Virus record (IMG/VR): IMGVR_UViG_3300031951_000003
Location: 124,001-188,000 of that record
Reading direction: 5' to 3' (one strand)
Length of the DNA stretch: 64,000 nucleotides
This document shows positions 1 through 64,000 of the stretch, in pieces (positions within the stretch are counted from its first letter, which is position 1; each line of letters begins with the position of its first letter). The notes below the pieces were generated by a model. The model ran no database searches, was not told the origin of the DNA, and saw only the letters and a program-made list of their open reading frames with translations. The translations under genes and the position numbers were made by a program.

Positions 1-302
1 TTATATGCCTTTAAAGATAATTTGAGTGCTCCTTGAGCATTTGGAAGATTTTCTTCAACAACGTTAATCGTGTCAAGTTTGTGTACAGTGTCTGTGTGAG
101 ATATTACACAAGGGAAATAAAAACCTTCAGGTAAATCCCCAACCGGTTTCTTTGTTGCATACACATTATTTTTTTCATCGAGATAATATTCGATTTGATT
201 TTCTTCCAACCATTTGGTTAGATAAAGAACCATTAAATCTTCTTTGTATGTGTGTGTTGGAACACTTAAAACTTCTTTGAGTAACTCTAAACTTTTTGTC
301 AT
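1..302 (-). CDS. M20/M28-type metallopeptidase, N-terminal part (runs off window)
   Basis: Hand translation MTKSLELLKEVLSVPTHTYKEDLM...NNVYATK...PCVISHTDTVH; HxDTV Zn-binding motif; TATATTTG just upstream. Confidence 0.7.
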   Translation of the reverse strand, partial: MTKSLELLKEVLSVPTHTYKEDLMVLYLTKWLEENQIEYYLDEKNNVYATKKPVGDLPEGFYFPCVISHTDTVHKLDTINVVEENLPNAQGALKLSLKAY

Positions 303-322
303 ACTGCAAATATATGACAAAA

Positions 323-1369
323 TTACAATTCAACCAAATTAAATAATTCTGGTTGATAAAGTAATTTGTTGAAACCGTCTTCAGAAATTTTGAATTTATT
401 TATACCCGACATCCCTTTCTTCTTTTTCAAAGATATGTCAATTTTTTTTGTTTCCCTATCAAAACCATCGATTCTAAAAATTAAATCCGACCCTTTTGGT
501 ATTTCATACCATATACCGATTTTATGTTTTTTTGTAACCCTATCAATCATATCCATAAAGGTGTTAGAATCACCTGATTCATAATCTTCTTCAATTCTCT
601 CCAAAATTTTTTCCAACGACCTATTTGCTTCTTTATTAAAACTTTCATTGTCGAATACATCATCATCTTGATATTCAAACCTATCTTCATCCCATCCACC
701 AATTGTTCTATTGGAATCTTGGAATATAGTTTTCAGTAATTTTTTGATTGACACGTGTGGAACATTATATTGAATGAAATTTGATATTAAATCACCCACA
801 GTTGTTTTGATTCCATCTCCATGTCTCTGAAAACCAAAATCCCCTAAAAAATTATTCAATTCCGAATTTACATGTTCAGATGCAACGTGTCTTATTTCAA
901 TATTTTTTTCGTGGGTCCAATCAATCACTATTGAGCCAATCTCTCGGGGATAATACTTTTCTAAAAACACTGCAAAACCAGCTCTGTCTTCTTCATCCTC
1001 GTAGTCAAATTTTTTACTATATATAAGTTTGGATATTCTTTGTAAAAGTTCTTTATTATCTGAATCGAAATTGTACCAAGGACCATACCCGTCTAAAAAA
1101 TCTTGTTCGGATGCACTTGAATCTTGAATATCGTAAGTATTGTACGGATTGTTAATTGCCTGTTCGAACCAAATATCATCATCATCCAAACCAATAATTT
1201 TTCCAAACTCATTCATGTCTGTGAATTCTATAATAACTTTTGACAAAGCAGGATTTTCCCTACTCGCAATAACTCTTCCAATGGACTTATCCGCCCCTTC
1301 CAATTCATACTGATTAATTTTTCCTTTTACAAATTTTCTTAAAGCAAAAAAACTATCTCCTGGTTCCAT
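323..1369 (-). CDS. Hypothetical acidic phage protein
   Basis: 348-aa ORF; TATTTATA 4 nt upstream of ATG. Confidence 0.7.
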   Translation of the reverse strand: MEPGDSFFALRKFVKGKINQYELEGADKSIGRVIASRENPALSKVIIEFTDMNEFGKIIGLDDDDIWFEQAINNPYNTYDIQDSSASEQDFLDGYGPWYNFDSDNKELLQRISKLIYSKKFDYEDEEDRAGFAVFLEKYYPREIGSIVIDWTHEKNIEIRHVASEHVNSELNNFLGDFGFQRHGDGIKTTVGDLISNFIQYNVPHVSIKKLLKTIFQDSNRTIGGWDEDRFEYQDDDVFDNESFNKEANRSLEKILERIEEDYESGDSNTFMDMIDRVTKKHKIGIWYEIPKGSDLIFRIDGFDRETKKIDISLKKKKGMSGINKFKISEDGFNKLLYQPELFNLVEL

Positions 1370-1413
1370 ATCGTATAAATAGACTTTTAATTTGGAAATT
1401 TAATATTTATGTA

Positions 1414-1436
1414 TATCTTTGTTGTGTTCTTTGAAA
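1414..1436 (+). promoter_or_regulatory. Bacteroidota-type -7 promoter (TATCTTTG) and boxA-like GTTCTTTGAAA upstream of tmRNA
   Basis: Matches TAnnTTTG; the same boxA-like word precedes tRNA-Glu at 13458-13468. Confidence 0.6.
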
Positions 1437-1441
1437 ATATT

Positions 1442-1834
1442 GGGGAAGTCATGGCAATTGATTGGCGTGTGTAGTTATAGGTGGCACGTAGGAGCTGAGT
1501 TAACTCCTTTATCAACTGATTTGAAAAAACAAATGGCAATACTTTTGCTAAGATGGCTGCTATCGGTTTAATCGCTGAAGAAGCTACTGTTGTTGCTTAA
1601 TTTAAGTCACGACACTCGGGTCGGTTAGGACATTAACCTAGGAACAGAAGTCCAATATACGGGTCACAGGTCAGAGCTCGTTTAAAATAATTCTGAGACC
1701 AAGTTGTTTGTAGGTGGGTTTCTCACATATATCAAACCTAATATTTCGGAACATTGAGAAACAATGTTGTAATAAACGTGTAGTCACTTATAGTTGTCGC
1801 GAACAAGACACGGGTTCGACTCCCGTCTTCTCCA
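1442..1834 (+). ncRNA. ssrA: tmRNA; tag reading frame 1535-1600 (A)GNTFAKMAAIGLIAEEATVVA*
   Basis: Acceptor GGGGAAG/CTTCTCC-A with G3.U70; T-arm GACACGGGTTCGACTCCCGTC; internal Ala-rich tag ORF. Confidence 0.93.
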
Positions 1835-1843
1835 CAGCAGATT

Positions 1844-1871
1844 AACCCCGAGAAACTCTCGGGGTTTTTTA
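1844..1871 (+). terminator. Intrinsic terminator after tmRNA
   Basis: AACCCCGAGA-aac-TCTCGGGGTT + T run. Confidence 0.85.
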
Positions 1872-1954
1872 TTTGACTTGTTAAAGATTTATTAATATTA
1901 TTTAGACGACTTTGGAAATTAAGACCATACTTATTTTAGTCGGAGAGCAATTTT

Positions 1955-2014
1955 ATGAAATATTATTTACTGACGAACTTCAAAACTTGTAATATCGGAA
2001 TCCCGTTGGCTTAG
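1955..2014 (+). CDS. Putative leader peptide MKYYLLTNFKTCNIGIPLA upstream of TonB-dependent receptor
   Basis: GGAGAG upstream; stop codon lies in the loop of a terminator-like hairpin. Confidence 0.4.
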   Translation: MKYYLLTNFKTCNIGIPLA

Positions 2015-2032
2015 CGTCCTCGGGATTTTTTT
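1999..2032 (+). terminator. Terminator-like hairpin in 5' leader of TonB-dependent receptor
   Basis: AATCCCG...CGGGATT followed by T run, ~30 nt before the ATG. Confidence 0.55.
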
Positions 2033-2059
2033 ATTTATAAACCAATAAACAAAAAAGCA

Positions 2060-5000
2060 ATGAAAAAAGCAATCTTGATGTCACTTTTAACCTTATTCGT
2101 GACAATCACATCTTTCGGGCAGATTACAACTTCTTCCCTGTCAGGTGTAGTTAAAAATGAAAAAGGTGAGACTTTGGTAGGTGCTACAGTTCATGCGGTA
2201 CACCAACCAACAGGTTCAGAATACCGTGCAACCACAAACAAAACGGGTGTCTACTCAATTCCGGCTGTACGTGTAGGAGGACCTTATCTTATTCACGTTA
2301 GTTACGTAGGCTACAGAAAAGCTGAACTAACTGACATCAACACTCTTCTTGGGGTTACAAGTAATGTTGACGTAACTCTTATTTCTGAATCAAAAGAGTT
2401 GAAAGAAGTTACTATTGTTGGAACGAGAAACAATTTATTCTCAAAAGACAAAACAGGGGCAGCTCAACAATTCGGACGTAGAGAACTAACTACAATTCCA
2501 ATTACGGGTGCAAGAACAATTGACGGAATTACCAAATACAATCCTTTTGGTGATGGTCGTTCTTTTGGAGCACAGGATTCTCGATTGAATAATTTTACAA
2601 TCGACGGTTCTCAGTTCAACAACAACTTCGGTTTGGGTTCATCAGCGGCTGCTGGTGGTAGAACAGGTGCTTCAGCAATTTCTTTGGATGCGATTGACCA
2701 ATTACAGGTGAACGTCGCTCCTTTTGACATTCGTCAAAGTGGTTTCGTGGGTGCAGGTATTAACGCTGTTACTCGTTCTGGAACTAACGAAATTGAAGGA
2801 AGTGTTTATCAAACACAAAGAAACAATTCAAAAACTTATGTGGGAGACAACGCTAGAGGAACTACAGTAACTGCTCAGAAATTTGATGAAAAAGTTTTCG
2901 GTTTTAGATTGGGTGCACCAATCATCAAAAATAAATTATTCATTTTTGGAAACTATGAAAGCATCGTTAGAACTGAACCAGGCACAACTTGGATTTCTAC
3001 CGGTTCTCCTTTGACAGGTTCACAAGTAAGTCGTGTTAAATACGATGACATGGTGAGACTTTCGAAGTTCATGAGAGATACTTTAGGTTATGAAACAGGT
3101 CCTTTTGAAGGTTATTCTAACACAAACGATTCAAGAAAATTCATGACTCGTTTGGATTGGAACATTAGTCCAAAACACAAGTTAATGGCACGTTTTGTTA
3201 ATCACAACTCATCCGCTGAGATTAACATTTCTAACTCTCAGTCAGCGGGTGCTGGAAACAGAACTACTCAATTCAACGCAATGAGTTTCCAAAACAGTGG
3301 ATACATTATTATGGATAATACTCGTTCAGGTGTATTAGAATTGAATTCTAAGTTTTCAAACACACTCCACAACAATTTGATTATCTCTTATGACAAACAA
3401 ATTGAAGACAGAGCTTACATGAGTCAAATGTTCCCAACAATTGACATCAGAGAAGGTTCAGCAACTTACACTTCTGTAGGTTTTGACCCATTCACACCAG
3501 GAAATAAATTGAACTATTGGACATTCAACGTTACTAACAACGTTACAAAATATTTGGAAAAACACACTTTGGTGGGTGGTTTCAACTATCAAATGTACCA
3601 ATCAAACAATTTATTCTTCCCAGCTTCGAACGGTGTATATATTTTCAACAGTTTGAATGACTTCTACACTGCAGCTAAACAATCAGTTGCTAATAATGGA
3701 GGACCTTCAGCTTTCGCACCAGCGAGATTTCAGTTTCGTTATTCTGCTTTACCTGGAGCGGTTGAACCAATGCAGGTATTGGAAGCTAATCGTTTAGACC
3801 TTTATGTTCAAGACGAGTATAACCTTACTAAGAATTTAAAATTAACAACGGGATTGAGAGCGAACGTAATTTCACTTGGAAATACAGCTCTTGAAAATCC
3901 TGCAATCACATCAATGACATTTGGTGGTGGTGAAAAATTAAACACGAGCGTGATGCCGAAAACACAATTGTTATTCGAACCACGTTTCGGTTTCAACTAT
4001 GATTTAAAAGGTGAAAAGAAAACTCAAATTAGAGGTGGTACAGGTATTTTCACAGGTAGACCTCCATTTGTTTTCTTATCAAACCAAATCGGAAATAACG
4101 GTGTATTAACAGGATTTATCGATGTATCAGGTGCTCAAGCATCACAATACGGATTTACTACAAATCCTAATCAATATTTTATTCCTCAAACACCAACATT
4201 ACCTTCAACTTTTGATTTAGCTTTCACTGACGCAAATTACAAGTTCCCTCAAGTATGGAGAAGTAATTTAGCAATCGACCAAAAACTACCTTGGTTGGGT
4301 TTAGTGGCAAGTGCTGAAGTTCTTTACAATAAGACAATAAACGCAGTTCATTACTACAACGCAAACCAAGATGTTCCTGTAGGAACTTTAGGTGGTCCTG
4401 ACAAAAGAGCATTGTTTGCAAATACTGACCCTGGTGTTAGAGTAAATGATAATGTTTCTATGGCAGCAGTTTTAACAAACAAACAAGGTGCTTACAACAA
4501 GTCTCTTACATTGAAATTAGAAAAACCAATTTCGAAAGGAGTTTGGGGTTATGCAGCTTGGACTACATCAAGAGCTGAAGATTACATGAGTGCTGGTTCA
4601 ATCGCGAGTGGTTCATGGCAATCAGCTCGTTCTATCAACGGAAACAACGATTTACAACTTTCTACTTCAGACTTTGTTGTTAGGAATAGAATCGTAGGTT
4701 TATTAGGTTATAGATTTGATTATGGTAAGAAATACGGTGGAGCAACTACAATCACTATTGGTTACGTAGGTGCTCAAAATAACCCATTCTCTTACACTGT
4801 AGCGGGTGACCTTAACGGTGATAGAGTTAGAGACAACGAACTTATGTTTGTACCTGTAAATGGTTCTGACATTCGTTTCTCAACTTTAACAGTAGGTACA
4901 AGAACTTATACAGAAGCTGAACAACAAGCGGCTTTCGAATCATTTATTTCTCAAGATGACTACCTTTCTACAAGAAGAGGTCAGTACGCTGAAAGAAACG

Positions 5001-5335
5001 CTTCTTTCCTTCCTTGGTTACACAGATTTGACCTTTCAGTGGCTCAAGATGTGTTCATAAAAATCAAAGGAAAAAGAAACACTTTCCAAATCAGAGCTGA
5101 CATCCTTAACTTCGGAAACATGGTTAATAACAAGTGGGGTGTTTCTCAAAGAGCGGCAGTTCCTCAGTTGTTAAACTTTGTAAGTAGAGACGCGAACAAT
5201 GTTCCTTCTTACAGACTTTCAACTCAAATTCTTGATGGACAAACAGTATTGGCAAAACAAACTTACCAATTCAACTCATCAGTATTTGACGTATGGAGTG
5301 CACAGTTAGGTATTAGATATACTTTCGGTAAGTAA
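2060..5335 (+). CDS. TonB-dependent outer-membrane receptor (Oar-like; carboxypeptidase-regulatory N-domain, plug, beta-barrel)
   Basis: Signal peptide; LSGVV..E.LVGATV N-domain; NNFTIDG and GAGINAVTRSGTN plug motifs; C-terminal QLGIRYTF. Confidence 0.92.
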   Translation: MKKAILMSLLTLFVTITSFGQITTSSLSGVVKNEKGETLVGATVHAVHQPTGSEYRATTNKTGVYSIPAVRVGGPYLIHVSYVGYRKAELTDINTLLGVTSNVDVTLISESKELKEVTIVGTRNNLFSKDKTGAAQQFGRRELTTIPITGARTIDGITKYNPFGDGRSFGAQDSRLNNFTIDGSQFNNNFGLGSSAAAGGRTGASAISLDAIDQLQVNVAPFDIRQSGFVGAGINAVTRSGTNEIEGSVYQTQRNNSKTYVGDNARGTTVTAQKFDEKVFGFRLGAPIIKNKLFIFGNYESIVRTEPGTTWISTGSPLTGSQVSRVKYDDMVRLSKFMRDTLGYETGPFEGYSNTNDSRKFMTRLDWNISPKHKLMARFVNHNSSAEINISNSQSAGAGNRTTQFNAMSFQNSGYIIMDNTRSGVLELNSKFSNTLHNNLIISYDKQIEDRAYMSQMFPTIDIREGSATYTSVGFDPFTPGNKLNYWTFNVTNNVTKYLEKHTLVGGFNYQMYQSNNLFFPASNGVYIFNSLNDFYTAAKQSVANNGGPSAFAPARFQFRYSALPGAVEPMQVLEANRLDLYVQDEYNLTKNLKLTTGLRANVISLGNTALENPAITSMTFGGGEKLNTSVMPKTQLLFEPRFGFNYDLKGEKKTQIRGGTGIFTGRPPFVFLSNQIGNNGVLTGFIDVSGAQASQYGFTTNPNQYFIPQTPTLPSTFDLAFTDANYKFPQVWRSNLAIDQKLPWLGLVASAEVLYNKTINAVHYYNANQDVPVGTLGGPDKRALFANTDPGVRVNDNVSMAAVLTNKQGAYNKSLTLKLEKPISKGVWGYAAWTTSRAEDYMSAGSIASGSWQSARSINGNNDLQLSTSDFVVRNRIVGLLGYRFDYGKKYGGATTITIGYVGAQNNPFSYTVAGDLNGDRVRDNELMFVPVNGSDIRFSTLTVGTRTYTEAEQQAAFESFISQDDYLSTRRGQYAERNASFLPWLHRFDLSVAQDVFIKIKGKRNTFQIRADILNFGNMVNNKWGVSQRAAVPQLLNFVSRDANNVPSYRLSTQILDGQTVLAKQTYQFNSSVFDVWSAQLGIRYTFGK

Positions 5336-5354
5336 TATCGAATATTAAAATTTT

Positions 5355-5385
5355 AAACCCTCATCTTCGGATGGGGGTTTTTTTT
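5355..5385 (+). terminator. Intrinsic terminator
   Basis: AAACCCTCATC-ttcg-GATGGGGGTTT + T run. Confidence 0.8.
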
Positions 5386-5413
5386 ATAACAAAAATTTCT
5401 TATCATTCTTTCA

Positions 5414-5764
5414 ATGAATAAGTTAGTTACAATTTTTTTTATTTTATCGGTTTACACCTTTTCACAAATTTTCACATTTTATCAACTACAAGGTCATCTT
5501 TGGAATAAATGGATTAAAGACCACCCTTTCCTGATGAGTTTAATGGGTGTCCCTGTTGGTTATTTTGTAATTCTTGCAAGTAGAGAAATGGTAAGTCTAT
5601 ATGGAGGACAAACTTGGCCAAACAGAATCATAGGATTTGTTTTCGGTGTGTTTGTCTTTAGTTTCATGGCATGGATAATGTTGAAAGAACCAATAACAAC
5701 CAAAACTATAGTTTGTCTCATTCTAAGTTTTGCAGTTCTTTGTATTCAATTGTTTTGGAAATAA
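5414..5764 (+). CDS. Small 4-TM membrane protein (DMT/SMR-like)
   Basis: Four hydrophobic segments; LKEPITTK motif resembling EamA/DMT. Confidence 0.6.
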   Translation: MNKLVTIFFILSVYTFSQIFTFYQLQGHLWNKWIKDHPFLMSLMGVPVGYFVILASREMVSLYGGQTWPNRIIGFVFGVFVFSFMAWIMLKEPITTKTIVCLILSFAVLCIQLFWK

Positions 5765-5780
5765 TTGGTATTTATACCAT

Positions 5781-7262
5781 ATGAAGTTTATTTCCATTTT
5801 ACTTAAGGAAGGTCGTAAAGAAGATTTAAAGAAAAAATATGCCGAGAAGTTTGACGAAGAGACTTTGGATTGGATATTGAACATTGCAGATTTAAAAGAT
5901 TTCAATCACAAATACACGGACTTTGTTTTAAAACATGTACATCCTGATTATGTTGACGGAGATGTTGAAATTGGTATTGATTTAATCAAAAGTTTTGACA
6001 AATATCAATCCCAACTCGAAAAAAAAGATATTAATCAATACAGTGGTTTTGAGGAATTAGACAATGTTTTAGTCCCTATCCACCAAAAACAGAAAGACAG
6101 AGAATTAGAAAAACAGGTAGATAAGATTTACGAAGATGATAAATTTCTTGTAATCAAACCTAAAACACACCAAGCTTCGTGTAAATACGGTTCGAATACT
6201 AAGTGGTGTACAACCGCACAATCCCCTGACCATTTCGAAAGATATACCTCAGGTAGGCAAGGACTATATTACATAATTAACAAAGCCAATTCCACAAACA
6301 AAGATTACTCAAAAATTGCAATACATTTTGACAACTTAGGAACTGAGAGATATTGGGATTCGAAAGATTCTCCAATGAGTGAACGAGAAATTGCAATTTT
6401 TAACTACGCGTTTCCCGAAATAGTTGATGTAATAAAAGCCGATTATAACATGAATGTGGGGTCAATGACCGACAAGTTTTTAGCAGAATCATTCGATAAA
6501 GTTGGTGAGTCATCAGCAGATAAAAGAAACTACTTGAACTCAACTTATACTTTATCAACACTTGTTAGAGGATTTCAAAACATACCTGATTTAGGTTTTG
6601 GTCATACAGAAGGTGTTTTAACAATATCTTTAAGTTCAGATGAAGACAACAAATTAATTGATGAATATAATATTTTTATCACATACAAATCTAAAGATGA
6701 AAAAACCTTTACAGCTAGTATAGGTTTTGGGAGTACTGATGAAGTTTCAAGTGACGATTTTGTAGACCTTGGGCTTGAAGGGTGGGGAATTGATGCGACA
6801 TACTATCTTGGTAAAACCCCCGCAGAAACCGCTGAAGGTGTTAGAAGACACATTGCACATAGAGTTTTAGACCATATTGTAAACAATCAAAAACTTATAC
6901 AAATGGTTGCTGGAACAACAAAAGTATTCAGACCCACGTATGGATATAAATTTGGTAAAAATAAAGGTTGGGTTAAAAAACTTGTTGATTATTTGGACAA
7001 AGGAAAGATAGGAACAAAATTAGATTTTCTTATGGATATTGGATATATTGAACCTGTAATTAAAGATGGTCAAAAAGGTTATAAAAAATCTAAAGGGAAT
7101 CATTTTTACAAGCCACGTGATTTAAGAGGTCAACACTCGTCATTTTTTGCTGCGGCTAAAAATGCCGGTATTTTGGGATACAGAAAAGTTGGAAAGGATT
7201 TTTTCTTGATTAAAGGTCCTAATTTTGATGCATTCAAAAAAGGGGAACTCAAGGCACTTTAG
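5781..7262 (+). CDS. Hypothetical phage protein with KYGxxTxWCTT domain (paralog of 38271-39260)
   Basis: Start reassigned to MKFISILLKEG after TATTTATA at 5769-5776; shares YEDD..LVIKP..AS.KYG..TKWCTT..YYIINK with paralog. Confidence 0.75.
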   Translation: MKFISILLKEGRKEDLKKKYAEKFDEETLDWILNIADLKDFNHKYTDFVLKHVHPDYVDGDVEIGIDLIKSFDKYQSQLEKKDINQYSGFEELDNVLVPIHQKQKDRELEKQVDKIYEDDKFLVIKPKTHQASCKYGSNTKWCTTAQSPDHFERYTSGRQGLYYIINKANSTNKDYSKIAIHFDNLGTERYWDSKDSPMSEREIAIFNYAFPEIVDVIKADYNMNVGSMTDKFLAESFDKVGESSADKRNYLNSTYTLSTLVRGFQNIPDLGFGHTEGVLTISLSSDEDNKLIDEYNIFITYKSKDEKTFTASIGFGSTDEVSSDDFVDLGLEGWGIDATYYLGKTPAETAEGVRRHIAHRVLDHIVNNQKLIQMVAGTTKVFRPTYGYKFGKNKGWVKKLVDYLDKGKIGTKLDFLMDIGYIEPVIKDGQKGYKKSKGNHFYKPRDLRGQHSSFFAAAKNAGILGYRKVGKDFFLIKGPNFDAFKKGELKAL

Positions 7263-7473
7263 ACAATCTTCGAAAATAGATATATAACCCAAAAAATAAT
7301 CCCGCAATACAATACAAAACGAAGTTCGCTTTCCATAAATCTCCTGTCAGTAATATTAGGGAATACTGAACGGCATCGAATCCAAAAGGATTGAAGAACA
7401 GAGCCAACATCAAAAAGATTTGTGATAGATTGTCTTGAAAAGTTTTTTTCCAAGTCTTTATTCTGTTTACCAT
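7249..7473 (-). CDS. Small 2-TM membrane protein
   Basis: 74-aa ORF with two hydrophobic helices. Confidence 0.55.
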   Translation of the reverse strand: MVNRIKTWKKTFQDNLSQIFLMLALFFNPFGFDAVQYSLILLTGDLWKANFVLYCIAGLFFGLYIYFRRLSKVP

Positions 7474-7532
7474 CGTCCATATTATAGTATTACAAATTTA
7501 TTTCTAAGTCAGAATTTTTATAATAAATAGTA

Positions 7533-8153
7533 ATGTTCAAAAAAACTAAAAACTGGATGTATTCTAATACACACAATACGTGTGTGTTAATGCCAATGAA
7601 AACAGCTTCGACTCACGTATCTTGGGTTTTGAAATACTTTGACTTTGAATCTCATGTAAGAATTTTTTATGATGACGGAACACACAAAGATTTTACAAAC
7701 TCTCACGTTCAACCCCATGATTGTTTCATACCAGAAGAATTAGTAAACCCGAAAACAATTCTGACCGTAAGAAACCCTTACGAAAGAATTTTATCTTTTT
7801 TTTTATTCACGAGGAATTACTTACTAAACAAAAATGTTTCACCAAGTGATTTCAGTTATTTTCTCAATGGTTTGAATGATGAAAGTAATGATTTCAAACA
7901 ACTCAATTTTGTAATTGAAGTCCCCCCAACTTATATTATCAGAAAAGAGAATTTATATGAAGACTATTGTAAAATTAATTTCATCAATGAATCCGATTTG
8001 AATCATCTCGGTATTTTACAAAAAATGTGTGTTAAGAAAATTAACAAAACAAATTTGGAAATAGAAAAAGAAGATTTTTTGACTTCAGAAAACAAATCAA
8101 TAATTTACAAATTATTCAAACCACATTTCCATTTATTTGGATATGAAAAATAA
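7533..8153 (+). CDS. Sulfotransferase family 2-like protein
   Basis: PMKTAST (5'-PSB-like) and VRNPYERILS (3'-PB) motifs; C-terminal F..FGY. Confidence 0.75.
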   Translation: MFKKTKNWMYSNTHNTCVLMPMKTASTHVSWVLKYFDFESHVRIFYDDGTHKDFTNSHVQPHDCFIPEELVNPKTILTVRNPYERILSFFLFTRNYLLNKNVSPSDFSYFLNGLNDESNDFKQLNFVIEVPPTYIIRKENLYEDYCKINFINESDLNHLGILQKMCVKKINKTNLEIEKEDFLTSENKSIIYKLFKPHFHLFGYEK

Positions 8154-8178
8154 TTGAAATATAATTGCAATAGAGAAA

Positions 8179-8370
8179 ATGATTGATATAAAAAAACTAA
8201 TTGATGAAGAGGGTCCTATCAGAAAATTTGATGGGATTGCACCTGAGGGATTTGTATTAGTTCATGAAAATACTCTGAGAGATTTAAAGAATTGGAAAAT
8301 TTGGGAAGATTGGAAAAATGATGAAATAACTATACATGATTTGAATAAAAAAAATTTTGACAATACTTAA
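8179..8370 (+). CDS. Hypothetical protein
   Basis: 63-aa ORF in gene-dense context. Confidence 0.55.
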   Translation: MIDIKKLIDEEGPIRKFDGIAPEGFVLVHENTLRDLKNWKIWEDWKNDEITIHDLNKKNFDNT

Positions 8371-8403
8371 TAATAAATTATATTTCTATCACAATAAATT
8401 ATA

Positions 8404-8575
8404 ACGTTGTGGAAAGTCATCAGTTCGGAATATTGGTAGAACTTTATTTGATTGGTGATGATGACAAAATCTATCCGTAACGTGTGGTGGTCATACTGAT
8501 GAAACTATCTGCAGTAGTTTAAGGAAGTCGACTCCGAGGTATAACATCCCATCAGTCCCTGACCACTTTTTTTTT
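8404..8575 (+). ncRNA. Candidate two-domain structured RNA
   Basis: ACGTTGTGGA/TCCGTAACGT with GTCATCA/TGATGAC; GTGGTCA/TGACCAC with ACTGATG/CATCAGT; T9 tail. Confidence 0.5.
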
Positions 8576-8580
8576 ACTTT

Positions 8581-8970
8581 ATGACAACAAAAAATCCAAC
8601 ATTCTTCGTAGACATTGACGGCACAATTGTCAAATACAGAAAGTTTAACGAATTATCCACAGCCGTATTAGAGCCAATTCAAGACGTAATTGACTATCTA
8701 AATCTTCAGTTTGATAAAGGTGCGGTTATAATTGTCACAACAGCTAGACCGAGTTCTTATGAATCTTATACGATAGGTGAGTTAAATAAAATAGGGTTGA
8801 AATACCACAAATTGGTTATGGACTGTGGAAGAGGAACTCGTGTGATATTTAACGATAAAGACCCCGAAAACCCAAATTTAGATAGGGCAGTAGGAATAAA
8901 CTTTACAAGAAATGGTGGATTTGATTCGGTTGGTGGGCCACCAAACATAGAAAATTATGAGTCAAATTAA
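8581..8970 (+). CDS. HAD-superfamily phosphatase-like protein
   Basis: FFVDIDGTI motif I; TTAR motif II. Confidence 0.75.
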   Translation: MTTKNPTFFVDIDGTIVKYRKFNELSTAVLEPIQDVIDYLNLQFDKGAVIIVTTARPSSYESYTIGELNKIGLKYHKLVMDCGRGTRVIFNDKDPENPNLDRAVGINFTRNGGFDSVGGPPNIENYESN

Positions 8971-9322
8971 AGTTTCATATAAAAGACACTTAGCTAAAAC
9001 AATTAGTTATAGATTTCTAAGTACATCAATTGGTTTTTTAGCCATGTGGTGGGCATCAGGTAGTATCAAAGTCGGAGCTGCTTTTGGAATTGTTGAACTT
9101 ATCTACAAACCTCTACAATATTATATACATGAAAGAATTTGGTATAAATACATTAAATTCGGTCTTGTGGGTGATAAAAAAAGAAAGCAAAATTCAATTA
9201 CAGAAGGTAAAATAAAATCACAACCAAAAGTATACGAGTATGATTTACCTATCACTGAACCACCTCCTCCACCGAAACCATCATCAGGAAAAAAAGTTTT
9301 AAATTATTCTTCAAATAGATAA
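8957..9322 (+). CDS. DUF2061-like membrane protein
   Basis: RHLAKTISYR...YYIHERIW signature. Confidence 0.75.
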   Translation: MSQIKVSYKRHLAKTISYRFLSTSIGFLAMWWASGSIKVGAAFGIVELIYKPLQYYIHERIWYKYIKFGLVGDKKRKQNSITEGKIKSQPKVYEYDLPITEPPPPPKPSSGKKVLNYSSNR

Positions 9323-9369
9323 ACCGAGATATCTCGGTTTTTTTTATTTTAAATGTATTTATAGTATCT

Positions 9370-10665
9370 ATGTCGAACATACTAACTAACATACAAAAAC
9401 TTTATAATCAATTTGATAAGAATAAGGATATGGTCTCTGAGGTCTATATAAAACCTGATGAGTCTTTATATCCAAATTTGAAATTTGCTAAAAGAACTAG
9501 ACAAGATGAGATAAATAAAGCTTTATTGGACGACTTACAAAAAGCATCTCAAATGACAGGTTTGGACATCACGATTGATTTCGCAAAGACTGACCACGGC
9601 AAATATGCAAAAAGTGGTAATGTAAGTAGACACTGGTCTCAAAATGCCGTAGACATTGACTATATAGGAGGAAAAGTTGTAAGTCCAAAAAATAGAGACG
9701 TTGTTGACAAGTTTGTAAATGCTCTTCTAAGTATGGGTTACAATAAGAATGCTGAGGGTTCATCACATCCTAAAGCTGTTTTGACCTTCGGTTTTGCAGG
9801 CCACGATAATCACGTTCACGTTTCAAATACAACTGGTTCACCGTCTTCTGTAGACCCCAACTACCAACCAAGTTCAGACGATTCAACTGAAGATGGAACT
9901 TCAGACACAACCAAGGCAGGTGCCTATGGTGAAAAAATCAATATAGGTGGAACAAAATCAAAATCCAAAAGTGCGGAAGAACAAAACCCATTACTTTACT
10001 TAGTCGCTAAAGACATTGGTAGTAAGGTTTTTAATCTTAAAGAAGGTTTCGGAAAAAACATCCAAAGTAATATGGGAACTATTGTAATTCCTGGTTCGAG
10101 TAATCCAAGAGTGAAAAGTCCGATAGATGGTGTAGTAAACAACAAAAGATTTGTTCAAGGATGTAAAAATGAGGTGACAATTGAGTCATCAACACAACCT
10201 CAGTTTTTTTTACAGTATTGTGGAATGACAACCAAGAAAGTAAATAATGGTGACCCTGTTTCTCAAGGTCAAGATATTGGAACTATGGATAGTAAGGACA
10301 ATGCTGAGGTGTTGTTTCTCGACAAATCATATAATAGAAAAAATATAGACCCGCAAAAATTTGATTCTTTTGTTGATAAACAAAAAGAGAAAGAGCCTAA
10401 TAAGAAAGTATATATAAAAGGTAGTAATAGACAATATTCGGACCCTGCACTTGCTGGTTTGATTTTATTACCAAAAAAGATTTTTGGAAATGTATACGAC
10501 AAGGACACAGGTGAACTCAAAACAAAAAAGTGGAAAGATTGGGACTCAAAAAGAGATGTCGACCCATGGATTGCAAACGCCTTCAAAAAAGTTTTCAATA
10601 AGAAAAAACAACAAAACGAAGGTAAATTACAAGAAAATATAAAAAGAATAAAAGGACTATTATAA
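9370..10665 (+). CDS. Putative peptidoglycan peptidase (Hedgehog/DD-peptidase M15-like domain plus degenerate M23-like domain)
   Basis: SRHWSQNAVDI...HDNHVHV Zn ligands; VKSPIDGVV...V.NGD.V.QGQ.IG; TATTTATA upstream. Confidence 0.6.
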   Translation: MSNILTNIQKLYNQFDKNKDMVSEVYIKPDESLYPNLKFAKRTRQDEINKALLDDLQKASQMTGLDITIDFAKTDHGKYAKSGNVSRHWSQNAVDIDYIGGKVVSPKNRDVVDKFVNALLSMGYNKNAEGSSHPKAVLTFGFAGHDNHVHVSNTTGSPSSVDPNYQPSSDDSTEDGTSDTTKAGAYGEKINIGGTKSKSKSAEEQNPLLYLVAKDIGSKVFNLKEGFGKNIQSNMGTIVIPGSSNPRVKSPIDGVVNNKRFVQGCKNEVTIESSTQPQFFLQYCGMTTKKVNNGDPVSQGQDIGTMDSKDNAEVLFLDKSYNRKNIDPQKFDSFVDKQKEKEPNKKVYIKGSNRQYSDPALAGLILLPKKIFGNVYDKDTGELKTKKWKDWDSKRDVDPWIANAFKKVFNKKKQQNEGKLQENIKRIKGLL

Positions 10666-10694
10666 AAAAACCCCCTCAAATGAGGGGTTTTTTA
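10666..10694. terminator. Bidirectional terminator
   Basis: A run-CCCCTCA-aa-TGAGGGG-T run between convergent genes. Confidence 0.75.
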
Positions 10695-10717
10695 TTAGTT
10701 CGTTGTAGAAGAATATA

Positions 10718-10888
10718 TTATTTTACTTCTTCTGCTCTAACAGAATCTACAACTGGAGCTACTGTAGAGTCTACCAATGTTGAGTCTGCTACTACAGCAG
10801 TTGAATCGGTTTTTACTTCGTTTGATGTTGCTCCGTTTCCACATGATGCCAATGCTACGATTGACAAGATTGCAAGGATTTTTTTCAT
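10718..10888 (-). CDS. Small lipoprotein (56 aa), absent from ORF track
   Basis: MKKILAILSIVALASCGNGATSNEVKTDSTAVVADSTLVDSTVAPVVDSVRAEEVK; lipobox LASC. Confidence 0.8.
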   Translation of the reverse strand: MKKILAILSIVALASCGNGATSNEVKTDSTAVVADSTLVDSTVAPVVDSVRAEEVK

Positions 10889-10989
10889 TTTCTTTTTGTT
10901 TTTTTTGTTAATGTTTTAATAACGTCTTGAGTTTATAAATATAGAAAAGTTTTTCAGAATCGTCAATTAGCAGTGTAAACTTTTTTTTG

Positions 10990-11074
10990 CGGAGAGTATT
11001 GGATTCGAACCAATAGGCCAATTGCTCGACCACAGTTTAGCAAACTGCTCCTTTAACCACTCAGGCAACTCTCC
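10990..11074 (-). tRNA. tRNA-Ser(GCT)
   Basis: Cloverleaf with long variable arm; anticodon loop TTGCTAA. Confidence 0.93.
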
Positions 11075-11078
11075 TTTG

Positions 11079-11152
11079 TGTGAACGATGGGGTTCGAACC
11101 CACGACAACTAGCGCCACAAGCTAGTGCTCTTCCAACTGAGCTACGTTCACC
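11079..11152 (-). tRNA. tRNA-His(GTG)
   Basis: Cloverleaf; loop TTGTGGC; encoded G-1. Confidence 0.92.
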
Positions 11153-11164
11153 ATATTACTTACG

Positions 11165-11237
11165 AGGTCTTACTAGGATTCGAACCCAAATTTCTTCGTC
11201 CGTAGCGAAGTGTATTCATCCATTATACGATAAGACC
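11165..11237 (-). tRNA. tRNA-Arg(ACG)
   Basis: Cloverleaf; loop CTACGGA. Confidence 0.9.
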
Positions 11238-11320
11238 TATCTGTTATTTTCTTCTAAACATTTCGGACAAAGTCCGTCTTTGTCTAAAAGTGTTCCGTGA
11301 ATTCCACAAATATTATTCAT
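11237..11320 (-). CDS. 27-aa zinc-finger microprotein within the tRNA array
   Basis: MNNICGIHGTLLDKDGLCPKCLEENNR; CxxH...CxxC. Confidence 0.55.
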   Translation of the reverse strand: MNNICGIHGTLLDKDGLCPKCLEENNR

Positions 11321-11332
11321 AATAAAAATTTG

Positions 11333-11403
11333 TTATCCCCCAAGGATTCGAACCTTGAATAATTGGACCAAAACCAATTGTGTTACCGTTACACCAGAGG
11401 ATA
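11333..11403 (-). tRNA. tRNA-Gln(TTG)
   Basis: Cloverleaf; loop TTTTGGT. Confidence 0.9.
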
Positions 11404-11408
11404 TAATG

Positions 11409-11482
11409 TGGACCCTCACGGACTTGAACCGTGGACCTACTGATTATGAGTCAGCCGCTCTAACCAACTGAGCTAAGGGTCC
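11409..11482 (-). tRNA. tRNA with CAT anticodon, most likely Ile2 (lysidine type)
   Basis: GGACCCTTAGCTCAG...GACTCATAATC resembles Ile2 rather than initiator Met. Confidence 0.85.
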
Positions 11483-11549
11483 TTAAATGATTGTTACACT
11501 TGGTTGTGTTACTTCCTCCTGACACCACTCAGGACTTCAATCATTTTTG

Positions 11550-11631
11550 TGGGAGTAGCTGGACTCGAACCAACGAACTCGAAAGAGGGAAGATTTACAG
11601 TCTTCTGCCATTGCCACTAGGCGATACTCCC
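11550..11631 (-). tRNA. tRNA-Tyr(GTA)
   Basis: Cloverleaf with variable arm; loop CTGTAAA. Confidence 0.93.
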
Positions 11632-11635
11632 ATTA

Positions 11636-11768
11636 AGGAAAGGAGAAGATGGTTGCGTGGACATCTCCTTTTACGATTGGCATTACTCAGGTGTATTTCT
11701 CCCAACTCCGATGATACAGACCGAAATACACTCTCGAGTCATTAGTATCACCATTCCCCAATCAACCT
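11636..11768 (-). ncRNA. Candidate pseudoknotted ncRNA between tRNA-Trp and tRNA-Tyr
   Basis: Nested GATTGG/CCAATC, ACTC/GAGT, GTGTATTTC/GAAATACAC; second hairpin AAAGGAG-ATG/CAT-CTCCTTT; crossing pairs GGTGATAC/GTATCATC and GGTTG/CAACC. Confidence 0.6.
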
Positions 11769-11773
11769 ATTTG

Positions 11774-11846
11774 CACGCACGGTAGGACTCGAACCTACAA
11801 CACCTAGTTTTGGAGACTAGTACTCTACCAATTGAGCTACGCACGC
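11774..11846 (-). tRNA. tRNA-Trp(CCA)
   Basis: Cloverleaf; loop CTCCAAA. Confidence 0.92.
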
Positions 11847-11851
11847 GTGAC

Positions 11852-12400
11852 TTATTTTTTCGTCCATTTACTTTTAGAGAGTAAGTCATCCCAATCTTCA
11901 TATCCTTGTTCACGAGCATACTCATCGTTTTTTTTCCGAGTATATTCTTTCACTTTATCGGGGTCTCTCATTTCATCGGAATCTTTGAAACCTAATGATT
12001 TCGCACATTCCTCTTCACACCAGTTGTGAGAACCTATCTCTATGTTTATTGGTAAGTCAGTTTCCAAGGATTCGATAAAATCTTCGAATTGACTTGCCGA
12101 TTCATAAGGCATTGTGTAGATTCCTTCATGAACCTGATATCCACTTTCATTTTTACTGTCGAAAACCTCGATTCTACCCATTCTGTATTTTTCACCCATG
12201 AGTGAAAATACACCATATCCCACAGTTGAATAACTGAATCTACCACGAGTGCTTACACCTAACATATCAACACATCTTGGATTTGCCTCCATGTAATGCG
12301 CTAAGTGGTCAACAAGCATCTCATCACTTAGTTCTTTTCCTTCTTGTTTTCTTCGGATGTTATTCAGGAACCATAACAAATCCGCTCTATTGATTTTCAT
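11852..12400 (-). CDS. Hypothetical protein
   Basis: 182-aa ORF; TATCTTTG upstream (12416-12423). Confidence 0.7.
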   Translation of the reverse strand: MKINRADLLWFLNNIRRKQEGKELSDEMLVDHLAHYMEANPRCVDMLGVSTRGRFSYSTVGYGVFSLMGEKYRMGRIEVFDSKNESGYQVHEGIYTMPYESASQFEDFIESLETDLPINIEIGSHNWCEEECAKSLGFKDSDEMRDPDKVKEYTRKKNDEYAREQGYEDWDDLLSKSKWTKK

Positions 12401-12428
12401 AATTTTTTATTTATACAAAGATAACGAA

Positions 12429-12953
12429 TTATCTCTCAAGTTTTTTTATACATTCATCTATTTTATCTCTTAATCTACCACCATACCCGAAGTCACCATC
12501 TACCTGAACGTGTCTCCACATCGGAACTCTTGGTTTCATCCATTTATATTGACCATCAAGTTTCATGTCGTCGATTGAAATCCAATTTGAGATTTTATTA
12601 TCTTTTACCCACTTTGTGATTTCTGCTGCTCTTTCCCACTCAATTGAAGGTCTACTAAGTTTATTCCAAAGGTCCTGATGGGTTGTGATATCTACAATCG
12701 GAGCTGTTACACCATAGTATTGGAAAATACGTTTTAATTGTATAAAACTGAAATGTTTTCTCCAATCCGAACTCACAACTAAACTTGCGTTTGTTTCATC
12801 ACAAATTTTTTGAAGTGCTTGACAATCATCTTCAACCCATGGGTAAGGGATTGTAAAAGTTTTACTGTGTTCGTTCAGCGTAACTCTCCCATCACCCCAA
12901 GTTCCCCATGCCAGTGGTCCATCTACATCAATAAAAATAATTTTACGTCTCAT
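12429..12953 (-). CDS. HAD-domain protein of the Swiss-army-knife RNA-repair type (HAD_SAK_2-like)
   Basis: IIFIDVDGPL, VVSSDWR, WISIDD motifs. Confidence 0.75.
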   Translation of the reverse strand: MRRKIIFIDVDGPLAWGTWGDGRVTLNEHSKTFTIPYPWVEDDCQALQKICDETNASLVVSSDWRKHFSFIQLKRIFQYYGVTAPIVDITTHQDLWNKLSRPSIEWERAAEITKWVKDNKISNWISIDDMKLDGQYKWMKPRVPMWRHVQVDGDFGYGGRLRDKIDECIKKLER

Positions 12954-12967
12954 AACAATTTTATTTG

Positions 12968-13041
12968 TTGGAATGGGCGGATTCGAACCGCCGACATCTA
13001 ACGTATCAGATTAGCACTCTAACCAACTGAGTTACATTCCA
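12968..13041 (-). tRNA. tRNA-Ile(GAT)
   Basis: Cloverleaf; loop CTGATAC. Confidence 0.92.
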
Positions 13042-13047
13042 TTATTG

Positions 13048-13119
13048 AGGTCAGGATAGGAATCGAACCTACGTAGAAAGTTTTGCAGACTTCCGCCTAA
13101 GCCACTCGGCCACCCGACC
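13048..13119 (-). tRNA. tRNA-Cys(GCA)
   Basis: Cloverleaf; loop CTGCAAA; U73. Confidence 0.93.
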
Positions 13120-13126
13120 TTAATTG

Positions 13127-13198
13127 TGACCCCTGATGGATTCGAACCATCGACTTCTTCATTAAAAGTGAAGAGCTCTTCCACTGAGCTAAGAGGTC
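13127..13198 (-). tRNA. tRNA-Lys(TTT)
   Basis: Cloverleaf; loop CTTTTAA. Confidence 0.92.
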
Positions 13199-13202
13199 TT
13201 TG

Positions 13203-13275
13203 TGGTAACGGTCAGAATCGAACTGACCACACCTTGGTCTTCAGCCAAGTGCTCTACCAACTGAGCTACGTCACC
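13203..13275 (-). tRNA. tRNA-Phe(GAA)
   Basis: Cloverleaf; loop CTGAAGA. Confidence 0.92.
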
Positions 13276-13280
13276 ATTTG

Positions 13281-13353
13281 TAGTCCCTGTAGGAATCGAA
13301 CCTACGACACCTTGCATGTAAGGCAAGTGCTCTTCCAACTGAGCTAAGAGACT
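13281..13353 (-). tRNA. tRNA-Val(TAC)
   Basis: Cloverleaf; loop CTTACAT. Confidence 0.93.
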
Positions 13354-13360
13354 GAATTTG

Positions 13361-13432
13361 TAGCCCCGCACGGACTCGAACCGAAATCTCCACCGTGAAA
13401 GGGTGGCGTCCTAACCTTTAGACGACGGGGCC
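13361..13432 (-). tRNA. tRNA-Glu(TTC)
   Basis: Cloverleaf; loop CTTTCAC. Confidence 0.92.
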
Positions 13433-13457
13433 AAGAATTACAAACTTACAACCATTA

Positions 13458-13468
13458 TTTCAAAGAAC
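13458..13468 (-). promoter_or_regulatory. boxA-like antitermination element GTTCTTTGAAA
   Basis: Same word upstream of tmRNA; resembles rrn boxA. Confidence 0.5.
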
Positions 13469-13483
13469 CAAAAACTCCTTAAA

Positions 13484-13522
13484 TAAAAAAACCCCGAACT
13501 TCATTTCTGTAGTCCGAGGTTT
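13484..13522 (-). terminator. Attenuator terminator upstream of Glu..Ser tRNA block
   Basis: AAACCTCGGACT/AGTTCGGGGTTT + T run; 5' arm GGACTACAG can pair instead with CTGTAGTCT in the leader ORF. Confidence 0.85.
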
Positions 13523-13555
13523 GTATATATAACTCTTCAGGAATTATAGGCTATC

Positions 13556-13636
13556 TCATGAGACTACAGCGCGTGTCTTAAACCAACAAATCTCTTGTTG
13601 TTTACTATAGACTTTATTACGCACTATTGTTCTCAT
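13556..13636 (-). CDS. Leader peptide 1, MRTIVRNKVYSKQQEICWFKTRAVVS
   Basis: Follows TATATTTG (13654-13661); 3' end carries the antiterminator strand; codons match the downstream tRNAs. Confidence 0.75.
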   Translation of the reverse strand: MRTIVRNKVYSKQQEICWFKTRAVVS

Positions 13637-13695
13637 TATTATTATAATTACTACAAATATAGTAAATCTCTTTTAAAAATCAAATTATTTTTCTG

Positions 13696-13776
13696 TACCC
13701 CAAGAGAGACTCGAACTCTCACGACCGAAGTCATTGGTTCCTAAGACCAACGCGGCTACCATTACGCCATCGGGGT
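13696..13776 (-). tRNA. tRNA-Leu(TAG)
   Basis: Cloverleaf with variable arm; loop CTTAGGA. Confidence 0.92.
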
Positions 13777-13779
13777 ATT

Positions 13780-13995
13780 TTAGTGAGTTCCGTTTGTTAG
13801 AGAAACTCCGTGTTCAAACCCTTTTATGAAATCATTTATTTCTTCTTGGGTCATACTATTATAAACTCTCCCAACAACAAATCCAATTTCATTACCTAAA
13901 TCAGAAATATCGCCGATATAATTAATTTCTTTTTTGTGGTTATCAAATTCATTTAGAATTTTTTCCAAGATTGTATATGTAAACGCTCTAGTCAT
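13780..13995 (-). CDS. Hypothetical protein
   Basis: Start moved to MTRAFTY to avoid overlap with tRNA-Arg. Confidence 0.55.
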   Translation of the reverse strand: MTRAFTYTILEKILNEFDNHKKEINYIGDISDLGNEIGFVVGRVYNSMTQEEINDFIKGFEHGVSLTNGTH

Positions 13996-14007
13996 TTTTT
14001 TAAGTTG

Positions 14008-14079
14008 TAGTCCCGCCAAGAATCGAACTTGGAATTACTGCTTAGAAGGCAGTAGTTATATCCATTTAACTACAGGACC
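14008..14079 (-). tRNA. tRNA-Arg(TCT)
   Basis: Cloverleaf; loop CTTCTAA. Confidence 0.92.
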
Positions 14080-14083
14080 AAAG

Positions 14084-14170
14084 TACCTCAGGTGGGACTT
14101 GAACCCACACGGACATTTTCTGTCCACAAGATTTTAAGTCTTGCGCGTATACCGATTTCGCCACCAAGGT
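14084..14170 (-). tRNA. tRNA-Leu(TAA)
   Basis: Cloverleaf with variable arm; loop CTTAAAA. Confidence 0.93.
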
Positions 14171-14212
14171 ATAAAACAAAAGTAAGGAATCAGTATTGAA
14201 AAAACAAATGAA

Positions 14213-14917
14213 TTAGAACTTTTCTTCCCAAACAGTATCTCTTTCTGTTTCTTCAATATTCATTGTGTGATTTAAGGTTATCTCTTTACGGTCCAAATCA
14301 ATTTCGAAATTACCTTGAGAACCTTCGTTGATTTCCCATCCACCAAAATTATTTTCAAGCATTCTGTATGCGTAGTCTGAAACCACCGCAGGAACAGAAT
14401 CACCATTTGTAAAATCGTCTTCCAAGTAACCAGAGTCACCACTTCCATTGTAGTCAAGTTGAAGGACTCTATCACTAATTTCCTCGTCGTTTTCTAACGT
14501 ATCAAAAAGCTCCATTAAATCCTCATTGTCGTCTTCTTCCAAAGAATGAGTAATAGATTCGGTATTCCCAACATCATAGTAGCTATAGTCATAGGAGATT
14601 GAAATTTCTCTAGTTTTACAATCAATCTCAATCATAACTCTTCCCCAATTGATATCGTCATATTCGGGTTGTTTAATTAGTTCATTTTCACAAACATAAT
14701 AAATGCTTTTCTGAAAAATTGGAATTAATCCTTCAGGAATTTCCGCAACGTAATTATTTGAAAAATGTGTTACATTTTTCCAATCGATATCGTCACAATC
14801 AAAATAAGAGGTATTCATTTCGAATTCGACAAATGCATCTTCCATTCCGATGGAACCTAAATAACGACAGATACGATTTAAATACTTTTTTTCGTCTTTA
14901 GTTAATAAATCTTTCAT
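14213..14917 (-). CDS. DUF6878-like protein
   Basis: YNGSGDSG...GWEINEGSQG C-terminal motif. Confidence 0.6.
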   Translation of the reverse strand: MKDLLTKDEKKYLNRICRYLGSIGMEDAFVEFEMNTSYFDCDDIDWKNVTHFSNNYVAEIPEGLIPIFQKSIYYVCENELIKQPEYDDINWGRVMIEIDCKTREISISYDYSYYDVGNTESITHSLEEDDNEDLMELFDTLENDEEISDRVLQLDYNGSGDSGYLEDDFTNGDSVPAVVSDYAYRMLENNFGGWEINEGSQGNFEIDLDRKEITLNHTMNIEETERDTVWEEKF

Positions 14918-14930
14918 GATAATATAAATA

Positions 14931-15284
14931 TCAATCTTCGAACTCTAATTTTATTGTTTTCAACATCCAAGATGGCCTTGTGTTCGATACCATGTTGTTT
15001 ATCCATTCTTTTGCGGAAGGGATATAATTATTACAATCTTCCTTTACGTGTTGTTCACCAACATATCGGGTGTAGACTGTCTTACCATCACTGTTTTTGA
15101 ATTCAGGACCAAACCTCTTTTCCATTTCGAAAATCCCTTCCGAATGATGTCTAAACATTCTGTGTAAAGAATCCCCGAACCAACCTTTGGTCTCATCCAT
15201 CCACTCATGTAAATGAATATAATCCTCAGGTTTTCCACCAAACTTTTTAGCGGAACTTTTTGCATGTAAATTAGGGTGTGACAT
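14931..15284 (-). CDS. DUF6915-like protein
   Basis: MSHPNLHAKSSAKKFGGKPEDY..H.WMDETK..HRMFRHHSEGIF..EQHVKED; start reassigned. Confidence 0.7.
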   Translation of the reverse strand: MSHPNLHAKSSAKKFGGKPEDYIHLHEWMDETKGWFGDSLHRMFRHHSEGIFEMEKRFGPEFKNSDGKTVYTRYVGEQHVKEDCNNYIPSAKEWINNMVSNTRPSWMLKTIKLEFED

Positions 15285-15870
15285 TTCTCCAAGATTCTTT
15301 TCGATAACCAAATAAATGAAATTGCTCCTCAAAAATTTTATAAACGTAGTTGGATACTTCTTCATCATAAAATTCCTTCCATGGTTTCCTTTTTTCATTC
15401 ATTTGTCCTTCAAATTCTGTTTTGAATTTGTTATTACTTATGAACTCATCAAAGGTTTTCTTGATATCGGAATTCTCCAAATCCAAAAATTTCAAAGACT
15501 TGAGGTCATTCTCCAAATTTTCCTGTTTTATGAATTTATCAAATGGTCTACCCAAAATTTCATAATTTTTATGATATTGTAATTGATAATCATTAATTAT
15601 TTTCGGGTTTTCGAGGGATTCGAAAACCCAAGTTTTGAAATGTTTTTGAAAATCATTCAAATGATGTGAATACAAATAAAACAGGGATACTAGTCTAGAG
15701 TAAGGGTTTCTAACGTTTGATACGAAGAAATAGTCTTTTTTGTTGGAATCAAATGTAAAATGATGGTCAAAAGTTTGAAAACCCATAACACGAAGAAGTT
15801 CTTTAGTTGAACGTGTTCCTGTTCTTTGTGGGGTAAACCAATAAACTTTGTGTTTCTCTGAGATATGCAT
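15271..15870 (-). CDS. Sulfotransferase family 2-like protein
   Basis: PQRTGTRS and VRNPYSRLVS motifs; paralog of 7533-8153. Confidence 0.75.
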   Translation of the reverse strand: MHISEKHKVYWFTPQRTGTRSTKELLRVMGFQTFDHHFTFDSNKKDYFFVSNVRNPYSRLVSLFYLYSHHLNDFQKHFKTWVFESLENPKIINDYQLQYHKNYEILGRPFDKFIKQENLENDLKSLKFLDLENSDIKKTFDEFISNNKFKTEFEGQMNEKRKPWKEFYDEEVSNYVYKIFEEQFHLFGYRKESWRNVTP

Positions 15871-16103
15871 TAGTAAATTTTTGTGTTGTTTCTTCTTGCC
15901 TCTTCCGCTTCCTTATAGATACGTATCCAAGTTAGAGTAATATCAACAGGTGCTAACACCCAACACATGATAATCAAACCTAAAGTATCTAATCCAGGTG
16001 AGATACCAAGACCACCTGCCATAACATCTCTGTTCCATTTTCTTACTGACATGACAAGACAATAAGCCAAACAGATTAAATAATAAGACCAAAAAATTTC
16101 CAT
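15870..16103 (-). CDS. Small membrane protein
   Basis: Two hydrophobic segments; abuts the next gene. Confidence 0.55.
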   Translation of the reverse strand: MEIFWSYYLICLAYCLVMSVRKWNRDVMAGGLGISPGLDTLGLIIMCWVLAPVDITLTWIRIYKEAEEARRNNTKIY

Positions 16104-16119
16104 AACTTTCAAATTTTAG

Positions 16120-16192
16120 TGGAGAATGAGGGAGTCGAACCCACGACAACTTGAATGCAAATCAAGTGCTCTACCAACTGAGCTAATTCCCC
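16120..16192 (-). tRNA. tRNA-Ala(TGC)
   Basis: G3.U70; loop TTTGCAT. Confidence 0.93.
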
Positions 16193-16198
16193 TATTTG

Positions 16199-16271
16199 AG
16201 CCTCCTGTCGGAATCGAACCAACGACCTACTGATTACAAATCAGTTGCTCTACCTGCTGAGCTAAGGAGGC
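16199..16271 (-). tRNA. tRNA-Thr(TGT)
   Basis: Cloverleaf; loop TTTGTAA. Confidence 0.93.
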
Positions 16272-16277
16272 GATGTG

Positions 16278-16350
16278 AGCGGAAGACCAGGCTCGAACTG
16301 GCCACCCCGACCTTGGCAAGGTCGTGCTCTACCGAATGAGCTACTTCCGC
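16278..16350 (-). tRNA. tRNA-Gly(GCC)
   Basis: Cloverleaf; loop TTGCCAA. Confidence 0.94.
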
Positions 16351-16359
16351 AATTTTCTG

Positions 16360-16432
16360 AGCGGGAGACCAGGCTCGAACTGGCCACCTATAGCTTGGAA
16401 GGCTATCGCTCTACCAAATGAGCTACTCCCGC
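16360..16432 (-). tRNA. tRNA-Gly(TCC)
   Basis: Cloverleaf; loop CTTCCAA. Confidence 0.94.
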
Positions 16433-16436
16433 ATAT

Positions 16437-16538
16437 TCCGTTTTTCCTTCACATTTAGCCCAATCACCAGTGAAACAATGATTGGATTTTGGATGGAGAA
16501 GTCTGCAAGGATTTCTCCCATTAGACCGTTACCACGGA
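16437..16538 (-). ncRNA. Candidate structured RNA between tRNA-Asp and tRNA-Gly
   Basis: Closing TCCGT/ACGGA; internal GGAGAA/TTCTCC and CCAATCA/TGATTGG. Confidence 0.4.
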
Positions 16539-16551
16539 CAAACTCTACCAG

Positions 16552-16625
16552 CGGAACGGACGGGGCTCGAACCCGCGACCTCTTGCGTGACAGGCAAGCA
16601 TTCTAGCCAACTGAACTACCGCTCC
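16552..16625 (-). tRNA. tRNA-Asp(GTC)
   Basis: Cloverleaf; loop CTGTCAC. Confidence 0.94.
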
Positions 16626-16630
16626 ATTTG

Positions 16631-16817
16631 AACAGGTTTTTTGTGTCCTTTTACACATCATGACCAACATATTACTACATTGGTGGTTACATTTTCGTCT
16701 TTGGTTAATTACTCCTGACTTATAGTAAACACTACCCTCACCGCTCTGATACCGCGAATCAAGACGGCGTCTTTGGGATTCATATACCGTGGGGTTCCAC
16801 CACAGTCTTCACCTGTT
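16631..16817 (-). ncRNA. Candidate ~190-nt multi-stem ncRNA between tRNA-Asn and tRNA-Asp
   Basis: Ends pair AACAGGT/ACCTGTT; stems CTGTGG/CCACGG, CGTCTT/AAGACG, CCAA/TTGG, TGTGT/ACACA. Confidence 0.5.
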
Positions 16818-16820
16818 TTG

Positions 16821-16892
16821 CGTCCTCTCATGGGCTCGAACCATGGACCCTCTCGTTAACAGCGAGATGCTCTACCGCTGAGCTAAGAAGAC
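16821..16892 (-). tRNA. tRNA-Asn(GTT)
   Basis: Cloverleaf; loop CTGTTAA. Confidence 0.93.
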
Positions 16893-16898
16893 GTTTTG

Positions 16899-16972
16899 TT
16901 GGGAAGACAGGATTCGAACCTGCGGCCCCCTGGTCCCAAACCAGGTGCTCTACCGGGCTGAGCCACTTCCCA
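16899..16972 (-). tRNA. tRNA-Pro(TGG)
   Basis: Cloverleaf; loop TTTGGGA. Confidence 0.93.
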
Positions 16973-16989
16973 TTATTAAACAAAGGTAA

Positions 16990-17023
16990 TAAAAAAACCC
17001 CGAACTTTCAAGATTCAGGGTTT
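16990..17023 (-). terminator. Attenuator terminator upstream of Pro..Leu tRNA block
   Basis: AAACCCTGAAT/GTTCGGGGTTT + T run; CTGAATCT can pair instead with AGATTCAG in the leader ORF. Confidence 0.85.
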
Positions 17024-17045
17024 TAATGTTTGGCTTTGTTTTTTA

Positions 17046-17147
17046 TTATCCTACATCTGTATCTGAATCTAAGCATAGATTACCCCCATCACCATTAGGT
17101 GTTGTAGGTCTGAACACTAAATTCGTATTAACAAAAAGTTGTTTCAT
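17046..17147 (-). CDS. Leader peptide 2, MKQLFVNTNLVFRPTTPNGDGGNLCLDSDTDVG
   Basis: TATTTAT upstream; contains the antiterminator strand; rich in N/T/G/D/L/P and AGA-Arg matching the downstream tRNAs. Confidence 0.72.
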   Translation of the reverse strand: MKQLFVNTNLVFRPTTPNGDGGNLCLDSDTDVG

Positions 17148-17169
17148 ATTCTAATAAATACAAAGGATT

Positions 17170-17442
17170 TTATAAAAGTCTACTGAAGACTTTTTCAAAA
17201 TATTCTTCCTCTTCGTTGGTTAACGAATAATATTTTGATTTTAACTTATCGAGTTTTTCCTCAAATTCCCTTTCACCATACCCTGTAGGTTTGATGGACT
17301 TTTTAACATCACCTTTTTCATTATAGAGAGCCTGAGGTAGATGACCATCATCTACAAGTTCTTTAATCAATTCTTTGATGTCACTTTTGTTACAAGCTCG
17401 AACGAATTCGTATGGTTCGATATCAATATCTATGTATGGCAT
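17170..17442 (-). CDS. Hypothetical protein
   Basis: 90-aa ORF. Confidence 0.65.
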   Translation of the reverse strand: MPYIDIDIEPYEFVRACNKSDIKELIKELVDDGHLPQALYNEKGDVKKSIKPTGYGEREFEEKLDKLKSKYYSLTNEEEEYFEKVFSRLL

Positions 17443-17472
17443 TTTTAATAATTTTCACAAAGTTATGAAAAA

Positions 17473-18141
17473 TTATTGAATACCAAAAAAGTTTTTTCTT
17501 TTTTCTATGTCTTGCATTATTTTCTTGATTCTCTGAACAGTTTGGTCAATCTCTGAATCAAGTTCTTTAACTTTCATTTCGAGGCTTTGGATTTTTTCAG
17601 GTCCCTCTTTTTTATATAGGTATCTTTCCATAGATGTTAAAGGACTTTCGAGAGGTTTTCGCCCTCTTTTCTTTGGTTCTGAAGGTTGAGGTATTTCCTG
17701 TTTTTTCGGAATAAAAGCAATGTCAGTTTTTATTTCGGGTTCAAATTGTTTTTCTTTATTTTTTGAACCTGCGGGTCTTCCTCTTTTTCCTGTTGGTTCA
17801 GGTTTTCCATATCTTAATATCTTGGATGCAATTTTGGGAAACGTTGAGCTTACTGATTTGATGAAAGTTTGTGATTCTTTGGGACTCAACATATTCAAGA
17901 AATCGCCAAGTCTATACAATGCACCGACCAACTCTGAATCTGTATTTGCCTTTTCAGTCGTTTTAAATTTTACGAATGTTCTGAATTGCTCCATATTTGG
18001 TAAGGAATTAATCAACTGGGGTTTCGAATATAATTCCTCGAATAACCATTCTCCGAGGTTCTTAACAATCCAATCGAATTTTTCATCCGACATCAATCTT
18101 GCTTCGGATAATAAGTCTTCGTAAAAAAGAAAAAATTTCAT
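17473..18141 (-). CDS. Hypothetical protein with AT-hook-like motifs and C-terminal coiled coil
   Basis: KRGRP and KKRGRKP motifs; N-terminal LLSE; TATTTAT upstream. Confidence 0.7.
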   Translation of the reverse strand: MKFFLFYEDLLSEARLMSDEKFDWIVKNLGEWLFEELYSKPQLINSLPNMEQFRTFVKFKTTEKANTDSELVGALYRLGDFLNMLSPKESQTFIKSVSSTFPKIASKILRYGKPEPTGKRGRPAGSKNKEKQFEPEIKTDIAFIPKKQEIPQPSEPKKRGRKPLESPLTSMERYLYKKEGPEKIQSLEMKVKELDSEIDQTVQRIKKIMQDIEKRKNFFGIQ

Positions 18142-18177
18142 ATTGATAAATACACCGTTTTTTTAATATTTATGTAA

Positions 18178-18285
18178 ATGATGGATTTAGACAATAACAT
18201 TTCGTGTCTTTTGGGAACTACAAGTTCATATGAGAACCCTTGGGTGATGGAACGCAGGATACCCCGAACCATAAACTATTGCTAA
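18178..18285 (+). CDS. Leader peptide 3, MMDLDNNISCLLGTTSSYENPWVMERRIPRTINYC, upstream of HNH gene
   Basis: TATTTAT upstream; followed by a terminator; GAACCCTT and ACCCC are complementary to the terminator 5' arm. Confidence 0.6.
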   Translation: MMDLDNNISCLLGTTSSYENPWVMERRIPRTINYC

Positions 18286-18300
18286 AAACGTTACATATCT

Positions 18301-18334
18301 AAGGGGTTCATTTTTTGGACCCCTTTTGTTTTTT
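18301..18334 (+). terminator. Terminator/attenuator upstream of HNH endonuclease
   Basis: AAGGGGTTCA/TGGACCCCTT + T-rich tail. Confidence 0.75.
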
Positions 18335-18370
18335 ATTAGAAAATAAACTATTATTGCAAAAAATTACAAA

Positions 18371-18859
18371 ATGGGAAGTGTATTGGTTTTAAATTATGAT
18401 TACACCCCGTTGAATGTAACTACTATTCGACGAGGATTTGTTTTAGTGGATAAGGGTAAGGCAGAAATTGTCAAGTCTGATGAATCCCCTATTACTGCTG
18501 GATTCAAAACATATGTCCGACCTGTGATTATTAGATTACTGAAATACATCAAACATTTCACAAGGAATCTTCGCGCAAATAGGAATAGAATCTATAAGAG
18601 AGACAACTATCAATGTGTTTATTGTGGGTCAAGTAAGCACTTAACTTTGGACCACGTAATTCCAAAATCTAGGGGAGGTAAAAATGATTGGATGAATCTT
18701 GTAACATCTTGTTTCAAATGTAACTTGAAGAAATCTAATAAAACACCAGAAGAGGCTAAAATGCCAATGAGACATAAACCTTTTGCCCCAACATTAGTGG
18801 GGGAGAATGTAACCGTGAGCAAAGTTTGGGAGGATTTCCAAAAATCATTCATTTATTAA
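18371..18859 (+). CDS. HNH endonuclease
   Basis: VLVLN..Y.PL N-terminus; RDNYQCVYCG..LTLDHVIPKSRGG..W.NLVTSC.KCN..K. Confidence 0.92.
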   Translation: MGSVLVLNYDYTPLNVTTIRRGFVLVDKGKAEIVKSDESPITAGFKTYVRPVIIRLLKYIKHFTRNLRANRNRIYKRDNYQCVYCGSSKHLTLDHVIPKSRGGKNDWMNLVTSCFKCNLKKSNKTPEEAKMPMRHKPFAPTLVGENVTVSKVWEDFQKSFIY

Positions 18860-18876
18860 AATAAAAAACTATAATT

Positions 18877-19176
18877 ATGGATACTATGTCAAACAAATCA
18901 CTCAAGATTGTAATCGTTTTTTTAAGTATTTGTCTCATTTGGACTAGCATTAGATTGTCTAACGAAAAACAAAATATTGAGCCGACGAAAATGGAACTAG
19001 TTCAAACAAAAAAAAGTTTGGATAGTTTAAAGATTGTTAGTGATTCACTTTATTATGAATTATTTCCTATACAAGTTGAACTTGGTAGATTCCAAGTGGC
19101 TTATGAAATATTCATGGAAAGGAATCCAAAAGCCGCGTCACAGTATGGTGACATAATCTCACAAGAAACCGAATAA
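18877..19176 (+). CDS. Hypothetical membrane-anchored protein
   Basis: N-terminal TM helix then coiled coil. Confidence 0.65.
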   Translation: MDTMSNKSLKIVIVFLSICLIWTSIRLSNEKQNIEPTKMELVQTKKSLDSLKIVSDSLYYELFPIQVELGRFQVAYEIFMERNPKAASQYGDIISQETE

Positions 19177-19177
19177 T

Positions 19178-19453
19178 ATGGAAAATAATAATGAACTAAA
19201 CGAATTACAAGATTCGAAAAACCCCCAAGACACACTAACATCATCCCTCATACTTGCTAGAGCACTTAGTCTCATACTTCAAGAAAACCAAGGGATTGTT
19301 GTTGACCTTTTAAATAATTTGGATTTAGGTGATGACACATCCAAAGTAATTGTTTTTAAATTTCAAGAACAAATTCACATCTATAAATGCGAAGAGGATT
19401 TGGCTGAGGGAACCGCTGTTATGATGGGTGAACCACCGATGGACTCTGAATAA
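19178..19453 (+). CDS. Hypothetical protein
   Basis: 91-aa ORF in operon. Confidence 0.65.
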   Translation: MENNNELNELQDSKNPQDTLTSSLILARALSLILQENQGIVVDLLNNLDLGDDTSKVIVFKFQEQIHIYKCEEDLAEGTAVMMGEPPMDSE

Positions 19454-19464
19454 AATTTAAATAC

Positions 19465-21135
19465 ATGAGGGTATTAGGATTTTCTGTCGGACACGACAAA
19501 GGTGCTGTTATTGTTGAAAATGGAAAAGTCTTGATTGGAATTACTCAAGAAAGAATTTCAAGAATCAAACATGATGGAGCACATCAAGGTGGATTAATTC
19601 CTGCCGAATCTATAAGATATTGTCTTGAAAATTCAGGATATACTTTTAGAGATATCGATTTATTTGTCTACAGCACAACTGAAATTGTTGATGACGTTCA
19701 AAAAAAGTTTATCGAAGAATTTCAGTTTGACCCTACGGGTAAATTCGAGTTTTTACCTCATCATTTGGCCCACGCATATTCTTCTTTTTTTAGTTCAGGA
19801 TTCGATGATGCCGTTGTGGTTGTTGCAGACGCATCGGGTAGTATTTTGAATGAAAAAAATAAATTACCTGAGTGGTATCCGAAAGTTAGTAGGAAAGGTC
19901 TCAATCACGAAGAAGATTGGACAGAAGCAATTTCAATTTATCATTTTAATAAAAATGATTACAAAGAGGTTTATAAGAAATGGATAAAATATCCTGTTCC
20001 GATTGATACTAACGAAGATGTTTCTGTCGGAACCGTTTACTCTGAAGGTTCACTTCAATTAATTTATGAACCCAATACCAATTCTTGGCCTGCAGGTAAA
20101 CTGATGGGACTTGCGTCATATGCTGACAAGGACATAGTCGAGGAAGCTCCACATTATATTGTTGAAACAGAAGATGGAGATATTTTCATTCCAAATAATA
20201 GAATATATCCCAAAGTGACATATGATTCAGATTTTTTCTCAAGAGCTTGTGTTGCTGGAATATATCAAAGGGAACAAGAAAGGGTATCTCTAATGTTAGC
20301 GAAGAAAGCAAAGGAATTGACCGATTCTGAAAATATTTGCGTGGCAGGTGGGTCTTTCCTTAATTGTAATTCTAACGAAAAAATCCTCAACTCAGGATTG
20401 TTTGAGGGTTGTTACTTCATACCTCCCTCTGACGATAGTGGAATCCCTTTAGGGTGCGCCTGGTATGGTTATCAACTTATGAGTCCGATTGAAAAAAATA
20501 ATTTTCTTTCTCCTTACATAGGTAAAAATTATTCTAACAATGATATTGTTTCAGCAATAAACCAATACCCAAATTTATATCATGAAAGATTTGATGATTT
20601 TGACGAACTTGTTGATAAAGTCTCACATTGGTTAACTCAAAATAGGGTCATAGGCTGGTTTCAAGACCAATCTGAAATTGGACCTAGAGCTCTTGGTAAT
20701 CGTTCAATCTTAGCATCACCTATCAACAAATGGATGACAGGTCACATTAATTCAGACATCAAAAAAAGAGAATGGTATAGACCGTTTGCACCCGCCGTGT
20801 TATTTGAACACCAAAGTGAAATTTTTGATTCTAATGTTTTTTCTCCATATATGTTGGTTACGACTAACGTAAAAGAATCTTGGAGAGATAAAATACCTGC
20901 AGTAACTCACATTGACGGTTCCGCTAGACATCAATCGGTTTCAGAAAAATCTAATTATAAATTTTATAAATTAATCGAGAGTTTTTATAACAAAACAGGA
21001 GTTCCAGTTTTACTCAACACGAGTTTCAATGGCCCTCATGAACCAATTGTTGAAACTCCAAAGAATGCAATTGACACCATGTTAAGTTGTAAACTCGATT
21101 ACTTAGTAATAGGAAATTATTTAATCAAAAGATAG
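19465..21135 (+). CDS. Carbamoyltransferase (NodU/CmcH family)
   Basis: HD..A, ERISRIKH, HHLAHA, GKLMGLASY, GPRALGNRSILA, RPFAP, LLNTSFN..EPIVE. Confidence 0.93.
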   Translation: MRVLGFSVGHDKGAVIVENGKVLIGITQERISRIKHDGAHQGGLIPAESIRYCLENSGYTFRDIDLFVYSTTEIVDDVQKKFIEEFQFDPTGKFEFLPHHLAHAYSSFFSSGFDDAVVVVADASGSILNEKNKLPEWYPKVSRKGLNHEEDWTEAISIYHFNKNDYKEVYKKWIKYPVPIDTNEDVSVGTVYSEGSLQLIYEPNTNSWPAGKLMGLASYADKDIVEEAPHYIVETEDGDIFIPNNRIYPKVTYDSDFFSRACVAGIYQREQERVSLMLAKKAKELTDSENICVAGGSFLNCNSNEKILNSGLFEGCYFIPPSDDSGIPLGCAWYGYQLMSPIEKNNFLSPYIGKNYSNNDIVSAINQYPNLYHERFDDFDELVDKVSHWLTQNRVIGWFQDQSEIGPRALGNRSILASPINKWMTGHINSDIKKREWYRPFAPAVLFEHQSEIFDSNVFSPYMLVTTNVKESWRDKIPAVTHIDGSARHQSVSEKSNYKFYKLIESFYNKTGVPVLLNTSFNGPHEPIVETPKNAIDTMLSCKLDYLVIGNYLIKR

Positions 21136-21136
21136 T

Positions 21137-22729
21137 ATGAGCACGATTTATGGTTTTTTTGGTGGTTCTCATAGTCCATCCGCGTGTTTAATTAGAAATG
21201 GAAAGATTGTATCATGTATAGAAGAAGAAAGATTAACCAGAATTAAGGCTGGTGACAACTTCGACAGTTTTCCAGAATTATCCTCAGAAGAAATTCAAAA
21301 ATACACAGGTCTTAATGTTCACGATGCTGATTATAGGGTTTTTGTTGAGCCGGTAATCGATGCGTTCGCAAAAAAATTGACCAAGGATAATTTTGAGAGA
21401 GTTGGTCATCACGATGCTCATTGCTATGGTTCTTATTTTACAAGTGGTATGGATGGAAAAGTTTTAAGTATTTCATACGACGGTGGAGGAGACAAAACCG
21501 TAATGAAAGTCTACCTTTGTGAAGATGGTAAAATGAATTTGGCATATTCTTATGATTTTGCAACAACGGGAAGTATACCTCATCTTTGGGCATTCAGTGT
21601 GACCTCAATTAGAGGATATAACGAGAATGGAGAGAGCATTTGGAAAATGTGTAAAGACGAAGGGAAACTTATGGGAATGGCACCTGATGGGTTTTACGAT
21701 GAGAGGATATATAAAATTCTGAATTCAATAATCGATTACAAAGACTTCAAATTTTTCCCATCGAATACGGGTGCGAAAGCTAGATTTGTTGTAGACACAA
21801 TGTTCAGGAAAGGTTATTTCGACTCACAAGAGAAACTTCAGGTTTTTTCGTTTAACTTACAAAAATTAACTGAAGACCTTTTCCTTAATTTTTTAGACGA
21901 CCTTCACACTAGATTTCCCGATTATAAAAAATTATGTTTTTCTGGTGGTTTGTTTGCCAACGTAAAATTAAATCAAAAAATTAATCAACTACCTTGGGTT
22001 GAGGAAATATATATTGTTCCACCTATGGGAGACGAAGGGTTAAGCTTAGGTGCATGTATAAAGAAAGCAGTAGACTTGGGTGAAATCACAAAACCATTCA
22101 AATTGGATAATGTTTTTTTTGGTAAAGAGTATGATGATGACCAAATTTCATTGATTAGTCAAAAATATAATTTTGAGAAAAAGATATATAACCCTTCTGA
22201 AATCGCTAAGAATATTGATGAGGGTGAAATTATCGGTTGGTTTCAACACGGATTTGAATTTGGTCCACGAGCCTTGGGTGGTAGAAGTATTCTTATGAGA
22301 CCAACAAGCTCAGACACTCATAGTAAATTAAACAAAAGGTTGAAAAGACATGATTCGATGCCATTTGCACCTATTGTAATGTCAGAATATTTTGATGAAA
22401 TTTTCTTTGAAACAAAGTCAAAATACTCCGCAGAATTTATGACTATTTGTTATCAAACTAAAGAGAATTGGATTGAAAAAATACCTGCGGTAATCCAAAA
22501 ATCAGATAAGACTGCGAGACCTCAGATTGTAAAAAGAGAGAAGAACTACAAATTTTGGGAAATACTTGATGAATACTATAAAATTTCAAATATACCTGTT
22601 TTGTTAAATACTTCTTTCAACACTCACAATGAACCAATTGTAGATAACCCCGAACAAGCCTTTTCTAAATTACAAGATAAAACTTTAGATAAATTAGTTA
22701 TTGGAAATTATGTTTACACAAATAGGTGA
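21137..22729 (+). CDS. Carbamoyltransferase (NodU/CmcH family), second copy
   Basis: EEERLTRIK, HHDAH, DGGGD, EGKLMGMA, GPRALGGRS, LLNTSFN. Confidence 0.93.
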   Translation: MSTIYGFFGGSHSPSACLIRNGKIVSCIEEERLTRIKAGDNFDSFPELSSEEIQKYTGLNVHDADYRVFVEPVIDAFAKKLTKDNFERVGHHDAHCYGSYFTSGMDGKVLSISYDGGGDKTVMKVYLCEDGKMNLAYSYDFATTGSIPHLWAFSVTSIRGYNENGESIWKMCKDEGKLMGMAPDGFYDERIYKILNSIIDYKDFKFFPSNTGAKARFVVDTMFRKGYFDSQEKLQVFSFNLQKLTEDLFLNFLDDLHTRFPDYKKLCFSGGLFANVKLNQKINQLPWVEEIYIVPPMGDEGLSLGACIKKAVDLGEITKPFKLDNVFFGKEYDDDQISLISQKYNFEKKIYNPSEIAKNIDEGEIIGWFQHGFEFGPRALGGRSILMRPTSSDTHSKLNKRLKRHDSMPFAPIVMSEYFDEIFFETKSKYSAEFMTICYQTKENWIEKIPAVIQKSDKTARPQIVKREKNYKFWEILDEYYKISNIPVLLNTSFNTHNEPIVDNPEQAFSKLQDKTLDKLVIGNYVYTNR

Positions 22730-23351
22730 TGAAAAAATTGTGATTGACTTTAACAAAGGAATTACAGTCAGAGTTGGTGGACCCGAACAATTATATTATG
22801 TTGAATTACATGAATTTAAAAAAGGGGACCAACAACCTTATATCGTTGAGGGAATTCATTTCACAACTATGAATGACTGGTATATGAAAGAGTTTCATCT
22901 ACCTATAGAGTTTTACATGGACTTCGAAATCATAATTTATAAGTTTGATGATACTTTTGGATTGAAAAGAATTTACTCTCACAGATATAATGACCGAGAC
23001 CAACTTGTTAGATTTATTTTGGATACGGATAATTTAGACGAAGCTTCAGTGTGGTTGAAAAGATGTATGACATACAAAAAAAGAAATGAATGTCACGTAG
23101 AAATTATTTCAAATTTTGATGAAATTAACTCATACTCAGAAACAAGATTCAAAGATAGAAATCTGACACCTTATAAGACATACAGGATAGGTAAATTTCC
23201 AAAGAACAGTAATGATTGGAAAACAGTAGACCCGAGAAAAGAGGGTGTCATTTGGTTCGGTAATTGGAAAACTTTTTGGTCTTACCAACATCCAAGATTA
23301 TGGAAATCTTTATCAAGCCAAGAAATTGTAGACGATATTTTGGGTTTGTAA
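22710..23351 (+). CDS. Hypothetical protein
   Basis: ORF overlapping the stop of the carbamoyltransferase. Confidence 0.65.
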   Translation: MFTQIGDEKIVIDFNKGITVRVGGPEQLYYVELHEFKKGDQQPYIVEGIHFTTMNDWYMKEFHLPIEFYMDFEIIIYKFDDTFGLKRIYSHRYNDRDQLVRFILDTDNLDEASVWLKRCMTYKKRNECHVEIISNFDEINSYSETRFKDRNLTPYKTYRIGKFPKNSNDWKTVDPRKEGVIWFGNWKTFWSYQHPRLWKSLSSQEIVDDILGL

Positions 23352-23386
23352 CTTTTTTTATCTAATTTTGTTACAAATAATAAATT

Positions 23387-24064
23387 ATGAATATCGGTAA
23401 CGAATTTACATCCTATTACACAAAACATTTAGGGAAAGGTTCACTTGACCTACACTACTTCAATCAACAAATTGAATCTTCAATGACTCCATATATTTTG
23501 GAAGAAAGGGAGATGAGAGCAACTCAGATTGACATATTCTCACGTTTGATGAGAGACAGAATAATTTGGGTGGCTGGTGGTGTTGATGATAGAATGTCGA
23601 CCGTAGTTCAAGCACAATTAATGTTCTTAGATAATAGTGATAAAACTGACATAACGATGCACATTGACTCACCAGGTGGCAGCGTGAAATCAGGACTCTC
23701 AATGGTTGATGTCATGCAATATGTCACTTGTGATATCCGAACTGTTAACACAGGTATGGCGGCTTCTATGGGTTCAGTTTTACTTGGTGCAGGAACCAAA
23801 GGCAAACGCTCCTCCCTCAAGTTCTCTAAAACGATGCTTCACCAGACATCAGGTGGTGCGGGCGGAAATATTCAAGATGCGAGAATCAATTTCATTGAGT
23901 GGGAAAAAACCAACAAAATATTGTTTGAATTATTAGGTGAGTTTTGTGGTAAAACTCCCGAACAAGTTATGGAAGACTCCTCTCGAGATTTTTGGTTATC
24001 TGCTGAAGAGTCCGTTGAATATGGTATTATTGACGAGATTGTTAAAACAAAAAAGAAGGGTTAA
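23387..24064 (+). CDS. clpP: ATP-dependent Clp protease proteolytic subunit
   Basis: DIFSRLMRDRII, SPGGSV, AASMG (Ser), MLHQ (His), RDFWLSAEE (Asp). Confidence 0.96.
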   Translation: MNIGNEFTSYYTKHLGKGSLDLHYFNQQIESSMTPYILEEREMRATQIDIFSRLMRDRIIWVAGGVDDRMSTVVQAQLMFLDNSDKTDITMHIDSPGGSVKSGLSMVDVMQYVTCDIRTVNTGMAASMGSVLLGAGTKGKRSSLKFSKTMLHQTSGGAGGNIQDARINFIEWEKTNKILFELLGEFCGKTPEQVMEDSSRDFWLSAEESVEYGIIDEIVKTKKKG

Positions 24065-24130
24065 CCCCTTCTTTTCGTTTTTTTGAACACCCCCCTTTTT
24101 GTTTTTTACCACTTTATGGTGGTTTCATTA

Positions 24131-24784
24131 TTAAGCCACCGCAGGTTTTGCCTGAACTTTATTTAAAACATTTTCAGCTTTGTCCGTGAAACTTCCAAAG
24201 AGCTTGCATACACCATCTGACATTTGTTTTTCGAGGCCCTTGATGAATTCAGTATCTTTGATTGCTCCACCCAATAAGTTTCTTATTATACCGTAACCTG
24301 TCCCGTCCATACCTTTCGATTGCATCATAGTTCTGACCAAAGCCTCTGCTAAACTCTCAGCAACCAATTTTGTTAATTCTCTACAGTCGGATAATGCATT
24401 TGCTAATCTTCTTGGGTCTGATGCAATGAATGATGATACAAATTTTGCGAAAGGACCTTTCATATTGAACCAACCAAAAATAGAATCAATCATAGGTTCT
24501 ACAATTGCCTGTCCTAATACGCTCCATCCTTGTCCAAATAGTTTATCTAATATATCTGTGAATTTGAATTCCTCATTAATTAGACCTTGTGATTCAAGAA
24601 CATTAATCTCTTTCAATACTTGAATGAAAACCTTTTTTTGTTTTTCCTCAGATAAAGACCTGAATTTTGATTTAGATTCAACAATAACTTTCAATCTACT
24701 TTCAACTAATGTTGTTTCAACAAGTCTATTATCTCTTTTCTTTTTTTCCTCGAGTAATTTTTTTCTTACAATTTTATTTACCAT
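24131..24784 (-). CDS. Hypothetical (putative virion-associated) protein
   Basis: Repeated LLEE/LVE/IVE/INE motifs in the N-terminus. Confidence 0.65.
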   Translation of the reverse strand: MVNKIVRKKLLEEKKKRDNRLVETTLVESRLKVIVESKSKFRSLSEEKQKKVFIQVLKEINVLESQGLINEEFKFTDILDKLFGQGWSVLGQAIVEPMIDSIFGWFNMKGPFAKFVSSFIASDPRRLANALSDCRELTKLVAESLAEALVRTMMQSKGMDGTGYGIIRNLLGGAIKDTEFIKGLEKQMSDGVCKLFGSFTDKAENVLNKVQAKPAVA

Positions 24785-24793
24785 AAAAATTTT

Positions 24794-25756
24794 TTAAACT
24801 TTTAAATCTTTTAATTTTTTCTTCAATTCGAATCTGAAGTTGAACATTCCTTTGTTTGCCCTTTCTTTACAAATTCTAACAACACTTTTCAGATTAGCTC
24901 TTTCTGCATCACCCAAAGGATATGTTCTAGAACCTAACTCTTGATTATTCCAAAGTGTTTCGATAGCCGTCTTACAATTTTGTGAATTTACCTCAAGTTT
25001 TGTTCCTTGTTTAGCATCTGCAACTTTTTGTATCTTTCTGTATACGTAGAATTTGTCTTTCAATTTTTCGAAATAAGGATAATACTGACTATAGTCTCCG
25101 CTTATCTTACCATTATTTTCAGCATCTTTACCTGTTAAATCTAATTTCTCATACTCACCGCCGTCCCTTAATTGATATTCTGATGGGGGTTGTGCCATTT
25201 CGAACCAATTTTCCGTTCTGAGTTGTTTAATTATATCTTTTTGACTATTATCTAAACTTGGTTTTCCTGCGGTCTGTCCTGCCTGATTAGTTTGACCAGT
25301 GTTTTGAGAAGATACGGTAGAAACATTTGCTTCAGGACAGTAAAATTTATCGTAAACTTTACCTTGTTGATTCAGAATGTTCATATCACTTGTAAAATAA
25401 TATGTTAGTCCCTGTCTTGATTTTCTTGACACAAAATATATCCCATCTTTTAATTTCCTTATCTCACTCCTTTTACCACCGAGACATTTTGACTCAACCA
25501 CTTTTATGAAGTTGTTTAGAACATCCGCATCAGTTTTGGTTAATGTATTAGTTTCTACTTTCGAGTCTGTTTTTGTTGTCTCAACAGTTGAAATAGTGGG
25601 CGTTGTTGTTTTAGTCGTTCCGTCAGCGTTGTATGGTGATGCAGGGTCTCCTGGTGCAACATCATCAGGTCCTAAACCACTTGCCTGTTCTTTAATGAAA
25701 CCATGCATTTTCAAGATTTCAATTTTGTAACTTTCGTCTATTCTTAAACTTTTCAT
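24794..25756 (-). CDS. Hypothetical (putative virion-associated) protein
   Basis: N-terminal I.ES.K.EILKMH..IKEQ. Confidence 0.65.
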   Translation of the reverse strand: MKSLRIDESYKIEILKMHGFIKEQASGLGPDDVAPGDPASPYNADGTTKTTTPTISTVETTKTDSKVETNTLTKTDADVLNNFIKVVESKCLGGKRSEIRKLKDGIYFVSRKSRQGLTYYFTSDMNILNQQGKVYDKFYCPEANVSTVSSQNTGQTNQAGQTAGKPSLDNSQKDIIKQLRTENWFEMAQPPSEYQLRDGGEYEKLDLTGKDAENNGKISGDYSQYYPYFEKLKDKFYVYRKIQKVADAKQGTKLEVNSQNCKTAIETLWNNQELGSRTYPLGDAERANLKSVVRICKERANKGMFNFRFELKKKLKDLKV

Positions 25757-25757
25757 A

Positions 25758-26609
25758 TTAATTATTTTGTAGAAATTCGTCAGGAGTTAAGCCGAAGACT
25801 GATTCGGATTCTTTAGCAAAATCATTTGTTGTTTTAGTAGTTGTTCCACCTTTCAAATAATTTTCATATTCTTTTCTGACATCTTGATTATTCCATTGTT
25901 TTTGTGTTCTCGGTCCAAACCTTCCATATCCACCTCCGTTCTGACCTTGGTTTAAAATTCCATCTTTATAACCTGTTGCCCATCCTGCCTTATTTTTATC
26001 GAGCCAATCTTGAAACTTTTTCACGTCAAGTCCAGCTGGGGCTGAAGGATTTGTAACAGTAGTTTGTTTCTTTTTTGCTACACCAGTTTCTATTGCTTTT
26101 TTAGTAGCATCTAGTCCCGCAGTAATCCCTTTGGCCACGTCACCAACAGCAGTGTTGGCTGTAGATGTTGTTGTTGGGATATTTGTAATTTTAAAAGTAT
26201 TTTCTTTAAACTTACCGAGGCTGTTGAACTCCGCAGTTGCGTCAACACCTATAGATTTTAGATGATTGATTATTTGATTCACTGAATCAGTATTGTCACT
26301 TCCGAAGTCATTATTGACCCATTCATCAATAGCCAAATTACTATTAAAATAAGCAACTTGAGAATTTACTCTCTGAAATTGGGCCGGCGTTTTAATTTTT
26401 TTTAGACCTGACAAAAACATATTTTCATTAGTTCCAGCACCACCAACTCCATTCCAAATTTCACTCGCAATTTTGTAATCTGGGTCTGTCCTTGGTAATG
26501 ACGCTTCGGTCATTTCAAGGTTTTCATTGAGAGTTTTTTTGGAATCGTATTTCATCCTCAATAAAATTGCATCTAGTGATTCTTGTGGATTTAGTTTTTT
26601 CCTATACAT
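25758..26609 (-). CDS. Hypothetical protein with C-terminal peptidoglycan-binding-like motif
   Basis: MKYDSKKTLNEN N-terminus; VKKFQDWL...G.FGPRT. Confidence 0.6.
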   Translation of the reverse strand: MYRKKLNPQESLDAILLRMKYDSKKTLNENLEMTEASLPRTDPDYKIASEIWNGVGGAGTNENMFLSGLKKIKTPAQFQRVNSQVAYFNSNLAIDEWVNNDFGSDNTDSVNQIINHLKSIGVDATAEFNSLGKFKENTFKITNIPTTTSTANTAVGDVAKGITAGLDATKKAIETGVAKKKQTTVTNPSAPAGLDVKKFQDWLDKNKAGWATGYKDGILNQGQNGGGYGRFGPRTQKQWNNQDVRKEYENYLKGGTTTKTTNDFAKESESVFGLTPDEFLQNN

Positions 26610-26647
26610 AAGATTTTTCTTTATAAATATTACGATATTCCCTATTT

Positions 26648-26953
26648 TTATACAAAATCAGTTCCGCCAGTTTTTCCCATAACTCTATCCGACTTCCAAA
26701 CGTATTTTGGGTCATTCATGTAAGTTTTTCCAAACTTTCTCCCTGATTCCCATTTGGTAATTGCAGTTTGATTTGACTTTCCACGAGCGAGACCAGTTTC
26801 CCATTTTTTTATCGCCTTACCTGTTGATGCACCTCCGGCTGAACCAGACTCACCTGAAGGTGGAGGAGTATCCTGTTCATCAAGTTCCTTTCCTTTTCCT
26901 TTAGAGGAATGTTTCTCAAAAAAATTAATTAAAAAATCTACGTCTAATATCAT
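26648..26953 (-). CDS. Hypothetical protein with KWE(T/S)G repeats
   Basis: KWETGLARGK, KWESGRKFGK, VWKSDRVMGK. Confidence 0.65.
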   Translation of the reverse strand: MILDVDFLINFFEKHSSKGKGKELDEQDTPPPSGESGSAGGASTGKAIKKWETGLARGKSNQTAITKWESGRKFGKTYMNDPKYVWKSDRVMGKTGGTDFV

Positions 26954-27001
26954 TCAAATAAATATTTTTGTATTCGATAAAAAAACTCTACTTTTGCAAA
27001 C

Positions 27002-27532
27002 ATGAAAAAATATATTCTGATTCTCTCGCTTTTCTTAATTTCTTGTGAAAGATATGTGACTGAGGTCTCTGACCTTACAATGAGTGGAAAGTATGTTGTC
27101 TCTAAATTACAGGTTATTCAAATAGTTAATCCTGTTAGTAAAGATTCTACATACCTATCAAATCAAATTTTTATCGAAAAAAGTCTCCCCGACCCATTTG
27201 ACACAATCAAAATAAACGATTTTTATATCCATTTTACTTATTCAAATGTTATGATTGGGTGGGAACGATATTATGAACGTTGGGAATACGGAAATCCTCA
27301 GACTGAGCCAATTTTTTATAATAGAATACCTTGGACATTCGATGCTTATGCTCTCGGCAAGATACAATTCAATTATATTCCTAAAAATAAAGGGGTAGTC
27401 TTTCCAGTAATATTACAGGTTGATAGTGATAGATTCGAAACACTTCAACTTTCAGGTTTGGAATACACTCCCCTTGGAGCTAATGGTCCAAGATATCGAT
27501 TAATATTTTCTCTCACAAGAGTTGGACCCTAA
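27002..27532 (+). CDS. Lipoprotein
   Basis: MKKYILILSLFLISC lipobox; TACTTTTG upstream. Confidence 0.75.
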   Translation: MKKYILILSLFLISCERYVTEVSDLTMSGKYVVSKLQVIQIVNPVSKDSTYLSNQIFIEKSLPDPFDTIKINDFYIHFTYSNVMIGWERYYERWEYGNPQTEPIFYNRIPWTFDAYALGKIQFNYIPKNKGVVFPVILQVDSDRFETLQLSGLEYTPLGANGPRYRLIFSLTRVGP

Positions 27533-27831
27533 TACGATTGTGATTTCGGAAGAAATTTAGGGTTAATTGTGTAATATTCATTCAAAAATATTATTAACTC
27601 TTCTTCGTCCAACTCAATTTTTTCTTCACCTGCCACAACGTCATCTTCGAATTCATCTTCAAAAAAATTAAATGATTCTGTAATCAAATCAAATCCATAT
27701 TCTTCTATAATTCTATAGTCAATATTATCCGTTCTTATTTCCTCATCACTGTCACTTATTGTTCTAAATACAACTTCTACGATGTTACTCTCGTTGTTAA
27801 AGAAATAAGAAATAATTTCTTTTACTTCCAT
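27529..27831 (-). CDS. Hypothetical acidic protein
   Basis: 100-aa ORF. Confidence 0.65.
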   Translation of the reverse strand: MEVKEIISYFFNNESNIVEVVFRTISDSDEEIRTDNIDYRIIEEYGFDLITESFNFFEDEFEDDVVAGEEKIELDEEELIIFLNEYYTINPKFLPKSQSY

Positions 27832-27945
27832 AATTTGTTTTTATAAGAAATATTATAAAATCACATAAAAGTCATTCCTTGAAATTTTATTTTACCATTT
27901 TTTTTAACTGTATTTATTGTTATAATTTATTATAAAAACTTTAAG

Positions 27946-28542
27946 ATGAGATTTAATTCACTTACAATAGATGATTTTTACGCTAACCCAATGGATGTAA
28001 GAAATTTTGCTTTGAGTCAAGAATTCAAAGTGAGAGGAAATTATCCAGGACAAAGAACAAGGTCCTTTCTGAATGAACCGTTAAAAAAGAAACTCAGGGA
28101 CATTTTATACCCATTCGCGGGTGAAATTACTTATTGGGGAAGTGATGACCCTGAAAATAACTACACGGGTTCTTTTCAATACACATTAGCATCCGATAGG
28201 TCTTGGATTCATGCAGACTCTACAACCGATTGGGCGGCAGTTTGTTATTTAACTCCTAATGCACCATTGAGTTCTGGAACAGGCATTTTCAGACACAAAT
28301 CGACAGGGTGGATGCGTTATGATTACAAAAGAGAAAATGAGGTAGGATATAAAGAATCTGCTCCTCCCGGTTACGACATGCAAGATTACACTAAATGGGA
28401 AATTGTTGATAGAATTGGAAATGTTTTCAACAGATTAATAATGTATCGTGCCGACAACTATCATGTTTCTTTAGATTATTTTGGTAAAGACATGAATGAT
28501 GGAAGATTGTTTCAAGTTTTTTTCTTCAATACTGAACGTTAA
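27946..28542 (+). CDS. 2OG-Fe(II) oxygenase-like (DUF6445-type)
   Basis: IDDFY.NP, NYPG.RT, WIHAD, CYLTP, FNRLIMY...H, RLFQVFF. Confidence 0.8.
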   Translation: MRFNSLTIDDFYANPMDVRNFALSQEFKVRGNYPGQRTRSFLNEPLKKKLRDILYPFAGEITYWGSDDPENNYTGSFQYTLASDRSWIHADSTTDWAAVCYLTPNAPLSSGTGIFRHKSTGWMRYDYKRENEVGYKESAPPGYDMQDYTKWEIVDRIGNVFNRLIMYRADNYHVSLDYFGKDMNDGRLFQVFFFNTER

Positions 28543-28949
28543 TCTAACTCAAATTTTAACAATAACTCGGGATTTAGTTTTGCTATAACCTCCATTATCC
28601 CCTCAGAACAATAACATAAATGTGAGGTGCTCCAAACGAACCTTCCATAATTAAATCCTAAAACAGATGCACCAATATCCTTTCCCTCCGATATTGGTTT
28701 CAAGAAAAAATCATCCAAATTTACTAAAAAATCTAATGCATCACTGATTCTTGTTTCGTAAACGGGAATTTGGACTTGCTGAATTATTTCTTTGAAAGTG
28801 TGATAATCAGTTTTTTCACATGGCGGTTCCGAAATTGGTTGAATGTCTAAAAGTTCATTCCTTGTATTAGGGGTAAGATGCCATAACCAATATTGGTTAG
28901 ATACACTTATTTTCCTGAAGTCTTTAACTTCAATTTTATTATTAATCAT
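28539..28949 (-). CDS. Hypothetical protein
   Basis: 136-aa ORF coupled to the oxygenase. Confidence 0.6.
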   Translation of the reverse strand: MINNKIEVKDFRKISVSNQYWLWHLTPNTRNELLDIQPISEPPCEKTDYHTFKEIIQQVQIPVYETRISDALDFLVNLDDFFLKPISEGKDIGASVLGFNYGRFVWSTSHLCYCSEGIMEVIAKLNPELLLKFELD

Positions 28950-29551
28950 TATCTCAAATTAGCTCCACACAGCCAAGTTACAAGTGACCTTCTCAAACCA
29001 GAAGAAAGAGGTGTTACTCTGTGTAAAACAAATGAAGGGAAAAAACATATTAACCCCTTTTCTCTTGGAACTGAAAGAATGCTACCACCCAAATTCATTT
29101 GTAAATCGCCTCCTTCATACTCAGTGGGTTCTGATAGTTGTAAAACAACAGACAACTTTCTGTTGGAGATGCCAACACCCAAATCAGCATGCCAATCATA
29201 ATGACCACCATTACCATAATATGTTGTATATTGTAAATCATCCTGAAAATCCCAAATGTCAAAATTCCACATTTCAGCATTTGCCTTAATTGCTAAATCT
29301 GAAATTCTATCAAATATCCATTGAGATTCTGTGTTTTTTCCCATCCAAGAAATATCACTTACTCTATAGTCAGATGTGCTTTCAGAGTTTCCGTCATCAC
29401 CAACGACAGTCCCCTTGATTTTGTTAAGAGAGTCACCGTATTTGATTATAGAATCAAGTTCCTCAGAACTGAAAGCGTTTGTGAAATAATAATAATTGAA
29501 GTGATTTACATTGTTTCTTTGGTTAGACACAAATTTATTTTCGTTGGCCAT
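28949..29551 (-). CDS. PKHD-type 2OG-Fe(II) hydroxylase
   Basis: YDWHAD, RKLS.V.QLS...YEGGDL, FPSFVLHRVTP...G.R.SLV.W. Confidence 0.88.
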   Translation of the reverse strand: MANENKFVSNQRNNVNHFNYYYFTNAFSSEELDSIIKYGDSLNKIKGTVVGDDGNSESTSDYRVSDISWMGKNTESQWIFDRISDLAIKANAEMWNFDIWDFQDDLQYTTYYGNGGHYDWHADLGVGISNRKLSVVLQLSEPTEYEGGDLQMNLGGSILSVPREKGLICFFPSFVLHRVTPLSSGLRRSLVTWLCGANLR

Positions 29552-29597
29552 GTTTTTTTCTTTAATTTTAGGTTTAATCCGATACTATTTCAATAGT

Positions 29598-30518
29598 ATG
29601 TTTCAAAAAAAAATAATTTTTGATGTAGTAATCCTGAAAGAAAATTCGAGCCTAATAGATATACGGATACAAGAAAATAAAGATTACATCGACCATTTTA
29701 TTATCATCGGTAAAGAAAATTTAATTGATGAAATACAAGATTTGATTAAGACGTATCCCAATATAATTTTTAAAACTACAAATGAGTTTGATAATTTAAA
29801 ATTATCTAAATTAATAAAAGAAACTATAAAACCGTTGTTCAAAAATTTTGAGGATTTGATACTAATTTCCGATGAATTTTCAATCCCCTATATCAAAAAT
29901 TTTAAAGACGAAGACCTTGATTTTTATGCATATAAATTCAATTCTCATAAAGTAATCGATTCGACTTTTGAAAAAAGACGTAAATTTTTGGAGTTGGGCA
30001 CTGCAATTATGGATTACAGTTTCATAGTATACCAAAAAGATTTTCTCACAATTTTGGAAAAAAATAAAAACAAAGTTTTTGATTTTCTACAAACAGAACC
30101 GAAGGGAATAAAAATTGAAAAAACTTCCTCAACCTATCTTTGTCCGATTTCGAATATTGATGTCTTATGGATTCATGAAAAAAATAGTGAAACAGACTCA
30201 AAAAAAATTCTAATCAATTTTGATGATAATTTCGAATATGAATTTGATTCATACGATAAAATAATTGAAATAGAACCTGTCCATACGTTTCCTGAATCGA
30301 CCTACTATGACCCACAACATAAAGTTAATCGTTTGAAGATATTTGTTCCAAATAACGAGATGTATGAATCACCAAATTTTTTGAAAAGTTATTTGAAAAA
30401 TGAAATTTTGAGAATTTTAAATTTTCTACCAACACAGGATAATGATGAAATATTTTTAAAATATGAAGACGAAAAAATGACCATTCATATTTCAATGGAA
30501 TTAAAAAACCCCTCATGA
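29598..30518 (+). CDS. Hypothetical protein, N-terminus weakly like glycosyltransferase family 17
   Basis: IDIRIQE..DYIDHFIII and DLILISDE..IP. Confidence 0.45.
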   Translation: MFQKKIIFDVVILKENSSLIDIRIQENKDYIDHFIIIGKENLIDEIQDLIKTYPNIIFKTTNEFDNLKLSKLIKETIKPLFKNFEDLILISDEFSIPYIKNFKDEDLDFYAYKFNSHKVIDSTFEKRRKFLELGTAIMDYSFIVYQKDFLTILEKNKNKVFDFLQTEPKGIKIEKTSSTYLCPISNIDVLWIHEKNSETDSKKILINFDDNFEYEFDSYDKIIEIEPVHTFPESTYYDPQHKVNRLKIFVPNNEMYESPNFLKSYLKNEILRILNFLPTQDNDEIFLKYEDEKMTIHISMELKNPS

Positions 30519-30528
30519 GAGGGGTTTT
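30503..30528. terminator. Bidirectional terminator
   Basis: AAAACCCCTC-atga-GAGGGGTTTT. Confidence 0.7.
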
Positions 30529-30531
30529 AAA

Positions 30532-31764
30532 TTATTTGATAACTTTCATTCTTAACATCATTTCCATTATTCTATTTTTCTTATTGATGAAATTCTCTCT
30601 GAGGTCCTCATCAATTTCATCCCAATTTCCTGTATGAGCTTTGATTTCTTCCCATGATTTATCTTCAGGATTAAATTTTGTCAAATCTAAATCAAGTTCA
30701 TCTTTAGCCAAATCTTTTTTCCAATATACATCATCTTCTGCAGTATCATCACTATTTGTTTCACCGTAACTTGACGTTTGGTATGGTCCTGCACTTCCTG
30801 GCCCTTCACTATCGAAATCATATGCTGGTTCCATATCACCATATATTCCTTGAACTCCTGAGATATCATTTGCTTCTTCGAGCTCATCGTCTTCAAAAGC
30901 AGATTCCATAAATTCAAAGTCATCTTCTTCATCCAATTCACTTTCAGTTGGATAAACTGAATCAGGTCCGTTGCTTTGGAATTCGTATGCCTTTCCTTCC
31001 TCACTTTTATCCAAATCCATATCATCCGCTTCTATATCGAATGGACCATCTCCAATTTTAGGTCCCTCTGATTCAAAATCATATGCTGGGTCAATATTAC
31101 TTATATCCATGTCGGGTGCATTTCCACCACCTGTATATCCTTGTTCATACATCTCACCACCATCCGCTTGCAAATCTTCAAAACCATCATCTTCATTATC
31201 AGGGTCCTCGTAATCATCTTCTACTTGTTCATTTTTGATTCCCTTCATATGATGCATTTTTTCAAATGTTCCGTATTTGTTTCCACCACCTTCAACATAA
31301 TCAAATTCATCATCACCCAAATCTTCTACGTTGTAGATATCATCTAAGTGTCCAACTTCTTCGATTTCTTCCATTTTGTATCCACACTCCATACATTCTC
31401 CTTCCGTCATGGCACCTCCACATTCTGAACACATTAATTCTTTAGACTCTTCCATTGCACCCACTTCACCTTTCCAACCACACTCCATACATTCTCCTTC
31501 CATCATCATTGAACCACATTTATCGCAAACTTCTTTTTGTTCCTTTTGTTCGTTGATTCCAACGTTTGTATATGGTTTTACGACTCCTTTGTTATTAAGA
31601 ACCGCACCTTCTTTATCTTTAGCAAAATCCTGAACATAAAGTGGTTGTTCGTTATTAACATGTGGTTGCATAGTTCTATAACCATCATATAAAGTTCTGT
31701 GTTGTTTTAGAATGTCTTCTTTCTCGTTTGGAGACAATCTATTTGCGGCAAAAAATGCGTTCAT
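30532..31764 (-). CDS. Highly acidic protein with two Zn-ribbon repeats and AY(D/E)FxSxGP repeats (scaffold/core-like)
   Basis: CxxCG..M.EGECMECG twice; PAYDFESEGP, AYEFQSNGP, PAYDFDSEGP; many L/I-x-E sites. Confidence 0.7.
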   Translation of the reverse strand: MNAFFAANRLSPNEKEDILKQHRTLYDGYRTMQPHVNNEQPLYVQDFAKDKEGAVLNNKGVVKPYTNVGINEQKEQKEVCDKCGSMMMEGECMECGWKGEVGAMEESKELMCSECGGAMTEGECMECGYKMEEIEEVGHLDDIYNVEDLGDDEFDYVEGGGNKYGTFEKMHHMKGIKNEQVEDDYEDPDNEDDGFEDLQADGGEMYEQGYTGGGNAPDMDISNIDPAYDFESEGPKIGDGPFDIEADDMDLDKSEEGKAYEFQSNGPDSVYPTESELDEEDDFEFMESAFEDDELEEANDISGVQGIYGDMEPAYDFDSEGPGSAGPYQTSSYGETNSDDTAEDDVYWKKDLAKDELDLDLTKFNPEDKSWEEIKAHTGNWDEIDEDLRENFINKKNRIMEMMLRMKVIK

Positions 31765-31845
31765 AAAAAGATATTTTCAATAAATACCACAGAATTTTTA
31801 AATTTTAGATTTTACTTGATAAACTCCTTCTATTAATATTGTTTG

Positions 31846-31919
31846 ACAGGTTGGTCTACAAAATGATAGTATCTTGGTAATTTACTTATCGCCCTTTAGA
31901 TTGACCTGTTTTTTTTTTT
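31846..31919 (+). other. Long hairpin with T tail (small RNA or terminator)
   Basis: ACAGGTTGGTCTA/TAGATTGACCTGT closing a 38-nt inner region, then a long T run. Confidence 0.45.
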
Positions 31920-31956
31920 GGAAAATACTTTCAATTTCTATATATTTGTATTCAGA

Positions 31957-32145
31957 ATGAAAAATTGGTTCATTACACATAATAGGTTTATAAAAACAAA
32001 AAATAGCTTACATCTATTACCCGAACTATGTTTTTGGTATGATAGAAACTATTTTTTAGAAACCGGTGTTGGTTCTCCCGCTTTTGGGTTTCAAATTGGT
32101 TGGATAAAATGGAAATGGTATTTCGGATTACAAAAAGGTTATTAA
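31957..32145 (+). CDS. Hypothetical protein
   Basis: MKNWFITH start after TATATTTG. Confidence 0.55.
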   Translation: MKNWFITHNRFIKTKNSLHLLPELCFWYDRNYFLETGVGSPAFGFQIGWIKWKWYFGLQKGY

Positions 32146-32146
32146 A

Positions 32147-32380
32147 ATGATAAATCCATTCTGTTTTATAGGTGCTCATAATTGGGAGTATAGAAAAGAA
32201 AAACATAAAGTTGAAGGTCATCCTCAAAATCGTGAATACATCCGCGTAGTTGTTAGAGAATGTGTTTGGTGTGGACACAGAGAACACCACCCTCTCCCAA
32301 GAGTTGAACGTAAATTCACTAACTGGAAACCCTTTGACGATATTCAGAAAGATGATACAATAAATTTTGAAAGATTATAA
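32147..32380 (+). CDS. Small Zn-binding phage protein
   Basis: FCFIGAHNW...RECVWCG. Confidence 0.6.
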   Translation: MINPFCFIGAHNWEYRKEKHKVEGHPQNREYIRVVVRECVWCGHREHHPLPRVERKFTNWKPFDDIQKDDTINFERL

Positions 32381-32393
32381 AAAACAAAAAAAA

Positions 32394-32606
32394 ATGCAAA
32401 CATTAGTTTTCAACACAACAACAAAAACTGTAAAATTACTCGATTCCAAAACAGCAACTGGTTCCCTCCTTTTAGAATATTCAAATATTCCAACAGTAAA
32501 AGTTTTGGAGGGTTATTATGAGGTTATCCAAAGTGACGAATTTGAAAAAAAATACCCCGTTCTCAGAGTTCCAATTGCGAATACTAATATGATTATAAGC
32601 AAATGA
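32394..32606 (+). CDS. Hypothetical protein
   Basis: MQTLVFNT... in operon. Confidence 0.6.
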   Translation: MQTLVFNTTTKTVKLLDSKTATGSLLLEYSNIPTVKVLEGYYEVIQSDEFEKKYPVLRVPIANTNMIISK

Positions 32607-32806
32607 TAAAAGACTCCCGATTTACAGAGATTTTTGAGAATACAATTCCTCATGGTTCCTTCTTAAGTGAAAGTGCGATAAAGAGCTGCATGTATCAATC
32701 ATATAAATTGGGAAATGAAGATGTTATAAAATGGTTATTAGAAAATAAACACCTTTCTGACAACATTCAATATATTGTTGACGAATGGAATAATCAAAAC
32801 CGATAG
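32603..32806 (+). CDS. Hypothetical protein
   Basis: ATGA overlap with upstream gene. Confidence 0.6.
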   Translation: MIKDSRFTEIFENTIPHGSFLSESAIKSCMYQSYKLGNEDVIKWLLENKHLSDNIQYIVDEWNNQNR

Positions 32807-32808
32807 AA

Positions 32809-32967
32809 ATGACTAGCGAAGACATTGTTCAAGAAATATTATTCGAAGCACACTCGTTCGGTCTTATGGATGAAGTTCGTGAGACCGCAAGACTAATCAT
32901 ATTGGAAGACCCCAAAATTGATAGGGTTGTCGCATATCAAATGGCATTTGAAGAATGGGTAAAATAA
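32809..32967 (+). CDS. Hypothetical 52-aa protein (not in ORF track)
   Basis: MTSEDIVQEILFEAHSFGLMDEVRETARLIILEDPKIDRVVAYQMAFEEWVK fills the operon gap. Confidence 0.6.
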   Translation: MTSEDIVQEILFEAHSFGLMDEVRETARLIILEDPKIDRVVAYQMAFEEWVK

Positions 32968-33176
32968 AAGAACTTGATTTACATGGTCTCACAAATCTTG
33001 AGGCTCGAGACAAAGTTGAAAATTTTGTTTTACTTTATTCTACTGAATTACCAATTAGAATTATTACAGGAGGTTCGGAAAGAATGAGAAACATGACCGT
33101 AAACATTCTCCAAAAACATAAATTTACTTATGACATACCCGCACATAACACAGGTGAAATAATCGTTTTATCATGA
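32955..33176 (+). CDS. Stand-alone Smr (small MutS-related) domain protein
   Basis: ELDLHG...EA...IRIITG...N.G. Confidence 0.8.
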   Translation: MGKIKELDLHGLTNLEARDKVENFVLLYSTELPIRIITGGSERMRNMTVNILQKHKFTYDIPAHNTGEIIVLS

Positions 33177-34267
33177 ACAATTTGGACAAACAATATCAAC
33201 AACTTTTACAAGACATAATTGATTATGGCGTAGAAAAAACTGATAGGACCGGCACAGGTACCAAATCAATCTTTGGTTATACCATTCGACATAACATGAA
33301 GGATGGTTTTCCACTCCTGACCACAAAAAAAATGGCTTGGAAAACAATGGTTACGGAGTTACTATGGTTTTTAAGGGGAGACACCAATATCAAATTTCTT
33401 GTAGATAACAATTGTCATATTTGGGATGGAGATGCATATAAAAACTATTTGAAGGTCACCAAACGTGAATTCGAATTGAATTCGTCGATGTCGAGTCATC
33501 CTCATTTCAATTTGAAAACCAAAGAGGATTTCATTGATAAAATTAAAACCGATAAGAAGTTTGCAAAAGAATATGGTGAACTAGGACCAATCTACGGTAA
33601 GCAATGGAGACAATGGCAAGGATGGATGACTTATGATGAGAATAAAAAGGGCTCGTTGTGGTTTGACCAAATTTCAAGAGCAATTCAACTTTTGAAAACC
33701 GACCCCGACAGTAGGAGAATAATGGTTTCTGCGTGGAACGTGGCAGAAATTGATGAAATGGTTCTACCCCCATGTCATTATGGATTTCAAGTTTATACGA
33801 GAGAGTTGAGTCATCAAGAAAGAAGTGATTTAAAAAATTCTCCACCTTTTAATTATGGCAAACCAGCAAATGGTAAATTAATTGATAAGAGATTATTAGA
33901 TAGTTGTAATGTACCAACCCGAGCAATCTCTTTAATGTGGAATCAACGCTCAGTTGATACTTTCTTAGGCTTGCCCTTCAATATTGCATCTTACGGTTTA
34001 CTACTGACTTTGTTCGGCAAACTTTTAAACATGGTCCCAGAACAGTTAATTGGAAATTTGGGTGATACACATCTTTATATGAATCATTTAGACCAAGCAA
34101 TAGAGCAAAAGTCGAGACAATCCTACGAGCTTCCTTGGGTTAATTTAAATTTCGAGTTCCAATATAGAGATGGTTATTTAGTGGACTGGAACAAAATACG
34201 TGTAACTGATATCGAATTGATGAATTACCTTTCAGCTCCACCAATCAAAGCCCCTCTGAGTAATTAA
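33173..34267 (+). CDS. thyA: Thymidylate synthase
   Basis: DRTGTGT, ELLWFLRG, LGPIYGKQWR, SRRIMVSAWN, LPPCH, QRSVD.FLGLPFNIASY. Confidence 0.97.
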   Translation: MNNLDKQYQQLLQDIIDYGVEKTDRTGTGTKSIFGYTIRHNMKDGFPLLTTKKMAWKTMVTELLWFLRGDTNIKFLVDNNCHIWDGDAYKNYLKVTKREFELNSSMSSHPHFNLKTKEDFIDKIKTDKKFAKEYGELGPIYGKQWRQWQGWMTYDENKKGSLWFDQISRAIQLLKTDPDSRRIMVSAWNVAEIDEMVLPPCHYGFQVYTRELSHQERSDLKNSPPFNYGKPANGKLIDKRLLDSCNVPTRAISLMWNQRSVDTFLGLPFNIASYGLLLTLFGKLLNMVPEQLIGNLGDTHLYMNHLDQAIEQKSRQSYELPWVNLNFEFQYRDGYLVDWNKIRVTDIELMNYLSAPPIKAPLSN

Positions 34268-34881
34268 TTGTTTCTAAGACCCGATAATACAATGTAAAGT
34301 TCCAAAATATCTTTTGAGAATTTTCTTGCATAAAAATTTACTTGGTCCATGTTTTCCAAATCTTTGTTGTGCTTTACCATGTAATTTACAACTCCCTGAA
34401 TAATCTTATCTTTCGCAATGTCGGCTTCTTTCAAAAATTCTTGAAAATCTTCGTCATCCTCTCTACCTTCACCATAGTATCTGTCGATATGTTCACTTCC
34501 CGAATATAACAATGGAAATGAGCCCATCATGTTTACAATTCCTGTATCTCTCAACTTATACAAAAATTTTTCTAACCATCTCCAATCGAAATTTTCAAAA
34601 ATATCTTCTTTTTTTGTAATTGTGTTCCAAACTGTGTCACCCTTTTGCTCTTGAATATTTTTTGCTTCGACTATTCTCCAAGCATCGGAGGAAGTCACTA
34701 AAGATAATGAACTCCCGTTATCCCAATTAACTTCAATTAAAAAATCGTTTTCTTCAAACGGGTCTCTAACCACTTTTTTAACTATTCCGACGGTTCCAGG
34801 TGGAACTCCCGTTTCCCCTTCCATGTGAAGACACATAACCTTATCTCCTAAACCAGGAATGACGTTTATTTTTTTGTCCAT
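34264..34881 (-). CDS. DUF4314-like N-domain fusion protein
   Basis: GDKV....M......PGT.G.V...V.WDNGSSLSL...D.W; RDTGIVNM second domain. Confidence 0.6.
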   Translation of the reverse strand: MDKKINVIPGLGDKVMCLHMEGETGVPPGTVGIVKKVVRDPFEENDFLIEVNWDNGSSLSLVTSSDAWRIVEAKNIQEQKGDTVWNTITKKEDIFENFDWRWLEKFLYKLRDTGIVNMMGSFPLLYSGSEHIDRYYGEGREDDEDFQEFLKEADIAKDKIIQGVVNYMVKHNKDLENMDQVNFYARKFSKDILELYIVLSGLRNN

Positions 34882-34914
34882 AACAATAAATATAACACGA
34901 GTATTTATAATTGT

Positions 34915-35538
34915 ATGGAGTTTATTTTAACAGAATCACAATTGTTGAGAATTATCAAAGAGAATAAATCCGAAGGTGATTTAACCAATTCACTTAAGAG
35001 GATGTCTTCCTTTATGAACAATTTCGTTAATAGAATTGGAAAAAGTTATGGTTTGAATTTGAGAATGTTCCTTACGTGGGGAACTTCAATTGCGGGTTTA
35101 GTTATGCCCTTGGATGAATTTTTGAAAACAGGTAACTTTGGATTGACAGAAAGTCAGAGATATTTGGTTTTAGCTGGTGTGGCATTTCTTATATTTTTTG
35201 AAGGAAAAAGAGGAATGATTAAACTTTTAAATAAAATCAAAGAGCAGGGGTTGGAGGAAGTTTTTGATACCACTCTAATGAAAGGTTATGAACTTAAAGA
35301 TTCATTCGTTGGATTCCTACGTTCTTTTAGAATTATATCGAGTCAGGTATTAGAAATCATTTCATATGCCTTTCTTATTCCAATAATTGTGGATATTCAA
35401 AATTATTCTACTGACTCTGTAAATTTATCTGAAACAGCATTAATGATTGCTGAAAGACTTGTTGCCTCAGGTGCAATTCTACTTTCCAAAGAATTTTTAT
35501 TCGAACTTATTCGAAAATTAATTAAGAAATTTCAATAA
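34915..35538 (+). CDS. Hypothetical membrane-associated (putative virion) protein
   Basis: MEFILTESQLLRIIKE N-terminus; TATTTATA upstream. Confidence 0.65.
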   Translation: MEFILTESQLLRIIKENKSEGDLTNSLKRMSSFMNNFVNRIGKSYGLNLRMFLTWGTSIAGLVMPLDEFLKTGNFGLTESQRYLVLAGVAFLIFFEGKRGMIKLLNKIKEQGLEEVFDTTLMKGYELKDSFVGFLRSFRIISSQVLEIISYAFLIPIIVDIQNYSTDSVNLSETALMIAERLVASGAILLSKEFLFELIRKLIKKFQ

Positions 35539-36283
35539 AAAAGTCGGGTTGTATTTTCCAATAACTCTCTTTTTGCTTTACAAGTTCACCATTTAATCTG
35601 TTTACACGAATCATCACCTGAGCATAAACATCATTTACTTTATCAATTTTTGTTTCAGGTATAATTTCAGTGTAAATGATATCTTCGATTACAGGAACAA
35701 ACCAATCTCTGTCAGATAAAATTGTATATAAAGTTCCCGCAACATCCTCTTTGATTTCGGGATTGGGAACAACTTTCACACCATCCAATACAAAATCTGA
35801 TAACTCCAATTTGATATGAAAATTAACGTTGTCATCATGAGAATTATAGGGAAATTTTTCCCAACTCATTCTACAATTCATATCGAGTGGTTTATCCCCT
35901 TCACCAAAGTCAACTGAAATACCAATTCTTGAAAACTTTTCATTACAAACTTGCATTATATTGATAAGGGAATCTTTTCTGATGTGTGTATAAGTTGATG
36001 GAAACAATTCCTGACCATTTATTGTAATTGTAATTGAGTAGGAATAAGTCTGCCCTAAAAATTTGAAAGATTCATATATTTGACTTTGGATTATATCATT
36101 CAGCACCGCAGCAATATAGGATTGTTTTGGTTCAGGAAGAAGAACATCAACCTTAAAGCTAAATGCGTTGGCAAAATCTTTTTCTATGTTGATATCAAAA
36201 TATTGAAAAATTAAACCGTATTCTTTGATTGGTTCTTTGAAAAATTTTTTCAAAAAATTTAACACCTTATAATTTTCACTCAT
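35522..36283 (-). CDS. Hypothetical protein
   Basis: 253-aa ORF. Confidence 0.65.
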   Translation of the reverse strand: MSENYKVLNFLKKFFKEPIKEYGLIFQYFDINIEKDFANAFSFKVDVLLPEPKQSYIAAVLNDIIQSQIYESFKFLGQTYSYSITITINGQELFPSTYTHIRKDSLINIMQVCNEKFSRIGISVDFGEGDKPLDMNCRMSWEKFPYNSHDDNVNFHIKLELSDFVLDGVKVVPNPEIKEDVAGTLYTILSDRDWFVPVIEDIIYTEIIPETKIDKVNDVYAQVMIRVNRLNGELVKQKESYWKIQPDFFIEIS

Positions 36284-36867
36284 TTTTCACTAAGAATTTT
36301 TTGAATTACCTTTTCTGCCTCGTTTGGACTCAAGTTATGTTTATGTTTATTCTCTTCAAACCATCTCCTAACTAAACTTTCATAATCATTTTTGGCTATT
36401 TTTGACCTTCTTTTAAATCCTTTTCTTTGGGCATCTAACTCATGTTGTTGAGTATAGTATTTTAAAGGTTTTTTAGGTTCACGTTTTGGGAACTCATAAC
36501 CACTTTCATGTTGTTTAACATGTTCTAACTCATGAGCAATCAATTCGTTTAACTCACCTATCAAATCATAAATTACACTTGTGTGGAATTTTGGATTGGA
36601 AACAATAGTAACGTGGATTAGGTCTTCATCTCTATAATAATCCGCATCCGCATCGAAACCCTCAACATTCTCATCGTCCTCTATTTCCAAAAAAACCTGG
36701 ATTGGATTTTGTAATTGTTTGAATTCGTATGCATGAAGATTTGAATTTAAGTCTTCGGGTAAACCAAACTCCCCTGTTTTGTTTGTTCTATAAATTGTGA
36801 TAATATCTCTTACAATCTGTCTTGTAACGCTATCCAATTTACCTTCATTAATATTATCTTTCATCAT
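36280..36867 (-). CDS. Putative zincin metallopeptidase
   Basis: IAHELEHVKQ...Y.....E.DA. Confidence 0.6.
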   Translation of the reverse strand: MMKDNINEGKLDSVTRQIVRDIITIYRTNKTGEFGLPEDLNSNLHAYEFKQLQNPIQVFLEIEDDENVEGFDADADYYRDEDLIHVTIVSNPKFHTSVIYDLIGELNELIAHELEHVKQHESGYEFPKREPKKPLKYYTQQHELDAQRKGFKRRSKIAKNDYESLVRRWFEENKHKHNLSPNEAEKVIQKILSEK

Positions 36868-37301
36868 TAATAAATACCACGGAAAGGGATTGATAAACCA
36901 ACACCATATCTCACACCTTTCATGTAATTAACACCCAAAGACAAGTCAATTCCTTTATTGGTCTTGGTAAGGATTCTTATGGGGTGAATTTTGAGCCAAA
37001 TATCAGGTTTGATTGATACACTATCGTAATAAGATTCACCGAAAATACCACCCATAATTGATATCTGATGATTTGTTAAACTTAGACCCACACGATTAAT
37101 TCGAGACATTGGGGTTGTATATATGTATGGTGCGGGGAAGGTCGCAACAAGATAACCACCAACATAGAATCCGACTCCGTTGAAATTATTGTGATAGGTC
37201 ACAACCAATGTTTTTTGGTCGGGAACATACATAACATCACTCGTTTGTCCTTTACATAGAATCGTGATAAATAAAAATATAGAAGTAATTATTGTTTTCA
37301 T
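36867..37301 (-). CDS. Secreted/outer-membrane beta-rich protein
   Basis: Signal peptide; alternating G/aromatic beta strands. Confidence 0.6.
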   Translation of the reverse strand: MKTIITSIFLFITILCKGQTSDVMYVPDQKTLVVTYHNNFNGVGFYVGGYLVATFPAPYIYTTPMSRINRVGLSLTNHQISIMGGIFGESYYDSVSIKPDIWLKIHPIRILTKTNKGIDLSLGVNYMKGVRYGVGLSIPFRGIY

Positions 37302-37394
37302 ACAACAAATATAATATCTTTGTAGAACATAACAAAATGTATTAGTTTTCCTAACTACTACATATAAAAATCGTAGGGGTAAAAAAAATTAAAT

Positions 37395-37482
37395 GGAAAG
37401 ATGGCAGAGCTGGTCGATTGCACCTGACTTGAAATCAGGAGAACGGGGAACTGTTCCGTGGGTTCGAATCCTACTCTTTCCG
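37395..37482 (+). tRNA. tRNA-Ser(TGA)
   Basis: Cloverleaf with long variable arm; loop CTTGAAA. Confidence 0.93.
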
Positions 37483-37487
37483 CACTT

Positions 37488-37645
37488 TGTAAGGTGGTGA
37501 AACGTCCCGCGGACTTGGCATACACACCCCCTCGTCTCGGGGGCGCTGAATTTGAGATAGGTGTTGGATATGGGTTGACCACAAAGCGCGCTAAATGTGT
37601 CCACCACCGAATCACAGCATGAAGGTTCGAATCCTTCCCTTACAG
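37488..37645 (+). ncRNA. Aberrant tRNA-like RNA (158 nt) with D-loop hairpin and giant variable arm
   Basis: Acceptor TGTAAGG/CCTTACA; T-arm GAAGG-TTCGAAT-CCTTC; anticodon-like arm CCCCC-TCGTCTC-GGGGG. Confidence 0.7.
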
Positions 37646-37647
37646 CA

Positions 37648-38220
37648 ATGGTTCATATAAAAAATAATTTTATCGATGAAACAGAAAATAACTTCCTGTT
37701 TTCCTTTCTTAATGAAAAAACCAACAAATCTTTTTCCACTGAGGAAAATTTTTATGAATGGTATGAAATTTCTAAAGATGATGATATTTTCAACTCTCCA
37801 CTTTTTTTGAGAATCTTCAACAGAAATCTTTTTTTTGTAAGAAATTCATATGGCACAAATTTAAAATTACATTACTGTGGATTTGCGAATCAAACAAGAG
37901 GTTTCGATTATCACGCAGATTCAGTTTGGCCAGAAATCCCTGAAAATAGAGTCATGGGTCTTCCATCCAAAGAAAATAACACATATTCAAACTATCAAGG
38001 AAATTGGATACCGAATTATGTTCCGAATAGAAAATACACTACTGTCTTATATCTGAACGAAGGTTTTGATGGTGGTGAAACTCATTTCCCTGTTTTAGAC
38101 ATTTTAGTTAAACCTGAAAAAAATAAAATTCTTGGATTTGGTTGCGATGAGAAATTTGTTCATGGTGTTATGCCAACCACAAATGGGGTGAGAAAAGCGT
38201 TTATCTGCTGGTTTGAATAA
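37648..38220 (+). CDS. 2OG-Fe(II) oxygenase (prolyl-hydroxylase-like)
   Basis: YHAD, RKYTTVLYLN..F.GGET.F, HGV.P...G.R. Confidence 0.82.
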   Translation: MVHIKNNFIDETENNFLFSFLNEKTNKSFSTEENFYEWYEISKDDDIFNSPLFLRIFNRNLFFVRNSYGTNLKLHYCGFANQTRGFDYHADSVWPEIPENRVMGLPSKENNTYSNYQGNWIPNYVPNRKYTTVLYLNEGFDGGETHFPVLDILVKPEKNKILGFGCDEKFVHGVMPTTNGVRKAFICWFE

Positions 38221-38270
38221 TTCATTTGACATCAAGTTTTATTTTTCATAATTTTTACAAAAAAGAAGTC

Positions 38271-39260
38271 ATGTCTCGATTAGATGAATTAAAAAAACAA
38301 TACCCTGAACTCAACGTTAGTTTATTCGATGTCTTAATTAAATTGGACTCGTCAAAGTCATACAAATACCTACCCCTCCTTTGTAAAATTTTCGGGAAAA
38401 GGTTCAATATGAAAAAAGAATTTAGTGAAAATTTTTCAGAAATTAAACTTGAGGCTGAAATTTCTTTAATTAATAAAGGAATTTCGACCAACAATTTGTC
38501 GGACAATGAACTATACGTTTTTCATACTTTGAGTGAATTTTTTTCTCAAGATTATTTTTTCACCATGAAAGAATTCATTCATTACATGGATAAAAATCAG
38601 ATTGAAAATAACGATGTAACATCTTATTCCACAATTGATGAATTGAGGGGTGCTATTACCTTGGCTTCTATTAAAGAATGGAATAAAGAACTCGAGGGTC
38701 AGGTCATATCCGAATATGAGGATAATATTTGGGTATGTGTGAGGCCATTAACATTCTCATCATCAACAAAATATGGTGCAGGGACAAGATGGTGCACAAC
38801 TTATCAAAAAGAAAAAAATTATTTTGAAAAGTATTGGAGACAAGGTATTCTTGTTTATTTTATCAACAAAAAAACGGGATATAAGTTTGCAGGATATAGA
38901 GATTTACAAAATAAAGAAATGAGTTTTTGGAATGCCGCAGACAATCGTGTTGATTACTTAGATTTAGAAATCGATGATTATATGTTTTCTCATGTTAGGA
39001 AAATATTTTCATCCGATATGAGTAATAAGAATCTATCTTCAGATGAAATCCAAGAGCAAGTTCACAAAGAATGTATTGATGAATATGCCAAAGTAATGCC
39101 AATTTCAATTGAGGAACCTGAACCAGCTTACGTTGAAGATGTTCCAAGACTTGAAAGATTAATTTCACAGGAAACGGATGTAATGGTTATGGCAAGATTA
39201 CGAGAAGCCGCTCGGGAATATGAACAAATGATAATCCCTAATGAAATTGGAATAGCTTAA
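38271..39260 (+). CDS. Hypothetical phage protein with KYGxxTxWCTT domain
   Basis: YEDNIWVCVRP...KYGAGTRWCTT...YFINKK; paralog of 5781-7262. Confidence 0.75.
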   Translation: MSRLDELKKQYPELNVSLFDVLIKLDSSKSYKYLPLLCKIFGKRFNMKKEFSENFSEIKLEAEISLINKGISTNNLSDNELYVFHTLSEFFSQDYFFTMKEFIHYMDKNQIENNDVTSYSTIDELRGAITLASIKEWNKELEGQVISEYEDNIWVCVRPLTFSSSTKYGAGTRWCTTYQKEKNYFEKYWRQGILVYFINKKTGYKFAGYRDLQNKEMSFWNAADNRVDYLDLEIDDYMFSHVRKIFSSDMSNKNLSSDEIQEQVHKECIDEYAKVMPISIEEPEPAYVEDVPRLERLISQETDVMVMARLREAAREYEQMIIPNEIGIA

Positions 39261-39318
39261 AATTAAGACCCACATAACTGTGGGTTTTTTAATACTCCAT
39301 TCATGGTATTTATAACAT

Positions 39319-40086
39319 ATGTCATTACTCAACGAAATATTGGACAAATACAACGTAAGTGAAAAAAATGGTTCGCTTGGTAATTTAAAAGCGTTGGAAA
39401 AAACAATCGATGAACTTTCAAAATTGGATAAAGTTCTACTATTACCTTGTTCGAATCGTTATAATTGGGATTTAAATAAAATGGATATACCCAAATCTAC
39501 AATCTTAGCAATGGTGATTGATGAATACTTGGGTGAAAAGTCTGTTTTGATTGATGTTCCTGAATTGAAAATTTATCCCTGTGAAGGGAATGTTTCGAGA
39601 GCCGAGGGAAACTCATGTGGACTTAAGAAAGCCAAATTGAACGACAAAACAAAAAATCCTTCAGGAGAGCACAGATGTTGGGCTAGTTTGAATAACAAAG
39701 ACGATGAACTTTGGAAAATATCTAAAGAACTCCTTGAATCTGATGCTGTAATATTTTTCTCATCTGTGAGGTGGGGTCAGGCAAATATGTTTTATCAAAA
39801 ACTTATTGAGAGATTGACTTGGTTAGAAAATAGACATACAACATTAGGAGAATCAAATATAATAAAAGATATTCAGAGCGGTTTCATATGTGTTGGTCAA
39901 AACTGGAAAGGTATTGATGTTGTCGACACTCAAAAAAGAGTTCACTTCTATTACGGATTCAGACCGAACGACACTTTCTATTGGAATTGGCAATTTACGA
40001 ACAAGATTTCGGATGAGACACAAACATCTTATAAGGAGGCTTTCCCTAAGTTTGTTGAAAAATTCGATATAAGAGATTTAATTTAG
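39319..40086 (+). CDS. Flavodoxin-like / NADPH-dependent FMN reductase family protein
   Basis: L.IYPCEG.VS...C...CW..DDE...I...LLESDAVIF.S.VRWG...QKLIERL. Confidence 0.75.
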   Translation: MSLLNEILDKYNVSEKNGSLGNLKALEKTIDELSKLDKVLLLPCSNRYNWDLNKMDIPKSTILAMVIDEYLGEKSVLIDVPELKIYPCEGNVSRAEGNSCGLKKAKLNDKTKNPSGEHRCWASLNNKDDELWKISKELLESDAVIFFSSVRWGQANMFYQKLIERLTWLENRHTTLGESNIIKDIQSGFICVGQNWKGIDVVDTQKRVHFYYGFRPNDTFYWNWQFTNKISDETQTSYKEAFPKFVEKFDIRDLI

Positions 40087-40653
40087 TCCCTTAATAATTT
40101 TTTCTATATTTTTCCAGTTTCTCGAGATTTGATTTTGGGTTTTACCTTCAGTCATTATCAGTGTGACATCATCATACCTGTCAACCGGTATTTCATGTTT
40201 TAACTTGTGATATAAATTTTGGTTATCAACAAAACCTAACACCCCTTTTCTTTGGTATTTTCTTAATTCTTCTAAAAAATCATTTTTCTTCAAAGGGAGT
40301 TTGTAAGTCGGGTTATGATAGAAGAATTTCTTATTTGTTTCAGGATTCATCAATTCTACACCACTTCCCCTGATTTCTTTAGAGGTTTTAGCTAATTTGT
40401 CGTAAACATCACTGTAGTGGTTGTCATCTTTGATGTGTCCTGAACACGATGGAGTTGTCGGAATATTTTTCGAATGTAGATGAATGACAAGATTTTTTAA
40501 ATCATCGTCCAACGTGGAATAAAAGTTTTTGTTTTTCGGTATTTTGTATTCTCTTGGTGCCTCATAGAAAAAAAACCAAGGACATTGTTCTGTTTTTAAC
40601 CAAAATCCTTTGTGAAACTTTTCATGGGGTATCAAATCGGATTGTAATTTCAT
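40078..40653 (-). CDS. Hypothetical protein with T.SCSGH motif
   Basis: IPTTPSCSGH. Confidence 0.6.
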   Translation of the reverse strand: MKLQSDLIPHEKFHKGFWLKTEQCPWFFFYEAPREYKIPKNKNFYSTLDDDLKNLVIHLHSKNIPTTPSCSGHIKDDNHYSDVYDKLAKTSKEIRGSGVELMNPETNKKFFYHNPTYKLPLKKNDFLEELRKYQRKGVLGFVDNQNLYHKLKHEIPVDRYDDVTLIMTEGKTQNQISRNWKNIEKIIKGLN

Positions 40654-40946
40654 GATTCAATTTCTTCTATTTCCACCACTAAAGGTCTGTTACCTTTTAT
40701 AACTCTATGCCAAACTAATTTAGGGATGTAAAATTGTTTGGCATCCTCTAACTTAGTTGGCAAACAATCTTCAATTTGAAATTCCCATCCACCTCCTTCA
40801 ACAACAGTAACTTTTCTATCCTTAAGGTCTTGATGCCATTTTAGTTCTTCTGAATCAACATCAATATTGAAAACCCTTCGAATTTTACCATCGATAAATT
40901 CTTGTTCAAATGGAAAATTTGTTATTTCCTCTGACTTAATTACCAT
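40650..40946 (-). CDS. Small cupin-like phage protein
   Basis: ELKWHQD..DR.V...W.FQ...IPK..WHRVIKG. Confidence 0.7.
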   Translation of the reverse strand: MVIKSEEITNFPFEQEFIDGKIRRVFNIDVDSEELKWHQDLKDRKVTVVEGGGWEFQIEDCLPTKLEDAKQFYIPKLVWHRVIKGNRPLVVEIEEIES

Positions 40947-41557
40947 GAGTTTGAAGATGAAAGTCCGAGTTGTTTAGCATATCTCCCCACATTACAGGAC
41001 CAATATCCTGCTGTAGTTCTATCTTTCTTTTGGTCACATCTGTGTCTGGCTCTAAAAGATTTAGCCGCCCCTTTATTTCTATTTCTAACTTTCAAATTAG
41101 GGTCACCAAAAGTAACCTTTTTTACTCCACCACCTTTAGATTTTACATATACTGCAAACTTCTTTGGTCCACCTGGTGTTCGGAATGGTTTACCTAATTT
41201 AACGTTTTTTCCTCTATGTTTAGCCTCTCCCAAAACTTCCTCATCATCTAACTCAAATGGGGCATCTAAATAAACAATCTGTTCACCAATCTGAACTCTC
41301 TTACCCAAATCAGATTCAACCATCATAGTATCTTCTTCATTTAATCTAATCTTACCTTGTTTCCATAAATTTCTCACTTCATTTACCAAATCAAAATATC
41401 CCTCCGAATAAACTCTAAAAATATTGTTGGTAAGGGATAATTTATTTTCTATATGATATTTTAGTGCTTCTGAAATTTTAACTTCTTCCCTTAGGATTAG
41501 TGTTTTTTCTAATTCTGCATTCAATGTTTCAGAAATTATTTTTCTTAGGTTTTTCAT
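40940..41557 (-). CDS. Basic conserved phage protein (DUF6321-like C-domain)
   Basis: KKFAVYVK...VKKVTFGDP...SFRARHRC...AGYWSC. Confidence 0.7.
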   Translation of the reverse strand: MKNLRKIISETLNAELEKTLILREEVKISEALKYHIENKLSLTNNIFRVYSEGYFDLVNEVRNLWKQGKIRLNEEDTMMVESDLGKRVQIGEQIVYLDAPFELDDEEVLGEAKHRGKNVKLGKPFRTPGGPKKFAVYVKSKGGGVKKVTFGDPNLKVRNRNKGAAKSFRARHRCDQKKDRTTAGYWSCNVGRYAKQLGLSSSNSW

Positions 41558-41559
41558 AA

Positions 41560-42666
41560 TTAAGAATTTGGTTTTAGAACTGCCAACACTTCAGGAAATT
41601 CTTTATCAAGAACTTTTTCATTTTTCCCTTCGTATGGTATGTTTTGTAGAACATATCTAATGGCATTTAATCCAGACACTCTTTTGTCTTCAGCATCAAT
41701 TATAACCCAAGGGTGATTAAGTGTGGATGTTTTATCGAACAATTTTTCTTTGAACTCTGTGAATCTATCCCACAAGTCTTGCATTTTTGAGTCGTTAGGT
41801 GAGTATTTCCAATATTTGAGAGGAGATTGTTGTCTCATTTTGAATCTTCTTGCTTGAGTGTCTTTGTCGATTGAAAACCAAAGTTTGAATAAATAATCTC
41901 CGTCTTTTACCAAATCATTCTCAAAATCGGCTACATTCTCCATAAAATCTTCATACTCTTCAGGGTTTCCATATCCCATAACAGGTTCTATTAATCCTCT
42001 ATTATACCAACTTCTGTCAAACAAGTTAATCATTCCTGGTCTGATTTGTTTTCTGTAACGATTCCACCAATCCTTTCTATCTTCAGGTGTCGGAACTCCT
42101 AAAGCAATTACATTATAGTATCTTGGATTTAAATTTTCGACAAATTTTTTGATTGTTGCACCTTTACCTGCGGAATCTCTACCTTCGAAAACTATAATCA
42201 CTGTCTTTCCTGTGTGTTTCAACCATTCCTGTAGTTTCAATAATTCAACTTGTAATTCATAAAGCTCCTTCCTGAAAACCTTTTTTGGTATAATTGAAGG
42301 CTCTTCAATTTCGAACTCATAGTCTTCACTTTCAGGTTCTATGCCATATCCACTTCTATCTCTGTATCTGAGAGATGAGATTATTTTACCGAGGTAGTCC
42401 TCAACATTTTTTTTCTTGTCCCCTTTTTTCAACAAAACTTTTCTTAGTCCACGATTCATCATATCAAAATCAATAATTTGTTTGGTCGCAAATTTTGATA
42501 TATCAATTAACATTCTTACAACTTTCGGGCTAAATAATTTCAAAAATTGGAGTGTCTCCACGAATGATTTCAGGTTCACATTCATCTTTGCTCCCTCCAA
42601 TGAATTTTCTTCATTTACAACACCCATCAAAGATTTAAACCTATCTATTTCTGACAATAATTTCAT
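41560..42666 (-). CDS. ppk2: Polyphosphate kinase 2 with ~125-aa N-terminal extension
   Basis: LQVELLKLQ, FEGRDSAGKG, FDRSWYNR, K.WK.SP.D, PWVII...DKR. Confidence 0.93.
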   Translation of the reverse strand: MKLLSEIDRFKSLMGVVNEENSLEGAKMNVNLKSFVETLQFLKLFSPKVVRMLIDISKFATKQIIDFDMMNRGLRKVLLKKGDKKKNVEDYLGKIISSLRYRDRSGYGIEPESEDYEFEIEEPSIIPKKVFRKELYELQVELLKLQEWLKHTGKTVIIVFEGRDSAGKGATIKKFVENLNPRYYNVIALGVPTPEDRKDWWNRYRKQIRPGMINLFDRSWYNRGLIEPVMGYGNPEEYEDFMENVADFENDLVKDGDYLFKLWFSIDKDTQARRFKMRQQSPLKYWKYSPNDSKMQDLWDRFTEFKEKLFDKTSTLNHPWVIIDAEDKRVSGLNAIRYVLQNIPYEGKNEKVLDKEFPEVLAVLKPNS

Positions 42667-42736
42667 GTAAAGTTTATTATAAATACTCCATAAGATGTAG
42701 TTTGAAAGTATTTATTGATACCAAGATACTATCGAT

Positions 42737-43237
42737 ATGAAATTATTATTCTCTTTCATATTAGCAACATTTTTGCTAATCCCTGGCCACCACAAAATTC
42801 AAGAACCTAAAAAGGTATTTTTATTACCAATCGAAAATAAAATTGTCATAGGTCCGATGGCAAAAAATCGTAACCTGACGTTTGGTGTTAAAAATATAGT
42901 CTTAGAAAATCTCCAAGAATTAAATTACACCCTCTCAGATTCATTACATAAATCAGACTTTTCTTTGAAGATAGAAATTGTTTATTTCGACATTATGCAA
43001 ACAAATACGGGAATATCTGTGTTCCATAAAAACGATAATGAAACAATCCTTAGAATTAAAGGAACATTGTATAATCAATCAGGTAAAAAATTAAACGATT
43101 ACCTATCTACAGGAAAATCCTCGGAAATCTCTATGTCTACACTGATAATTTCAGAAGGGGGTTCAATAAATCAGCAGTCCGTTTCGAATGTTATAAAAAA
43201 GTCCTCAGAGACATTAATTTTAAATCTTTTCAAGTAA
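42737..43237 (+). CDS. Secreted protein, first gene of surface operon
   Basis: Signal peptide; alpha/beta pattern. Confidence 0.65.
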   Translation: MKLLFSFILATFLLIPGHHKIQEPKKVFLLPIENKIVIGPMAKNRNLTFGVKNIVLENLQELNYTLSDSLHKSDFSLKIEIVYFDIMQTNTGISVFHKNDNETILRIKGTLYNQSGKKLNDYLSTGKSSEISMSTLIISEGGSINQQSVSNVIKKSSETLILNLFK

Positions 43238-43238
43238 A

Positions 43239-45146
43239 ATGAAAAAAACCCTTTTGGGGTTGTTACTATTAATAAGTGGTATTAATGGTTACGCACAAAC
43301 CCCAGAAATAGGGCATTTTCAACAACTCGCTACAGTGCGAAGAGGAGACACATTGGATGTTGCATGGTATTACAAACCAGCACAAGGTGTAGACATCCGT
43401 GGTTTCCAAGTCGATTGGCAGTTTAAGAAAACCCTATTTACCCACATTTCAACCACGGTGGATGCTTCAGTGAATAGCAATACACCTGTTGTTGATTATA
43501 AATCATGGGAAAGCTTCAAGTTCGATTCCTACTCCAATGGGAATTACAACTATACAGCTGACGCAGATTGGACCATCGGAAGAAACTATTTGATTTTATC
43601 AAATGGTAATTCCGTAAGTTCAAATGGTTATATAATTCACAACAAATACAAAATTAATAACGTAGGTCCGAACTACGTTTCAGATTCCATAACCTTAAAT
43701 TGGGCTAGGATGATAAAATTAGATGGGACATCAATAGGTGATAACGTAGCAACACTATCATATAAAAAATTAGCAGTTAAACTTCTTGGTAACTTAACAA
43801 TCTCTGGAAAAGTCTTTTTACCTAGCTCAGTGACTTCATCAGGTTTATTACCAACAATCAATTGTTATGATTTCAATACAAATCAACTAATTTCCTCTAC
43901 AGTTCCTAATTCATCTACAGGTAATTACACTTTAACAAATATTGATGAAAATAAGAAATACAAGATTGAGTTGAAATTCCCACAAGATAGTTTGGCTTCT
44001 TTGAGAGATAGAGCTGTTACAATTTCAGATGCGGTAAAAACATATAATGAATTCACTTCAACAGATGTAAATCAAGTTTATGGTCGACAGTTTTTAAGAC
44101 ATCCTCTTTCATATTTGATAGCAGATTTGAATTTGACAGGAACTTTGGATGCTGGAGACCCATATGGAATTTACGCATCAGTATCAGGTCTTAGACCAAT
44201 TGATTTAACAAAATTGATTAATGTTTTCAAAAAGAGTGAGTATGATAGTTTAGTTACAGTATCCTCTACATGGTCAACTTGGAGCTCATACTCTAATCGA
44301 GGTATAATAGTTACAGATTCTGTTGGACTGACAAATCTTACGTTAGATTTGAAATACTTCATACTAGGAGACGTTGATAGAACTCACTCTTCTCCAGTGT
44401 TTGATGCACAAGGTGGTGAAATTATGGCTGCAAATTTCTCAGGAAATTTCAATATTGATATACCAAATCAATATGTTGTTGGTCAACCAATGTATGTTCC
44501 ATTCAATATTCAAACAAATGGATTACAAAACACAGGTCTACAGTTCGAAATGTCTTACGATATCAACAAGGTTAAATTTGAAGAAATACAATCCAATTTG
44601 GGTGGCCCGTGGTTACAATATGTGAATCACGACCCTCAAAAAGGAATAATCCGTTTCGGTGGAATGAATAATCAAAAAACGGGGGCACTGATTGGAGCGG
44701 TGACCCCGTTTAAATTAAAATTTACCGCTGTCAATCCAAGTGAGGATATCGCCACATCAGTTTATGTAAGAAAATTAATGGATGCGTCGCATTCGAATGG
44801 TGACCACTTCAACATAACACTAAATTCAAGTGTAACAGTCCTTACATATAGAGCCATGATGGTTGTAACACCGTCAGAAACAGACAAAATCACGTTTAGA
44901 CTTTTTCCAAATCCAACAGAGAGTTCGATTAACTTAGAAATAAATTTACCAAAACAAACAGTGGTCAATGCATCTATTTATGATATAGGTGGTAAAGAAA
45001 TACTTAATTTAGGTAAAATCCAATCTAATGATGTTGACGTGAAAATAATTAAAAGATTGAACGTTCAAGGTTTAGCCAATGGAGTTTATCAATTAGTAAT
45101 TTTTGACTCCAAGAATAAAACAACTAAACAATTTATAAAAATTTAA
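43239..45146 (+). CDS. Secreted multidomain protein with dockerin-like and cohesin-like domains and T9SS C-terminal sorting domain
   Basis: ADLNLTGTLDAGD; GLQFEMSYD...IRFGG..FKLKF; FPNPT...IYDIGGK...LANGVY...TKQFIK. Confidence 0.78.
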   Translation: MKKTLLGLLLLISGINGYAQTPEIGHFQQLATVRRGDTLDVAWYYKPAQGVDIRGFQVDWQFKKTLFTHISTTVDASVNSNTPVVDYKSWESFKFDSYSNGNYNYTADADWTIGRNYLILSNGNSVSSNGYIIHNKYKINNVGPNYVSDSITLNWARMIKLDGTSIGDNVATLSYKKLAVKLLGNLTISGKVFLPSSVTSSGLLPTINCYDFNTNQLISSTVPNSSTGNYTLTNIDENKKYKIELKFPQDSLASLRDRAVTISDAVKTYNEFTSTDVNQVYGRQFLRHPLSYLIADLNLTGTLDAGDPYGIYASVSGLRPIDLTKLINVFKKSEYDSLVTVSSTWSTWSSYSNRGIIVTDSVGLTNLTLDLKYFILGDVDRTHSSPVFDAQGGEIMAANFSGNFNIDIPNQYVVGQPMYVPFNIQTNGLQNTGLQFEMSYDINKVKFEEIQSNLGGPWLQYVNHDPQKGIIRFGGMNNQKTGALIGAVTPFKLKFTAVNPSEDIATSVYVRKLMDASHSNGDHFNITLNSSVTVLTYRAMMVVTPSETDKITFRLFPNPTESSINLEINLPKQTVVNASIYDIGGKEILNLGKIQSNDVDVKIIKRLNVQGLANGVYQLVIFDSKNKTTKQFIKI

Positions 45147-45150
45147 AAAA

Positions 45151-45480
45151 ATGTCAGAAGAACAAACACAAGAGCATAATGACGGAACATGGTCAGGTCT
45201 TAAAAAAACAATCGTAGGAACATTAGGAACAGTAGTTGCTGGGGGAGGTGTGTGGTTAAGCACATTATTATTTGGTGGAAATTCGGATGAGGGCTCTCAA
45301 CAACCTCAACCTGCAACACCAAACATTATCATCAACAACACTCAACAACAGCAACAAGCACCAGCTGGTAAGACAGTAGTCATAAAAGAAGTAAGTCCTT
45401 CATCTTCACCTGCTCAACCAAAAAAGGAAGAGCCGAAACCAAAAAAAGATGACTGGACTAAAGAAGACCCAAAATGGTAA
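45151..45480 (+). CDS. Single-TM protein with Q/P-rich tail
   Basis: TM helix then QQPQPATPNIIINNTQQQQ. Confidence 0.65.
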   Translation: MSEEQTQEHNDGTWSGLKKTIVGTLGTVVAGGGVWLSTLLFGGNSDEGSQQPQPATPNIIINNTQQQQQAPAGKTVVIKEVSPSSSPAQPKKEEPKPKKDDWTKEDPKW

Positions 45481-45483
45481 TTT

Positions 45484-46029
45484 ATGCAACCTAATAATGG
45501 ATTTAGAGAACTCTTGAGTTCCATGATGAAAAGAAGATGGTGGATTACCGCATTAGTCCTTGGTGGATTTGTGGTGATAATCGGGGCCATTTTCATGGCA
45601 ATTTTTGAACAAAGTGCAATTAGCGGCGAATGGAAAGAATTATTACTTTTATTACTCGGGGCATTTATCGGGTCATATGGTAAAATCATCGACTATTGGT
45701 TTAGTGATACGGATAAAGACAAAATGTTAGTTCAGAAAATGGATGAGGAAGATGGTATCTCATTTTCAAACACTCAAGACGGGACCGTAAAACCAAAAGA
45801 AGAATCAGTAGCAATACTACCAAAATCTGAGGAATACCAAACCACACCATCAAAAACGGGTGTAGAGATAGACGAGGATGGTGATGGTATAATGGATGGT
45901 ATAGATGAAGATGGTGATGGTATAATCGACATGTATTTCGAACATCGTCAGTGTGAACACGTATGGGGAGACATGGACGGTGATGGGGATGAAGAATGTC
46001 TAAAATGTGGTCTAATTAAAAATATTTAA
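45484..46029 (+). CDS. 2-TM protein with DxDGDG Ca-binding-like repeats and C-terminal Zn motif
   Basis: LLLGAFIGSYGKIIDYWF; DEDGDG twice, DMDGDG; CEH...CLKCG. Confidence 0.7.
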   Translation: MQPNNGFRELLSSMMKRRWWITALVLGGFVVIIGAIFMAIFEQSAISGEWKELLLLLLGAFIGSYGKIIDYWFSDTDKDKMLVQKMDEEDGISFSNTQDGTVKPKEESVAILPKSEEYQTTPSKTGVEIDEDGDGIMDGIDEDGDGIIDMYFEHRQCEHVWGDMDGDGDEECLKCGLIKNI

Positions 46030-46030
46030 A

Positions 46031-46783
46031 ATGAAAAACTTTTTCAAAAGAAATCAGTATGCAATCATTACAATAATCTGGTTTCTGTTAATGTTTTTGA
46101 TTGCAATTAATTTACCTGCCCAGACTGTTGGAACAACAAAGACTGAACAATATAAAGCAAGTTTTGAAACAAAAATCAATATTGACTCATTGATAGACTA
46201 TGATGGTCCTCAAGTTCCTATTCAAATATTAACAATTGGAATAAGTGATGAGGTATATGAACAATACCCTGAACTTAAAGAGAAGAAAGTTGGTTTGGGA
46301 GTTGCGAATATTGTTTTGGAATACTTGTCCGACTTGAATAGATTTACATTCACTGAAGATAAAACTGAAATTAAAAACAGAATGGTTAAACAATTTCAGG
46401 CTTCTCAGAGTGGAATTTCTCAAGACAAATTAGATGGCAGGGGAAAAATAAGATTAGCACATTATTTTGTCACTGTAGAGGTCTATGATTTTTCTGTGTC
46501 GGAAGATGAAACGGTAAATTTAAAGGATGGTGTCAAGAATACTGTCAATACGAGACTTGGTCTTCAAGTTAGATTTACAGATGCAGAAACAGGTGAAATA
46601 GTTGCTGCAAGTGGTCTTGGTGAAGCAAAAACAGTGAGAGAGCTAACATTACTTAACGATGACAATCTAAGTGATGTAAAGTTCAATCAATCAACTATAG
46701 GAATTACCACGAAAAAAGCATTAGATATTGCTTGTAGTAGAATTCTTGTGAGATTAATTAAAAAGGGTAAATTCCCAAGATAA
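46031..46783 (+). CDS. CsgG/TolB-N-like assembly/transport protein
   Basis: GLGVANIV..L..LNRF..E...LQVRFTDAETGEIVAASGLGEA. Confidence 0.7.
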   Translation: MKNFFKRNQYAIITIIWFLLMFLIAINLPAQTVGTTKTEQYKASFETKINIDSLIDYDGPQVPIQILTIGISDEVYEQYPELKEKKVGLGVANIVLEYLSDLNRFTFTEDKTEIKNRMVKQFQASQSGISQDKLDGRGKIRLAHYFVTVEVYDFSVSEDETVNLKDGVKNTVNTRLGLQVRFTDAETGEIVAASGLGEAKTVRELTLLNDDNLSDVKFNQSTIGITTKKALDIACSRILVRLIKKGKFPR

Positions 46784-48159
46784 TGTGCAAAAGATTAAGA
46801 ACTTTTTTAAGTATATTCTTTATCTTATTTCTCAGCTCGAAAGTTGAGGGTCAAGTTATGACCACATCATTTACTGACCCGTGTACCAAAGCTGTCACTA
46901 ATTTTACAATACCTCTCCAAGGAGGGACTGTGATATATTTTTATGGTCAATCAAGAACATTCACCGCAGCAGATGTTGCCAGCGGTGAATTTACCAATTG
47001 GACCAACCAAGTTTATGGGGAATACAGAAAAGTTTCCCCATGTTCGGTTCAATCTACGAATGTAATAAGAAATCAAATAACTTCGCAAGTTATCGGGAAC
47101 GTAATCTCAAGTGTTGTTGGGGCTTTGGCATCCGAAACATCAGGAAACTTAGTAACGGACAATTCAAAATCATCAGATAGTAAAAAAACAAAAAAGAACA
47201 ATGAAAATAGTAATAATTCTAATATCTCTCCCTCTTCTAATAGTGGTAATTCTGGGAATGTTGGGTCTACTGGCGGACTTGGCGGTAGCAGTTCGAACAA
47301 TAGTTCGGGGGATAAAAACAGCAATAGTTCTAATGGTGGCGGTGGGAATAGCACATCTTCAACTTCTCAAGGAGGGAATCAAAATAATCAAGGTGAAAAT
47401 TCTTCAACTAATTCAAAAAATCAAAATGAAGAAGTAGCTGTTACTACTCAGATGAACGTTGACTCAAAGAACGAAAAGGGTGGTAGTAATGGGGGTTCGA
47501 AGGCAACAAGGAATAATCCTGTTGTAGTATCCTCCGATTTAACAAGTGCACAAAATTTAGATAAATCATTTACGGGTATCATTAATGTTGGAATGTCACA
47601 GTCCTCGATGACTGGAGCATCGAGTTGGGGGATAACTTCCATGGTTTGGTTTAATTTTAAACAATTCGCTTTGAATGGGAGATACACCAAAATTCATTTC
47701 AGTAATAATGGAAAACTGAAATGGATTCACAACATCAATCTGACTGGCTTGTATACCTATGGTAATTACATGGGATTTGTTGGTTATAGTGCAATTTTGA
47801 ATGCTGGAAAATATGGAGTAACGGGTATGAACGTGAGTGGTATGATAACAAAAGTCACCGACGATAATAATCTTTTCATAAGTCCATCCATTACCGCCTT
47901 TTATACAAGACCTTTCAAATCGGGAAAAAGATTAATTATTTCACCCGAATTATACATAATATCAACACCCCTTGTTTATTCATCGGTCGATAAAGTCACT
48001 GTAAGTGATAGAACGTTTAGTGGATTTTTGGGTTCGGGTTTTGATTATCAACTTACAAGAAGATTTAAAATAAACGTTAATTATAAAGCAAACCTTAGCA
48101 CAAACCCTGAATTTCCAATCTTGTCGTTCTTTTTAATCGGAAGTAAAATAAATCTATGA
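46783..48159 (+). CDS. Secreted protein with S/N/G low-complexity linker and C-terminal beta-barrel-like domain
   Basis: Signal peptide; SNNSSG-rich linker; amphipathic strands ending IGSKINL. Confidence 0.65.
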   Translation: MCKRLRTFLSIFFILFLSSKVEGQVMTTSFTDPCTKAVTNFTIPLQGGTVIYFYGQSRTFTAADVASGEFTNWTNQVYGEYRKVSPCSVQSTNVIRNQITSQVIGNVISSVVGALASETSGNLVTDNSKSSDSKKTKKNNENSNNSNISPSSNSGNSGNVGSTGGLGGSSSNNSSGDKNSNSSNGGGGNSTSSTSQGGNQNNQGENSSTNSKNQNEEVAVTTQMNVDSKNEKGGSNGGSKATRNNPVVVSSDLTSAQNLDKSFTGIINVGMSQSSMTGASSWGITSMVWFNFKQFALNGRYTKIHFSNNGKLKWIHNINLTGLYTYGNYMGFVGYSAILNAGKYGVTGMNVSGMITKVTDDNNLFISPSITAFYTRPFKSGKRLIISPELYIISTPLVYSSVDKVTVSDRTFSGFLGSGFDYQLTRRFKINVNYKANLSTNPEFPILSFFLIGSKINL

Positions 48160-49589
48160 GAAAATTAATTCTATTATTTCTTCTACTATCATGTTTGGTT
48201 GGATTTTCTCAATCAATAACGGCCCCTGTATCGAGAACATATCAAGTTAATACTTCGAGTCAGGACGCTAGTGGATTTGTTATTAACGGATTTGGTTCTG
48301 AAACGCTTCTAACTTCTATCGGTTTGGTAAATCCACCTGCGGGGGTTACATTTTCAATAACCACAACATTAGGTCTCTCATTTACCACGGGATATAACTC
48401 ATGGAATAATTTGACAAGGATAAGTTTCACGGGAACCATGACAAGTATCAATAATGCACTTGCATCACTTAAAATTAATACGGGTTCATCGACTGGTAAT
48501 GTTCAAATATCGGTTTCAACAACAATAAATCCTGTAGGTTATTATTATAACCCAACCAACGGACACTTTTACAGACCAATTTCTTCACCCGCCACATATG
48601 ACAATTCGAAGGTCTTATCAAATCAACAAACATTTAAAGGTCAAACAGGGTATCTCGTCACAATTACCTCTTCTACAGAGGAGAACTTCATTTTTGCTAA
48701 CGTCCCTCAGAGTAACATTTGGTTTGCACTCAGCGATAGATTACAAGAGGGTTATTGGAGAGTAGATGCTGGTCCTGAGAATGGAACACTTATCAATATT
48801 GGAAATTACAACGGGAATCCACAATCAGGGACTTACCAAAATTGGTGTGGTGGTGAACCTAATGATGCGGGTGGGGAGGATTATGCGGTAACTAAATGGG
48901 GTAGTGGAGGTTGTTGGAACGACTTACCTGGAAGTTGGTCGAACCCCTATATCGTAGAATTTGGAACATGGTCCAATCCTCAAGATGCGACTTTCACCGA
49001 TTTTTATGTTGCAAACACAACTAATAATGTCGCAATAACTAACACTCTTTCAGGAACTGTCTCAATTCCATCTTTATCCCCACTACCAACGTTATCACTA
49101 TATAGGGTTGTGAGCAATTCTGACGTGTTTGTAGAGACGAAAACAGTTAATTCCAATGGAACATACTCATTTACTCTGCCGTCTCAAAATTCGACCTATA
49201 AATTAGTCCCTTCATTAACGACTCAAGGTATATCTAATGTAGATTTCAATTTAGTTTTTGATGAAATCAAAAATGTTAATACACCTCCAATCACACAGTC
49301 AGGTTTGATTATGACAGGGACTAAACAATGGAAAGCTGCAGATGTCAACGAAGATGGTTTAGTTAATTTAGCCGACGCTTATCTAGTTGCCGCACACATA
49401 ACTAATTTTAGACCGATAACGAAGGTATTGTGGTTTCAACCTTCATCATATGACTCAATCACCAAGAACAATTTTGGTTCTGTGAGCCCCGTTACTTTTT
49501 TTTCAGTCACAGTTACAACTTCGAATGTAACTCAAAACATAAAATATTGTATTTTGGGTGATGTCAATCTTTCTCATTCTTCACAATAA
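48156..49589 (+). CDS. Secreted C-type-lectin-domain protein with dockerin-like module
   Basis: NGHFY, GYLVTITS..E..FI, W.ALSD...EG.W, NW..GEPN...EDY...WNDL; AADVNEDG.VNLAD. Confidence 0.8.
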   Translation: MRKLILLFLLLSCLVGFSQSITAPVSRTYQVNTSSQDASGFVINGFGSETLLTSIGLVNPPAGVTFSITTTLGLSFTTGYNSWNNLTRISFTGTMTSINNALASLKINTGSSTGNVQISVSTTINPVGYYYNPTNGHFYRPISSPATYDNSKVLSNQQTFKGQTGYLVTITSSTEENFIFANVPQSNIWFALSDRLQEGYWRVDAGPENGTLINIGNYNGNPQSGTYQNWCGGEPNDAGGEDYAVTKWGSGGCWNDLPGSWSNPYIVEFGTWSNPQDATFTDFYVANTTNNVAITNTLSGTVSIPSLSPLPTLSLYRVVSNSDVFVETKTVNSNGTYSFTLPSQNSTYKLVPSLTTQGISNVDFNLVFDEIKNVNTPPITQSGLIMTGTKQWKAADVNEDGLVNLADAYLVAAHITNFRPITKVLWFQPSSYDSITKNNFGSVSPVTFFSVTVTTSNVTQNIKYCILGDVNLSHSSQ

Positions 49590-49617
49590 AATAATATTTA
49601 TTGTAAAGTAAATTACT

Positions 49618-50457
49618 ATGATACTAAAAGTTGGGTCTAAAGGAGAGGACGTAAAACAACTCCAACAGAAATTAGGGTTGGGCGCCGATGGTATATTCGG
49701 AAGGGGAACCGAAGAAGCGGTTAAAGCTTTTCAATTAAAAAATGGTTTGAACCCTGATGGGATTGTTGGTCCGAATACTTGGCAAAAGATTATGGGACAA
49801 GGTATTACCACCCCTCAAGTTGCCCCTCAAGTTGCTTCTCAAGTTGCCCCTCAAGTCGGAGGATTAAAATTAGAAAAATTGAAAGGTCATATACCTGACA
49901 ATGTAATTGCACAAATACCTGATACAGCATCTAAATTCGGAATCGACACTCCCTTGAAACTTGCTCACTTCTTGGCACAATGTGGTCATGAGAGTGCGGG
50001 TTTCAAAGTTGTAAACGAAAATTTGAACTATTCCGCGAGTGGTTTGAAAGGTATTTTCGGAAAATATTTTAAGGAATCAGGATTGGCTGAGTCATATCAA
50101 AGAAATCCTCAGAAGATTGCAAGTAGAGTTTATGGGGGAAGAATGGGAAATGGACCTGAGTCAACAGGAGAAGGTTTTAAATTTAGAGGTAGAGGATATA
50201 TTCAGTTGACAGGTAAAGACAACTACACTGCTTTTGGAAAAGCAATAAATGAAGATGTTGTATCTAACCCTGATTTGGTATCGACGAAATATCCATTATT
50301 GTCTGCAGCTTGGTTCTTCAGTAAAAATTGCTTGAAAAAATGTGTTGACGCTTCTGATGCAACGGTAACCTCTGTCACAAAGTGTGTCAATGGAGGAACT
50401 ATCGGACTACCCGATAGATTAAAACACTTCAAAGAATATTACAAACTTCTGTCTTAG
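49618..50457 (+). CDS. Endolysin: PG-binding domain plus GH19 catalytic domain
   Basis: LKVGSKGEDVK.LQ..DGIFG..T; AHFLAQCGHES, ENLNYS, FRGRGYIQLTGK.NY, VNGG..GL.DR. Confidence 0.92.
   Translation: MILKVGSKGEDVKQLQQKLGLGADGIFGRGTEEAVKAFQLKNGLNPDGIVGPNTWQKIMGQGITTPQVAPQVASQVAPQVGGLKLEKLKGHIPDNVIAQIPDTASKFGIDTPLKLAHFLAQCGHESAGFKVVNENLNYSASGLKGIFGKYFKESGLAESYQRNPQKIASRVYGGRMGNGPESTGEGFKFRGRGYIQLTGKDNYTAFGKAINEDVVSNPDLVSTKYPLLSAAWFFSKNCLKKCVDASDATVTSVTKCVNGGTIGLPDRLKHFKEYYKLLS
49812..49857 (+). repeat. 12-bp tandem repeat (about 4x) encoding PQVA linker
   Basis: CCTCAAGTTGCC-like units. Confidence 0.8.
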
Positions 50458-50510
50458 TTTTTTTGTAAAGACAGTTTTTGTTTGTAATTTTGATGAAATC
50501 TAAAAAAAAA

Positions 50511-50747
50511 ATGACACTCATCGTGGATATCAACAAAGCAAACAAAGAGATTTCTTGGGTTATCAAAATGATTGAGTCAGTTCAGACTAAACAACAATTA
50601 GAAGTTGTTCTCAAATGTTTTTTATTGTGGGATTTGAAACATGATGCTACTCACAATTACAACCCTCTGAAATCTACCTTGAAAAGTAAGTTTTGGGCTG
50701 TATATAAAACTAAAGAAACTCAGTTTTTGTCTTCACAGACTATGTAA
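50511..50747 (+). CDS. Hypothetical protein
   Basis: ORF after TAATTTTG. Confidence 0.55.
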   Translation: MTLIVDINKANKEISWVIKMIESVQTKQQLEVVLKCFLLWDLKHDATHNYNPLKSTLKSKFWAVYKTKETQFLSSQTM

Positions 50748-50825
50748 AATTGATTTTTTTTCAATTCTTGGATATATTTATTCTTACATCACTCTTAAGG
50801 AGTGTTCTCATATATCCCTTTCTCA

Positions 50826-50864
50826 AAAGACCCGTCAAATTTATTTGTCGGGTCTTATTTTTTT
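50826..50864 (+). terminator. Terminator ending a short ORF-less TATTTAT-driven unit
   Basis: AAGACCCG.CAAAT/ATTTG.CGGGTCTT + T run. Confidence 0.65.
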
Positions 50865-50880
50865 ATTACATTTGTAATCT

Positions 50881-51120
50881 ATGAGTTATAATTGTCCAAA
50901 TTGTGGAAACAAAGAAAATTTTCATTTCAACTACGATTGGTCCAAACAGAACAGACCGATAATTGACGTTATGTGTAATGAGTGTGGTGAAATTTTTGAT
51001 GACCCAGAAGAAATTTATAGAAAGATAGAACAACTCATAATTTCTTGGTCAAACGATGGGACAAAAACTGCAGGAACATTGACTAGACAAATTATTGAAA
51101 TTATAAAAAATTCAAAATGA
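50881..51120 (+). CDS. Zn-ribbon protein
   Basis: CPNCG...CNECG. Confidence 0.65.
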   Translation: MSYNCPNCGNKENFHFNYDWSKQNRPIIDVMCNECGEIFDDPEEIYRKIEQLIISWSNDGTKTAGTLTRQIIEIIKNSK

Positions 51121-51719
51121 AAATTACATTCTCAGATAGTTTTTGGAAATCCTTGAAAAGGCTTTCCATGCACCAAACTTGGTGGTATAAAACCTACGAA
51201 GTTTTTAGATATAAAATACCAATGTTTTTTGAAAATCTATGGTATTTTAGAAAAGAACTGTGGTATTTTAGGTCTTGGGATTACACATTCAATCTAAGCA
51301 TCTTTGCTCGTTCTTTGGAAAAAAGTGCCCATACCCTTGAATTTCATGGAAACGAGGTAGAAATCACTAGAATGAAAAAGGTTTCCAAAATGAAAAGAGT
51401 AATAGAAATTATTAAAAATTTAGATGAGAGTAATTACATTACATTGGCTGAGAATGAATTGGGTGAACTTAAAAATGTTTGGGGATGGATTGATGACCGT
51501 GAAGATACACCTGAGGAAGAAGAACACAATCGACGAATATACGATAGGTCAACTGAACTCGAAAAACAGGAATTCGAAGAACTTTGGCAAATTCTTAAGG
51601 GACAAAATAAAGATGAATTTATTGAAATTTATAAAAATTTATCGGATGATGAAAAATCAAATCACTCTCATTGGGAAAAATGGTTTGATGGTTCAGGTAT
51701 AAAAAATTGGTGGGATTAG
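51117..51719 (+). CDS. Hypothetical phage protein
   Basis: 200 aa, ends WWD; ATGA coupled. Confidence 0.7.
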   Translation: MKITFSDSFWKSLKRLSMHQTWWYKTYEVFRYKIPMFFENLWYFRKELWYFRSWDYTFNLSIFARSLEKSAHTLEFHGNEVEITRMKKVSKMKRVIEIIKNLDESNYITLAENELGELKNVWGWIDDREDTPEEEEHNRRIYDRSTELEKQEFEELWQILKGQNKDEFIEIYKNLSDDEKSNHSHWEKWFDGSGIKNWWD

Positions 51720-51747
51720 AAAATTTATAAACAAATAGTTAAATAAT

Positions 51748-51948
51748 ATGGCAGCAATACTAATAACACTTATCTTCGTGGTTCCAATATCGGTTTATTG
51801 GGCTCATCTAATTCACAATATGAAAGAAAATTTTCCTGATTATAAAGGCGAAGATTTTCTAAATTGGGGTGAGAACGAAATGAAAAAAGAAACTGAAACT
51901 AACGAATGGGATGACAATCAAGTTCATACTGAAGGTGGGTTTCACTAA
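51748..51948 (+). CDS. Small membrane protein
   Basis: N-terminal TM; PDYKGEDFL. Confidence 0.6.
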   Translation: MAAILITLIFVVPISVYWAHLIHNMKENFPDYKGEDFLNWGENEMKKETETNEWDDNQVHTEGGFH

Positions 51949-51957
51949 ACATATTTT

Positions 51958-52632
51958 ATGAAAATAACATTCATCAGCGACACACACAACAAACATAATC
52001 ACTTGACAAGTAATGCCTACAATAACATTCTTGGTGGTGGAGACGTTCTTGTTCATGCTGGTGACTGCACTAGCATGGGAAAGAGTCATGAGATTACAAA
52101 TTTCCTGAATTGGTTCAGTATGACTGATTTTAAACATAAAATCTTCATTGCTGGTAATCACGATTTCGGTTTTGAAACTCACACTGACATTGCTGAAGAA
52201 TTCAAAGATAGAGGTGTCATATATCTTTTTGATAGTGAAGTTGTAATCGATGGTGTAAAATTCTATGGTAGCCCTTGGCAACCCGAGTTTTACGATTGGG
52301 CTTTCAATTTGCCTAGAGGGGAAAAACTTGCGGAAAAATGGGCTAAAATCCCTGGTAATACCGATATCTTAATCACTCACGGACCTGCTCATGGAATGCT
52401 CGATTGGACTCCATCAGGTCAAAGAGTTGGTTGTGAGGATTTATTCAAAAGGATTATGGAAGTTCAACCAAAAATTCATGTTTGTGGACACATCCACTGT
52501 GCATACGGACAAAAAAATTTCAATGGTGTTGAGTTCTTGAACGCATCTGTTCTCAATGAAAGATACGAATATGAAAACAAACCAATTGTTGTAGATTTTG
52601 ATATTGAAACAAAACAAATAGATTATCCATGA
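51958..52632 (+). CDS. Calcineurin-like metallophosphoesterase
   Basis: ISDTH, HAGD, IAGNHD, LITHGP, CGHIH. Confidence 0.92.
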   Translation: MKITFISDTHNKHNHLTSNAYNNILGGGDVLVHAGDCTSMGKSHEITNFLNWFSMTDFKHKIFIAGNHDFGFETHTDIAEEFKDRGVIYLFDSEVVIDGVKFYGSPWQPEFYDWAFNLPRGEKLAEKWAKIPGNTDILITHGPAHGMLDWTPSGQRVGCEDLFKRIMEVQPKIHVCGHIHCAYGQKNFNGVEFLNASVLNERYEYENKPIVVDFDIETKQIDYP

Positions 52633-53111
52633 AAAATCAAAATGCAATCGAGGAATTAAAAAAACTAAATTCCGATGATTACGTAAAAGTTACAATTGAC
52701 CTTTATAGAAAGTCATTACTCGAAATTTGTTACCACACAGGTTCCAAATTTGATAAAACATTTACCTGTGATACTGAAACCACTTGGAGAGGTGCCAGCC
52801 TTGTTTGTGAACAATTTGTTGTTTCTGAACTTTTAGAACTTTTGGAATCAAAAGACCTAATCGAAATGCAAGATGTGGACTTTCCTGATTTGTCAATAGA
52901 GACATCTACGGACGGCGACGTTGACGTAACAAATATTGAGTGGGAAGAACCATTGACTGAAGAGGAAGAGTCAGAATTTAGTCCTATGGACTTATATTGG
53001 GATTCCGAAATTACAGACTCTGAACTAAACTTTGGAACCGGAAGTATTCACACAATGGTTATAGAAAACTCTGATTCAATAATTACTAAAATCACTGAAG
53101 ATGAAAAATAA
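52629..53111 (+). CDS. Hypothetical acidic protein
   Basis: 160-aa coupled ORF. Confidence 0.65.
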   Translation: MKNQNAIEELKKLNSDDYVKVTIDLYRKSLLEICYHTGSKFDKTFTCDTETTWRGASLVCEQFVVSELLELLESKDLIEMQDVDFPDLSIETSTDGDVDVTNIEWEEPLTEEEESEFSPMDLYWDSEITDSELNFGTGSIHTMVIENSDSIITKITEDEK

Positions 53112-53352
53112 AATCAACAATGGTCATTATTTGGAATTGATGGATAGACTTCACGTTCAATCTTCGATGATTGAGGAGCATTTAGTAAATCATCCCTTAA
53201 CAAAAAAAATAAAAAAAGTAAAAAAGTTGATTGACAATGCAAGTTGGACCTTGATTGAGGCATACCAAATTGTTGGTCAGAAATCATATGAAAAAGAAAA
53301 TAACCCAATTGAAAAAGTTATACTTAGACGACGTAAGAAACCCAAAAACTGA
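53101..53352 (+). CDS. Hypothetical protein
   Basis: 83-aa coupled ORF. Confidence 0.6.
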   Translation: MKNKINNGHYLELMDRLHVQSSMIEEHLVNHPLTKKIKKVKKLIDNASWTLIEAYQIVGQKSYEKENNPIEKVILRRRKKPKN

Positions 53353-53608
53353 AGGGTGGACAATTGTCAGAAATTATGATGAATTTGTCAAATATATTAA
53401 TGAAAATGGATTACCTGATGAAATTTCATTTGACCACGATTTAGGGGAAAATACAAAAACAGGATACGATTGCGCTAAGTGGTTTTGTGAATATTGTTGG
53501 GGAAATGGATTACCAATCCCAAATTATAATGTCCACTCCGCAAATCCCGTGGGTCGAGATAATATAATTCAAATTCTCAAAAGTTTTGAACGTAAACTTA
53601 ATGATTAA
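53288..53608 (+). CDS. Cyclic-phosphate-processing receiver-like domain protein
   Basis: LYLDDVR.P, ISFDHDLG, TGYD, VHSANPVG. Confidence 0.8.
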   Translation: MKKKITQLKKLYLDDVRNPKTEGWTIVRNYDEFVKYINENGLPDEISFDHDLGENTKTGYDCAKWFCEYCWGNGLPIPNYNVHSANPVGRDNIIQILKSFERKLND

Positions 53609-53648
53609 AGAGGTGAGATAATTCTCACCTTTTTTTGTATTTATATGT

Positions 53649-54269
53649 ATGAGTTATTTTACCCTTCAACCATTAAAAATTCTTGTAACTATTGCGGAAT
53701 CGCTTTACTCAACGGATTTTGACTTTTCAAGACCTTGGGATGATGCTGATGAAAATTACAAAATATTGAAAGAGAAATCTTCTTGGACGGGGGTAAATTC
53801 TGAGATTGAGGACATGGAATTTATGGCGGCATTAATCAATATAAATGAACCTATTTTTCAACAACTGAAAGAGGGTTCTATATCTATAAAAGAAGCAATC
53901 GCAAATTTAACTTTACCTGAACTTCAGAAATACAAAATTTACTATGAAATTTGGGGTCCAGCAACTTTGACTGAAAAATATTCTACAACTTGGCAAAGTT
54001 ATGATAGAAAATGGGTAAGTGCAAATATCAGACACTCATATAATGAAGGGACATTCGATTATTATGATGGAAATTACGAAGAATACGAAACAGATAATTT
54101 CGAACCCGATAATTTTGATATAACGGATGTTAGAACACTTAGCGAATCCAAAAAACCAATTTTATCCAAATTGGTTGTCGAAAATACGAAAGAAATATTG
54201 AATAATTTGGATAAAGAGACTTTGATAGAATTAAGAAATCTAATTAATCAGAAACTTTCTTCTTCTTAG
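53649..54269 (+). CDS. Hypothetical protein
   Basis: 206 aa; TATTTATA upstream. Confidence 0.65.
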   Translation: MSYFTLQPLKILVTIAESLYSTDFDFSRPWDDADENYKILKEKSSWTGVNSEIEDMEFMAALININEPIFQQLKEGSISIKEAIANLTLPELQKYKIYYEIWGPATLTEKYSTTWQSYDRKWVSANIRHSYNEGTFDYYDGNYEEYETDNFEPDNFDITDVRTLSESKKPILSKLVVENTKEILNNLDKETLIELRNLINQKLSSS

Positions 54270-54465
54270 ATTCTTTTGCCAATTCACCCAATGTTTTTTT
54301 CTTAGTTCCAGGGTGAACATAACCTCTTTTATATTTATACTCAACTTCTACAGGACCGTTAGTAGTAATTTTAGAATTATATCTCCAAATTGAAATGCAA
54401 TCCTCATCTTCAAACACATATTCGTATTTCGTGGGTTTCGGTTCTGGTTTTTTTTCAAAAGGCAT
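54244..54465 (-). CDS. Hypothetical protein
   Basis: MPFEKKPEP... Confidence 0.55.
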   Translation of the reverse strand: MPFEKKPEPKPTKYEYVFEDEDCISIWRYNSKITTNGPVEVEYKYKRGYVHPGTKKKTLGELAKESKKKKVSD

Positions 54466-54480
54466 ACACAAAAATAAAGA

Positions 54481-55848
54481 TTATTTGTTCATAGCAAAAT
54501 AATCGTCGGGTAAAGTTTTTCCTAAAACTTTTTCCAAAGCCCTTATTTCTTTTTCTGAATACTTAGCTTTTTTTTCTTCATCCGACAAAGGTAAATCAAC
54601 TTCTTTGTCTGTTCTTAGATAATTCTGATTGAAACTTTTGGATTCTTTGTTATTTTGTTCGGAAAAATATAAAAATTCATAAGGGTTTTTTCTTCTTCTA
54701 ACACCTGGCTCAGGAAGTCTTCCTGGAAATACAGAGAGATAAGGGATTTTCAGACTCTTAACAAAAGCACTTTTGGCTTTACCTTCTCCATTTTTAACTT
54801 GAACTAATCTGAATCCGTCAATAAATTTTGCTGTCATATCAACACCAAATACCATATCAATTACATTACCCCATGTAGAATATTTCTTTATTTCAGTAAC
54901 TTTAGTTGGAGCATTTTGGATTAAATCAACAAAGTTTTTTTCAGCCGTCTCACCAAGTGTTGTAGTAAATTTCAGTTTTCTTTTCATATCCTGAAAATCT
55001 TTCTCTTTTTCTTCATGAAATTTTTCCAATAAATCCACATGAGCCATACTGATTGACTTTATGTCGACATTTTTTTCTTTCATCATTCTATCCAAAATAG
55101 GTTGCCATTTTTTAGGTAGAGCAGATTCGAGTCTTTTTGGGGTGAAATATAATTCGATAACTTTAATGTCCGAACCCATAGGTAAGTCTCCACCTTCTTG
55201 TCTTTTTGTTATTTCGTCCGCCCAAAATGTGTAGTTTGTATCTACATGGTTCAGAATACTCCAATCATCCTCTTCGATGAGTCCAAACCAATTTTCATTT
55301 TCCAACTTATTTTTTAGTTCGGTTATTTTCTCACCGATGGTCATAGCAGGGCCTTCTACCCATTTTACAAAATTATTTTTCCAAGGTTCAACATCTTTTT
55401 CGAAACGATTTAATAAAATTAGATTTTGTTTGAACCATCCTTTCCCTGGCTTTCCTATTCTCATATTAAATTTGGGATTAAAAGCTTGGTTAAAGAAAAC
55501 TGAGAGATTTGTTTGTATTAAATCTAAATAAGCCTTTCTTCCTAATTCTGTAATTTTGTTTTGTTGGTCTTTTGGTGGATTGAAAAAATTCTGCTTTGTC
55601 CTCATCATTTTTCCAGACATTGTATTTGTAGAAGTTTTTCTCCTCTGTATTTCATTTTTCAAAAAATCTTCGAAAAAAACATACTCGTCATCTTCAATTG
55701 GTATTTTGAGTTGTAACTTTGCTTGAATATTCTTCAATCTATTACCTACCTCGGGGTCATCTGTATCACCAACCCATCTTCGGATTTTTGTTTCGAGTTC
55801 TTTCCTGTCAACTTCTTCCCTTAGTAATTTTTTAATCAAATCTCTCAT
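54481..55848 (-). CDS. Hypothetical protein, possible PD-(D/E)xK-like C-domain
   Basis: MRDLIKKLLREE start; GE.AE...D...GVD.....VQVK. Confidence 0.6.
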   Translation of the reverse strand: MRDLIKKLLREEVDRKELETKIRRWVGDTDDPEVGNRLKNIQAKLQLKIPIEDDEYVFFEDFLKNEIQRRKTSTNTMSGKMMRTKQNFFNPPKDQQNKITELGRKAYLDLIQTNLSVFFNQAFNPKFNMRIGKPGKGWFKQNLILLNRFEKDVEPWKNNFVKWVEGPAMTIGEKITELKNKLENENWFGLIEEDDWSILNHVDTNYTFWADEITKRQEGGDLPMGSDIKVIELYFTPKRLESALPKKWQPILDRMMKEKNVDIKSISMAHVDLLEKFHEEKEKDFQDMKRKLKFTTTLGETAEKNFVDLIQNAPTKVTEIKKYSTWGNVIDMVFGVDMTAKFIDGFRLVQVKNGEGKAKSAFVKSLKIPYLSVFPGRLPEPGVRRRKNPYEFLYFSEQNNKESKSFNQNYLRTDKEVDLPLSDEEKKAKYSEKEIRALEKVLGKTLPDDYFAMNK

Positions 55849-55871
55849 ATATGAATAAATAGTAAATAAAA

Positions 55872-56879
55872 TTAGAAACCAAATCTTGTTTTGGTTGCGT
55901 CAAAATTTTGTACTACTTCTGAGGCTGTCAAAACATCGTAGTATATCATAACCTCAGACACATTACCTGTGAATTGATAACTTCCACCCAAATATGCAGA
56001 TTTTCCAATCCAAGCAGTTTGGTTATTAGTAATTGAACCAACTAAAGTATTTGCAACACTACTGATTTCCACACCATTCACATACAATTTCATAGTTGAA
56101 CTATTTCTAGTAAAAACTACATTATACCAATTACCATTGTTGTATGAAGAAAGTGGTGAGTTTATTGATTGACTTATTCCACTACTCTGCCTAATGTCCC
56201 CTATAATTTGACCACCATTTAGCCAAATTCTGTAATTCCATGGGTATCCACCATTAGTTTCTTTGGAAATAATCATTTGTATCCCACCTTGTGATGTTTT
56301 ATACCAAACAGAAACGCTAAAAGTTTCAGCGTTGAGGAAGTTATTTGTATCAACATATTGAGTTCCCGCAAAAGTTAAAGTTCCTCCATTTATCGCAGAA
56401 TATCCAACCCCATTTGTTAGTGTTGCGGTATAAGCGTTTGGAGATAAATCATACCAATTTATCCCTGAACCAGGATATGAGGCTACATTACCAGCAGTCA
56501 AATAAAGTTGTAAGTCAGATGTCACTATACCTGAACCTGTGAATGTTGTATAGTATCCGTTGGCACTAATCCAATTCAGAGCTTGGGTAGACCCTGTAAA
56601 GGTCTGACCAGCAACACTACTCGCCAATTCAATGAATTTATTTTCAGTTTTACCATCAGTTCTAAAAAACCCCAAATAGGCGGGTATACCAACTGGATTT
56701 GGTTGGTTACCTGCTGGTACTGGTTGAGCAATGATGTATCCCAAATCTTCATCAGGTCCATTCCAAAATTGTGGAGAGTTTGTATATCCTGATGTTGGAG
56801 TTCCGATAGCGAAATCTCCTGATTGAGTTGTTCCAGGGATTACTATTTGACTTGGATTGTATGCGTAGGGTGTTGCCAT
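55872..56879 (-). CDS. LamG/concanavalin-A-like domain protein (putative virion fibre/decoration)
   Basis: L.LYL.AG...SYPGSG..WYDLS; WYNVVFT..LYVNG; IG...F.G.VSEV.IY..L...EV.QNF.A.K.RFG. Confidence 0.8.
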   Translation of the reverse strand: MATPYAYNPSQIVIPGTTQSGDFAIGTPTSGYTNSPQFWNGPDEDLGYIIAQPVPAGNQPNPVGIPAYLGFFRTDGKTENKFIELASSVAGQTFTGSTQALNWISANGYYTTFTGSGIVTSDLQLYLTAGNVASYPGSGINWYDLSPNAYTATLTNGVGYSAINGGTLTFAGTQYVDTNNFLNAETFSVSVWYKTSQGGIQMIISKETNGGYPWNYRIWLNGGQIIGDIRQSSGISQSINSPLSSYNNGNWYNVVFTRNSSTMKLYVNGVEISSVANTLVGSITNNQTAWIGKSAYLGGSYQFTGNVSEVMIYYDVLTASEVVQNFDATKTRFGF

Positions 56880-56913
56880 CCTTTATAAATATTCTATCAA
56901 ACTAAAATTATTT

Positions 56914-57480
56914 TTAATAACATTGTCCCCAATTCACAATGTTCGTTCCTACCACTTGAATGAATGTGGCCCCATCTGTGATTGTAAATTCCGCACCTAT
57001 CGGGGGGATTGTTAGTTCTTTATTTCCGAAAACTTGGTCTCCTTGTCTAAGTTCTGTAAATGGTTTGTATGAATAAATTGTAACATTACTTGGAGTTCCA
57101 AAATGAATAGAATTACAAACATCTTGATACCAACCACCCGTGATTAACCTTTCCATGAATATGGGTGTTGGGGTGAGTGTTGGTGTCGGGGTGTTTGTGG
57201 CTGTCGGGGTTGGGCTATGTTGTGTTGGTGTAACTGTCGGAGTAGGTGTCATTGATGATGTCATCGTGGGCGTAGGTGTTGATGAAGGACAAAGTCCTGT
57301 ATTAATAATTGTGAGTGGTGCACCATAATCTTCCTGAATCAAATCTTCAGCACAAACTAAGACCCTATCTAACGGACTTAATGAATTGACACTGATGATT
57401 CCACCTGTACATCCTGTCCATCTGTAATACCCATCCTCAACACTGTTAAAATTGGTAATTTCGTAATAGTTACACGCCAT
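56914..57480 (-). CDS. Protein with Pro/Thr-repeat linker (putative virion surface protein)
   Basis: Start MACNYY after TATTTAT; (TP)n tract at 57160-57280. Confidence 0.7.
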   Translation of the reverse strand: MACNYYEITNFNSVEDGYYRWTGCTGGIISVNSLSPLDRVLVCAEDLIQEDYGAPLTIINTGLCPSSTPTPTMTSSMTPTPTVTPTQHSPTPTATNTPTPTLTPTPIFMERLITGGWYQDVCNSIHFGTPSNVTIYSYKPFTELRQGDQVFGNKELTIPPIGAEFTITDGATFIQVVGTNIVNWGQCY

Positions 57481-57503
57481 GTAAATAAATAGAACAAGAG
57501 TAT

Positions 57504-57812
57504 AAAAAAAGGGGACACCGTCGTGTCCCCTCGATTCTCCGTCGAGAAAATTTTGGTCGGATTTTTTTTGAACTGAGGGGCTAAAGACCAATAAACCCGT
57601 GGGAGTGGACAACTCCTGTTTTGGATACATGTCTCAAAACATTCAAAAAAAGACGTGGTTGTTAGTTTATTAAGGATGAAACTAGAATGACCTTTCTTCG
57701 TAAACCTCCCGTGTTTTGATAAACCTTTTTTTTCTAATTTATAGAGCGGAGAAGAAAATAGGTCGGGTGAGTATGGGGAACCACCACATGAAAAACCATT
57801 CCGCTGTCCATT
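57504..57812 (-). ncRNA. Candidate ~310-nt structured RNA with own promoter and terminator
   Basis: TATCTTTG at 57820-57827; several hairpins; terminator AGGGGACAC-gacg-GTGTCCCCT + T run. Confidence 0.5.
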
Positions 57813-57888
57813 TGTTTTACAAAGATAAGAAAGATAAAATTAAATTCCAAATCTTTTCAAAAGATTCAGATAAAATCTGAAAATTTCG

Positions 57889-57977
57889 TGGTTGGGAGTG
57901 GAGTCGAACCACTGGCACACGGCTTTCATACCGCTGCTCTACCTTAAACCCCGAAGAGTTACTGAGCTACCTCAACC
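57889..57977 (-). ncRNA. Aberrant tRNA-like RNA (Phe-like) with UUCG hairpin in the D-loop and 6-nt anticodon loop
   Basis: GGTTG(A)GG/CCCAACC acceptor; GCTC/GAGC D-stem; GCGGT-ATGAAA-GCCGT; AGTGG-TTCGACT-CCACT. Confidence 0.7.
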
Positions 57978-58140
57978 AATTGTCTTACAAAAATAATAAA
58001 TCTTTATTAGACCACCAACATTTGTAAGAACTTTTTTTTTGAATTTGAATACCGAGTGTCTTTCATCGCCTATAAGTTTCAAACTCATTACAAAATTAAA
58101 GAATCTTTTTCAATCGGTCAAATTTTTGATATTTATTTTT

Positions 58141-58779
58141 ATGAAAAATTTGATATTATTTCCGATTCTTTGTTTGAGTTTTATTTTCTCAAACGCTCAA
58201 GACACTGTAAGAATAAAACACACAAACTATACTACAGTATTTTCTAAATCTAAAAAATATCCGGTTCTTGTTGAATGGTGGGTTACAAAAAAAATGGTTG
58301 ATTGCCCGACACCACTCAAAAGGAAGGATAATTTCAAACCTGACCCAAAGTTAGTTGTTGATACTGACATTTCCAAAGATTATGTTGGTAGTGGTTTTGA
58401 CAGGGGTCATATGATGCCAGCTGCGGACAATTTATGTCAAACTCAACAAGTCCAAGATGAATGTTTTTATTTTTCCAACATGTCCGCACAATATCACAGC
58501 CTTAATGCTGGAGATTGGAAATCTCTTGAAACCTTGGTTCGTGACGAGGCAAAAACTCAGGATTCAATAAAGGTGTGGTGTGGTAATATCGGTGAAATTC
58601 AAAAAATTGGAAAGGTTTCGGTTCCTAAACAATGCTGGAAGGTCATTTACATTAAAAAGCAGAACGTTTGGAAGTCTTACCTGTTCGAAAACGATAAGTC
58701 AAAACCTGATGGAATCAAAAATAATGAAGTAACTTTATCTGTGATAGAAAAATTAACAGGGCTCAAGTTCAAATTATAG
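58141..58779 (+). CDS. Secreted DNA/RNA non-specific endonuclease (NucA/EndoG family)
   Basis: Signal peptide; R..NFKPD, GFDRGHM.PA, F..SNM.AQ...LN...W..LE. Confidence 0.9.
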   Translation: MKNLILFPILCLSFIFSNAQDTVRIKHTNYTTVFSKSKKYPVLVEWWVTKKMVDCPTPLKRKDNFKPDPKLVVDTDISKDYVGSGFDRGHMMPAADNLCQTQQVQDECFYFSNMSAQYHSLNAGDWKSLETLVRDEAKTQDSIKVWCGNIGEIQKIGKVSVPKQCWKVIYIKKQNVWKSYLFENDKSKPDGIKNNEVTLSVIEKLTGLKFKL

Positions 58780-59463
58780 ATTCTGTAAATCTTGAACAGT
58801 ACCTTTAAAATAATTCATATCAACGTTTCCATTAATTCCCTTAATCCTTCCTGTAGTTGAGTGTTGCCAAAATTGATTTTCTTGGTTTTGAAAAATGTAT
58901 GGTTCAGAGTTTCCATGTTTTAATAACCAAAAAGTATTGTCGTTAAAATTATCTTTTATGAAATCATATTGTATTTTTCCATTCAAGTAGAATATAGGAC
59001 TTTTACCATATCTCTTTTTTAACAAATCAGTGAAAACCTTCAATTCTCGAATAACATGAACTTTTCTTTCTTCAGGACACACACTGAGATTTAATAAATC
59101 AATAGAGGGAGGCAACATCCCTTTTAAAACTGGTACAATTTCACTGTAGTTTTTAAATTGTTGGGTGCCAGAGCTTGAAATAGAGAATCTGTGATATGCA
59201 CTTGTCCTTATCTTTCTTGAAAGGGCTCCGTTCAGATTTTTTCTGAACATTCGGTCTTTATGACTACTACCTTCAGATGACTTTATGAAGACGAATTTTA
59301 CTTTAGTTGTATCAATTGAACTCCAATCTATATTACCTTGATATTTGGAAATGTCGATGCCTGAGAGATAGGTTACATTGGTTTGTTTTTTGGTTTCACA
59401 TACATTTTTACCGAAAAACATAGATAGTACCAAAACCGAAGAAAGAATTAAATATTTTATCAT
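58774..59463 (-). CDS. GH25 muramidase (lysozyme)
   Basis: GIDISKYQG.IDW, FVFIKSSEG, AYH.F, LPPSID, FWQHS..G.I.GI.GNVD.N. Confidence 0.85.
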   Translation of the reverse strand: MIKYLILSSVLVLSMFFGKNVCETKKQTNVTYLSGIDISKYQGNIDWSSIDTTKVKFVFIKSSEGSSHKDRMFRKNLNGALSRKIRTSAYHRFSISSSGTQQFKNYSEIVPVLKGMLPPSIDLLNLSVCPEERKVHVIRELKVFTDLLKKRYGKSPIFYLNGKIQYDFIKDNFNDNTFWLLKHGNSEPYIFQNQENQFWQHSTTGRIKGINGNVDMNYFKGTVQDLQNL

Positions 59464-59519
59464 AAAAACAAAATTACGAATAAAAGTTGAACTACGAACA
59501 TTTATGATATTTATTTTTT

Positions 59520-60704
59520 ATGGGAAGAATTGTCAAATTGAAAGAATCAGACTTAGTTAATATCATTAATAAAATAATGAACGAACAAAAAGTCACTTCA
59601 CAAATCATCAAACCGAGATATGGTGTTGACCCATCTACAGCACCCTCGGATTATTTAGGGAAAGGCAGACAATTTGAAAAAGAATCTAAGTTCAAAAAAC
59701 TAACGGATTTTTCAAATTATGAAAATATGGTGAGTAAAATACCTAATATGGAATGCTTACCAAACAATCAAATGAGATATTTCGTTTTATTCGTTACAGC
59801 AAAGAAAAAAGACTTAATGAAAGATTTAGGAGTCGATGAAAAAACACTGAGTTATTTAACCAAAATTGCCATCGCAATTATGGGTTGGCAGTCTGATTTT
59901 GGTAAAACGGACAAACTCTATGATATTAAGCCTATTGCAAAATACATAAACCCTTGGGATGTTTATAACACAGTAGACGGAATTCTAAAAAATATTGTTG
60001 GTAGTGGGACAGCAGCAAAAGGGACTGAATGGCTTGCTAAAAAATTTGGTGTTGATGAGCCATCTTTTGGTCCTGCGGAATTCATGCCATCAACATTTGC
60101 CAAAACGGGTGTTGAAAAAAAATATGGTAAGGGTATGGAAACTGTTATTGGGTCAGGTCTTGCAGTGATATACAACATGTTGTCAAAATACAGACAAGCA
60201 GAAAAAAATGGGTTGAGTAGTCAACCCTCAGTAAATCAAATTGCAAAAACTAAGGGTATTTATGGGTGGGTAGGTAATATTGGGACAGGAAATCATTTAT
60301 GGGATGTGGCAATAGCATCTCACACTTATCCAGATGAAAAAATTTTAGTAAAATATTGTGCAACTAACAGACCCGATTTCATGGCGCCTTGTTCAAATAG
60401 TACTTATGAACCATTCAGTTCTGATTCAGCTTGGCAATCTTTCAGAAAACATAAGTGGAACCAAATTTATTATGGTAAAAATAAAAATTTGGATGTTTTT
60501 CCAGGTAAATTGACTGTAAATCGCGGACAACAAATTCCCAACTATTTACCTTACCTAACAGGAACTCATGGAACAATATCGGGTCAAGAAGAAGGGATAA
60601 TGGACAATTTGCGTTTAATTAGTAGAACTAACGACCGTATAAATCAATTCAAGTGTGTGGACGATGCAATTAGAACTAACGTTTCCTATCCTAAATTTTC
60701 TTAA
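59520..60704 (+). CDS. Putative virion protein, lysozyme/SLT-like (paralog of 62891-63835)
   Basis: VKLKESDL..II..IMNEQ N-terminus; shares SFGPAEF and GTGN..WDVAIASH blocks with paralog. Confidence 0.6.
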   Translation: MGRIVKLKESDLVNIINKIMNEQKVTSQIIKPRYGVDPSTAPSDYLGKGRQFEKESKFKKLTDFSNYENMVSKIPNMECLPNNQMRYFVLFVTAKKKDLMKDLGVDEKTLSYLTKIAIAIMGWQSDFGKTDKLYDIKPIAKYINPWDVYNTVDGILKNIVGSGTAAKGTEWLAKKFGVDEPSFGPAEFMPSTFAKTGVEKKYGKGMETVIGSGLAVIYNMLSKYRQAEKNGLSSQPSVNQIAKTKGIYGWVGNIGTGNHLWDVAIASHTYPDEKILVKYCATNRPDFMAPCSNSTYEPFSSDSAWQSFRKHKWNQIYYGKNKNLDVFPGKLTVNRGQQIPNYLPYLTGTHGTISGQEEGIMDNLRLISRTNDRINQFKCVDDAIRTNVSYPKFS

Positions 60705-60998
60705 GAATTCATTACTCCATCCAAATATTTCTTGATTGTTCTCCTAATTTTTTTCTCACCTAAAGCAACCCAATCGTTAACAATTGAATTATAAATTACT
60801 GACACCAAATATTTTTTATTGGACAAAAGTGGTTTTGATTTATCATCCACTTTGATAAATTTGAATTTCCCACCGAATGTAGTCTCAACTTCTGTGACAG
60901 GAAAATGTCTTTTCAAGTGAGTCAGTAACTCATCCGAGGTATCATCAATATATTTCGATAAAATTTGTTTTCTTTCTTCTTCTGAGATACGCATATTC
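60701..60998 (-). CDS. Hypothetical protein
   Basis: MNMRISEEERKQILSKY after TATTTAT. Confidence 0.6.
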
Positions 60999-61034
60999 AT
61001 AAATATACGTCTATTTATTTGTAAAATCAAAGAC

Positions 61035-61169
61035 ATGGCAAAAGCAAAAGGTGGAGCGAGAGCTGAATCAAGAAAAGTAACTTTTGGTAAGAGAAAAACT
61101 GGAGCAGCAAAAAAATCTTACAACAAACACAATCCAAGACCAAAAGCATATAGAGGTCAAGGACGCTGA
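61035..61169 (+). CDS. 44-aa highly basic protein ending YRGQGR (not in ORF track)
   Basis: MAKAKGGARAESRKVTFGKRKTGAAKKSYNKHNPRPKAYRGQGR. Confidence 0.75.
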   Translation: MAKAKGGARAESRKVTFGKRKTGAAKKSYNKHNPRPKAYRGQGR

Positions 61170-61204
61170 CTTTAATTTCAATAATACGTTATTATATTTT
61201 TATC

Positions 61205-61492
61205 ATGCCAGATAAAAAACAGAGACTCTTTCGCCTCATTGAATCTTATTTGAACGACTATCAGAAAGAATCTGTAGAACAAGTCTATGGTAAGGGAACA
61301 AAAATAAAGATTCACACAATATCTGAATCTGTCACACAGAATAGTCTTCTAATCGAAGCGGTAATTGTTTTAGGTGAAACAATATCCGAGGAAGTTATGG
61401 ATAGAAAGTTAGCTGATGTATTGATACAAGACGCATTGGTCTATTTTTTTCCCGACCAACACATTAAAACATATGTTAGATGGGACGTTTAA
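61205..61492 (+). CDS. Hypothetical protein
   Basis: 95-aa ORF. Confidence 0.65.
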   Translation: MPDKKQRLFRLIESYLNDYQKESVEQVYGKGTKIKIHTISESVTQNSLLIEAVIVLGETISEEVMDRKLADVLIQDALVYFFPDQHIKTYVRWDV

Positions 61493-61794
61493 ATTCCCTT
61501 ATTCAATCTTAGAATGAGTTCTGAATTTTCTTTCTGTAGATAATCAACTTTCACTGCAAGTGCTGAAACTTGTTCTGTCAATTTTAAGATTGTTGCTCTC
61601 ATCTCATCTTTTTCCTTGGAGGAATTTTCCAACAAAACTTCTAACTTTGCAATTCTATCTTTACAATCATGACGAATAAATTCTTCATCTCTTTCTTTCC
61701 TCATGGCTCTTTTCTCATAGAATCTCCATGCACTTGCTGAACCTAATACGGTTACAACCGTAATTAATACTGTATATAATGATTGTGTTTCCAT
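61489..61794 (-). CDS. N-terminal TM plus coiled-coil protein (possible lysis accessory)
   Basis: TM helix then heptad repeats. Confidence 0.6.
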   Translation of the reverse strand: METQSLYTVLITVVTVLGSASAWRFYEKRAMRKERDEEFIRHDCKDRIAKLEVLLENSSKEKDEMRATILKLTEQVSALAVKVDYLQKENSELILRLNKGI

Positions 61795-61795
61795 T

Positions 61796-62845
61796 TTACG
61801 CTTTTGCTGGTCTTGCCCAAACTATGTTAAATTCACCTCCCATTTGGGATAAAGGTGTTGCTTTTAATGTGTCGGTCACGTAGTGATAAATGATTGGTTC
61901 TCCTGATGGTGTTTTTCCCCCAACAAAACCTAAGTGAGTGTTGAAACCAAAACGTTCTCCCTTCTTTGTTAAAGTATCACCTGGAACAAATTTCAATTTT
62001 TTTCCCATATCACTTGGCTGCCAAGCTCTTATTTTTCCACCTTCCAAAACACCAAAGAAAGGACCATTGGTTGCTCTTTCTCCTTTTGATGTTAATCCCG
62101 TTGCCCCATAAAAGAAAGCTTCTCCTGTGTGTGATGAACCAGGATAATAAATTCCAACAACATCTCCCAAATCTAAGTCGCTAAAAGAAGACTGAGATGG
62201 AACAGCTTGTGAAATTAAGGACTTAATTCTACCGAATTGACCTGATGAATTAATTTGATTTTCACTTAAGCCTTTCGAATTTTGGTTGATTTGTGAAAAA
62301 ATGTCAGCCATTTCATTGAGATTACCTCCTTTGAATATTTTACTAAACCCATCTCCTTTGTTTGGAAATGAATTAGACAATCTGTATGCATGCCACGCAT
62401 TACCCTGTCTTACACCCGTCTGACTTGCAACATATTGAGAGCATCCTATTGGACCTTTTTTTGCAACATTTTCCTTTCCTTTACAAACATCGTTCAAAGT
62501 ATCTTTAACGGTGGGGTATAATACATATCTACCACAACGTTTGGTCAACCCACTATCACTAGGAACAGTTCCTTCTTGATTTCCCTCAAAATATGGTATT
62601 CCTAATTTTTTTGACGTATAAGGACCTAATACCCCCTTACCGTTACCTCCATTTTTTAATTGGAAATCCTTTATTGCAATTTTTGTCAATTTTCCTATAA
62701 TCCCATCAACTCCATCCCTATTTGGACCAGATTTCCCTAAGTTGTATCCTAATTCCTTAAGTTTTGTTTGAGCGGCTTTAACGAAATCAGTGTAAGATTC
62801 GTATTGTTCGAGAATGACTCTCATTTTATTTCTTAAATTTTTCAT
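61796..62845 (-). CDS. PG-binding-domain protein with putative CHAP/NlpC-like Cys-His catalytic domain
   Basis: AQ.KL..LGY.LG..GVDG.IG..T..AIK.FQ; GCSQYV..GNAW; THLGFV; IYH. Confidence 0.65.
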   Translation of the reverse strand: MKNLRNKMRVILEQYESYTDFVKAAQTKLKELGYNLGKSGPNRDGVDGIIGKLTKIAIKDFQLKNGGNGKGVLGPYTSKKLGIPYFEGNQEGTVPSDSGLTKRCGRYVLYPTVKDTLNDVCKGKENVAKKGPIGCSQYVASQTGVRQGNAWHAYRLSNSFPNKGDGFSKIFKGGNLNEMADIFSQINQNSKGLSENQINSSGQFGRIKSLISQAVPSQSSFSDLDLGDVVGIYYPGSSHTGEAFFYGATGLTSKGERATNGPFFGVLEGGKIRAWQPSDMGKKLKFVPGDTLTKKGERFGFNTHLGFVGGKTPSGEPIIYHYVTDTLKATPLSQMGGEFNIVWARPAKA

Positions 62846-62890
62846 ACTTTAATAAATATGTTTTTATTTCTATTCTACCATCAGTTTTAT

Positions 62891-63835
62891 TTAAAACTTC
62901 AAACAACCAAAACTATTCATGTATCTTACTACTTTTTCCAAGTAACCAATACTTGTTTGTTGACCCGAACCTTTGTTTGGAAAATAATTGGCAATTGGTT
63001 TGTTTTGTAAAACCATAATTTTCAGTTCAGGTTTAGATTGTGGAAAGGGTTGATATAACGTTTTGTCACACGGTGCAGCATAATTCGGGTCTTTTGTTTC
63101 ACACCATCTAGTGATTAGACCTGGCATGTTGTGTGCAACTATTGCTAAATCCATTGCGTTGTTACCTGTCCCATCAATTCCCTTGATACCCTTAGTTCTA
63201 ACTGCAATCGGATTAACGGATGGACCTGTTCCATTACCTACTTTTAAGGCTCTTTTGTAATCATCATTGATTCTGTGTAATGTCCCTATTCCTTGTTTCA
63301 AAGAACTGAAAGAATCTGAATAGGAACCAACTTTTTTATCTAAACCATAATCATTCCAAGTTTTTTCGGTAAATTGTGCTGAACCCAAACTCATTTGTTT
63401 CTGAGGTTTACCTGAAATTTTATTCACCAAATTTAACCCACCCACAGCGGATTTTGGGAGAAATCCAAACCCTATCGAATGTAAAAATTCTGCCGCGTCA
63501 TCACTCCATTCACTATAAGTACGGAATAAAGTTTCCCTTCCAATAATTCCGATTGCGGCTTTGGCCATGAAAAGCAGTGTATTAGCATCAACCCCAAGTT
63601 CACTCATCAATTTTTGTTTGTTTTGAACTACGTATTCTGCAAATGGTCTTACGTCCTCGGGAATACACGGGTATTTCTTCTCTAAACTGATATTTTCATT
63701 TTGTTTACTGACTCTTGCGTTTTCACGTGAATTATCTAGCCCAAATGAAGTTATTCCTGGTCCTGTTTGTTCTTTAAGAATTCGTAAGATAATATTCTCT
63801 AAATCCGTCTCAGTTAATTTGATACTTTTTTTCAT
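62891..63835 (-). CDS. Putative virion protein with lytic-transglycosylase-like motifs
   Basis: IKLTETDLENII.RILKEQ N-terminus; GIIGRET, SLGSAQF, AIVAHN, YLEKV. Confidence 0.6.
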   Translation of the reverse strand: MKKSIKLTETDLENIILRILKEQTGPGITSFGLDNSRENARVSKQNENISLEKKYPCIPEDVRPFAEYVVQNKQKLMSELGVDANTLLFMAKAAIGIIGRETLFRTYSEWSDDAAEFLHSIGFGFLPKSAVGGLNLVNKISGKPQKQMSLGSAQFTEKTWNDYGLDKKVGSYSDSFSSLKQGIGTLHRINDDYKRALKVGNGTGPSVNPIAVRTKGIKGIDGTGNNAMDLAIVAHNMPGLITRWCETKDPNYAAPCDKTLYQPFPQSKPELKIMVLQNKPIANYFPNKGSGQQTSIGYLEKVVRYMNSFGCLKF

Positions 63836-64000
63836 TATGAAATAAATATCCACCAAAAATGACTTTTAGTGATGAGGGAAATAATTATTATTCTTTCAGA
63901 ATAATAATAAGAATTAATAAAAATAAAAAAAAAAGAAAAAAAACTAGTAATACTAGTTCTAGGGATTTTAGCAAACCGCCACACAAGAATCGAAACCTAA

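What the first reader, a model, noticed from the sequence alone, without database searches (positions are those of the whole stretch)
11636..11768. Double-pseudoknot candidate ncRNA inside the tRNA array
Seen: two hairpin domains plus two potential crossing helices (GGUGAUAC/GUAUCAUC; 5' GGUUG with CAACC). This density of pairing suggests a ribozyme or a protein-binding RNA. I could not fit it to HDV/theta, hammerhead, twister or pistol consensus by eye.
Basis: seen in the sequence. Interest (0 to 1): 0.62.

Follow-up and report, generated by a model that had tools for sequence, protein, structure and literature searches.

The report
New structured RNA in phage tRNA array
The 133-base stretch between two tRNA genes of this 321-kb phage is a real, strongly conserved folded RNA gene of a family absent from the RNA-family library searched and from sequenced cultured phages; one of its two proposed knots holds up, the other does not, and its job is still unknown.

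Summary
Window 11636-11768 (minus strand) lies between tRNA-Trp and tRNA-Tyr in the tRNA array of a 321-kb phage with terminal repeats. It is one member of a family of at least 126 distinct sequences on uncultivated aquatic phage contigs. No Rfam 15 family matches it, even at E<=10. No GenBank phage record matches it.

Covariation confirms both hairpins and the crossing helix GGUGAUAC/GUAUCAUC, so one H-type pseudoknot is real. The second crossing helix (GGUUG/CAACC) is not supported. Where G6 changes, the compensating change is in the 3' tail (C136), not in CAACC. The ends therefore pair as a closing helix, P0.

The fold is a three-way junction of P0, P1 and P2 with a near-invariant P2 loop. 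The pseudoknot is a swappable module at the tip of P1. Minimal relatives of 56-74 nt lack it.

The element evolves as slowly as its neighbouring tRNAs. Six genomes of 245-321 kb carry one copy each. It occupies a tRNA-like slot, a few nt from the flanking tRNAs. RNA-library contigs cover it but not the flanking ORFs.

My best reading is a stand-alone stable small RNA, cut out by tRNA-processing enzymes, that acts in trans through the invariant core. Its partner is unknown. Nothing supports self-cleavage.

The parts
11766..11768 (-). P0 5' strand (A5 G6 G7), the start of the conserved unit
   Evidence: Pairs with C135 C136 U137. G6->A is matched by C136->U in the L237, L431 and L435 lineages. 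The helix extends to 7-8 bp with different sequences in several lineages.
11764..11765 (-). J0/1 linker U8 U9. U9 probably pairs with G99.
   Evidence: Both are invariant in all 117 aligned members, though the retrieval filter required them. U9 faces R99 as UG in 33 and UA in 31 sequences.
11758..11763 (-). P1 5' strand, GAUUGG (nt 10-15)
   Evidence: Pairs with CCAAUC. 99.9% paired, and 4 of 6 pairs have compensatory double changes.
11753..11757 (-). Internal-loop strand GGAAU (nt 16-20). Facing AGUAAUG, it forms a possible loop-E / sarcin-ricin-like motif.
   Evidence: Seen in the sequence. Positions 17 and 88 co-vary as G/U in 69 sequences and A/A in 38. The motif assignment is inferred.
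11745..11752 (-). Helix A 5' strand, GGUGAUAC (nt 21-28)
   Evidence: Crossing helix, confirmed: 89.7% paired and 78 double-change cells on an unfitted alignment.
11723..11739 (-). Helix B 5' strand (nt 34-50, interrupted by bulges at G38 and A41)
   Evidence: Covariation in both subgroups.
11710..11717 (-). Helix A 3' strand, GUAUCAUC (nt 56-63). It lies inside the loop of hairpin B.
   Evidence: Its position makes A/B an H-type pseudoknot.
11700..11709 (-). Conserved pseudoknot loop 3, GGAGUUGGGA (nt 64-73)
   Evidence: GGAGUU is nearly invariant in the 64 type-1 members. A related CGGUUAGAAA is present in type 2.
11685..11699 (-). Helix B 3' strand (nt 74-88)
11681..11687 (-). AGUAAUG (nt 86-92), the conserved strand next to P1. 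It overlaps the last pairs of helix B.
   Evidence: Invariant A, G, A, A and G in the alignments.
11675..11680 (-). P1 3' strand, CCAAUC (nt 93-98)
11672..11674 (-). J1/2 linker G99 U100 A101 (RUA)
   Evidence: U100 and A101 are invariant. Position 99 is R.
11665..11671 (-). P2 5' strand, AAAGGAG (nt 102-108)
   Evidence: Pairs with CUCCUUU. The central pairs covary as GC, UA, CG and AU.
11646..11664 (-). P2 loop, AU-GUCCAC-GC-AACC-AUCUU (nt 109-127). It is the most conserved single-stranded part and the presumed functional surface.
   Evidence: GUCCAC and ACCAUC are kept in all 44 sequences retrieved with a pattern that did not include them.
11639..11645 (-). P2 3' strand, CUCCUUU (nt 128-134). 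It runs into the P0 3' strand with no linker.
11636..11638 (-). P0 3' strand (C135 C136 U137), the end of the conserved unit. tRNA-Tyr starts 4 nt further on, at 11631.
11773..11846 (-). Upstream tRNA-Trp (CCA). Its 3' end lies a few nt before the element.
   Evidence: ARAGORN and Rfam.
11549..11631 (-). Downstream tRNA-Tyr (GUA). RNase P cleavage at its 5' end would set the element's 3' end.
   Evidence: ARAGORN and Rfam. An RNA-library contig joins the element to this tRNA and stops at the tRNA 3' end.

Best explanation
This is a stand-alone gene for a structured small RNA of about 133 nt. It is carried as a non-tRNA passenger in the phage's tRNA array.

Shown: it is co-oriented with the tRNAs, lies a few nt from each neighbour, and is present in RNA libraries. 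It folds as a three-way junction:
- P0 is made by its own 5' and 3' ends.
- P1 carries an exchangeable tip module, here an H-type pseudoknot.
- P2 has a 19-nt, almost invariant loop.

Inferred: the array transcript is cut by the host tRNA-processing enzymes. RNase P cuts at the 5' end of the next tRNA. RNase Z, or RNase E plus exonucleases, cuts at the 3' end of the previous one. This releases the RNA with P0 sealing its ends. It then acts in trans, as a binding platform for a conserved cellular or phage partner through the invariant P2 loop and junction. The partner is unknown. Because the RNA sits among tRNAs and a tmRNA, a component of the translation or tRNA-handling machinery is the most likely target.
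For: - Real RNA under selection: helices P1, P2, A and B covary, and G.U pairs are tolerated only on the minus strand.
- It evolves like the neighbouring tRNAs. It is 93-97% identical where the adjacent ORF is 73-83% identical at the DNA level.
- Discrete molecule: conservation starts and stops sharply at A5 and U137. The two ends pair with each other. There is one compensatory change, and the helix extends to 7-8 bp with different sequences in several lineages.
- tRNA-style slot: in 125 contexts, a tRNA ends 2-6 nt upstream in 47 and a tRNA starts 4-7 nt downstream in 67.
- The core is sufficient: members of 56-74 nt lack the pseudoknot module.
- One copy per genome in six genomes of 245-321 kb.
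- No protein gene is shared by most loci within 5 kb; the best family is in 38 of 160.
- Expression: metatranscriptome contigs cover the element and the tRNAs but almost none of the flanking ORFs. One 197-nt contig with 2 differences joins the element to tRNA-Tyr and ends at the tRNA 3' end.
- Precedent: T4 places the stable RNAs rnaD and rnaC right after tRNA-Arg.
Against: - No ends were mapped. Only assembled contigs were available, not raw reads, so processing and stability are inferred.
- No partner was identified, and no target complementarity was found.
- P0 is only 3 bp in most members, including this one.
- The family was collected with sequence patterns, so the apparent invariance of the pattern positions is partly by construction.
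- A close relative (L008) lacks the element, so it is dispensable or recently gained.
Confidence: 0.5

Rival explanations
1. tRNA/tmRNA-shaped mimic. This is a special case of a trans-acting RNA. The core would descend from, or imitate, a tRNA-like domain and act as a decoy or adaptor for a tRNA-binding factor, such as a host anticodon or acceptor-end nuclease, a modification enzyme, or SmpB/EF-Tu.
For: - The topology parallels a tRNA or a tmRNA tRNA-like domain. The terminal stem reaches 7 bp, a 2-nt U-rich linker follows, then one arm, a short linker, and a second arm whose 3' strand runs straight into the terminal stem.
- Minimal members are about tRNA-sized (56-74 nt).
- It sits in tRNA slots, and in five loci directly after a 96-nt tRNA-like gene.
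- It shares short words with the phage's own tmRNA ends: UUGAUUGG, GGGGAA and UCUUCUCC.
Against: - Neither ARAGORN nor the Rfam tRNA and tmRNA models match it, even at E<=10.
- It has no T-loop consensus, no 7-nt anticodon-like loop, and no discriminator-CCA.
- P0 is 3 bp in most members.
- The GGGGAA/UUCUCC 'acceptor' pairing is not maintained when P2 covaries.
- The shared words are short and were not tested for significance.
Confidence: 0.15
2. Cis-acting processing or expression element. The structure would serve the flanking tRNAs, for example by guiding or insulating RNase P/RNase Z cleavage, or by protecting the precursor, and would have no function once released.
For: It is tightly spaced from flanking tRNAs. 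The commonest neighbours are tRNA-Trp (27) and tRNA-Tyr (37). An element-tRNA-Tyr joint molecule is present in an RNA library.
Against: - 58 of 125 contexts have no tRNA within 8 nt downstream, and 78 have none within 6 nt upstream.
- It occurs after ORFs and in tandem with a second element.
- The same tRNA-Trp/tRNA-Tyr pair works with a 5-nt spacer in L008.
- A self-closing terminal helix and about 45 near-invariant nucleotides are more than a spacer needs.
Confidence: 0.12
3. Self-cleaving ribozyme. The fold would cut the array transcript at one of its own ends, as HDV-like theta ribozymes do next to phage tRNAs.
For: - It has a compact pseudoknotted fold with conserved unpaired nucleotides, next to tRNAs in a phage. 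This is the setting in which theta ribozymes were described (PMC10879173).
- Tandem elements without an intervening tRNA would need some other cut.
Against: - No ribozyme family of Rfam 15 matches at E<=10 on the 156-nt stretch.
- The HDV nested double pseudoknot cannot be drawn on the covariation-supported helices.
- The junction strands (UU / RUA / none) exclude a hammerhead core.
- The pseudoknot is dispensable (minimal forms).
- The 5' and 3' ends pair with each other.
- Far more positions are sequence-invariant than in known small ribozymes, though the sampling is biased.
Confidence: 0.08
4. Ligand-binding aptamer without an expression platform. It would be a small-molecule or ion 'sponge', or a sensor expressed at tRNA-like levels.
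For: Its architecture is typical of aptamers: conserved junction and loops, covarying stems, and a tolerated insertion at a stem tip.
Against: No downstream ORF or terminator is consistently linked. No known riboswitch model matches. No ligand is suggested by context.
Confidence: 0.07
5. Not an RNA gene: a small ORF or a DNA-level site.
For: Mechanical ORFs overlap the element on the plus strand (11491-11745 and 11657-11785). An AUG follows a GGAG on the minus strand.
Against: - Homologue lengths differ by non-multiples of three (121-138 nt).
- Changes are compensatory in helices, not synonymous.
- The 'start' varies among AUG, UUG and UCG.
- G.U pairs fit only the minus-strand RNA.
Confidence: 0.02

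Closest known systems
Phage T4 small stable RNAs rnaC (species 1, 139 nt) and rnaD (species 2, 119 nt) in the tRNA cluster
   Same: They are non-tRNA RNAs of 119-139 nt, placed head-to-tail right behind a tRNA gene. The order is tRNA-Arg, 1 nt, rnaD, 6 nt, rnaC. They share the tRNAs' strand. Their function is still unknown (own knowledge). Tandem pairs also occur in the present family.
   Different: The family covariance model finds no similarity (best 10 bits, E 0.11, and not on rnaC or rnaD). rnaC ends in a tRNA-like T-arm/acceptor (read). The present RNA has none.
HDV-like theta ribozymes next to phage tRNAs (PMC10879173)
   Same: They are phage-borne, lie directly beside tRNA genes, and are pseudoknotted.
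   Different: No Rfam HDV-type model matches. The proven helices give an H-type pseudoknot on an arm of a three-way junction, not the nested P1/P1.1/P2/P3/P4 fold. No cleavage is indicated.
tRNA, and the tRNA-like domain of tmRNA
   Same: A terminal stem is made by the two ends, a 2-nt U-rich linker follows, and the second arm's 3' strand runs straight into the terminal stem. Minimal forms are roughly tRNA-sized. The RNA sits in tRNA slots of the array.
   Different: It has no cloverleaf, T-loop, anticodon loop or CCA end. The tRNA and tmRNA models do not match.
GOLLD and ROOL large ornate RNAs (PMC12286853)
   Same: They are structured RNAs of unknown function, often in phages or prophages near tRNA genes.
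   Different: They are 4-6 times larger (own knowledge). Their Rfam models do not match.
UG27 reverse-transcriptase ncRNA arrays of phages (bioRxiv 10.64898/2026.09.22.753630)
   Same: They are phage-encoded units of about 135-167 nt, with a basal hairpin and a pseudoknot, sometimes repeated.
   Different: Those units are sequence-diverse and sit beside an RT with two accessory genes. This genome has no RT. This family is sequence-conserved and usually single-copy.

Membership tests
HDV-like / theta ribozyme | Match to an HDV-type covariance model (Rfam HDV_ribozyme, HDV-F-prausnitzii, drz families) | tested here: not met
   There is no hit at E<=10 on 6.2 kb or on the 156-nt stretch alone.
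HDV-like / theta ribozyme | Nested double pseudoknot in the order P1-P2-P3-P3'-P1'-P4-P4'-P2', with P1.1 | tested here: not met
   The covariation-supported helices run in the order P0, P1, A, B, A', B', P1', P2, P2', P0'. No P3 or P4 lies between the crossing strands.
HDV-like / theta ribozyme | Site-specific self-cleavage at the 5' edge of P1 | not testable with these tools
   This needs an in vitro cleavage assay or raw-read end mapping. Only assembled contigs were served.
Hammerhead ribozyme | Three-way junction with the CUGANGA, GAAA and UH core strands | tested here: not met
   The junction strands are UU, RUA and none. The CUGAUGA found in some members lies inside covarying helix B and is absent from others. 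There is no Rfam hit.
Twister, twister-sister, pistol, hatchet | Match to the family covariance model | tested here: not met
   No hit at E<=10.
tRNA | Cloverleaf recognised by ARAGORN or Rfam RF00005 | tested here: not met
   The 24 tRNAs of the window are found, but nothing in 11632-11772.
tmRNA tRNA-like domain | Acceptor stem plus T-arm with a GUUCRANNC loop and a 3' ACCA | tested here: not met
   There is no T-loop and no ACCA in the sequence. RF00023 matches only at 1442-1837.
T4 rnaC/rnaD stable RNAs | Sequence or structure homology | tested here: not met
   Model R2 on the T4 tRNA region with filters off scores at most 10 bits, and not on the two genes.
T4 rnaC/rnaD stable RNAs | Stable RNA excised from a tRNA precursor transcript | tested here: inconclusive
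   Slot and spacing fit, and RNA-library contigs cover the element. No ends or abundance could be measured.
phi29-type pRNA | Match to Rfam Phage_pRNA and a position beside packaging genes | tested here: not met
   No Rfam hit. The neighbours are tRNAs, a HAD_SAK_2 protein and an M23 peptidase.
UG27 RT-associated ncRNA | An adjacent reverse transcriptase | tested here: not met
   PF00078 is absent from the complete 321-kb genome.
Y RNA / YrlA | A Ro60 (TROVE) partner and a match to the YrlA model | tested here: not met
   PF05731 is absent. The weak YrlA hits fall on tRNA pairs only.

The most novel reading that the evidence does not exclude
The invariant three-way-junction core (P0/P1/P2 with the GUCCAC...ACCAUCUU loop) would be a new functional RNA fold: a new class of ligand-binding 'sponge' or sensor, a new small ribozyme, or a tRNA-shaped decoy against host tRNA-targeting immunity. 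Jumbo phages would express it at tRNA-like levels by hiding it in their tRNA arrays.
Probability: 0.15. Interest if true: 0.85.

Novelty: new variant of a known kind. Interest (0 to 1): 0.6.

Why it matters
Phage tRNA arrays are usually read as lists of tRNAs. This work shows that a clade of large aquatic phages carries in them a further RNA gene, conserved as strongly as the tRNAs. Its fold is well defined and supported by covariation, and no current RNA-family model recognises it.

It is a concrete candidate for a new RNA function at the phage-host translation or defence interface. It is also a modern parallel to the still unexplained T4 species 1 and 2 RNAs.

The core tolerates inserts from 3 to about 90 nt at one stem tip, so it may be useful as an expression scaffold.

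Other spacers of the same array also fold well, so the array may hold several unannotated RNAs.

Tried and rejected
- Rfam at gathering and at E<=10, on the window, the array and the element alone: only tRNAs and tmRNA, plus one chance snoRNA hit on the opposite strand.
- Single-sequence folding: not better than shuffles.
- blastn against 50,697 GenBank phage records: tRNA matches only, and nothing for the element alone at E<=1.
- Strict pattern in one genome per prokaryote species: only two short MAG contigs.
- Linked protein partner: none within 5 kb. Neighbours are syntenic phage genes: M23 peptidase, DUF6878, HAD_SAK_2, DUF5856, PD-(D/E)XK.
- RT, CCA-adding enzyme and Ro60 in the genome: all absent.
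- SD/anti-SD reading of AAAGGAG/CUCCUUU: rejected, because the central pairs covary to GUAG, GCAG, GGGG, GAGG and GAUG.
- Small ORF starting at the AUG in the P2 loop: rejected (start not conserved, changes are compensatory).
- Extra copies in the window or genome: none. No divergent copies in 96 loci.
- Mutual-information scan for tertiary pairs: only subtype-linked signals.
- Hammerhead core in 'CUGAUGA...GAAA' of some members: rejected.
- SRL, SRP-Alu and RNase P CR-I resemblances recalled from memory: not backed by any model hit, so dropped.
- Literature searches and two papers read found no description. The supplement of PMC10690425 is not held.
- One collection scan failed for technical reasons.
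- Two 5'-variant scans returned mostly chance matches and had to be filtered.
- PHROGs on ten large ORFs gave no lineage assignment.

Full report
**Setting.** The window is bases 124001-188000 of a 321,139-bp IMG/VR virus record with direct terminal repeats, rated complete. It carries 24 tRNA genes and a tmRNA. Twenty-three tRNAs lie on the minus strand between 10989 and 16972.

The finding (11636-11768) fills the gap between tRNA-Trp (11773-11846) and tRNA-Tyr (11549-11631). I number the RNA from window 11772 (nt 1), so nt i is window 11773-i.

**Known families and chance.** No Rfam 15 family matches the gap. This holds at curated thresholds, at E<=10 on the 6.2-kb array, and at E<=10 on the 156-nt stretch alone.

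The nested minimum-energy fold of the single sequence is not better than shuffles (z = -0.85). On this sequence alone the observation could be chance. Relatives decide it.

**Relatives.** I used the neighbouring 182-aa ORF to fetch 30 related loci. The element is present in 11 of them. It is 93-97% identical where that ORF is 73-83% identical at the DNA level, which matches the flanking tRNAs. One close relative (L008) has tRNA-Trp and tRNA-Tyr only 5 nt apart and lacks the element.

Together they hold at least 117 distinct elements, and 126 with the later variants.

A strict pattern found only two short MAG contigs among one genome per prokaryote species. blastn finds nothing in 50,697 GenBank phage records. 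Five further genomes of 245-317 kb each hold one copy, as does this one.

Caveat: members were collected with sequence patterns, so invariance at the pattern positions is partly by construction. The P2 loop is still invariant in the 44 sequences fetched with a pattern that excludes it.

**Structure.** The shared scaffold consists of:
- 5' A-GG-UU;
- P1, GAUUGG/CCAAUC;
- the linker RUA;
- P2, AAAGNNG/CNNCUUU, with the loop NN-GUCCAC-NN-(A/C)CC-AUCUU;
- the tail CCU.

On 117 sequences P1 is 99.9% paired, and 4 of its 6 pairs have double changes. P2 is 99.8% paired, and its two central pairs run through GC, UA, CG and AU. No shuffle or slid control comes near.

Between the P1 strands sits a variable insert. 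In 'type 1' (64 sequences, including this window) the insert is an H-type pseudoknot.
- Helix A (GGUGAUAC/GUAUCAUC here) is 89.7% paired, against 69.2% in shuffles. It has 78 double-change cells against 22, on a MAFFT alignment not fitted to any structure.
- Helix B, whose loop holds the 3' strand of A, is 94.2% paired (56 double-change cells) in one subgroup and 89.1% (32) in the other. That alignment was fitted to A, not to B.

'Type 2' members carry other inserts, often a CUUUAACUGUAGAAAGGGC hairpin. Members of 56-74 nt have only a short loop. The pseudoknot is therefore a peripheral module, and the three-helix core is the constant part.

**The second crossing helix.** GGUUG/CAACC shows no covariation. 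U8 faces C in all 53 type-2 members. U9 pairs with R99 as an extension of P1.

I searched for variants at the guanines and at both candidate partners. The covariance model confirmed four variant lineages as members, at 76-105 bits.
- In three of them G6 is A and the 3' tail reads CUU instead of CCU, while C122 of CAACC is unchanged. Their flanks form a 7-8-bp terminal helix, AAGAAAG/CUUUCUU.
- The fourth has a different 7-bp terminal helix, AAAGGAG/CUCCUUU. Its minimum-energy fold is a plain three-way junction.
- No member with C122 changed exists in the collection.

The three G6->A lineages share one scaffold variant, so this is probably a single evolutionary event. The support for P0 is therefore real but thin. 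Longer terminal helices are only modestly enriched over a flank-swap control: 15 of at least 6 bp observed, about 8.6 expected.

I conclude that the 5' AGG pairs with the 3' CCU as a nested closing helix, P0. The RNA has one pseudoknot, not two.

**Context and expression.** I examined 125 distinct contexts.
- A tRNA or tRNA-like gene ends 2-6 nt before GGUU in 47 of them (27 are tRNA-Trp).
- A tRNA starts 4-7 nt after CCU in 67 of them (37 are tRNA-Tyr).
- The rest follow ORFs, other small RNAs, or a second element in tandem.

No protein family is shared by most loci within 5 kb. The genome has no reverse transcriptase, CCA-adding enzyme or Ro60.

Only assembled contigs of RNA libraries were available. 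Contigs from lake, freshwater and marine metatranscriptomes cover the element and the tRNAs but almost none of the flanking ORFs. A 197-nt contig with 2 differences runs from element nt 29 through tRNA-Tyr and stops at the tRNA 3' end. This fits transcription as part of the tRNA precursor. It does not show ends or abundance.

**Interpretation.** The sharp edges of conservation, the pairing of the two ends, and the tRNA-like spacing all point one way. So do single-copy status, tRNA-like evolutionary rate, and the lack of a linked ORF. The element is best read as a stand-alone small RNA released by the tRNA-processing enzymes and acting in trans through its invariant core. Processing and trans action are inferred, not shown.

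The closest precedent is T4. There rnaD (119 nt) and rnaC (139 nt) follow tRNA-Arg at 1 and 6 nt. The family model sees no homology to them.

The core's topology recalls a tRNA or a tmRNA tRNA-like domain. It has a terminal stem, a UU linker, one arm, a short linker, and a second arm continuous with the terminal stem. It fails every defining test for those families.

A ribozyme reading has no support. No model matches, the HDV and hammerhead topologies are excluded, and the pseudoknot is dispensable. Only an assay can exclude it.

**Verdict.** The 'structured ncRNA' reading is right. 'Double pseudoknot' and 'ribozyme' are not supported.

The family is new to Rfam 15 and was not found in the literature I could search. 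It may be among the unnamed candidates predicted from IMG/VR in PMC10690425, whose supplement is not held.

Noticed in passing
window 11483-11548 (-): The 66-nt spacer between tRNA-Tyr and tRNA-Met folds into a closed two-hairpin structure (MFE -17.9 kcal/mol, z = -3.06). It is 97% conserved in L006. It is probably another small RNA of the array.
   Followed up: partly
window 11238-11331 (-); also gaps 13433-13694, 13777-14006, 16433-16550, 16626-16819: Other long gaps in the tRNA array. The 94-nt gap folds well (z = -3.29). The 118-nt gap does not stand out (z = -0.81). None has an Rfam match above chance.
   Followed up: partly
L006 5049-5139 (also L007, L018, L039, L053, L057, L068, L072, L083): A conserved unit of about 90 nt is inserted between tRNA-Trp and the element in some relatives. 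It has a terminal stem CUUCAG.../...CUGAAG and the word GAUUCCUCGGAGCUGGGAG. It has no Rfam match.
   Followed up: no
L133 5423-5518 (-) and the same gene in L127, L137, L152, L170: A 96-nt tRNA-like gene lies directly upstream of a type-2 element. It has an 8-bp acceptor stem (CUGUAGAG/CUCUACAG) and a long extra arm ending in GUCCAC. ARAGORN calls it tRNA-Asp(gtc) in one locus and nothing in the others. Its acceptor 3' strand is complementary to the element's conserved hairpin loop, CUGUAGA.
   Followed up: partly
L042, L051, L058, L060, L168: about 85 nt upstream of the type-2 element: Another conserved unit with a terminal stem ACAACUACC.../...GGUAGUUUGU precedes tandem elements.
   Followed up: no
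window 1442-1835 (+): A phage-encoded tmRNA (Rfam 76 bits) carries the unusual tag AEEATVVA. Its ends share the words UUGAUUGG, GGGGAA and UCUUCUCC with the element. The significance of these shared words was not tested.
   Followed up: partly
window 12429-12953 (-): An ORF with a HAD domain of 'Swiss Army Knife' RNA-repair proteins (PF18143, E 9e-20) sits inside the tRNA array. A related gene lies near the element in 25 loci.
   Followed up: partly
window 14213-15870 (-): ORFs with DUF6878, DUF6915 and a weak sulfotransferase match are interleaved with the tRNA blocks.
   Followed up: no
window 19465-22729 (+): Two adjacent Nol-like carbamoyltransferase genes (phrog_1601, E 2e-105 and 2e-87).
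   Followed up: no

What the first reader, a model, noticed from the sequence alone, without database searches (positions are those of the whole stretch)
13484..13661. Attenuator 1: KVYSKQQEICWFK sensor run with 1:2 / 2:3 / 3:4 pairings
Seen (minus strand): TATATTTG, then a 26-aa ORF (13556-13636), a terminator (13484-13522), a boxA-like element and tRNA-Glu. Codons 8-20 are 13 consecutive codons read by block tRNAs, and the leader covers 12 of the 13 block tRNAs (all but His). CUGUAGUCU (13561-13569) can pair over 9 bp with GGACUACAG (13507-13515) in the terminator 5' arm and loop. It can alternatively pair locally with AGACAC just upstream. No TAnnTTTG is visible between the terminator and tRNA-Glu, so these tRNAs should depend on readthrough. 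Inference: a ribosome stalled in the run masks segment 1 and frees the antiterminator.
Basis: partly seen in the sequence, partly recalled or inferred. Interest (0 to 1): 0.9.

Follow-up and report, generated by a model that had tools for sequence, protein, structure and literature searches.

The report
Leader-peptide attenuator before phage tRNA genes
A tiny translated ORF whose codons sample almost every tRNA encoded just downstream is joined to a terminator/antiterminator RNA switch. This probably lets a giant Bacteroidota phage raise transcription of its own tRNA genes when those tRNAs run short, a form of control I could not find described for tRNA genes.

Summary
The features are real: a promoter, a 26-codon ORF (13636..13556, minus strand), a 9-bp terminator with a U-run, a 9-bp alternative helix and a boxA-like motif, all upstream of 13 tRNA genes. 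A good TTTG-N20-TAAGTTTG promoter-like site lies between the terminator and tRNA-Glu.

The attenuator reading is strongly supported by comparison. A second unit sits before tRNA-Pro (17147..16991). More than 40 related viral contigs carry such units in at least six leader types. Each type is enriched, in frame only, for codons read by its own downstream tRNAs. One example is a Leu/Arg-rich leader before a Leu-Arg-Leu block.

Within the Glu type, leader codons track gain and loss of tRNA genes (permutation P=0.0003). The antiterminator helix shows compensatory changes, some at positions that are unpaired in the terminator. In folds with a ribosome mask, a stall in the sensor codons frees the antiterminator, and a ribosome at the ORF end blocks it.

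The boxA-like motif matches the rRNA-spacer boxA of Bacteroidota.

It is a new variant of ribosome-mediated attenuation, applied to tRNA arrays. Nothing is shown experimentally, and the role of the second promoter is open.

The parts
13654..13684 (-). P1: Bacteroidota-type promoter-like site. It has -33 TTTG (13684-13681), a 19-nt spacer and -7 TATATTTG (13661-13654), 17 nt before the leader AUG.
   Evidence: The same two-part motif precedes many ORF starts in the window. A TATATTTA/G box is conserved before the leader AUG in relatives.
13556..13636 (-). Leader ORF of unit 1: 26 codons plus UGA. Sensor codons 8-20 (13615-13577) read KVYSKQQEICWFK.
   Evidence: The ATG is invariant. The ORF stays open (26-33 codons) in all 35 unique curated units (both frame-control figures are from 23 of them): no in-frame stops against 45 and 64 in the other two frames. 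The fraction decodable by the own block is 0.57 in frame and 0.23 off frame.
13619..13636 (-). Segment 1: ORF start including the AUG. It pairs with segment 2 when no ribosome is present (anti-antiterminator).
   Evidence: MFE of the RNA truncated before the 3' arm.: -20.4 kcal/mol, z -4.7, 0 of 300 shuffles. In 21 of 35 units the pairing beats 95% of shuffles.
13584..13600 (-). Hairpin CAACAA-GAGAU-UUGUUG inside the ORF (the Gln-Gln ... Cys-Trp codons). Possibly an RNA polymerase pause hairpin.
   Evidence: The stem is conserved while the loop varies (L186, L098, L114). Its function is inferred only.
13559..13574 (-). Segment 2: last codons of the ORF. The core CUGUAGUCU (13569-13561) is the 5' strand of the antiterminator.
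   Evidence: Covariation with segment 3 in alignment A2.
13528..13548 (-). Conserved hairpin UAAUUC-CUGAA-GAGUUA between the stop codon and the terminator. It lies inside the antiterminator loop. Its role is unknown.
   Evidence: CCUGAAGA is invariant in 14 Glu-type sequences (the next base varies in L062 and L186). The hairpin is absent in the L098/L114 subgroup.
13485..13519 (-). Intrinsic terminator: 5' arm 13519-13511 (segment 3 extends to 13507), loop, 3' arm 13500-13492 (segment 4), U-run 13491-13485.
   Evidence: full-length MFE -47.6 kcal/mol with 9 of 9 terminator pairs. In A2, 112 of 112 cells are paired. GTTCGGGGTTTTTT occurs only twice in the window, both times just before a tRNA block.
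13452..13469 (-). boxA-like element GGTTCTTTGAAATAATGG.
   Evidence: The related motif GTTCTTTGAMATATTGG (one base off the window's copy; exact in relatives) is found almost only in Bacteroidota genomes. 61 of 122 matches lie within 1 kb after the 16S 3' end, and in L207 it lies between the spacer tRNAs and 23S. The gamma-proteobacterial consensus is GYTCTTTAANA (PMC5725501). The motif also sits directly before the phage tmRNA (1426-1441).
13441..13472 (-). P2: promoter-like TTTG-N20-TAAGTTTG that ends 8 nt before tRNA-Glu.
   Evidence: It is conserved in relatives. 29 of 35 units have TAnnTTTG after the terminator. tRNA blocks without an attenuator also have TAnnTTTG 6-8 nt before the first tRNA.
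10989..13432 (-). Regulated block: tRNA Glu, Val, Phe, Lys, Cys, Ile, then two ORFs (174 aa and 182 aa), then tRNA Trp, Tyr, Met, Gln, Arg(acg), His, Ser(gct).
17046..17162 (-). Unit 2 leader: a -7-like box TGTATTTA (17162-17155) and a 33-codon ORF at 17147..17046, MKQLFVNTNLVFRPTTPNGDGGNLCLDSDTDVG. The antiterminator 5' strand AGAUUCAG is at 17070-17063.
   Evidence: It has a run of 12 codons decodable by Pro..Ala plus Leu, Arg, Leu (P=0.003). It is depleted for codons of the other block.
16981..17020 (-). Unit 2 terminator: 5' arm from 17020, antiterminator 3' strand CUGAAUCU at 17018-17011, 3' arm 17006-16998, U-run to 16991. It is followed by the P2-like TACCTTTG (16988-16981), 8 nt before tRNA-Pro.
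   Evidence: In A1 the terminator is paired in 48 of 48 cells and the antiterminator in 47 of 48, with 2 compensatory pairs.
13695..16972 (-). Block sampled by leader 2: tRNA Pro, Asn, Asp, Gly(tcc), Gly(gcc), Thr, Ala, then four ORFs, then Leu(taa), Arg(tct), one ORF, Leu(tag).

Best explanation
This is a ribosome-mediated (leader-peptide) transcription attenuator placed in front of a phage tRNA gene array. It is one of two in the window and belongs to a family found in related giant Bacteroidota phages.

Proposed mechanism:
1. Transcription starts at P1, or arrives from the tRNA genes upstream, and enters a 26-codon ORF. The middle of the ORF holds about one codon for nearly every tRNA encoded downstream.
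2. If all those aminoacyl-tRNAs are plentiful, the ribosome runs to the last codons and the stop and covers segment 2. The terminator (3:4) then forms and transcription ends at the U-run.
3. If any sampled tRNA is scarce, the ribosome stalls in codons 2-19. Segment 2 stays free and pairs with segment 3 as soon as segment 3 is made. The terminator cannot form, and the polymerase reads through.
4. The read-through transcript then contains a host-type boxA. This probably recruits the rRNA-type Nus antitermination complex, so the polymerase can traverse the whole 2.4-kb array, including two embedded ORFs.
5. With no ribosome at all, the ORF start (segment 1) pairs with segment 2 and termination is the default.

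The tRNAs that are made relieve the stall, so the loop is a supply-sensing feedback on the tRNA genes themselves. A promoter-like site (P2) next to the first tRNA probably gives a basal level. The attenuator would then add a regulated, boxA-carrying component rather than being the only source of transcripts.

Shown by sequence and comparison: all elements, the codon/tRNA match, the helix covariation and the identity of boxA. Inferred: translation of the ORF, stalling, termination and read-through in vivo, Nus recruitment and P2 activity.
For: Elements and chance tests.

Second unit with the same logic in the window.

Family: 61 related loci plus pattern scans give 35 unique curated units from over 40 units detected. 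Other terminators add more units.

Leader types follow the block:
- Glu type. L073/L082 has MRHIVFSKQQEICWY, which contains all 13 amino acids of its block.
- Pro type.
- Leu(taa)-Arg(tct)-Leu(tag) type, MRTTLLHTLLLDRQGLLRRLMP, using TTA, CTA, CTT and AGA codons (binomial P=3e-7).
- Asn-Lys type.
- The L196, L022/L032 and L135 types.

Own block against sibling block in the same genome: every leader whose locus shows more than its first downstream tRNA (17 of 18 tests) prefers its own block, P from 2e-8 to 0.07.

Fine-scale tracking inside 16 Glu-type units (mean codons in the leader with the tRNA gene present versus absent): Phe 1.22 vs 0.29; Ile 1.57 vs 0.50; Lys 2.40 vs 1.18; Arg(acg) 1.43 vs 0.56. 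UCN Ser codons are about three times commoner where Ser(tga) is in the block (2.0 vs 0.71). Block-permutation P=0.0003.

The signal is frame-specific: 0.57 in frame against 0.23 and 0.23 off frame (P=1e-5), and 0, 45 and 64 stops in the three frames.

RNA switch:
- Terminator paired in 112/112 and 48/48 cells.
- Antiterminator paired in 127/140 and 47/48 cells, against 39-53/140 for slid controls.
- 4 and 2 pairs show compensatory double changes, including columns that are unpaired or only wobble-paired in the terminator.
- Ribosome-mask folds: A-site at codons 2-11 or 18-19 gives 9 of 9 antiterminator pairs. Codon 21 onward or the stop gives 0. No ribosome gives 1:2 pairing and 0. The same trend holds across the family.
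- 1:2 helix z -4.7.

boxA is the Bacteroidota rrn spacer boxA type. It lies after the terminator, which is the logical order.
Against: - There are no expression data, and nothing about translation or termination has been measured.
- A conserved promoter-like site lies between the terminator and the first tRNA in 29 of 35 units. Read-through may therefore contribute little.
- At equilibrium the full-length RNA always prefers the terminator, so the switch must be kinetic, as in classical attenuators.
- In the mask model, stalls at codons 12-17 allow segment 1 to re-pair behind the ribosome.
- Each tRNA is sampled by only one or two codons, so the strength of a single stall is uncertain.
- The match is imperfect. 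His is not sampled in the window leader. Leaders keep Gln codons where tRNA-Gln is absent (L017, L019, L034). L025's leader matches its reduced block poorly (4 of 21).
- The Gln-Gln/Cys-Trp codons are also the stem of an RNA hairpin, so their conservation is not purely about the peptide.
- The permutation tests are not corrected for phylogeny.
Confidence: 0.75

Rival explanations
1. The ORF and terminator form a separate mini-gene or an insulator. The terminator only stops transcription coming from the upstream tRNA genes and P1. The array is expressed only from P2, and the codon match has no regulatory meaning.
For: A P2-like TAnnTTTG lies 6-14 nt before the first tRNA in most units, and also before tRNA blocks that have no leader.
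Against: This does not explain four things. Six leader types each match their own block in frame. Leader codons follow tRNA gain and loss. A helix that competes with the terminator is kept by compensatory changes. A boxA, which works as RNA, is conserved upstream of P2 in 14 units, and L193/L199 have boxA but no TAnnTTTG.
Confidence: 0.1
2. The attenuator is real, but its main output is not the amount of tRNA made from this block. It acts as a checkpoint that decides whether polymerases arriving from upstream tRNA blocks continue, and whether they are converted by boxA into Rho-resistant complexes. In this view it sets the polarity and timing of one long tRNA operon that P2 already drives.
For: There is no terminator between tRNA-Leu(tag) (13695) and the leader, so upstream transcription enters it. 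The order is terminator, then boxA. ORFs are embedded in the array.
Against: This is a refinement of the main explanation, and sequence cannot separate the two. P1 is conserved directly before the leader, which argues for a dedicated transcript.
Confidence: 0.1
3. This is an RNA-only element, such as a riboswitch, a T-box-like tRNA sensor or a small RNA. The ORF is incidental and not translated.
For: Parts of the ORF are conserved as RNA helices: the CAACAA/UUGUUG hairpin and segments 1 and 2.
Against: The ATG is invariant. All variants stay open in frame 0, while the other two frames hold 45 and 64 stops. The codon match is frame-specific. No T-box or other Rfam family is found, even at E up to 5. 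One specifier could not report 13 tRNAs.
Confidence: 0.04

Closest known systems
Classical leader-peptide attenuators of amino-acid operons (trp, his, leu, thr, pheA; the multivalent ilvGMEDA leader of E. coli and Salmonella) - from established knowledge
   Same: A short translated leader, four RNA segments with 1:2, 2:3 and 3:4 pairings, and an intrinsic terminator. The position of the stalled ribosome decides the outcome. ilv-type leaders also mix several amino acids.
   Different: The regulated genes are tRNA genes, not enzymes. The leader holds about one codon for each of up to 13 different tRNAs, rather than runs of one or three amino acids. The sensed molecules are the products of the regulated genes. 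The element is carried by a phage and is followed by boxA and a second promoter-like site. There is no sequence or Rfam membership (Thr_leader 20 bits against a gathering score of 55).
pheST (pheM leader) attenuator of E. coli - from established knowledge
   Same: Attenuation is applied to a component of the translation machinery, and a leader ORF senses the charged tRNA.
   Different: It regulates an aminoacyl-tRNA synthetase and senses a single amino acid. It does not regulate tRNA genes.
T-box riboswitches
   Same: They sense tRNA status and switch between a terminator and an antiterminator.
   Different: A T-box binds one uncharged tRNA directly, with no translation. It has a specifier loop and a T-box motif. 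None is detected here, and the signal here is reading-frame-specific.
rrn / lambda nut boxA-dependent processive antitermination (NusB-NusE; PMC5725501)
   Same: The motif GTTCTTTGA(A/C)AT matches the boxA consensus at 10 of 11 positions. It closely matches the motif in Bacteroidota 16S-23S spacers (identical in relatives; one base differs in the window). It precedes stable-RNA genes.
   Different: Here it lies downstream of a conditional terminator, in front of phage tRNA arrays and a phage tmRNA. Binding of Nus factors has not been tested.
Phage tRNA clusters such as that of T4, and the view of phage tRNAs as a counter to tRNA-targeting defences (PMC10264068, PMC12409363)
   Same: Arrays of phage tRNA genes are thought to secure translation when host tRNAs are unsuitable or destroyed.
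   Different: I found no description of a sensing or feedback element in front of such arrays.

Membership tests
Ribosome-mediated (leader-peptide) transcription attenuator | A short ORF with a start codon lies upstream of the regulated genes and is conserved as an ORF. | tested here: met
   ORF at 13636..13556. The ATG is invariant in A2. The ORF has 26-33 codons in 35 units. In-frame stops number 0, against 45 and 64 in the other frames.
Ribosome-mediated (leader-peptide) transcription attenuator | The leader is enriched in codons whose decoding reports the regulated pathway. | tested here: met
   A run of 13 codons with 0 of 14,775 control windows reaching it. Own block preferred over sibling block. 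Codons track tRNA gain and loss, P=0.0003. Counter-examples are L025 and the Gln codons kept without tRNA-Gln.
Ribosome-mediated (leader-peptide) transcription attenuator | An intrinsic terminator lies between the leader and the regulated genes. | tested here: met
   A 9-bp G+C-rich stem plus U7. 112/112 and 48/48 cells are paired.
Ribosome-mediated (leader-peptide) transcription attenuator | A mutually exclusive antiterminator helix uses the terminator 5' arm and is supported by covariation. | tested here: met
   127/140 and 47/48 cells are paired, with 4 and 2 compensatory pairs. Slid controls give 39-53/140.
Ribosome-mediated (leader-peptide) transcription attenuator | Geometry: a stall at the sensor codons leaves segment 2 free, and a ribosome at the ORF end masks it. 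| tested here: met
   Constraint folds. This is in silico only, and codons 12-17 are ambiguous in unit 1.
Ribosome-mediated (leader-peptide) transcription attenuator | An anti-antiterminator (1:2) gives termination when the leader is not translated. | tested here: met
   Unit 1: -20.4 kcal/mol, z -4.7. 21 of 35 units are significant. It is not present in window unit 2, where the antiterminator is the default.
Ribosome-mediated (leader-peptide) transcription attenuator | Downstream genes are expressed through the terminator, with no promoter in between. | tested here: inconclusive
   A promoter-like TTTG-N20-TAAGTTTG lies at 13472-13441 and in 29 of 35 units. Against this, boxA lies upstream of it, and two units have no such site. 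No transcription-start data exist.
Ribosome-mediated (leader-peptide) transcription attenuator | Read-through responds to charged-tRNA supply in vivo or in vitro. | not testable with these tools
   This needs reporter, Term-seq or coupled transcription-translation assays.
Curated Rfam leader families (Thr, His, Leu, Trp, Phe leaders and others) | A match at the family's gathering score. | tested here: not met
   The only match is Thr_leader at 20.3 bits (gathering score 55, E=1.6) on unit 2.
T-box riboswitch | Specifier loop, T-box sequence and stem I architecture (Rfam RF00230). | tested here: not met
   No match even at E up to 5.
boxA (Nus-factor) antitermination signal | A sequence matching the boxA consensus and the host rrn boxA, located in the transcript of stable-RNA genes. 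| tested here: met
   The motif is in the transcript only if transcription comes through the terminator in Glu-type units.
boxA (Nus-factor) antitermination signal | It binds NusB-NusE and makes the polymerase resistant to termination. | not testable with these tools

The most novel reading that the evidence does not exclude
Giant Bacteroidota phages run their tRNA arrays under closed-loop supply control. Each array, up to the next attenuator, is preceded by a 'codon panel' leader ORF that samples about one codon per encoded tRNA. A shortage of any one of them lifts termination. Shortage could come from a mismatch with host codon usage, from host shut-off, or from tRNA-cleaving defence systems. 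The polymerase then picks up a host-type boxA and transcribes the whole array. As tRNA genes are gained or lost, the leaders are re-written to match.
Probability: 0.6. Interest if true: 0.92.

Novelty: new variant of a known kind. Interest (0 to 1): 0.88.

Why it matters
tRNA genes in bacteria and phages are usually thought to be controlled at promoters (growth rate, stringent response) or simply co-expressed. If this attenuator works as proposed, it is an autoregulatory sensor in which the products of the genes, charged tRNAs, are measured by translation itself, many species at once.

It bears on the long-standing question of why phages carry tRNA arrays and when they use them. It predicts induction when host tRNAs are depleted, which links it to current work on tRNA-targeting defence (PMC10264068, PMC12409363).

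It shows that leader sequences co-evolve with gene content over short evolutionary distances. It offers a compact natural 'any-of-N tRNAs is limiting' sensor for synthetic biology. It also gives a sequence rule for finding more such units: a small ORF whose codons mirror the tRNAs downstream.

Tried and rejected
- A megablast of the tRNA region against GenBank phages found only isolated tRNA matches and no relatives.
- Rfam at gathering score and at E up to 5 found no leader, T-box or other family. One multi-locus Rfam call failed internally.
- Equilibrium folding of the full-length leader always gives the terminator, even with a ribosome mask. Folding therefore had to be done on RNA truncated before the 3' arm.
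- Whole-ORF binomial tests are weak for several Glu-type leaders (P 0.03-0.15). The first codons and the last codons are constrained by RNA segments 1 and 2, and big blocks have a high background.
- Swapping leaders and terminators between units did not discriminate well, because all units share GUUCRG-type arms. Alignment-based pair counts were used instead.
- A hammerhead-like reading of CUGAAGAG was considered and dropped, because there is no stem II and no Rfam hit.
- The idea that the boxA-like motif is a -33/-7 promoter element was weighed. Its spacing to TAAGTTTG (12 nt) is too short, and its identity with rrn spacer boxA favours boxA.
- I did not pass long dot-bracket strings to the count of structure pairs. 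Pair counts were computed in scripts on alignments A1 and A2.

Full report
WHAT IS THERE

On the minus strand the finding's interval holds, in order:
- a Bacteroidota-type promoter-like site, TTTG-N19-TATATTTG, at 13684-13654;
- a 26-codon ATG ORF at 13636..13556;
- a conserved small hairpin at 13548-13528;
- an intrinsic terminator with arms at 13519-13511 and 13500-13492 and U7 at 13491-13485;
- a boxA-like motif at 13469-13452;
- a second promoter-like site, TTTG-N20-TAAGTTTG, at 13472-13441;
- tRNA-Glu at 13432.

Twelve more tRNAs follow down to 10989, interrupted by two ORFs. The 9-bp complement between 13569-13561 and 13515-13507 is real.

IS IT MORE THAN CHANCE

Codons 8-20 all encode amino acids whose tRNAs are in the block. 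I allowed U34 tRNAs of four-codon boxes to read the whole box. Under that rule the run of 13 is reached by none of the 14,775 25-codon windows from the window's own long ORFs. The leader is also depleted in codons of the other tRNA block. With strict wobble the run is 11 and coverage is 11 of 13, with P about 1e-3. GTTCGGGGTTTTTT occurs exactly twice in 64 kb, each time just before a tRNA block.

A SECOND UNIT IN THE WINDOW

Before tRNA-Pro there is a 33-codon ORF at 17147..17046. Its centre reads RPTTPNGDGGNL. It uses GGU and GGG for the two Gly tRNAs, AGA for Arg(tct), and UUA and CUA for the two Leu tRNAs further down. Its terminator has the same 3' arm. Its codons for LDSD contain AGAUUCAG, the perfect complement of the terminator 5' arm and loop, CUGAAUCU.

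RELATIVES

The 174-aa protein inside the array retrieved 61 viral contigs at 30-100% identity, most at 55% or more. Several are 317-321 kb long. Pattern scans added more. No GenBank phage is close.

Terminator-plus-tRNA filtering and curation gave 35 unique units out of over 40 detected. A generic terminator scan added units with other hairpins. Leaders fall into types that follow the block:
- Glu type. In L073/L082 the stretch MRHIVFSKQQEICWY contains each of the 13 amino acids of its block.
- Subgroups whose block also has Ser(tga) carry a UCG codon beside AGU.
- L202 lacks Val, Lys and Ile tRNAs and has E, T and T at the corresponding positions.
- A Leu(taa)-Arg(tct)-Leu(tag) block in L114/L148/L183/L201 is preceded by MRTTLLHTLLLDRQGLLRRLMP (12 of 21 codons, background 0.11, P=3e-7).
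- L009 lacks tRNA-Asp, and its Pro-type leader lacks Asp.
- L032 differs from L022 by Thr to Ile where tRNA-Ile is present.

Quantitative tests:
- In genomes with two units, every leader whose locus shows more than its first downstream tRNA (17 of 18 tests) prefers codons of its own block to those of the sibling block (P from 2e-8 to 0.07).
- Among 16 Glu-type units, leader codon counts are higher when the matching tRNA gene is present. Shuffling blocks among leaders gives P=0.0003.
- The signal exists only in the ORF's frame: 0.57 against 0.23 and 0.23, with stops 0, 45 and 64.

Exceptions exist. Gln codons are kept without tRNA-Gln. His is not sampled in the window leader. L025's leader is a poor match to its reduced block.

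THE RNA SWITCH

In alignments A1 (Pro type, 6 sequences) and A2 (Glu type, 14 sequences) the terminator is paired in every cell. The antiterminator is paired in 47/48 and 127/140 cells, against 39-53/140 when the partner is slid. There are 2 and 4 pairs with changes on both sides. Several of these involve columns that are in the terminator loop or are tolerated there only through G-U pairs.

The full-length RNA prefers the terminator at equilibrium, as in classical attenuators, so the choice must be made during transcription. I therefore folded the RNA up to the base before the 3' arm:
- With no ribosome, the ORF start including the AUG pairs with segment 2 and the antiterminator is absent.
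- With a 28-nt ribosome mask and the A site at codons 2-11 or 18-19, all nine antiterminator pairs form.
- From codon 21 to the stop, none form.
- Codons 12-17 are ambiguous, because segment 1 can re-pair behind a lone ribosome.

Unit 2 has no 1:2 helix. Its antiterminator is the default and is blocked only by a ribosome at codon 24 or later. The same trends hold across the family. The 1:2 helix beats 95% of shuffles in 21 of 35 units, with z -4.7 here. This explains the conserved first codons (often Thr-Thr, ACU ACA, which mimics segment 3) and the conserved tails (such as CSSD and GSE, which encode segment 2).

WHAT LIES AFTER THE TERMINATOR

The motif GTTCTTTGA(A/C)ATATTGG is found almost only in Bacteroidota genomes. 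Half of the matches lie within 1 kb after the 16S 3' end. In a Pedobacter rrn contig it sits between the spacer tRNAs and 23S. It matches the boxA consensus GYTCTTTAANA at 10 of 11 positions (PMC5725501). It also directly precedes the phage tmRNA.

Placing boxA after the conditional terminator is the logical order: the decision is made first, and processivity is added afterwards.

TAnnTTTG follows in 29 of 35 units, usually 6-14 nt before the tRNA. The same motif and spacing occur before blocks that have no leader. A basal promoter P2 is therefore likely. In 14 units boxA is upstream of P2, so it is transcribed only by read-through. In 4 units P2 comes first. Two units have boxA only.

CONTEXT

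The window encodes a type IX secretion sorting-domain protein and a SusC-like barrel. This, the promoter type and boxA all point to a Bacteroidota host. Phage-like genes are present.

COMPARISON AND NOVELTY

The mechanism class, leader-peptide attenuation, is textbook knowledge. Four things differ here:
- the target is arrays of tRNA genes;
- the sensed molecules are the products of those genes;
- the leader is a many-codon 'panel' design;
- the coupling to boxA and the phage setting.

Four full-text searches returned no description of leader-peptide attenuation of tRNA genes. No Rfam family matches.

CAVEATS

All functional steps are inferred. P2 may carry most expression. The statistics are not corrected for phylogeny. 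Wobble assumptions matter for Val and Pro codons.

Noticed in passing
window 12429-12953 (minus): The 174-aa protein embedded in the tRNA array matches Pfam HAD_SAK_2, the HAD domain of 'Swiss Army Knife' RNA-repair proteins (E=9e-20). This suggests a tRNA repair function next to the tRNA genes.
   Followed up: partly
window 1391-1441 (plus), before tmRNA 1442-1835: The phage tmRNA has its own TTTG-N19-TATCTTTG promoter-like site, followed by the same boxA-like motif (1426-1441) that abuts the tmRNA 5' end.
   Followed up: partly
window 13528-13548 (minus): A hairpin with the invariant loop region CCUGAAGA lies between the leader stop and the terminator. It is conserved in 14 Glu-type units but absent in the L098/L114 subgroup. 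The loop resembles a terminator 5' arm. Its function is unknown.
   Followed up: partly
window 16626-16819 and 11632-11772 (minus): Two non-tRNA spacers inside the arrays are conserved in relatives. The 194-nt spacer folds into a closed multibranch structure (z -2.2). The 141-nt spacer does not stand out (z -0.85). Neither has an Rfam match. They may be unannotated structured RNAs.
   Followed up: partly
window 43239-45146 and 2060-5335 (plus): A protein with a type IX secretion C-terminal sorting domain and a SusC-like CarboxypepD_reg plus beta-barrel protein are encoded on a contig classed as viral.
   Followed up: no
window 19465-22729 (plus): Two adjacent carbamoyltransferase genes.
   Followed up: no
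L008:9492-9835 and L001 compared with the window: There are recent deletions. L008 lost tRNA-Glu and P2 but kept the leader and terminator. L001 lost tRNA-Phe, Lys and Arg(tct) while its leader is identical to the window's.
   Followed up: partly
L025:7687 onward: A leader (MKALTLHTLCSTPNQIWGSRDM) precedes a reduced block (Asn, Gly, Gln, Trp, Arg) and matches only 4 of 21 codons. This is either a counter-example or a decaying unit.
   Followed up: partly
L213 (780-bp contig of an Algoriphagus MAG): It carries a boxA motif 8 nt before a Leu(taa)-Pro-Met tRNA array of the phage type. It is probably phage DNA binned with a bacterial genome.
   Followed up: no
L041:9291-9709: Upstream of its Glu-Cys-Ile block, the terminator and P2 are kept but the leader ORF is gone. 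This looks like a degenerate unit.
   Followed up: no

Follow-up and report, generated by a model that had tools for sequence, protein, structure and literature searches.

Does a large phage that carries its own tRNA genes measure their supply, and can it adjust their transcription accordingly? This question is raised by a locus in the genome of a giant, roughly 321-kb freshwater phage, whose host is probably a member of Bacteroidota. We analysed a stretch of 64,000 nucleotides of this genome (hereafter the window; IMG/VR record IMGVR_UViG_3300031951_000003, positions 124,001 to 188,000), in which a 33-codon ORF and an intrinsic terminator lie directly ahead of a block of tRNA genes on the minus strand. 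An earlier sequence-only reading had proposed that the ORF is a leader whose codons sample the downstream tRNAs, and that it controls the terminator by an alternative pairing. We found every element of this observation to be present where it had been placed. The interpretation is only partly supported, in that the core idea gains comparative evidence from relatives while two accessory points do not. In our view the phage probably measures its own tRNA supply by translation of the leader and adjusts tRNA production.

Layout of the leader and of the tRNA blocks

The features of the locus are collected in Table 1. The twelve codons 13-24 of the ORF, namely AGA, CCT (twice), ACA (twice), AAT (twice), GGT (twice), GAT, GGG and CTA, can each be read by a tRNA gene located between 16972 and 13695, and Ala is the only tRNA of that stretch with no codon in the run, as the sequence-only reading had stated. 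Taken from the window alone, the chance levels are modest. An 8-nt complement arises in 2.3% of shuffled ORFs, and a run of 12 or more residues from this amino acid set has P = 3e-4 for a 32-aa peptide. Only four such runs exist in all six frames of the window, of which this is the only one that uses all seven residue types. The real strength of the case comes from the relatives.

Table 1. Features of the two leader modules and of the tRNA blocks behind them (window coordinates).
Position	Strand	Feature	Detail
17154..17160	-	TATTTAT box, promoter-like -7 element (promoter function inferred)	TATATTTAT in relatives; 6 nt (window) or 14 nt (most relatives) before the leader ATG
17046..17147	-	Leader ORF, 33 codons plus TAA	MKQLFVNTNLVFRPTTPNGDGGNLCLDSDTDVG; ATG at 17147, stop at 17048-17046, second in-frame TAA at 17045-17043
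17076..17111	-	Codon run, codons 13-24, proposed tRNA-sensing part	RPTTPNGDGGNL; conserved core PTTPNGDGG
17083..17108	-	Hairpin P1 inside the run, possible RNA polymerase pause hairpin	CC..CA.CACC-UAAU-GGUG.UG..GG
17063..17070	-	Segment 2, antiterminator strand inside codons 26-29	AGAUUCAG; AGATTCAG (17070-17063) is the exact complement of CTGAATCT (17018-17011)
17025..17057	-	Weak inner hairpin P2 (predicted)	GAUGUA (17057-17052) with AACAUU (17030-17025); encloses the stop codon and brings segments 2 and 3 together
16991..17024	-	Intrinsic terminator	12-bp stem (17024-17013 with 17005-16994), 7-nt loop (17012-17006), T7 run ending at 16991
17011..17018	-	Segment 3	CUGAAUCU; overlaps the 5' arm and loop of the terminator
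16981..16988	-	Bacteroidota-type -7 promoter box	TACCTTTG; 8 nt before tRNA-Pro (16972); predicted start about 16976, 4 nt before the mature tRNA-Pro 5' end
13695..16972	-	Block A (regulation inferred)	tRNA-Pro, Asn, Asp, Gly(tcc), Gly(gcc), Thr, Ala, then five protein genes, then tRNA-Leu(taa), Arg(tct), Leu(tag)
13441..13661	-	Second leader module
13654..13661	-	Promoter-like box of the second module	TATATTTG
13556..13636	-	Second leader ORF	26 codons
	-	Hairpin of the second module	CAACAA-GAGAU-UUGUUG
13562..13569	-	Segment 2 of the second module	CUGUAGUC
13484..13522	-	Terminator of the second module	contains GACUACAG (13514-13507)
13441..13448	-	Box ahead of tRNA-Glu	TAAGTTTG
10989..13432	-	Block B, behind the second leader	tRNA-Glu, Val, Phe, Lys, Cys, Ile, then two protein genes, then Trp, Tyr, Met, Gln, Arg(acg), His, Ser(gct)

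Conservation, codon content and alternative pairing in relatives

To find relatives we first searched the INPHARED phages with blastn and tblastn, which returned only tRNA similarity and no relatives of the neighbouring gene, while the five IMG/VR contigs found first are identical over the leader and hence carry no information. Among further viral and metagenome contigs, however, about 20 distinct variants keep the ATG, the frame, the stop, the core PTTPNGDGG, the terminator and tRNA-Pro immediately downstream. These ORFs have 31-34 codons, and all indels are multiples of three. The TATTTAT box is invariant in 21/21 aligned variants while its flanks vary, although TATATTTAT is not significantly enriched in the window (5 observed against 1.9 expected). 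The order of the tRNA genes is conserved in relatives, with tRNA-Ala present only in the window. More distant relatives (L011-L014; L numbers denote relatives) have the same tRNA start without any leader, showing that the device is dispensable. A scan of 185,579 species genomes gave three hits, all of them chance matches in unrelated genes or in GC-richer DNA with no terminator or tRNA nearby, and therefore no sign of a cellular origin. Pfam and PHROGs contained no family for either leader peptide or for the 90-aa and 222-aa neighbours.

The relatives indicate selection on the composition of the peptide rather than on its order. The N-terminal part varies in order and length (NLNLNTGNR, NTNTNLDT, NLNTNTL, TLNLNTRTNT and others), yet 87% of its residues are P, N, D, G, T, L or R against a background of 41%. 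The run extends towards the N-terminus to 18-20 residues, uses exactly those seven types (P of a run of 18 or more is about 5e-7), and this set equals the tRNA genes between this leader and the next one in relatives: Pro, Asn, Asp, Gly, Thr, Leu and Arg(tct). The match is imperfect, since the window has tRNA-Ala but no Ala codon in the run, and the L007-L009 lineage lacks tRNA-Asp and tRNA-Leu in the block yet keeps D and L codons. Indeed, we looked for co-variation between the content of the first leader and its own tRNA block and did not find it; the core hardly varies.

The second, unrelated leader has the same architecture and provides an independent replicate. Its family has an 18-residue run (MRHIVFSKQQEICWYEIM in L071) that contains all 13 amino acids of its own downstream tRNAs and none from the first block (P of a run of 18 or more = 2.7e-4; P of 13 types in 18 draws = 5.6e-4). 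The split extends to the codon level: Arg is AGA in the runs of the first leader and CGT/CGC (11% of Arg codons in the long ORFs of the window) in those of the second, matching tRNA-Arg(tct) and tRNA-Arg(acg), while Ser in the second run is AGT, matching Ser(gct). The rare codons CTA and CCG recur in the first leader, whose runs of 12-20 residues use exactly the amino acids, and the Arg and Leu codon families, of the tRNAs in the block behind it. Lineages that lack tRNA-Arg(acg) and tRNA-Lys (L035, L052) have lost the R and K codons from the second leader (Fisher p = 5e-5).

We next investigated the pairing between the 3' part of the ORF and the terminator, whose conservation in related phages had been named beforehand as a check. 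Across 21 variants 90.7% of cells are paired, the pair 135-194 is GC14/AU7 without exception, 0/500 shuffles reach the score, and slid controls give 40% or less. The second family has an 11-bp antiterminator that is 90.9% paired, with two covarying pairs. The C-terminal peptides of both families change reading frame between lineages, while the nucleotides that pair are kept. The covariation comes from a small number of lineages and could partly reflect linkage. The terminator itself is 98% paired in 21 variants (slid controls 57% or less), with a stem-loop energy of -12 to -16 kcal/mol. RNAalifold predicts the antiterminator, together with P2, on the alignment truncated before the 3' arm, and the terminator on the full alignment; the antiterminator is also the dominant fold before the 3' arm exists. 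P2 is 92.9% paired, with many G-U pairs and one mismatch in the window itself. P1 is 99-100% paired in 21 sequences, and one pair covaries AU17/UA4 through two synonymous changes; this hairpin explains why the order of the core codons is fixed, while its role as a pause hairpin is putative.

Two further points of the sequence-only reading are not supported. A local hairpin AAUCUA/UAGAUU had been proposed to sequester segment 2. AATCTA-TGCT-TAGATT is present, but it occurs only in the window and in L030, and it does not compete in the fold (P(antiterminator) = 0.92 with the whole leader free), so that we reject it as a general element. For some other lineages a long-range pairing between the N-terminal codons and segment 2 (a 1:2 helix) is predicted instead, and a 5-bp pairing of UGAAY (codons 4-5) with segment 2 is part of a longer helix only in some lineages. 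TATTTAT had also been proposed to drive a separate, possibly late, wave of transcription to which the attenuator might be confined; we have no evidence for such a promoter class. In relatives the box reads TATATTTA, one base from the Bacteroidota -7 consensus TAHHTTTG (PMC6847099), and in the second leader family it alternates with canonical TATATTTG/TATCTTTG boxes. The upstream 90-aa gene has no terminator of its own, so a transcript start near 17150 is not required for the model.

A promoter box behind the terminator, which the sequence-only reading had already pointed out, is found in the window and in most relatives, and much tRNA transcription may therefore bypass the device. The same kind of box sits 6-8 nt before the first tRNA of two other sub-blocks (14184, 13448). 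In the L020/25/31/48, L027/35/45 and L030 lineages, however, the box is absent and tRNA-Pro starts 0-5 nt after the T-run, leaving no room for a promoter, so it can only be transcribed through the terminator. A search of RNA runs gave low shares and assembled contigs without strand or ends, from which neither transcript starts nor termination efficiency could be read. Among these, contigs of 331 and 346 nt from two RNA libraries span leader, terminator and tRNA-Pro of relatives, but they could be DNA carry-over.

A model for the locus and its alternatives

We believe that the locus is best explained as a ribosome-mediated (leader-peptide) transcription attenuator in front of a block of phage tRNA genes, one of two such modules in this tRNA region, and we give this reading a probability of roughly 0.65. 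Our analysis establishes the conservation, the alternative pairings with their covariation and the match between codons and tRNAs, whereas translation of the ORF, stalling, termination and its dependence on charged-tRNA supply, and the direction of the response are inferred. In this model, transcription would enter the leader from the TATTTAT box or from the upstream 90-aa gene, and a ribosome would translate the ORF, whose first two thirds consist of codons read by the tRNAs encoded downstream. If those aminoacyl-tRNAs are plentiful, the ribosome would keep up with the polymerase and reach the stop codon, where it would sit on or next to segment 2 and between segments 2 and 3, so that the terminator folds and transcription stops. 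By geometry alone, 14 nt (window) or 17 nt (most relatives) lie between segment 2 and the stop, so that the ribosome would overlap segment 2 by 0-4 nt; in the second leader the stop is adjacent to segment 2. If any of those tRNAs is scarce, the ribosome would stall in the run, and segment 2 would stay free to pair with segment 3, helped by P2. The terminator could then not form, and the polymerase would read into tRNA-Pro and beyond. Codons 23-24 (N, L) are poor sensor positions, because a ribosome stalled there would itself cover segment 2. The antiterminator is short (6-8 bp, -8 to -12 kcal/mol) and weaker than the terminator, and must therefore win kinetically. Most tRNAs are sampled by only one to four codons, far fewer than in the his or trp leaders, so the sensitivity is uncertain. 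The result would be a negative feedback on phage tRNA supply, to which the TACCTTTG promoter would add a basal, unregulated input in this genome, making regulation partial.

Of the alternatives, all of which we consider unlikely, an arrest peptide that stalls the ribosome in response to some ligand or state, as TnaC or SecM do, would control the same terminator without sensing tRNA levels. The order of the core is nearly invariant, which such a peptide would also produce, and the RNA switch would work with any cause of stalling. On the other hand, the core overlaps the covarying hairpin P1, which by itself fixes the codon order, L076 has PTTPNGDTG, the second leader has an unrelated sequence but the same codon-to-tRNA logic, and leader codons are lost together with tRNA genes. 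Similarly, the ORF could encode a small functional peptide with its own promoter and terminator that happens to lie next to the tRNA block. The core and the common C-terminus S-E-D-T-D-V-G are indeed conserved at the amino-acid level with some synonymous changes, and most genomes have a separate promoter for the tRNAs. Yet the peptide belongs to no Pfam or PHROG family, its N-terminal third keeps composition but not order, and its C-terminus changes reading frame between lineages (DTDVG versus ASGW) while the nucleotides GTTGG and GTTCAG are kept. Moreover, this reading does not explain why two unrelated peptides split the amino acids exactly as the tRNA genes are split, or why the 3' end of the ORF covaries with the terminator.

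Slightly less likely still is a plain constitutive terminator that insulates the tRNA promoter from upstream transcription, with the ORF and the complementarity being incidental. The terminator is strong and conserved, a canonical promoter box follows it in most variants, and the 8-nt complement alone has P = 0.023. Against this stand the maintained ORF with in-frame indels only, the covarying pairing, a match between composition and tRNA set far beyond chance, and the three lineages without room for a promoter, in which a constitutive terminator would silence tRNA-Pro. Finally, an untranslated structured RNA, for example a processing or stability element of the tRNA precursor or a small RNA, would fit the conserved helices (P1, P2, terminator), the RNA-library contigs that join it to tRNA-Pro and the very short leader 5' UTR in the window, but not the indels in multiples of three, the start and stop kept in every variant, the substitutions that stay within the amino acids having downstream tRNAs, and the lack of an Rfam match.

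One may go further and speculate that phage tRNA arrays can be organised into modules, each guarded by a "sampler" leader peptide containing codons for every tRNA of its module. The phage would then read out, by translation speed, whether each of its own tRNAs (or the host's equivalents) is available, and would top up transcription of just that module, as a feedback circuit for tRNA homeostasis during infection that could also respond to host defences that cleave or deplete tRNAs. We consider this about as likely as not. How phages regulate the tRNA genes that many large phages carry is essentially unknown, and classical attenuation has been tied to amino-acid biosynthesis and a few synthetase genes. 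A leader peptide that samples 7 or 13 different tRNAs and gates transcription of those same tRNA genes would be a new use of attenuation, namely direct feedback on tRNA supply, and an example of this mechanism in a Bacteroidota-type system. It would also give a simple sequence rule (leader composition equals downstream tRNA set) for finding such circuits in other phage and cellular tRNA arrays, and would connect to the current interest in phage tRNAs as a counter to host translation shut-off and tRNA-targeting defences. The two-module design, with Arg split by codon family, makes clean predictions that are easy to test with reporters.

Comparison with known systems

Phage tRNA gene arrays (T4, T5, cyanophages, jumbo phages) likewise consist of clustered tRNA genes interspersed with small ORFs, and tRNAs similar to those of the window turned up in many phages. 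In the literature we found no report of leader ORFs matched to such an array or of leader-peptide attenuation of tRNA genes, and INPHARED holds no relative of this region outside the tRNAs themselves. T-box riboswitches also couple the state of specific tRNAs to a terminator/antiterminator choice in a leader RNA. However, a T-box binds uncharged tRNA directly through a specifier codon and the T-box sequence, without translation, and controls aminoacyl-tRNA synthetase, transport and biosynthesis genes, while the element here is an ORF. A search of positions 10800-17500 against Rfam, even at E up to 1, gave no match other than tRNAs, hence neither a T-box (RF00230) nor any of the curated leader families (Thr, His, Leu, Trp, Phe leaders and others).

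The pheST (phenylalanyl-tRNA synthetase) attenuator of E. coli is a leader-peptide attenuator that controls a component of the translation apparatus in response to the supply of the cognate charged tRNA, but it senses a single amino acid, regulates a synthetase rather than tRNA genes, and is a host element. The leader-peptide attenuators of the amino-acid operons of Proteobacteria (trpL, hisL, thrL, ilvL/ivbL, pheL, leuL) share with our locus a short ORF, translated in those operons, with diagnostic codons, a hairpin inside the leader, and an intrinsic terminator whose 5' arm can instead pair with a segment at the 3' end of the ORF. In the second module the stop codon lies next to segment 2, some lineages have a predicted 1:2 helix, and thrL and ilvL already sense two or three amino acids at once. 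There is no sequence or Rfam similarity to these leaders. Here, the modules are phage-encoded in a Bacteroidota-type promoter context, a second promoter usually follows the terminator, and the antiterminator is weaker than the terminator. The leaders sample 7 and 13 different amino acids, mostly with one to four codons each, instead of a tandem run of one to three kinds, and the genes proposed to be regulated are tRNAs, not biosynthetic enzymes.

Position of the module and its conservation in one clade

All of the elements described by the sequence-only reading were found on the minus strand at exactly the positions it had assigned to them, so that its observation held in full. The features of the window are collected in the table. 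Segment 2, inside the ORF, is the exact complement of segment 3, which covers the top of the terminator's 5' arm and two loop bases. On the window alone, however, the statistics are only suggestive. An 8-nt complement arises in 2.3% of shuffled ORFs. A run of 12 or more residues from the set of the first tRNA block has P = 3e-4 for a peptide of this size, and only four such runs occur in all six frames of the 64 kb.

Features of the window discussed in the text
Feature	Position	Strand	Remarks
90-aa gene	17442-17170	-	Upstream of the leader
TATTTAT box	17160-17154	-
First leader ORF	17147-17046	-	33 codons, MKQLFVNTNLVFRPTTPNGDGGNLCLDSDTDVG; second in-frame TAA behind the stop; A-rich spacer follows
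Segment 2	17070-17063	-	AGATTCAG
Terminator	17024-17013 with 17005-16994	-	12-bp stem, 7-nt loop, T7 run to 16991
Segment 3	17018-17011	-	CTGAATCT
Promoter box	16988-16981	-	TACCTTTG
tRNA-Pro	16972 (start)	-	Starts 8 nt after the promoter box
Spacers between tRNA-Asn, tRNA-Asp and tRNA-Gly	16626-16819 and 16433-16550	-	194 and 118 nt, relatively GC-rich, no Rfam match
Further TAnnTTTG boxes before tRNA sub-blocks	14184; 13448
Second leader module	13441-13661	-	Ahead of tRNA-Glu; ORF, internal hairpin, terminator and promoter box
Second leader ORF	13636-13556	-	26 codons, MRTIVRNKVYSKQQEICWFKTRAVVS
HAD_SAK_2 protein	12429-12953	-	174 aa, inside the tRNA region; match to the HAD domain of 'Swiss Army Knife' RNA-repair proteins (E = 9e-20); could be tRNA repair next to the tRNA genes
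tmRNA gene	1414-1835	+	Phage-encoded; tag peptide AEEATVVA; TATCTTTG box at 1414, terminator-like GGGGTTTTTT at 1860
SusC/TonB-dependent-receptor-like outer-membrane barrel (CarboxypepD_reg plus OMP barrel) and protein with a type-IX-secretion C-terminal sorting domain	2060-5335 and 43239-45146	+ and +	Unusual cargo
Two adjacent carbamoyltransferase paralogues and a polyphosphate kinase 2 gene	19465-22729 and 41560-42666	+ and -	Paralogues of 556 and 530 aa, conserved in relatives next to a ClpP-like protease
tRNA-Ser(tga)	37395		Reads TCN

The window is part of a phage of about 321 kb that is known only from freshwater metagenomes (IMG/VR contigs) and has no relatives among deposited phage genomes. 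Three observations point to a Bacteroidota host. The phage encodes the SusC-like barrel and the protein with the type-IX-secretion sorting domain. Its tRNA sub-blocks are each preceded, 6-8 nt upstream, by a TAnnTTTG box. This box is the Bacteroidota -7 promoter element, in which the G lies at -5 and the transcription start 4-5 nt further on (PMC6847099).

In order to find out whether the leader is conserved, we collected relatives in three ways: through homologues of the neighbouring 222-aa protein at 48-87% identity together with their contigs, with a degenerate DNA pattern that allows synonymous changes and was run on viral contigs, and with a second DNA pattern, run on metagenome contigs, in which the core was fixed except at two third-codon positions. 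Together these gave about 20 distinct versions, which were aligned (alignment A2). Every version has a TATTTAT box, an ATG and an ORF of 31-34 codons with length differences only in multiples of three, the core PTTPNGDGG (PTTPNGDTG in the relative L076), a stop codon, the spacer motif AGCCAA, a terminator of the form AAACCCTGAA(T/C)...GGGGTTTTTTT, and tRNA-Pro(tgg) directly downstream. More distant relatives, with 53-63% identity in the neighbour protein, lack the 90-aa gene and the leader and run straight from the 222-aa gene into the tRNAs. The module is therefore an addition in one clade. It was not found in a scan of 185,579 species genomes, in Rfam, or in Pfam/PHROGs.

Leader composition and the downstream tRNA genes

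The tRNA order is conserved across the clade. The first leader is followed by Pro, Asn, Asp, Gly(tcc), sometimes Gly(gcc), and Thr, while Ala occurs only in the window. A few protein genes follow, and then Leu(taa), Arg(tct) and Leu(tag). A second small ORF with its own terminator comes next, behind which lie Glu, Val, Phe, Lys, Cys, Trp, Tyr, Met, Gln, Arg(acg), Met, His, Ile and Ser(gct). This second leader module is conserved in about 12 variants. In the contigs L001 and L002 (the latter IMGVR_UViG_3300021599_002910), which are identical over both leaders, the distance between the two leaders nevertheless differs by 191 nt (second-leader core at 10351 in L002 versus 10542 in L001), implying an indel somewhere in the first tRNA block.

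In relatives, the run of the first leader is longer than in the window. The relative L041, for example, reads M-K-[NLNLNTGNRPTTPNGDGGRL]-CLDSDTDVG, which gives 20 consecutive residues using exactly P, N, D, G, T, L and R, the seven amino acids of the first block. The second leader family has runs such as MRHIVFSKQQEICWYEIM in the relative L071, in which 18 residues contain all 13 amino acids of the second block, including Cys, Trp, His and Met, and none from the first block. With amino-acid frequencies taken from the window's long ORFs, P(run of 18 or more) is about 5e-7 for the first leader and 2.7e-4 for the second, and the chance that 18 draws cover all 13 types is a further 5.6e-4. Put another way, the two runs split 19 of the 20 amino acids, all but Ala, into two sets that overlap only at Arg. 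This is the same split that the position of the second leader imposes on the tRNA genes, one partition out of 77,520 of that size.

The match extends to the codons. Arg in the runs of the first leader is always AGA, read by tRNA-Arg(tct), while Arg in the runs of the second leader is always CGT or CGC (11% of Arg codons in the window's long ORFs), read by tRNA-Arg(acg). Ser in the second run is AGT, read by Ser(gct), whereas tRNA-Ser(tga) lies elsewhere. The rare codons CTA (8% of Leu codons) and CCG (9% of Pro codons) recur in the first leader. Its variable N-terminal part changes order and length between lineages but stays 87% within the seven residues, against 41% in the background, and in the second leader 39 of 45 distinct residue states at positions 5-22 belong to its own set (P = 4e-5). 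This points to selection on which tRNAs are used, not on a peptide sequence. The order of the invariant core is explained by an overlapping hairpin, P1 (CACC-UAAU-GGUG with outer pairs), which is fully paired in all 21 sequences and switches A-U to U-A through two synonymous changes, ACA to ACT and GGT to GGA. The second leader has an analogous hairpin, CAACAA-GAGAU-UUGUUG, in its core QQE-x-CW.

We next asked whether leader and tRNA content vary together. The relative L035 has only Glu, Cys, Trp, Tyr, Met, Gln, His and Ile behind the second leader, and relative to L071 its leader has R to H, V to I, S to C and K to Q. Four of the five positions whose tRNA is missing changed, against one of thirteen others (P = 0.008). 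The relative L052 lacks Arg(acg), Lys, Val, Ile and Ser, and has R to Q, K to H and V to S. Over eight lineages and twelve amino acids the table is 79/1/10/6 (P = 5e-5), although the contigs are incomplete, tRNAs may lie elsewhere in those genomes, and the lineages are not independent. In the relative L062, ARAGORN finds no tRNA behind the second leader (2560-2640), where relatives have tRNA-Glu, and the sequence looks like a decayed tRNA; in this lineage one Glu codon of the leader (position 20) is Gln. For the first leader we saw no such co-variation. The window's tRNA-Ala has no codon in the run, and the L007-L009 lineage lacks tRNA-Asp and tRNA-Leu in the block yet keeps D and L codons.

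Alternative RNA structures and the route of transcription

In alignment A2 the terminator is 98% paired, against 57% or less when the partners are slid. The pairing of ORF columns 133-140 with terminator columns 189-196 is 90.7% paired; one pair is GC in 14 sequences and AU in 7, with no exception, and a neighbouring pair shows GC, AU and UA. No shuffle out of 500 reaches the covariation score, and slid controls reach 40% or less. RNAalifold on the alignment truncated before the 3' arm predicts P1, this segment 2:3 helix and a weak inner hairpin P2 around the stop codon, while on the full alignment it predicts P1 plus the terminator. Per sequence, the antiterminator duplex is -8 to -12 kcal/mol and the terminator -12 to -16 kcal/mol. 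Before the 3' arm exists, the antiterminator has probability 1.0 in the fold if the 5' part is masked, as by a stalled ribosome, but at equilibrium in the full transcript the terminator wins. The exception is L019/L020, a clade that includes a promoter-less lineage, where the two structures are equally stable.

The second family has an 11-bp antiterminator that is 90.9% paired, with two covarying pairs (UA9/CG2 and GC9/AU2), and a terminator that is 100% paired. In the window the 5' and 3' ends of the second ORF also pair over about 16 bp (1:2 helix, z = -4.6). In both families the C-terminal peptide changes reading frame between lineages (DTDVG versus ASGW; FKTRAVVS versus YEIMPCSSDV), while the pairing nucleotides (GTTCAG, GTTGG, TGTAGT) are kept. 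The 3' third of each ORF is therefore constrained as RNA.

Inferring from footprint sizes, a ribosome stalled at codons up to about 21 would leave segment 2 free, while codons 23-24, which the sequence-only reading had included in its sensor run, would be too close to segment 2 to act as useful sensors. At the stop codon, 14 nt in the window or 17 nt in most relatives separate segment 2 from the stop. The ribosome would therefore overlap at most the last few bases of segment 2 and would sit between segments 2 and 3. In the second leader the stop abuts segment 2, as in trpL.

In the window and most relatives a canonical TA(C/T)CTTTG box follows the terminator, so the tRNAs have their own promoter. 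In three lineages (L020/L025/L031/L048, L027/L035/L045 and L030), however, tRNA-Pro begins 0-5 nt after the T-run. There the terminator lies between the only visible promoter and the tRNA, which is hard to reconcile with a constitutive terminator. In L019 (2400-2450), about 40 nt are inserted between the terminator and tRNA-Pro relative to its close relative L020, and the insert carries a TTGACA-like hexamer but no TAnnTTTG box. The upstream 90-aa gene has no terminator of its own. The leader is therefore also reached by transcription from upstream, and a start near 17150 is not essential to the model.

The transcript evidence is weak and consists of assembled contigs from RNA libraries only. 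A 331-nt contig (depth 52) in a metatranscriptome and a 346-nt contig in a second run both span tRNA-Pro, the terminator and the leader, and being about 88-91% identical to the window they come from relatives. In the first run only one short piece (depth 8.5) matched the upstream gene. This is compatible with read-through precursors, but it does not exclude DNA carry-over and says nothing about regulation. For the long spacers between tRNA-Asn, tRNA-Asp and tRNA-Gly, an 89-nt contig from an RNA library is identical to 16701-16789 at depth 71. The first spacer folds only slightly better than shuffles (z = -2.2).

Interpretation and comparison with known attenuators

The core of the reading of the element as an attenuator sensing its downstream tRNAs is supported by the comparative evidence, but two points of the form first proposed are not supported. 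The AAUCUA/UAGAUU hairpin, which had been suggested to sequester segment 2, exists only in the window and L030, and it does not displace the antiterminator in the fold. In L037 and the L038 type, a long helix between the N-terminal codons (UUUGAAUUUAAA) and the segment-2 region is predicted to play the 1:2 role instead. The suggestion that TATTTAT marks a separate, possibly late promoter class remains a conjecture. In relatives the box is TATATTTA, which is TAHHTTTG with A for the nearly invariant G, and in the second leader family this box and canonical TATATTTG/TATCTTTG boxes replace one another. TATATTTAT is not significantly enriched in the window.

The sequence data by themselves show a maintained ORF, diagnostic codons, an intrinsic terminator and a covarying, mutually exclusive antiterminator, whereas the dependence of termination on translation and on tRNA supply is inferred. 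We are highly confident that the conserved ORF-terminator-antiterminator module is real, and we put the probability of the proposed mechanism at about 0.65. Full-text searches of the literature found no report of such a device, although absence from the texts searched is not proof of absence.

The architecture is that of classical leader-peptide attenuation, and it meets those criteria that can be assessed at the level of sequence. It is not a T-box and matches no curated leader family in Rfam. Compared with classical leader-peptide attenuation, three things are new. The target is tRNA genes. The proposed sensing is broad, with one leader sampling 7 amino acids and the other 13, each matching its own module and with Arg divided by codon family. 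Finally, the setting is a phage of a Bacteroidota-type host.
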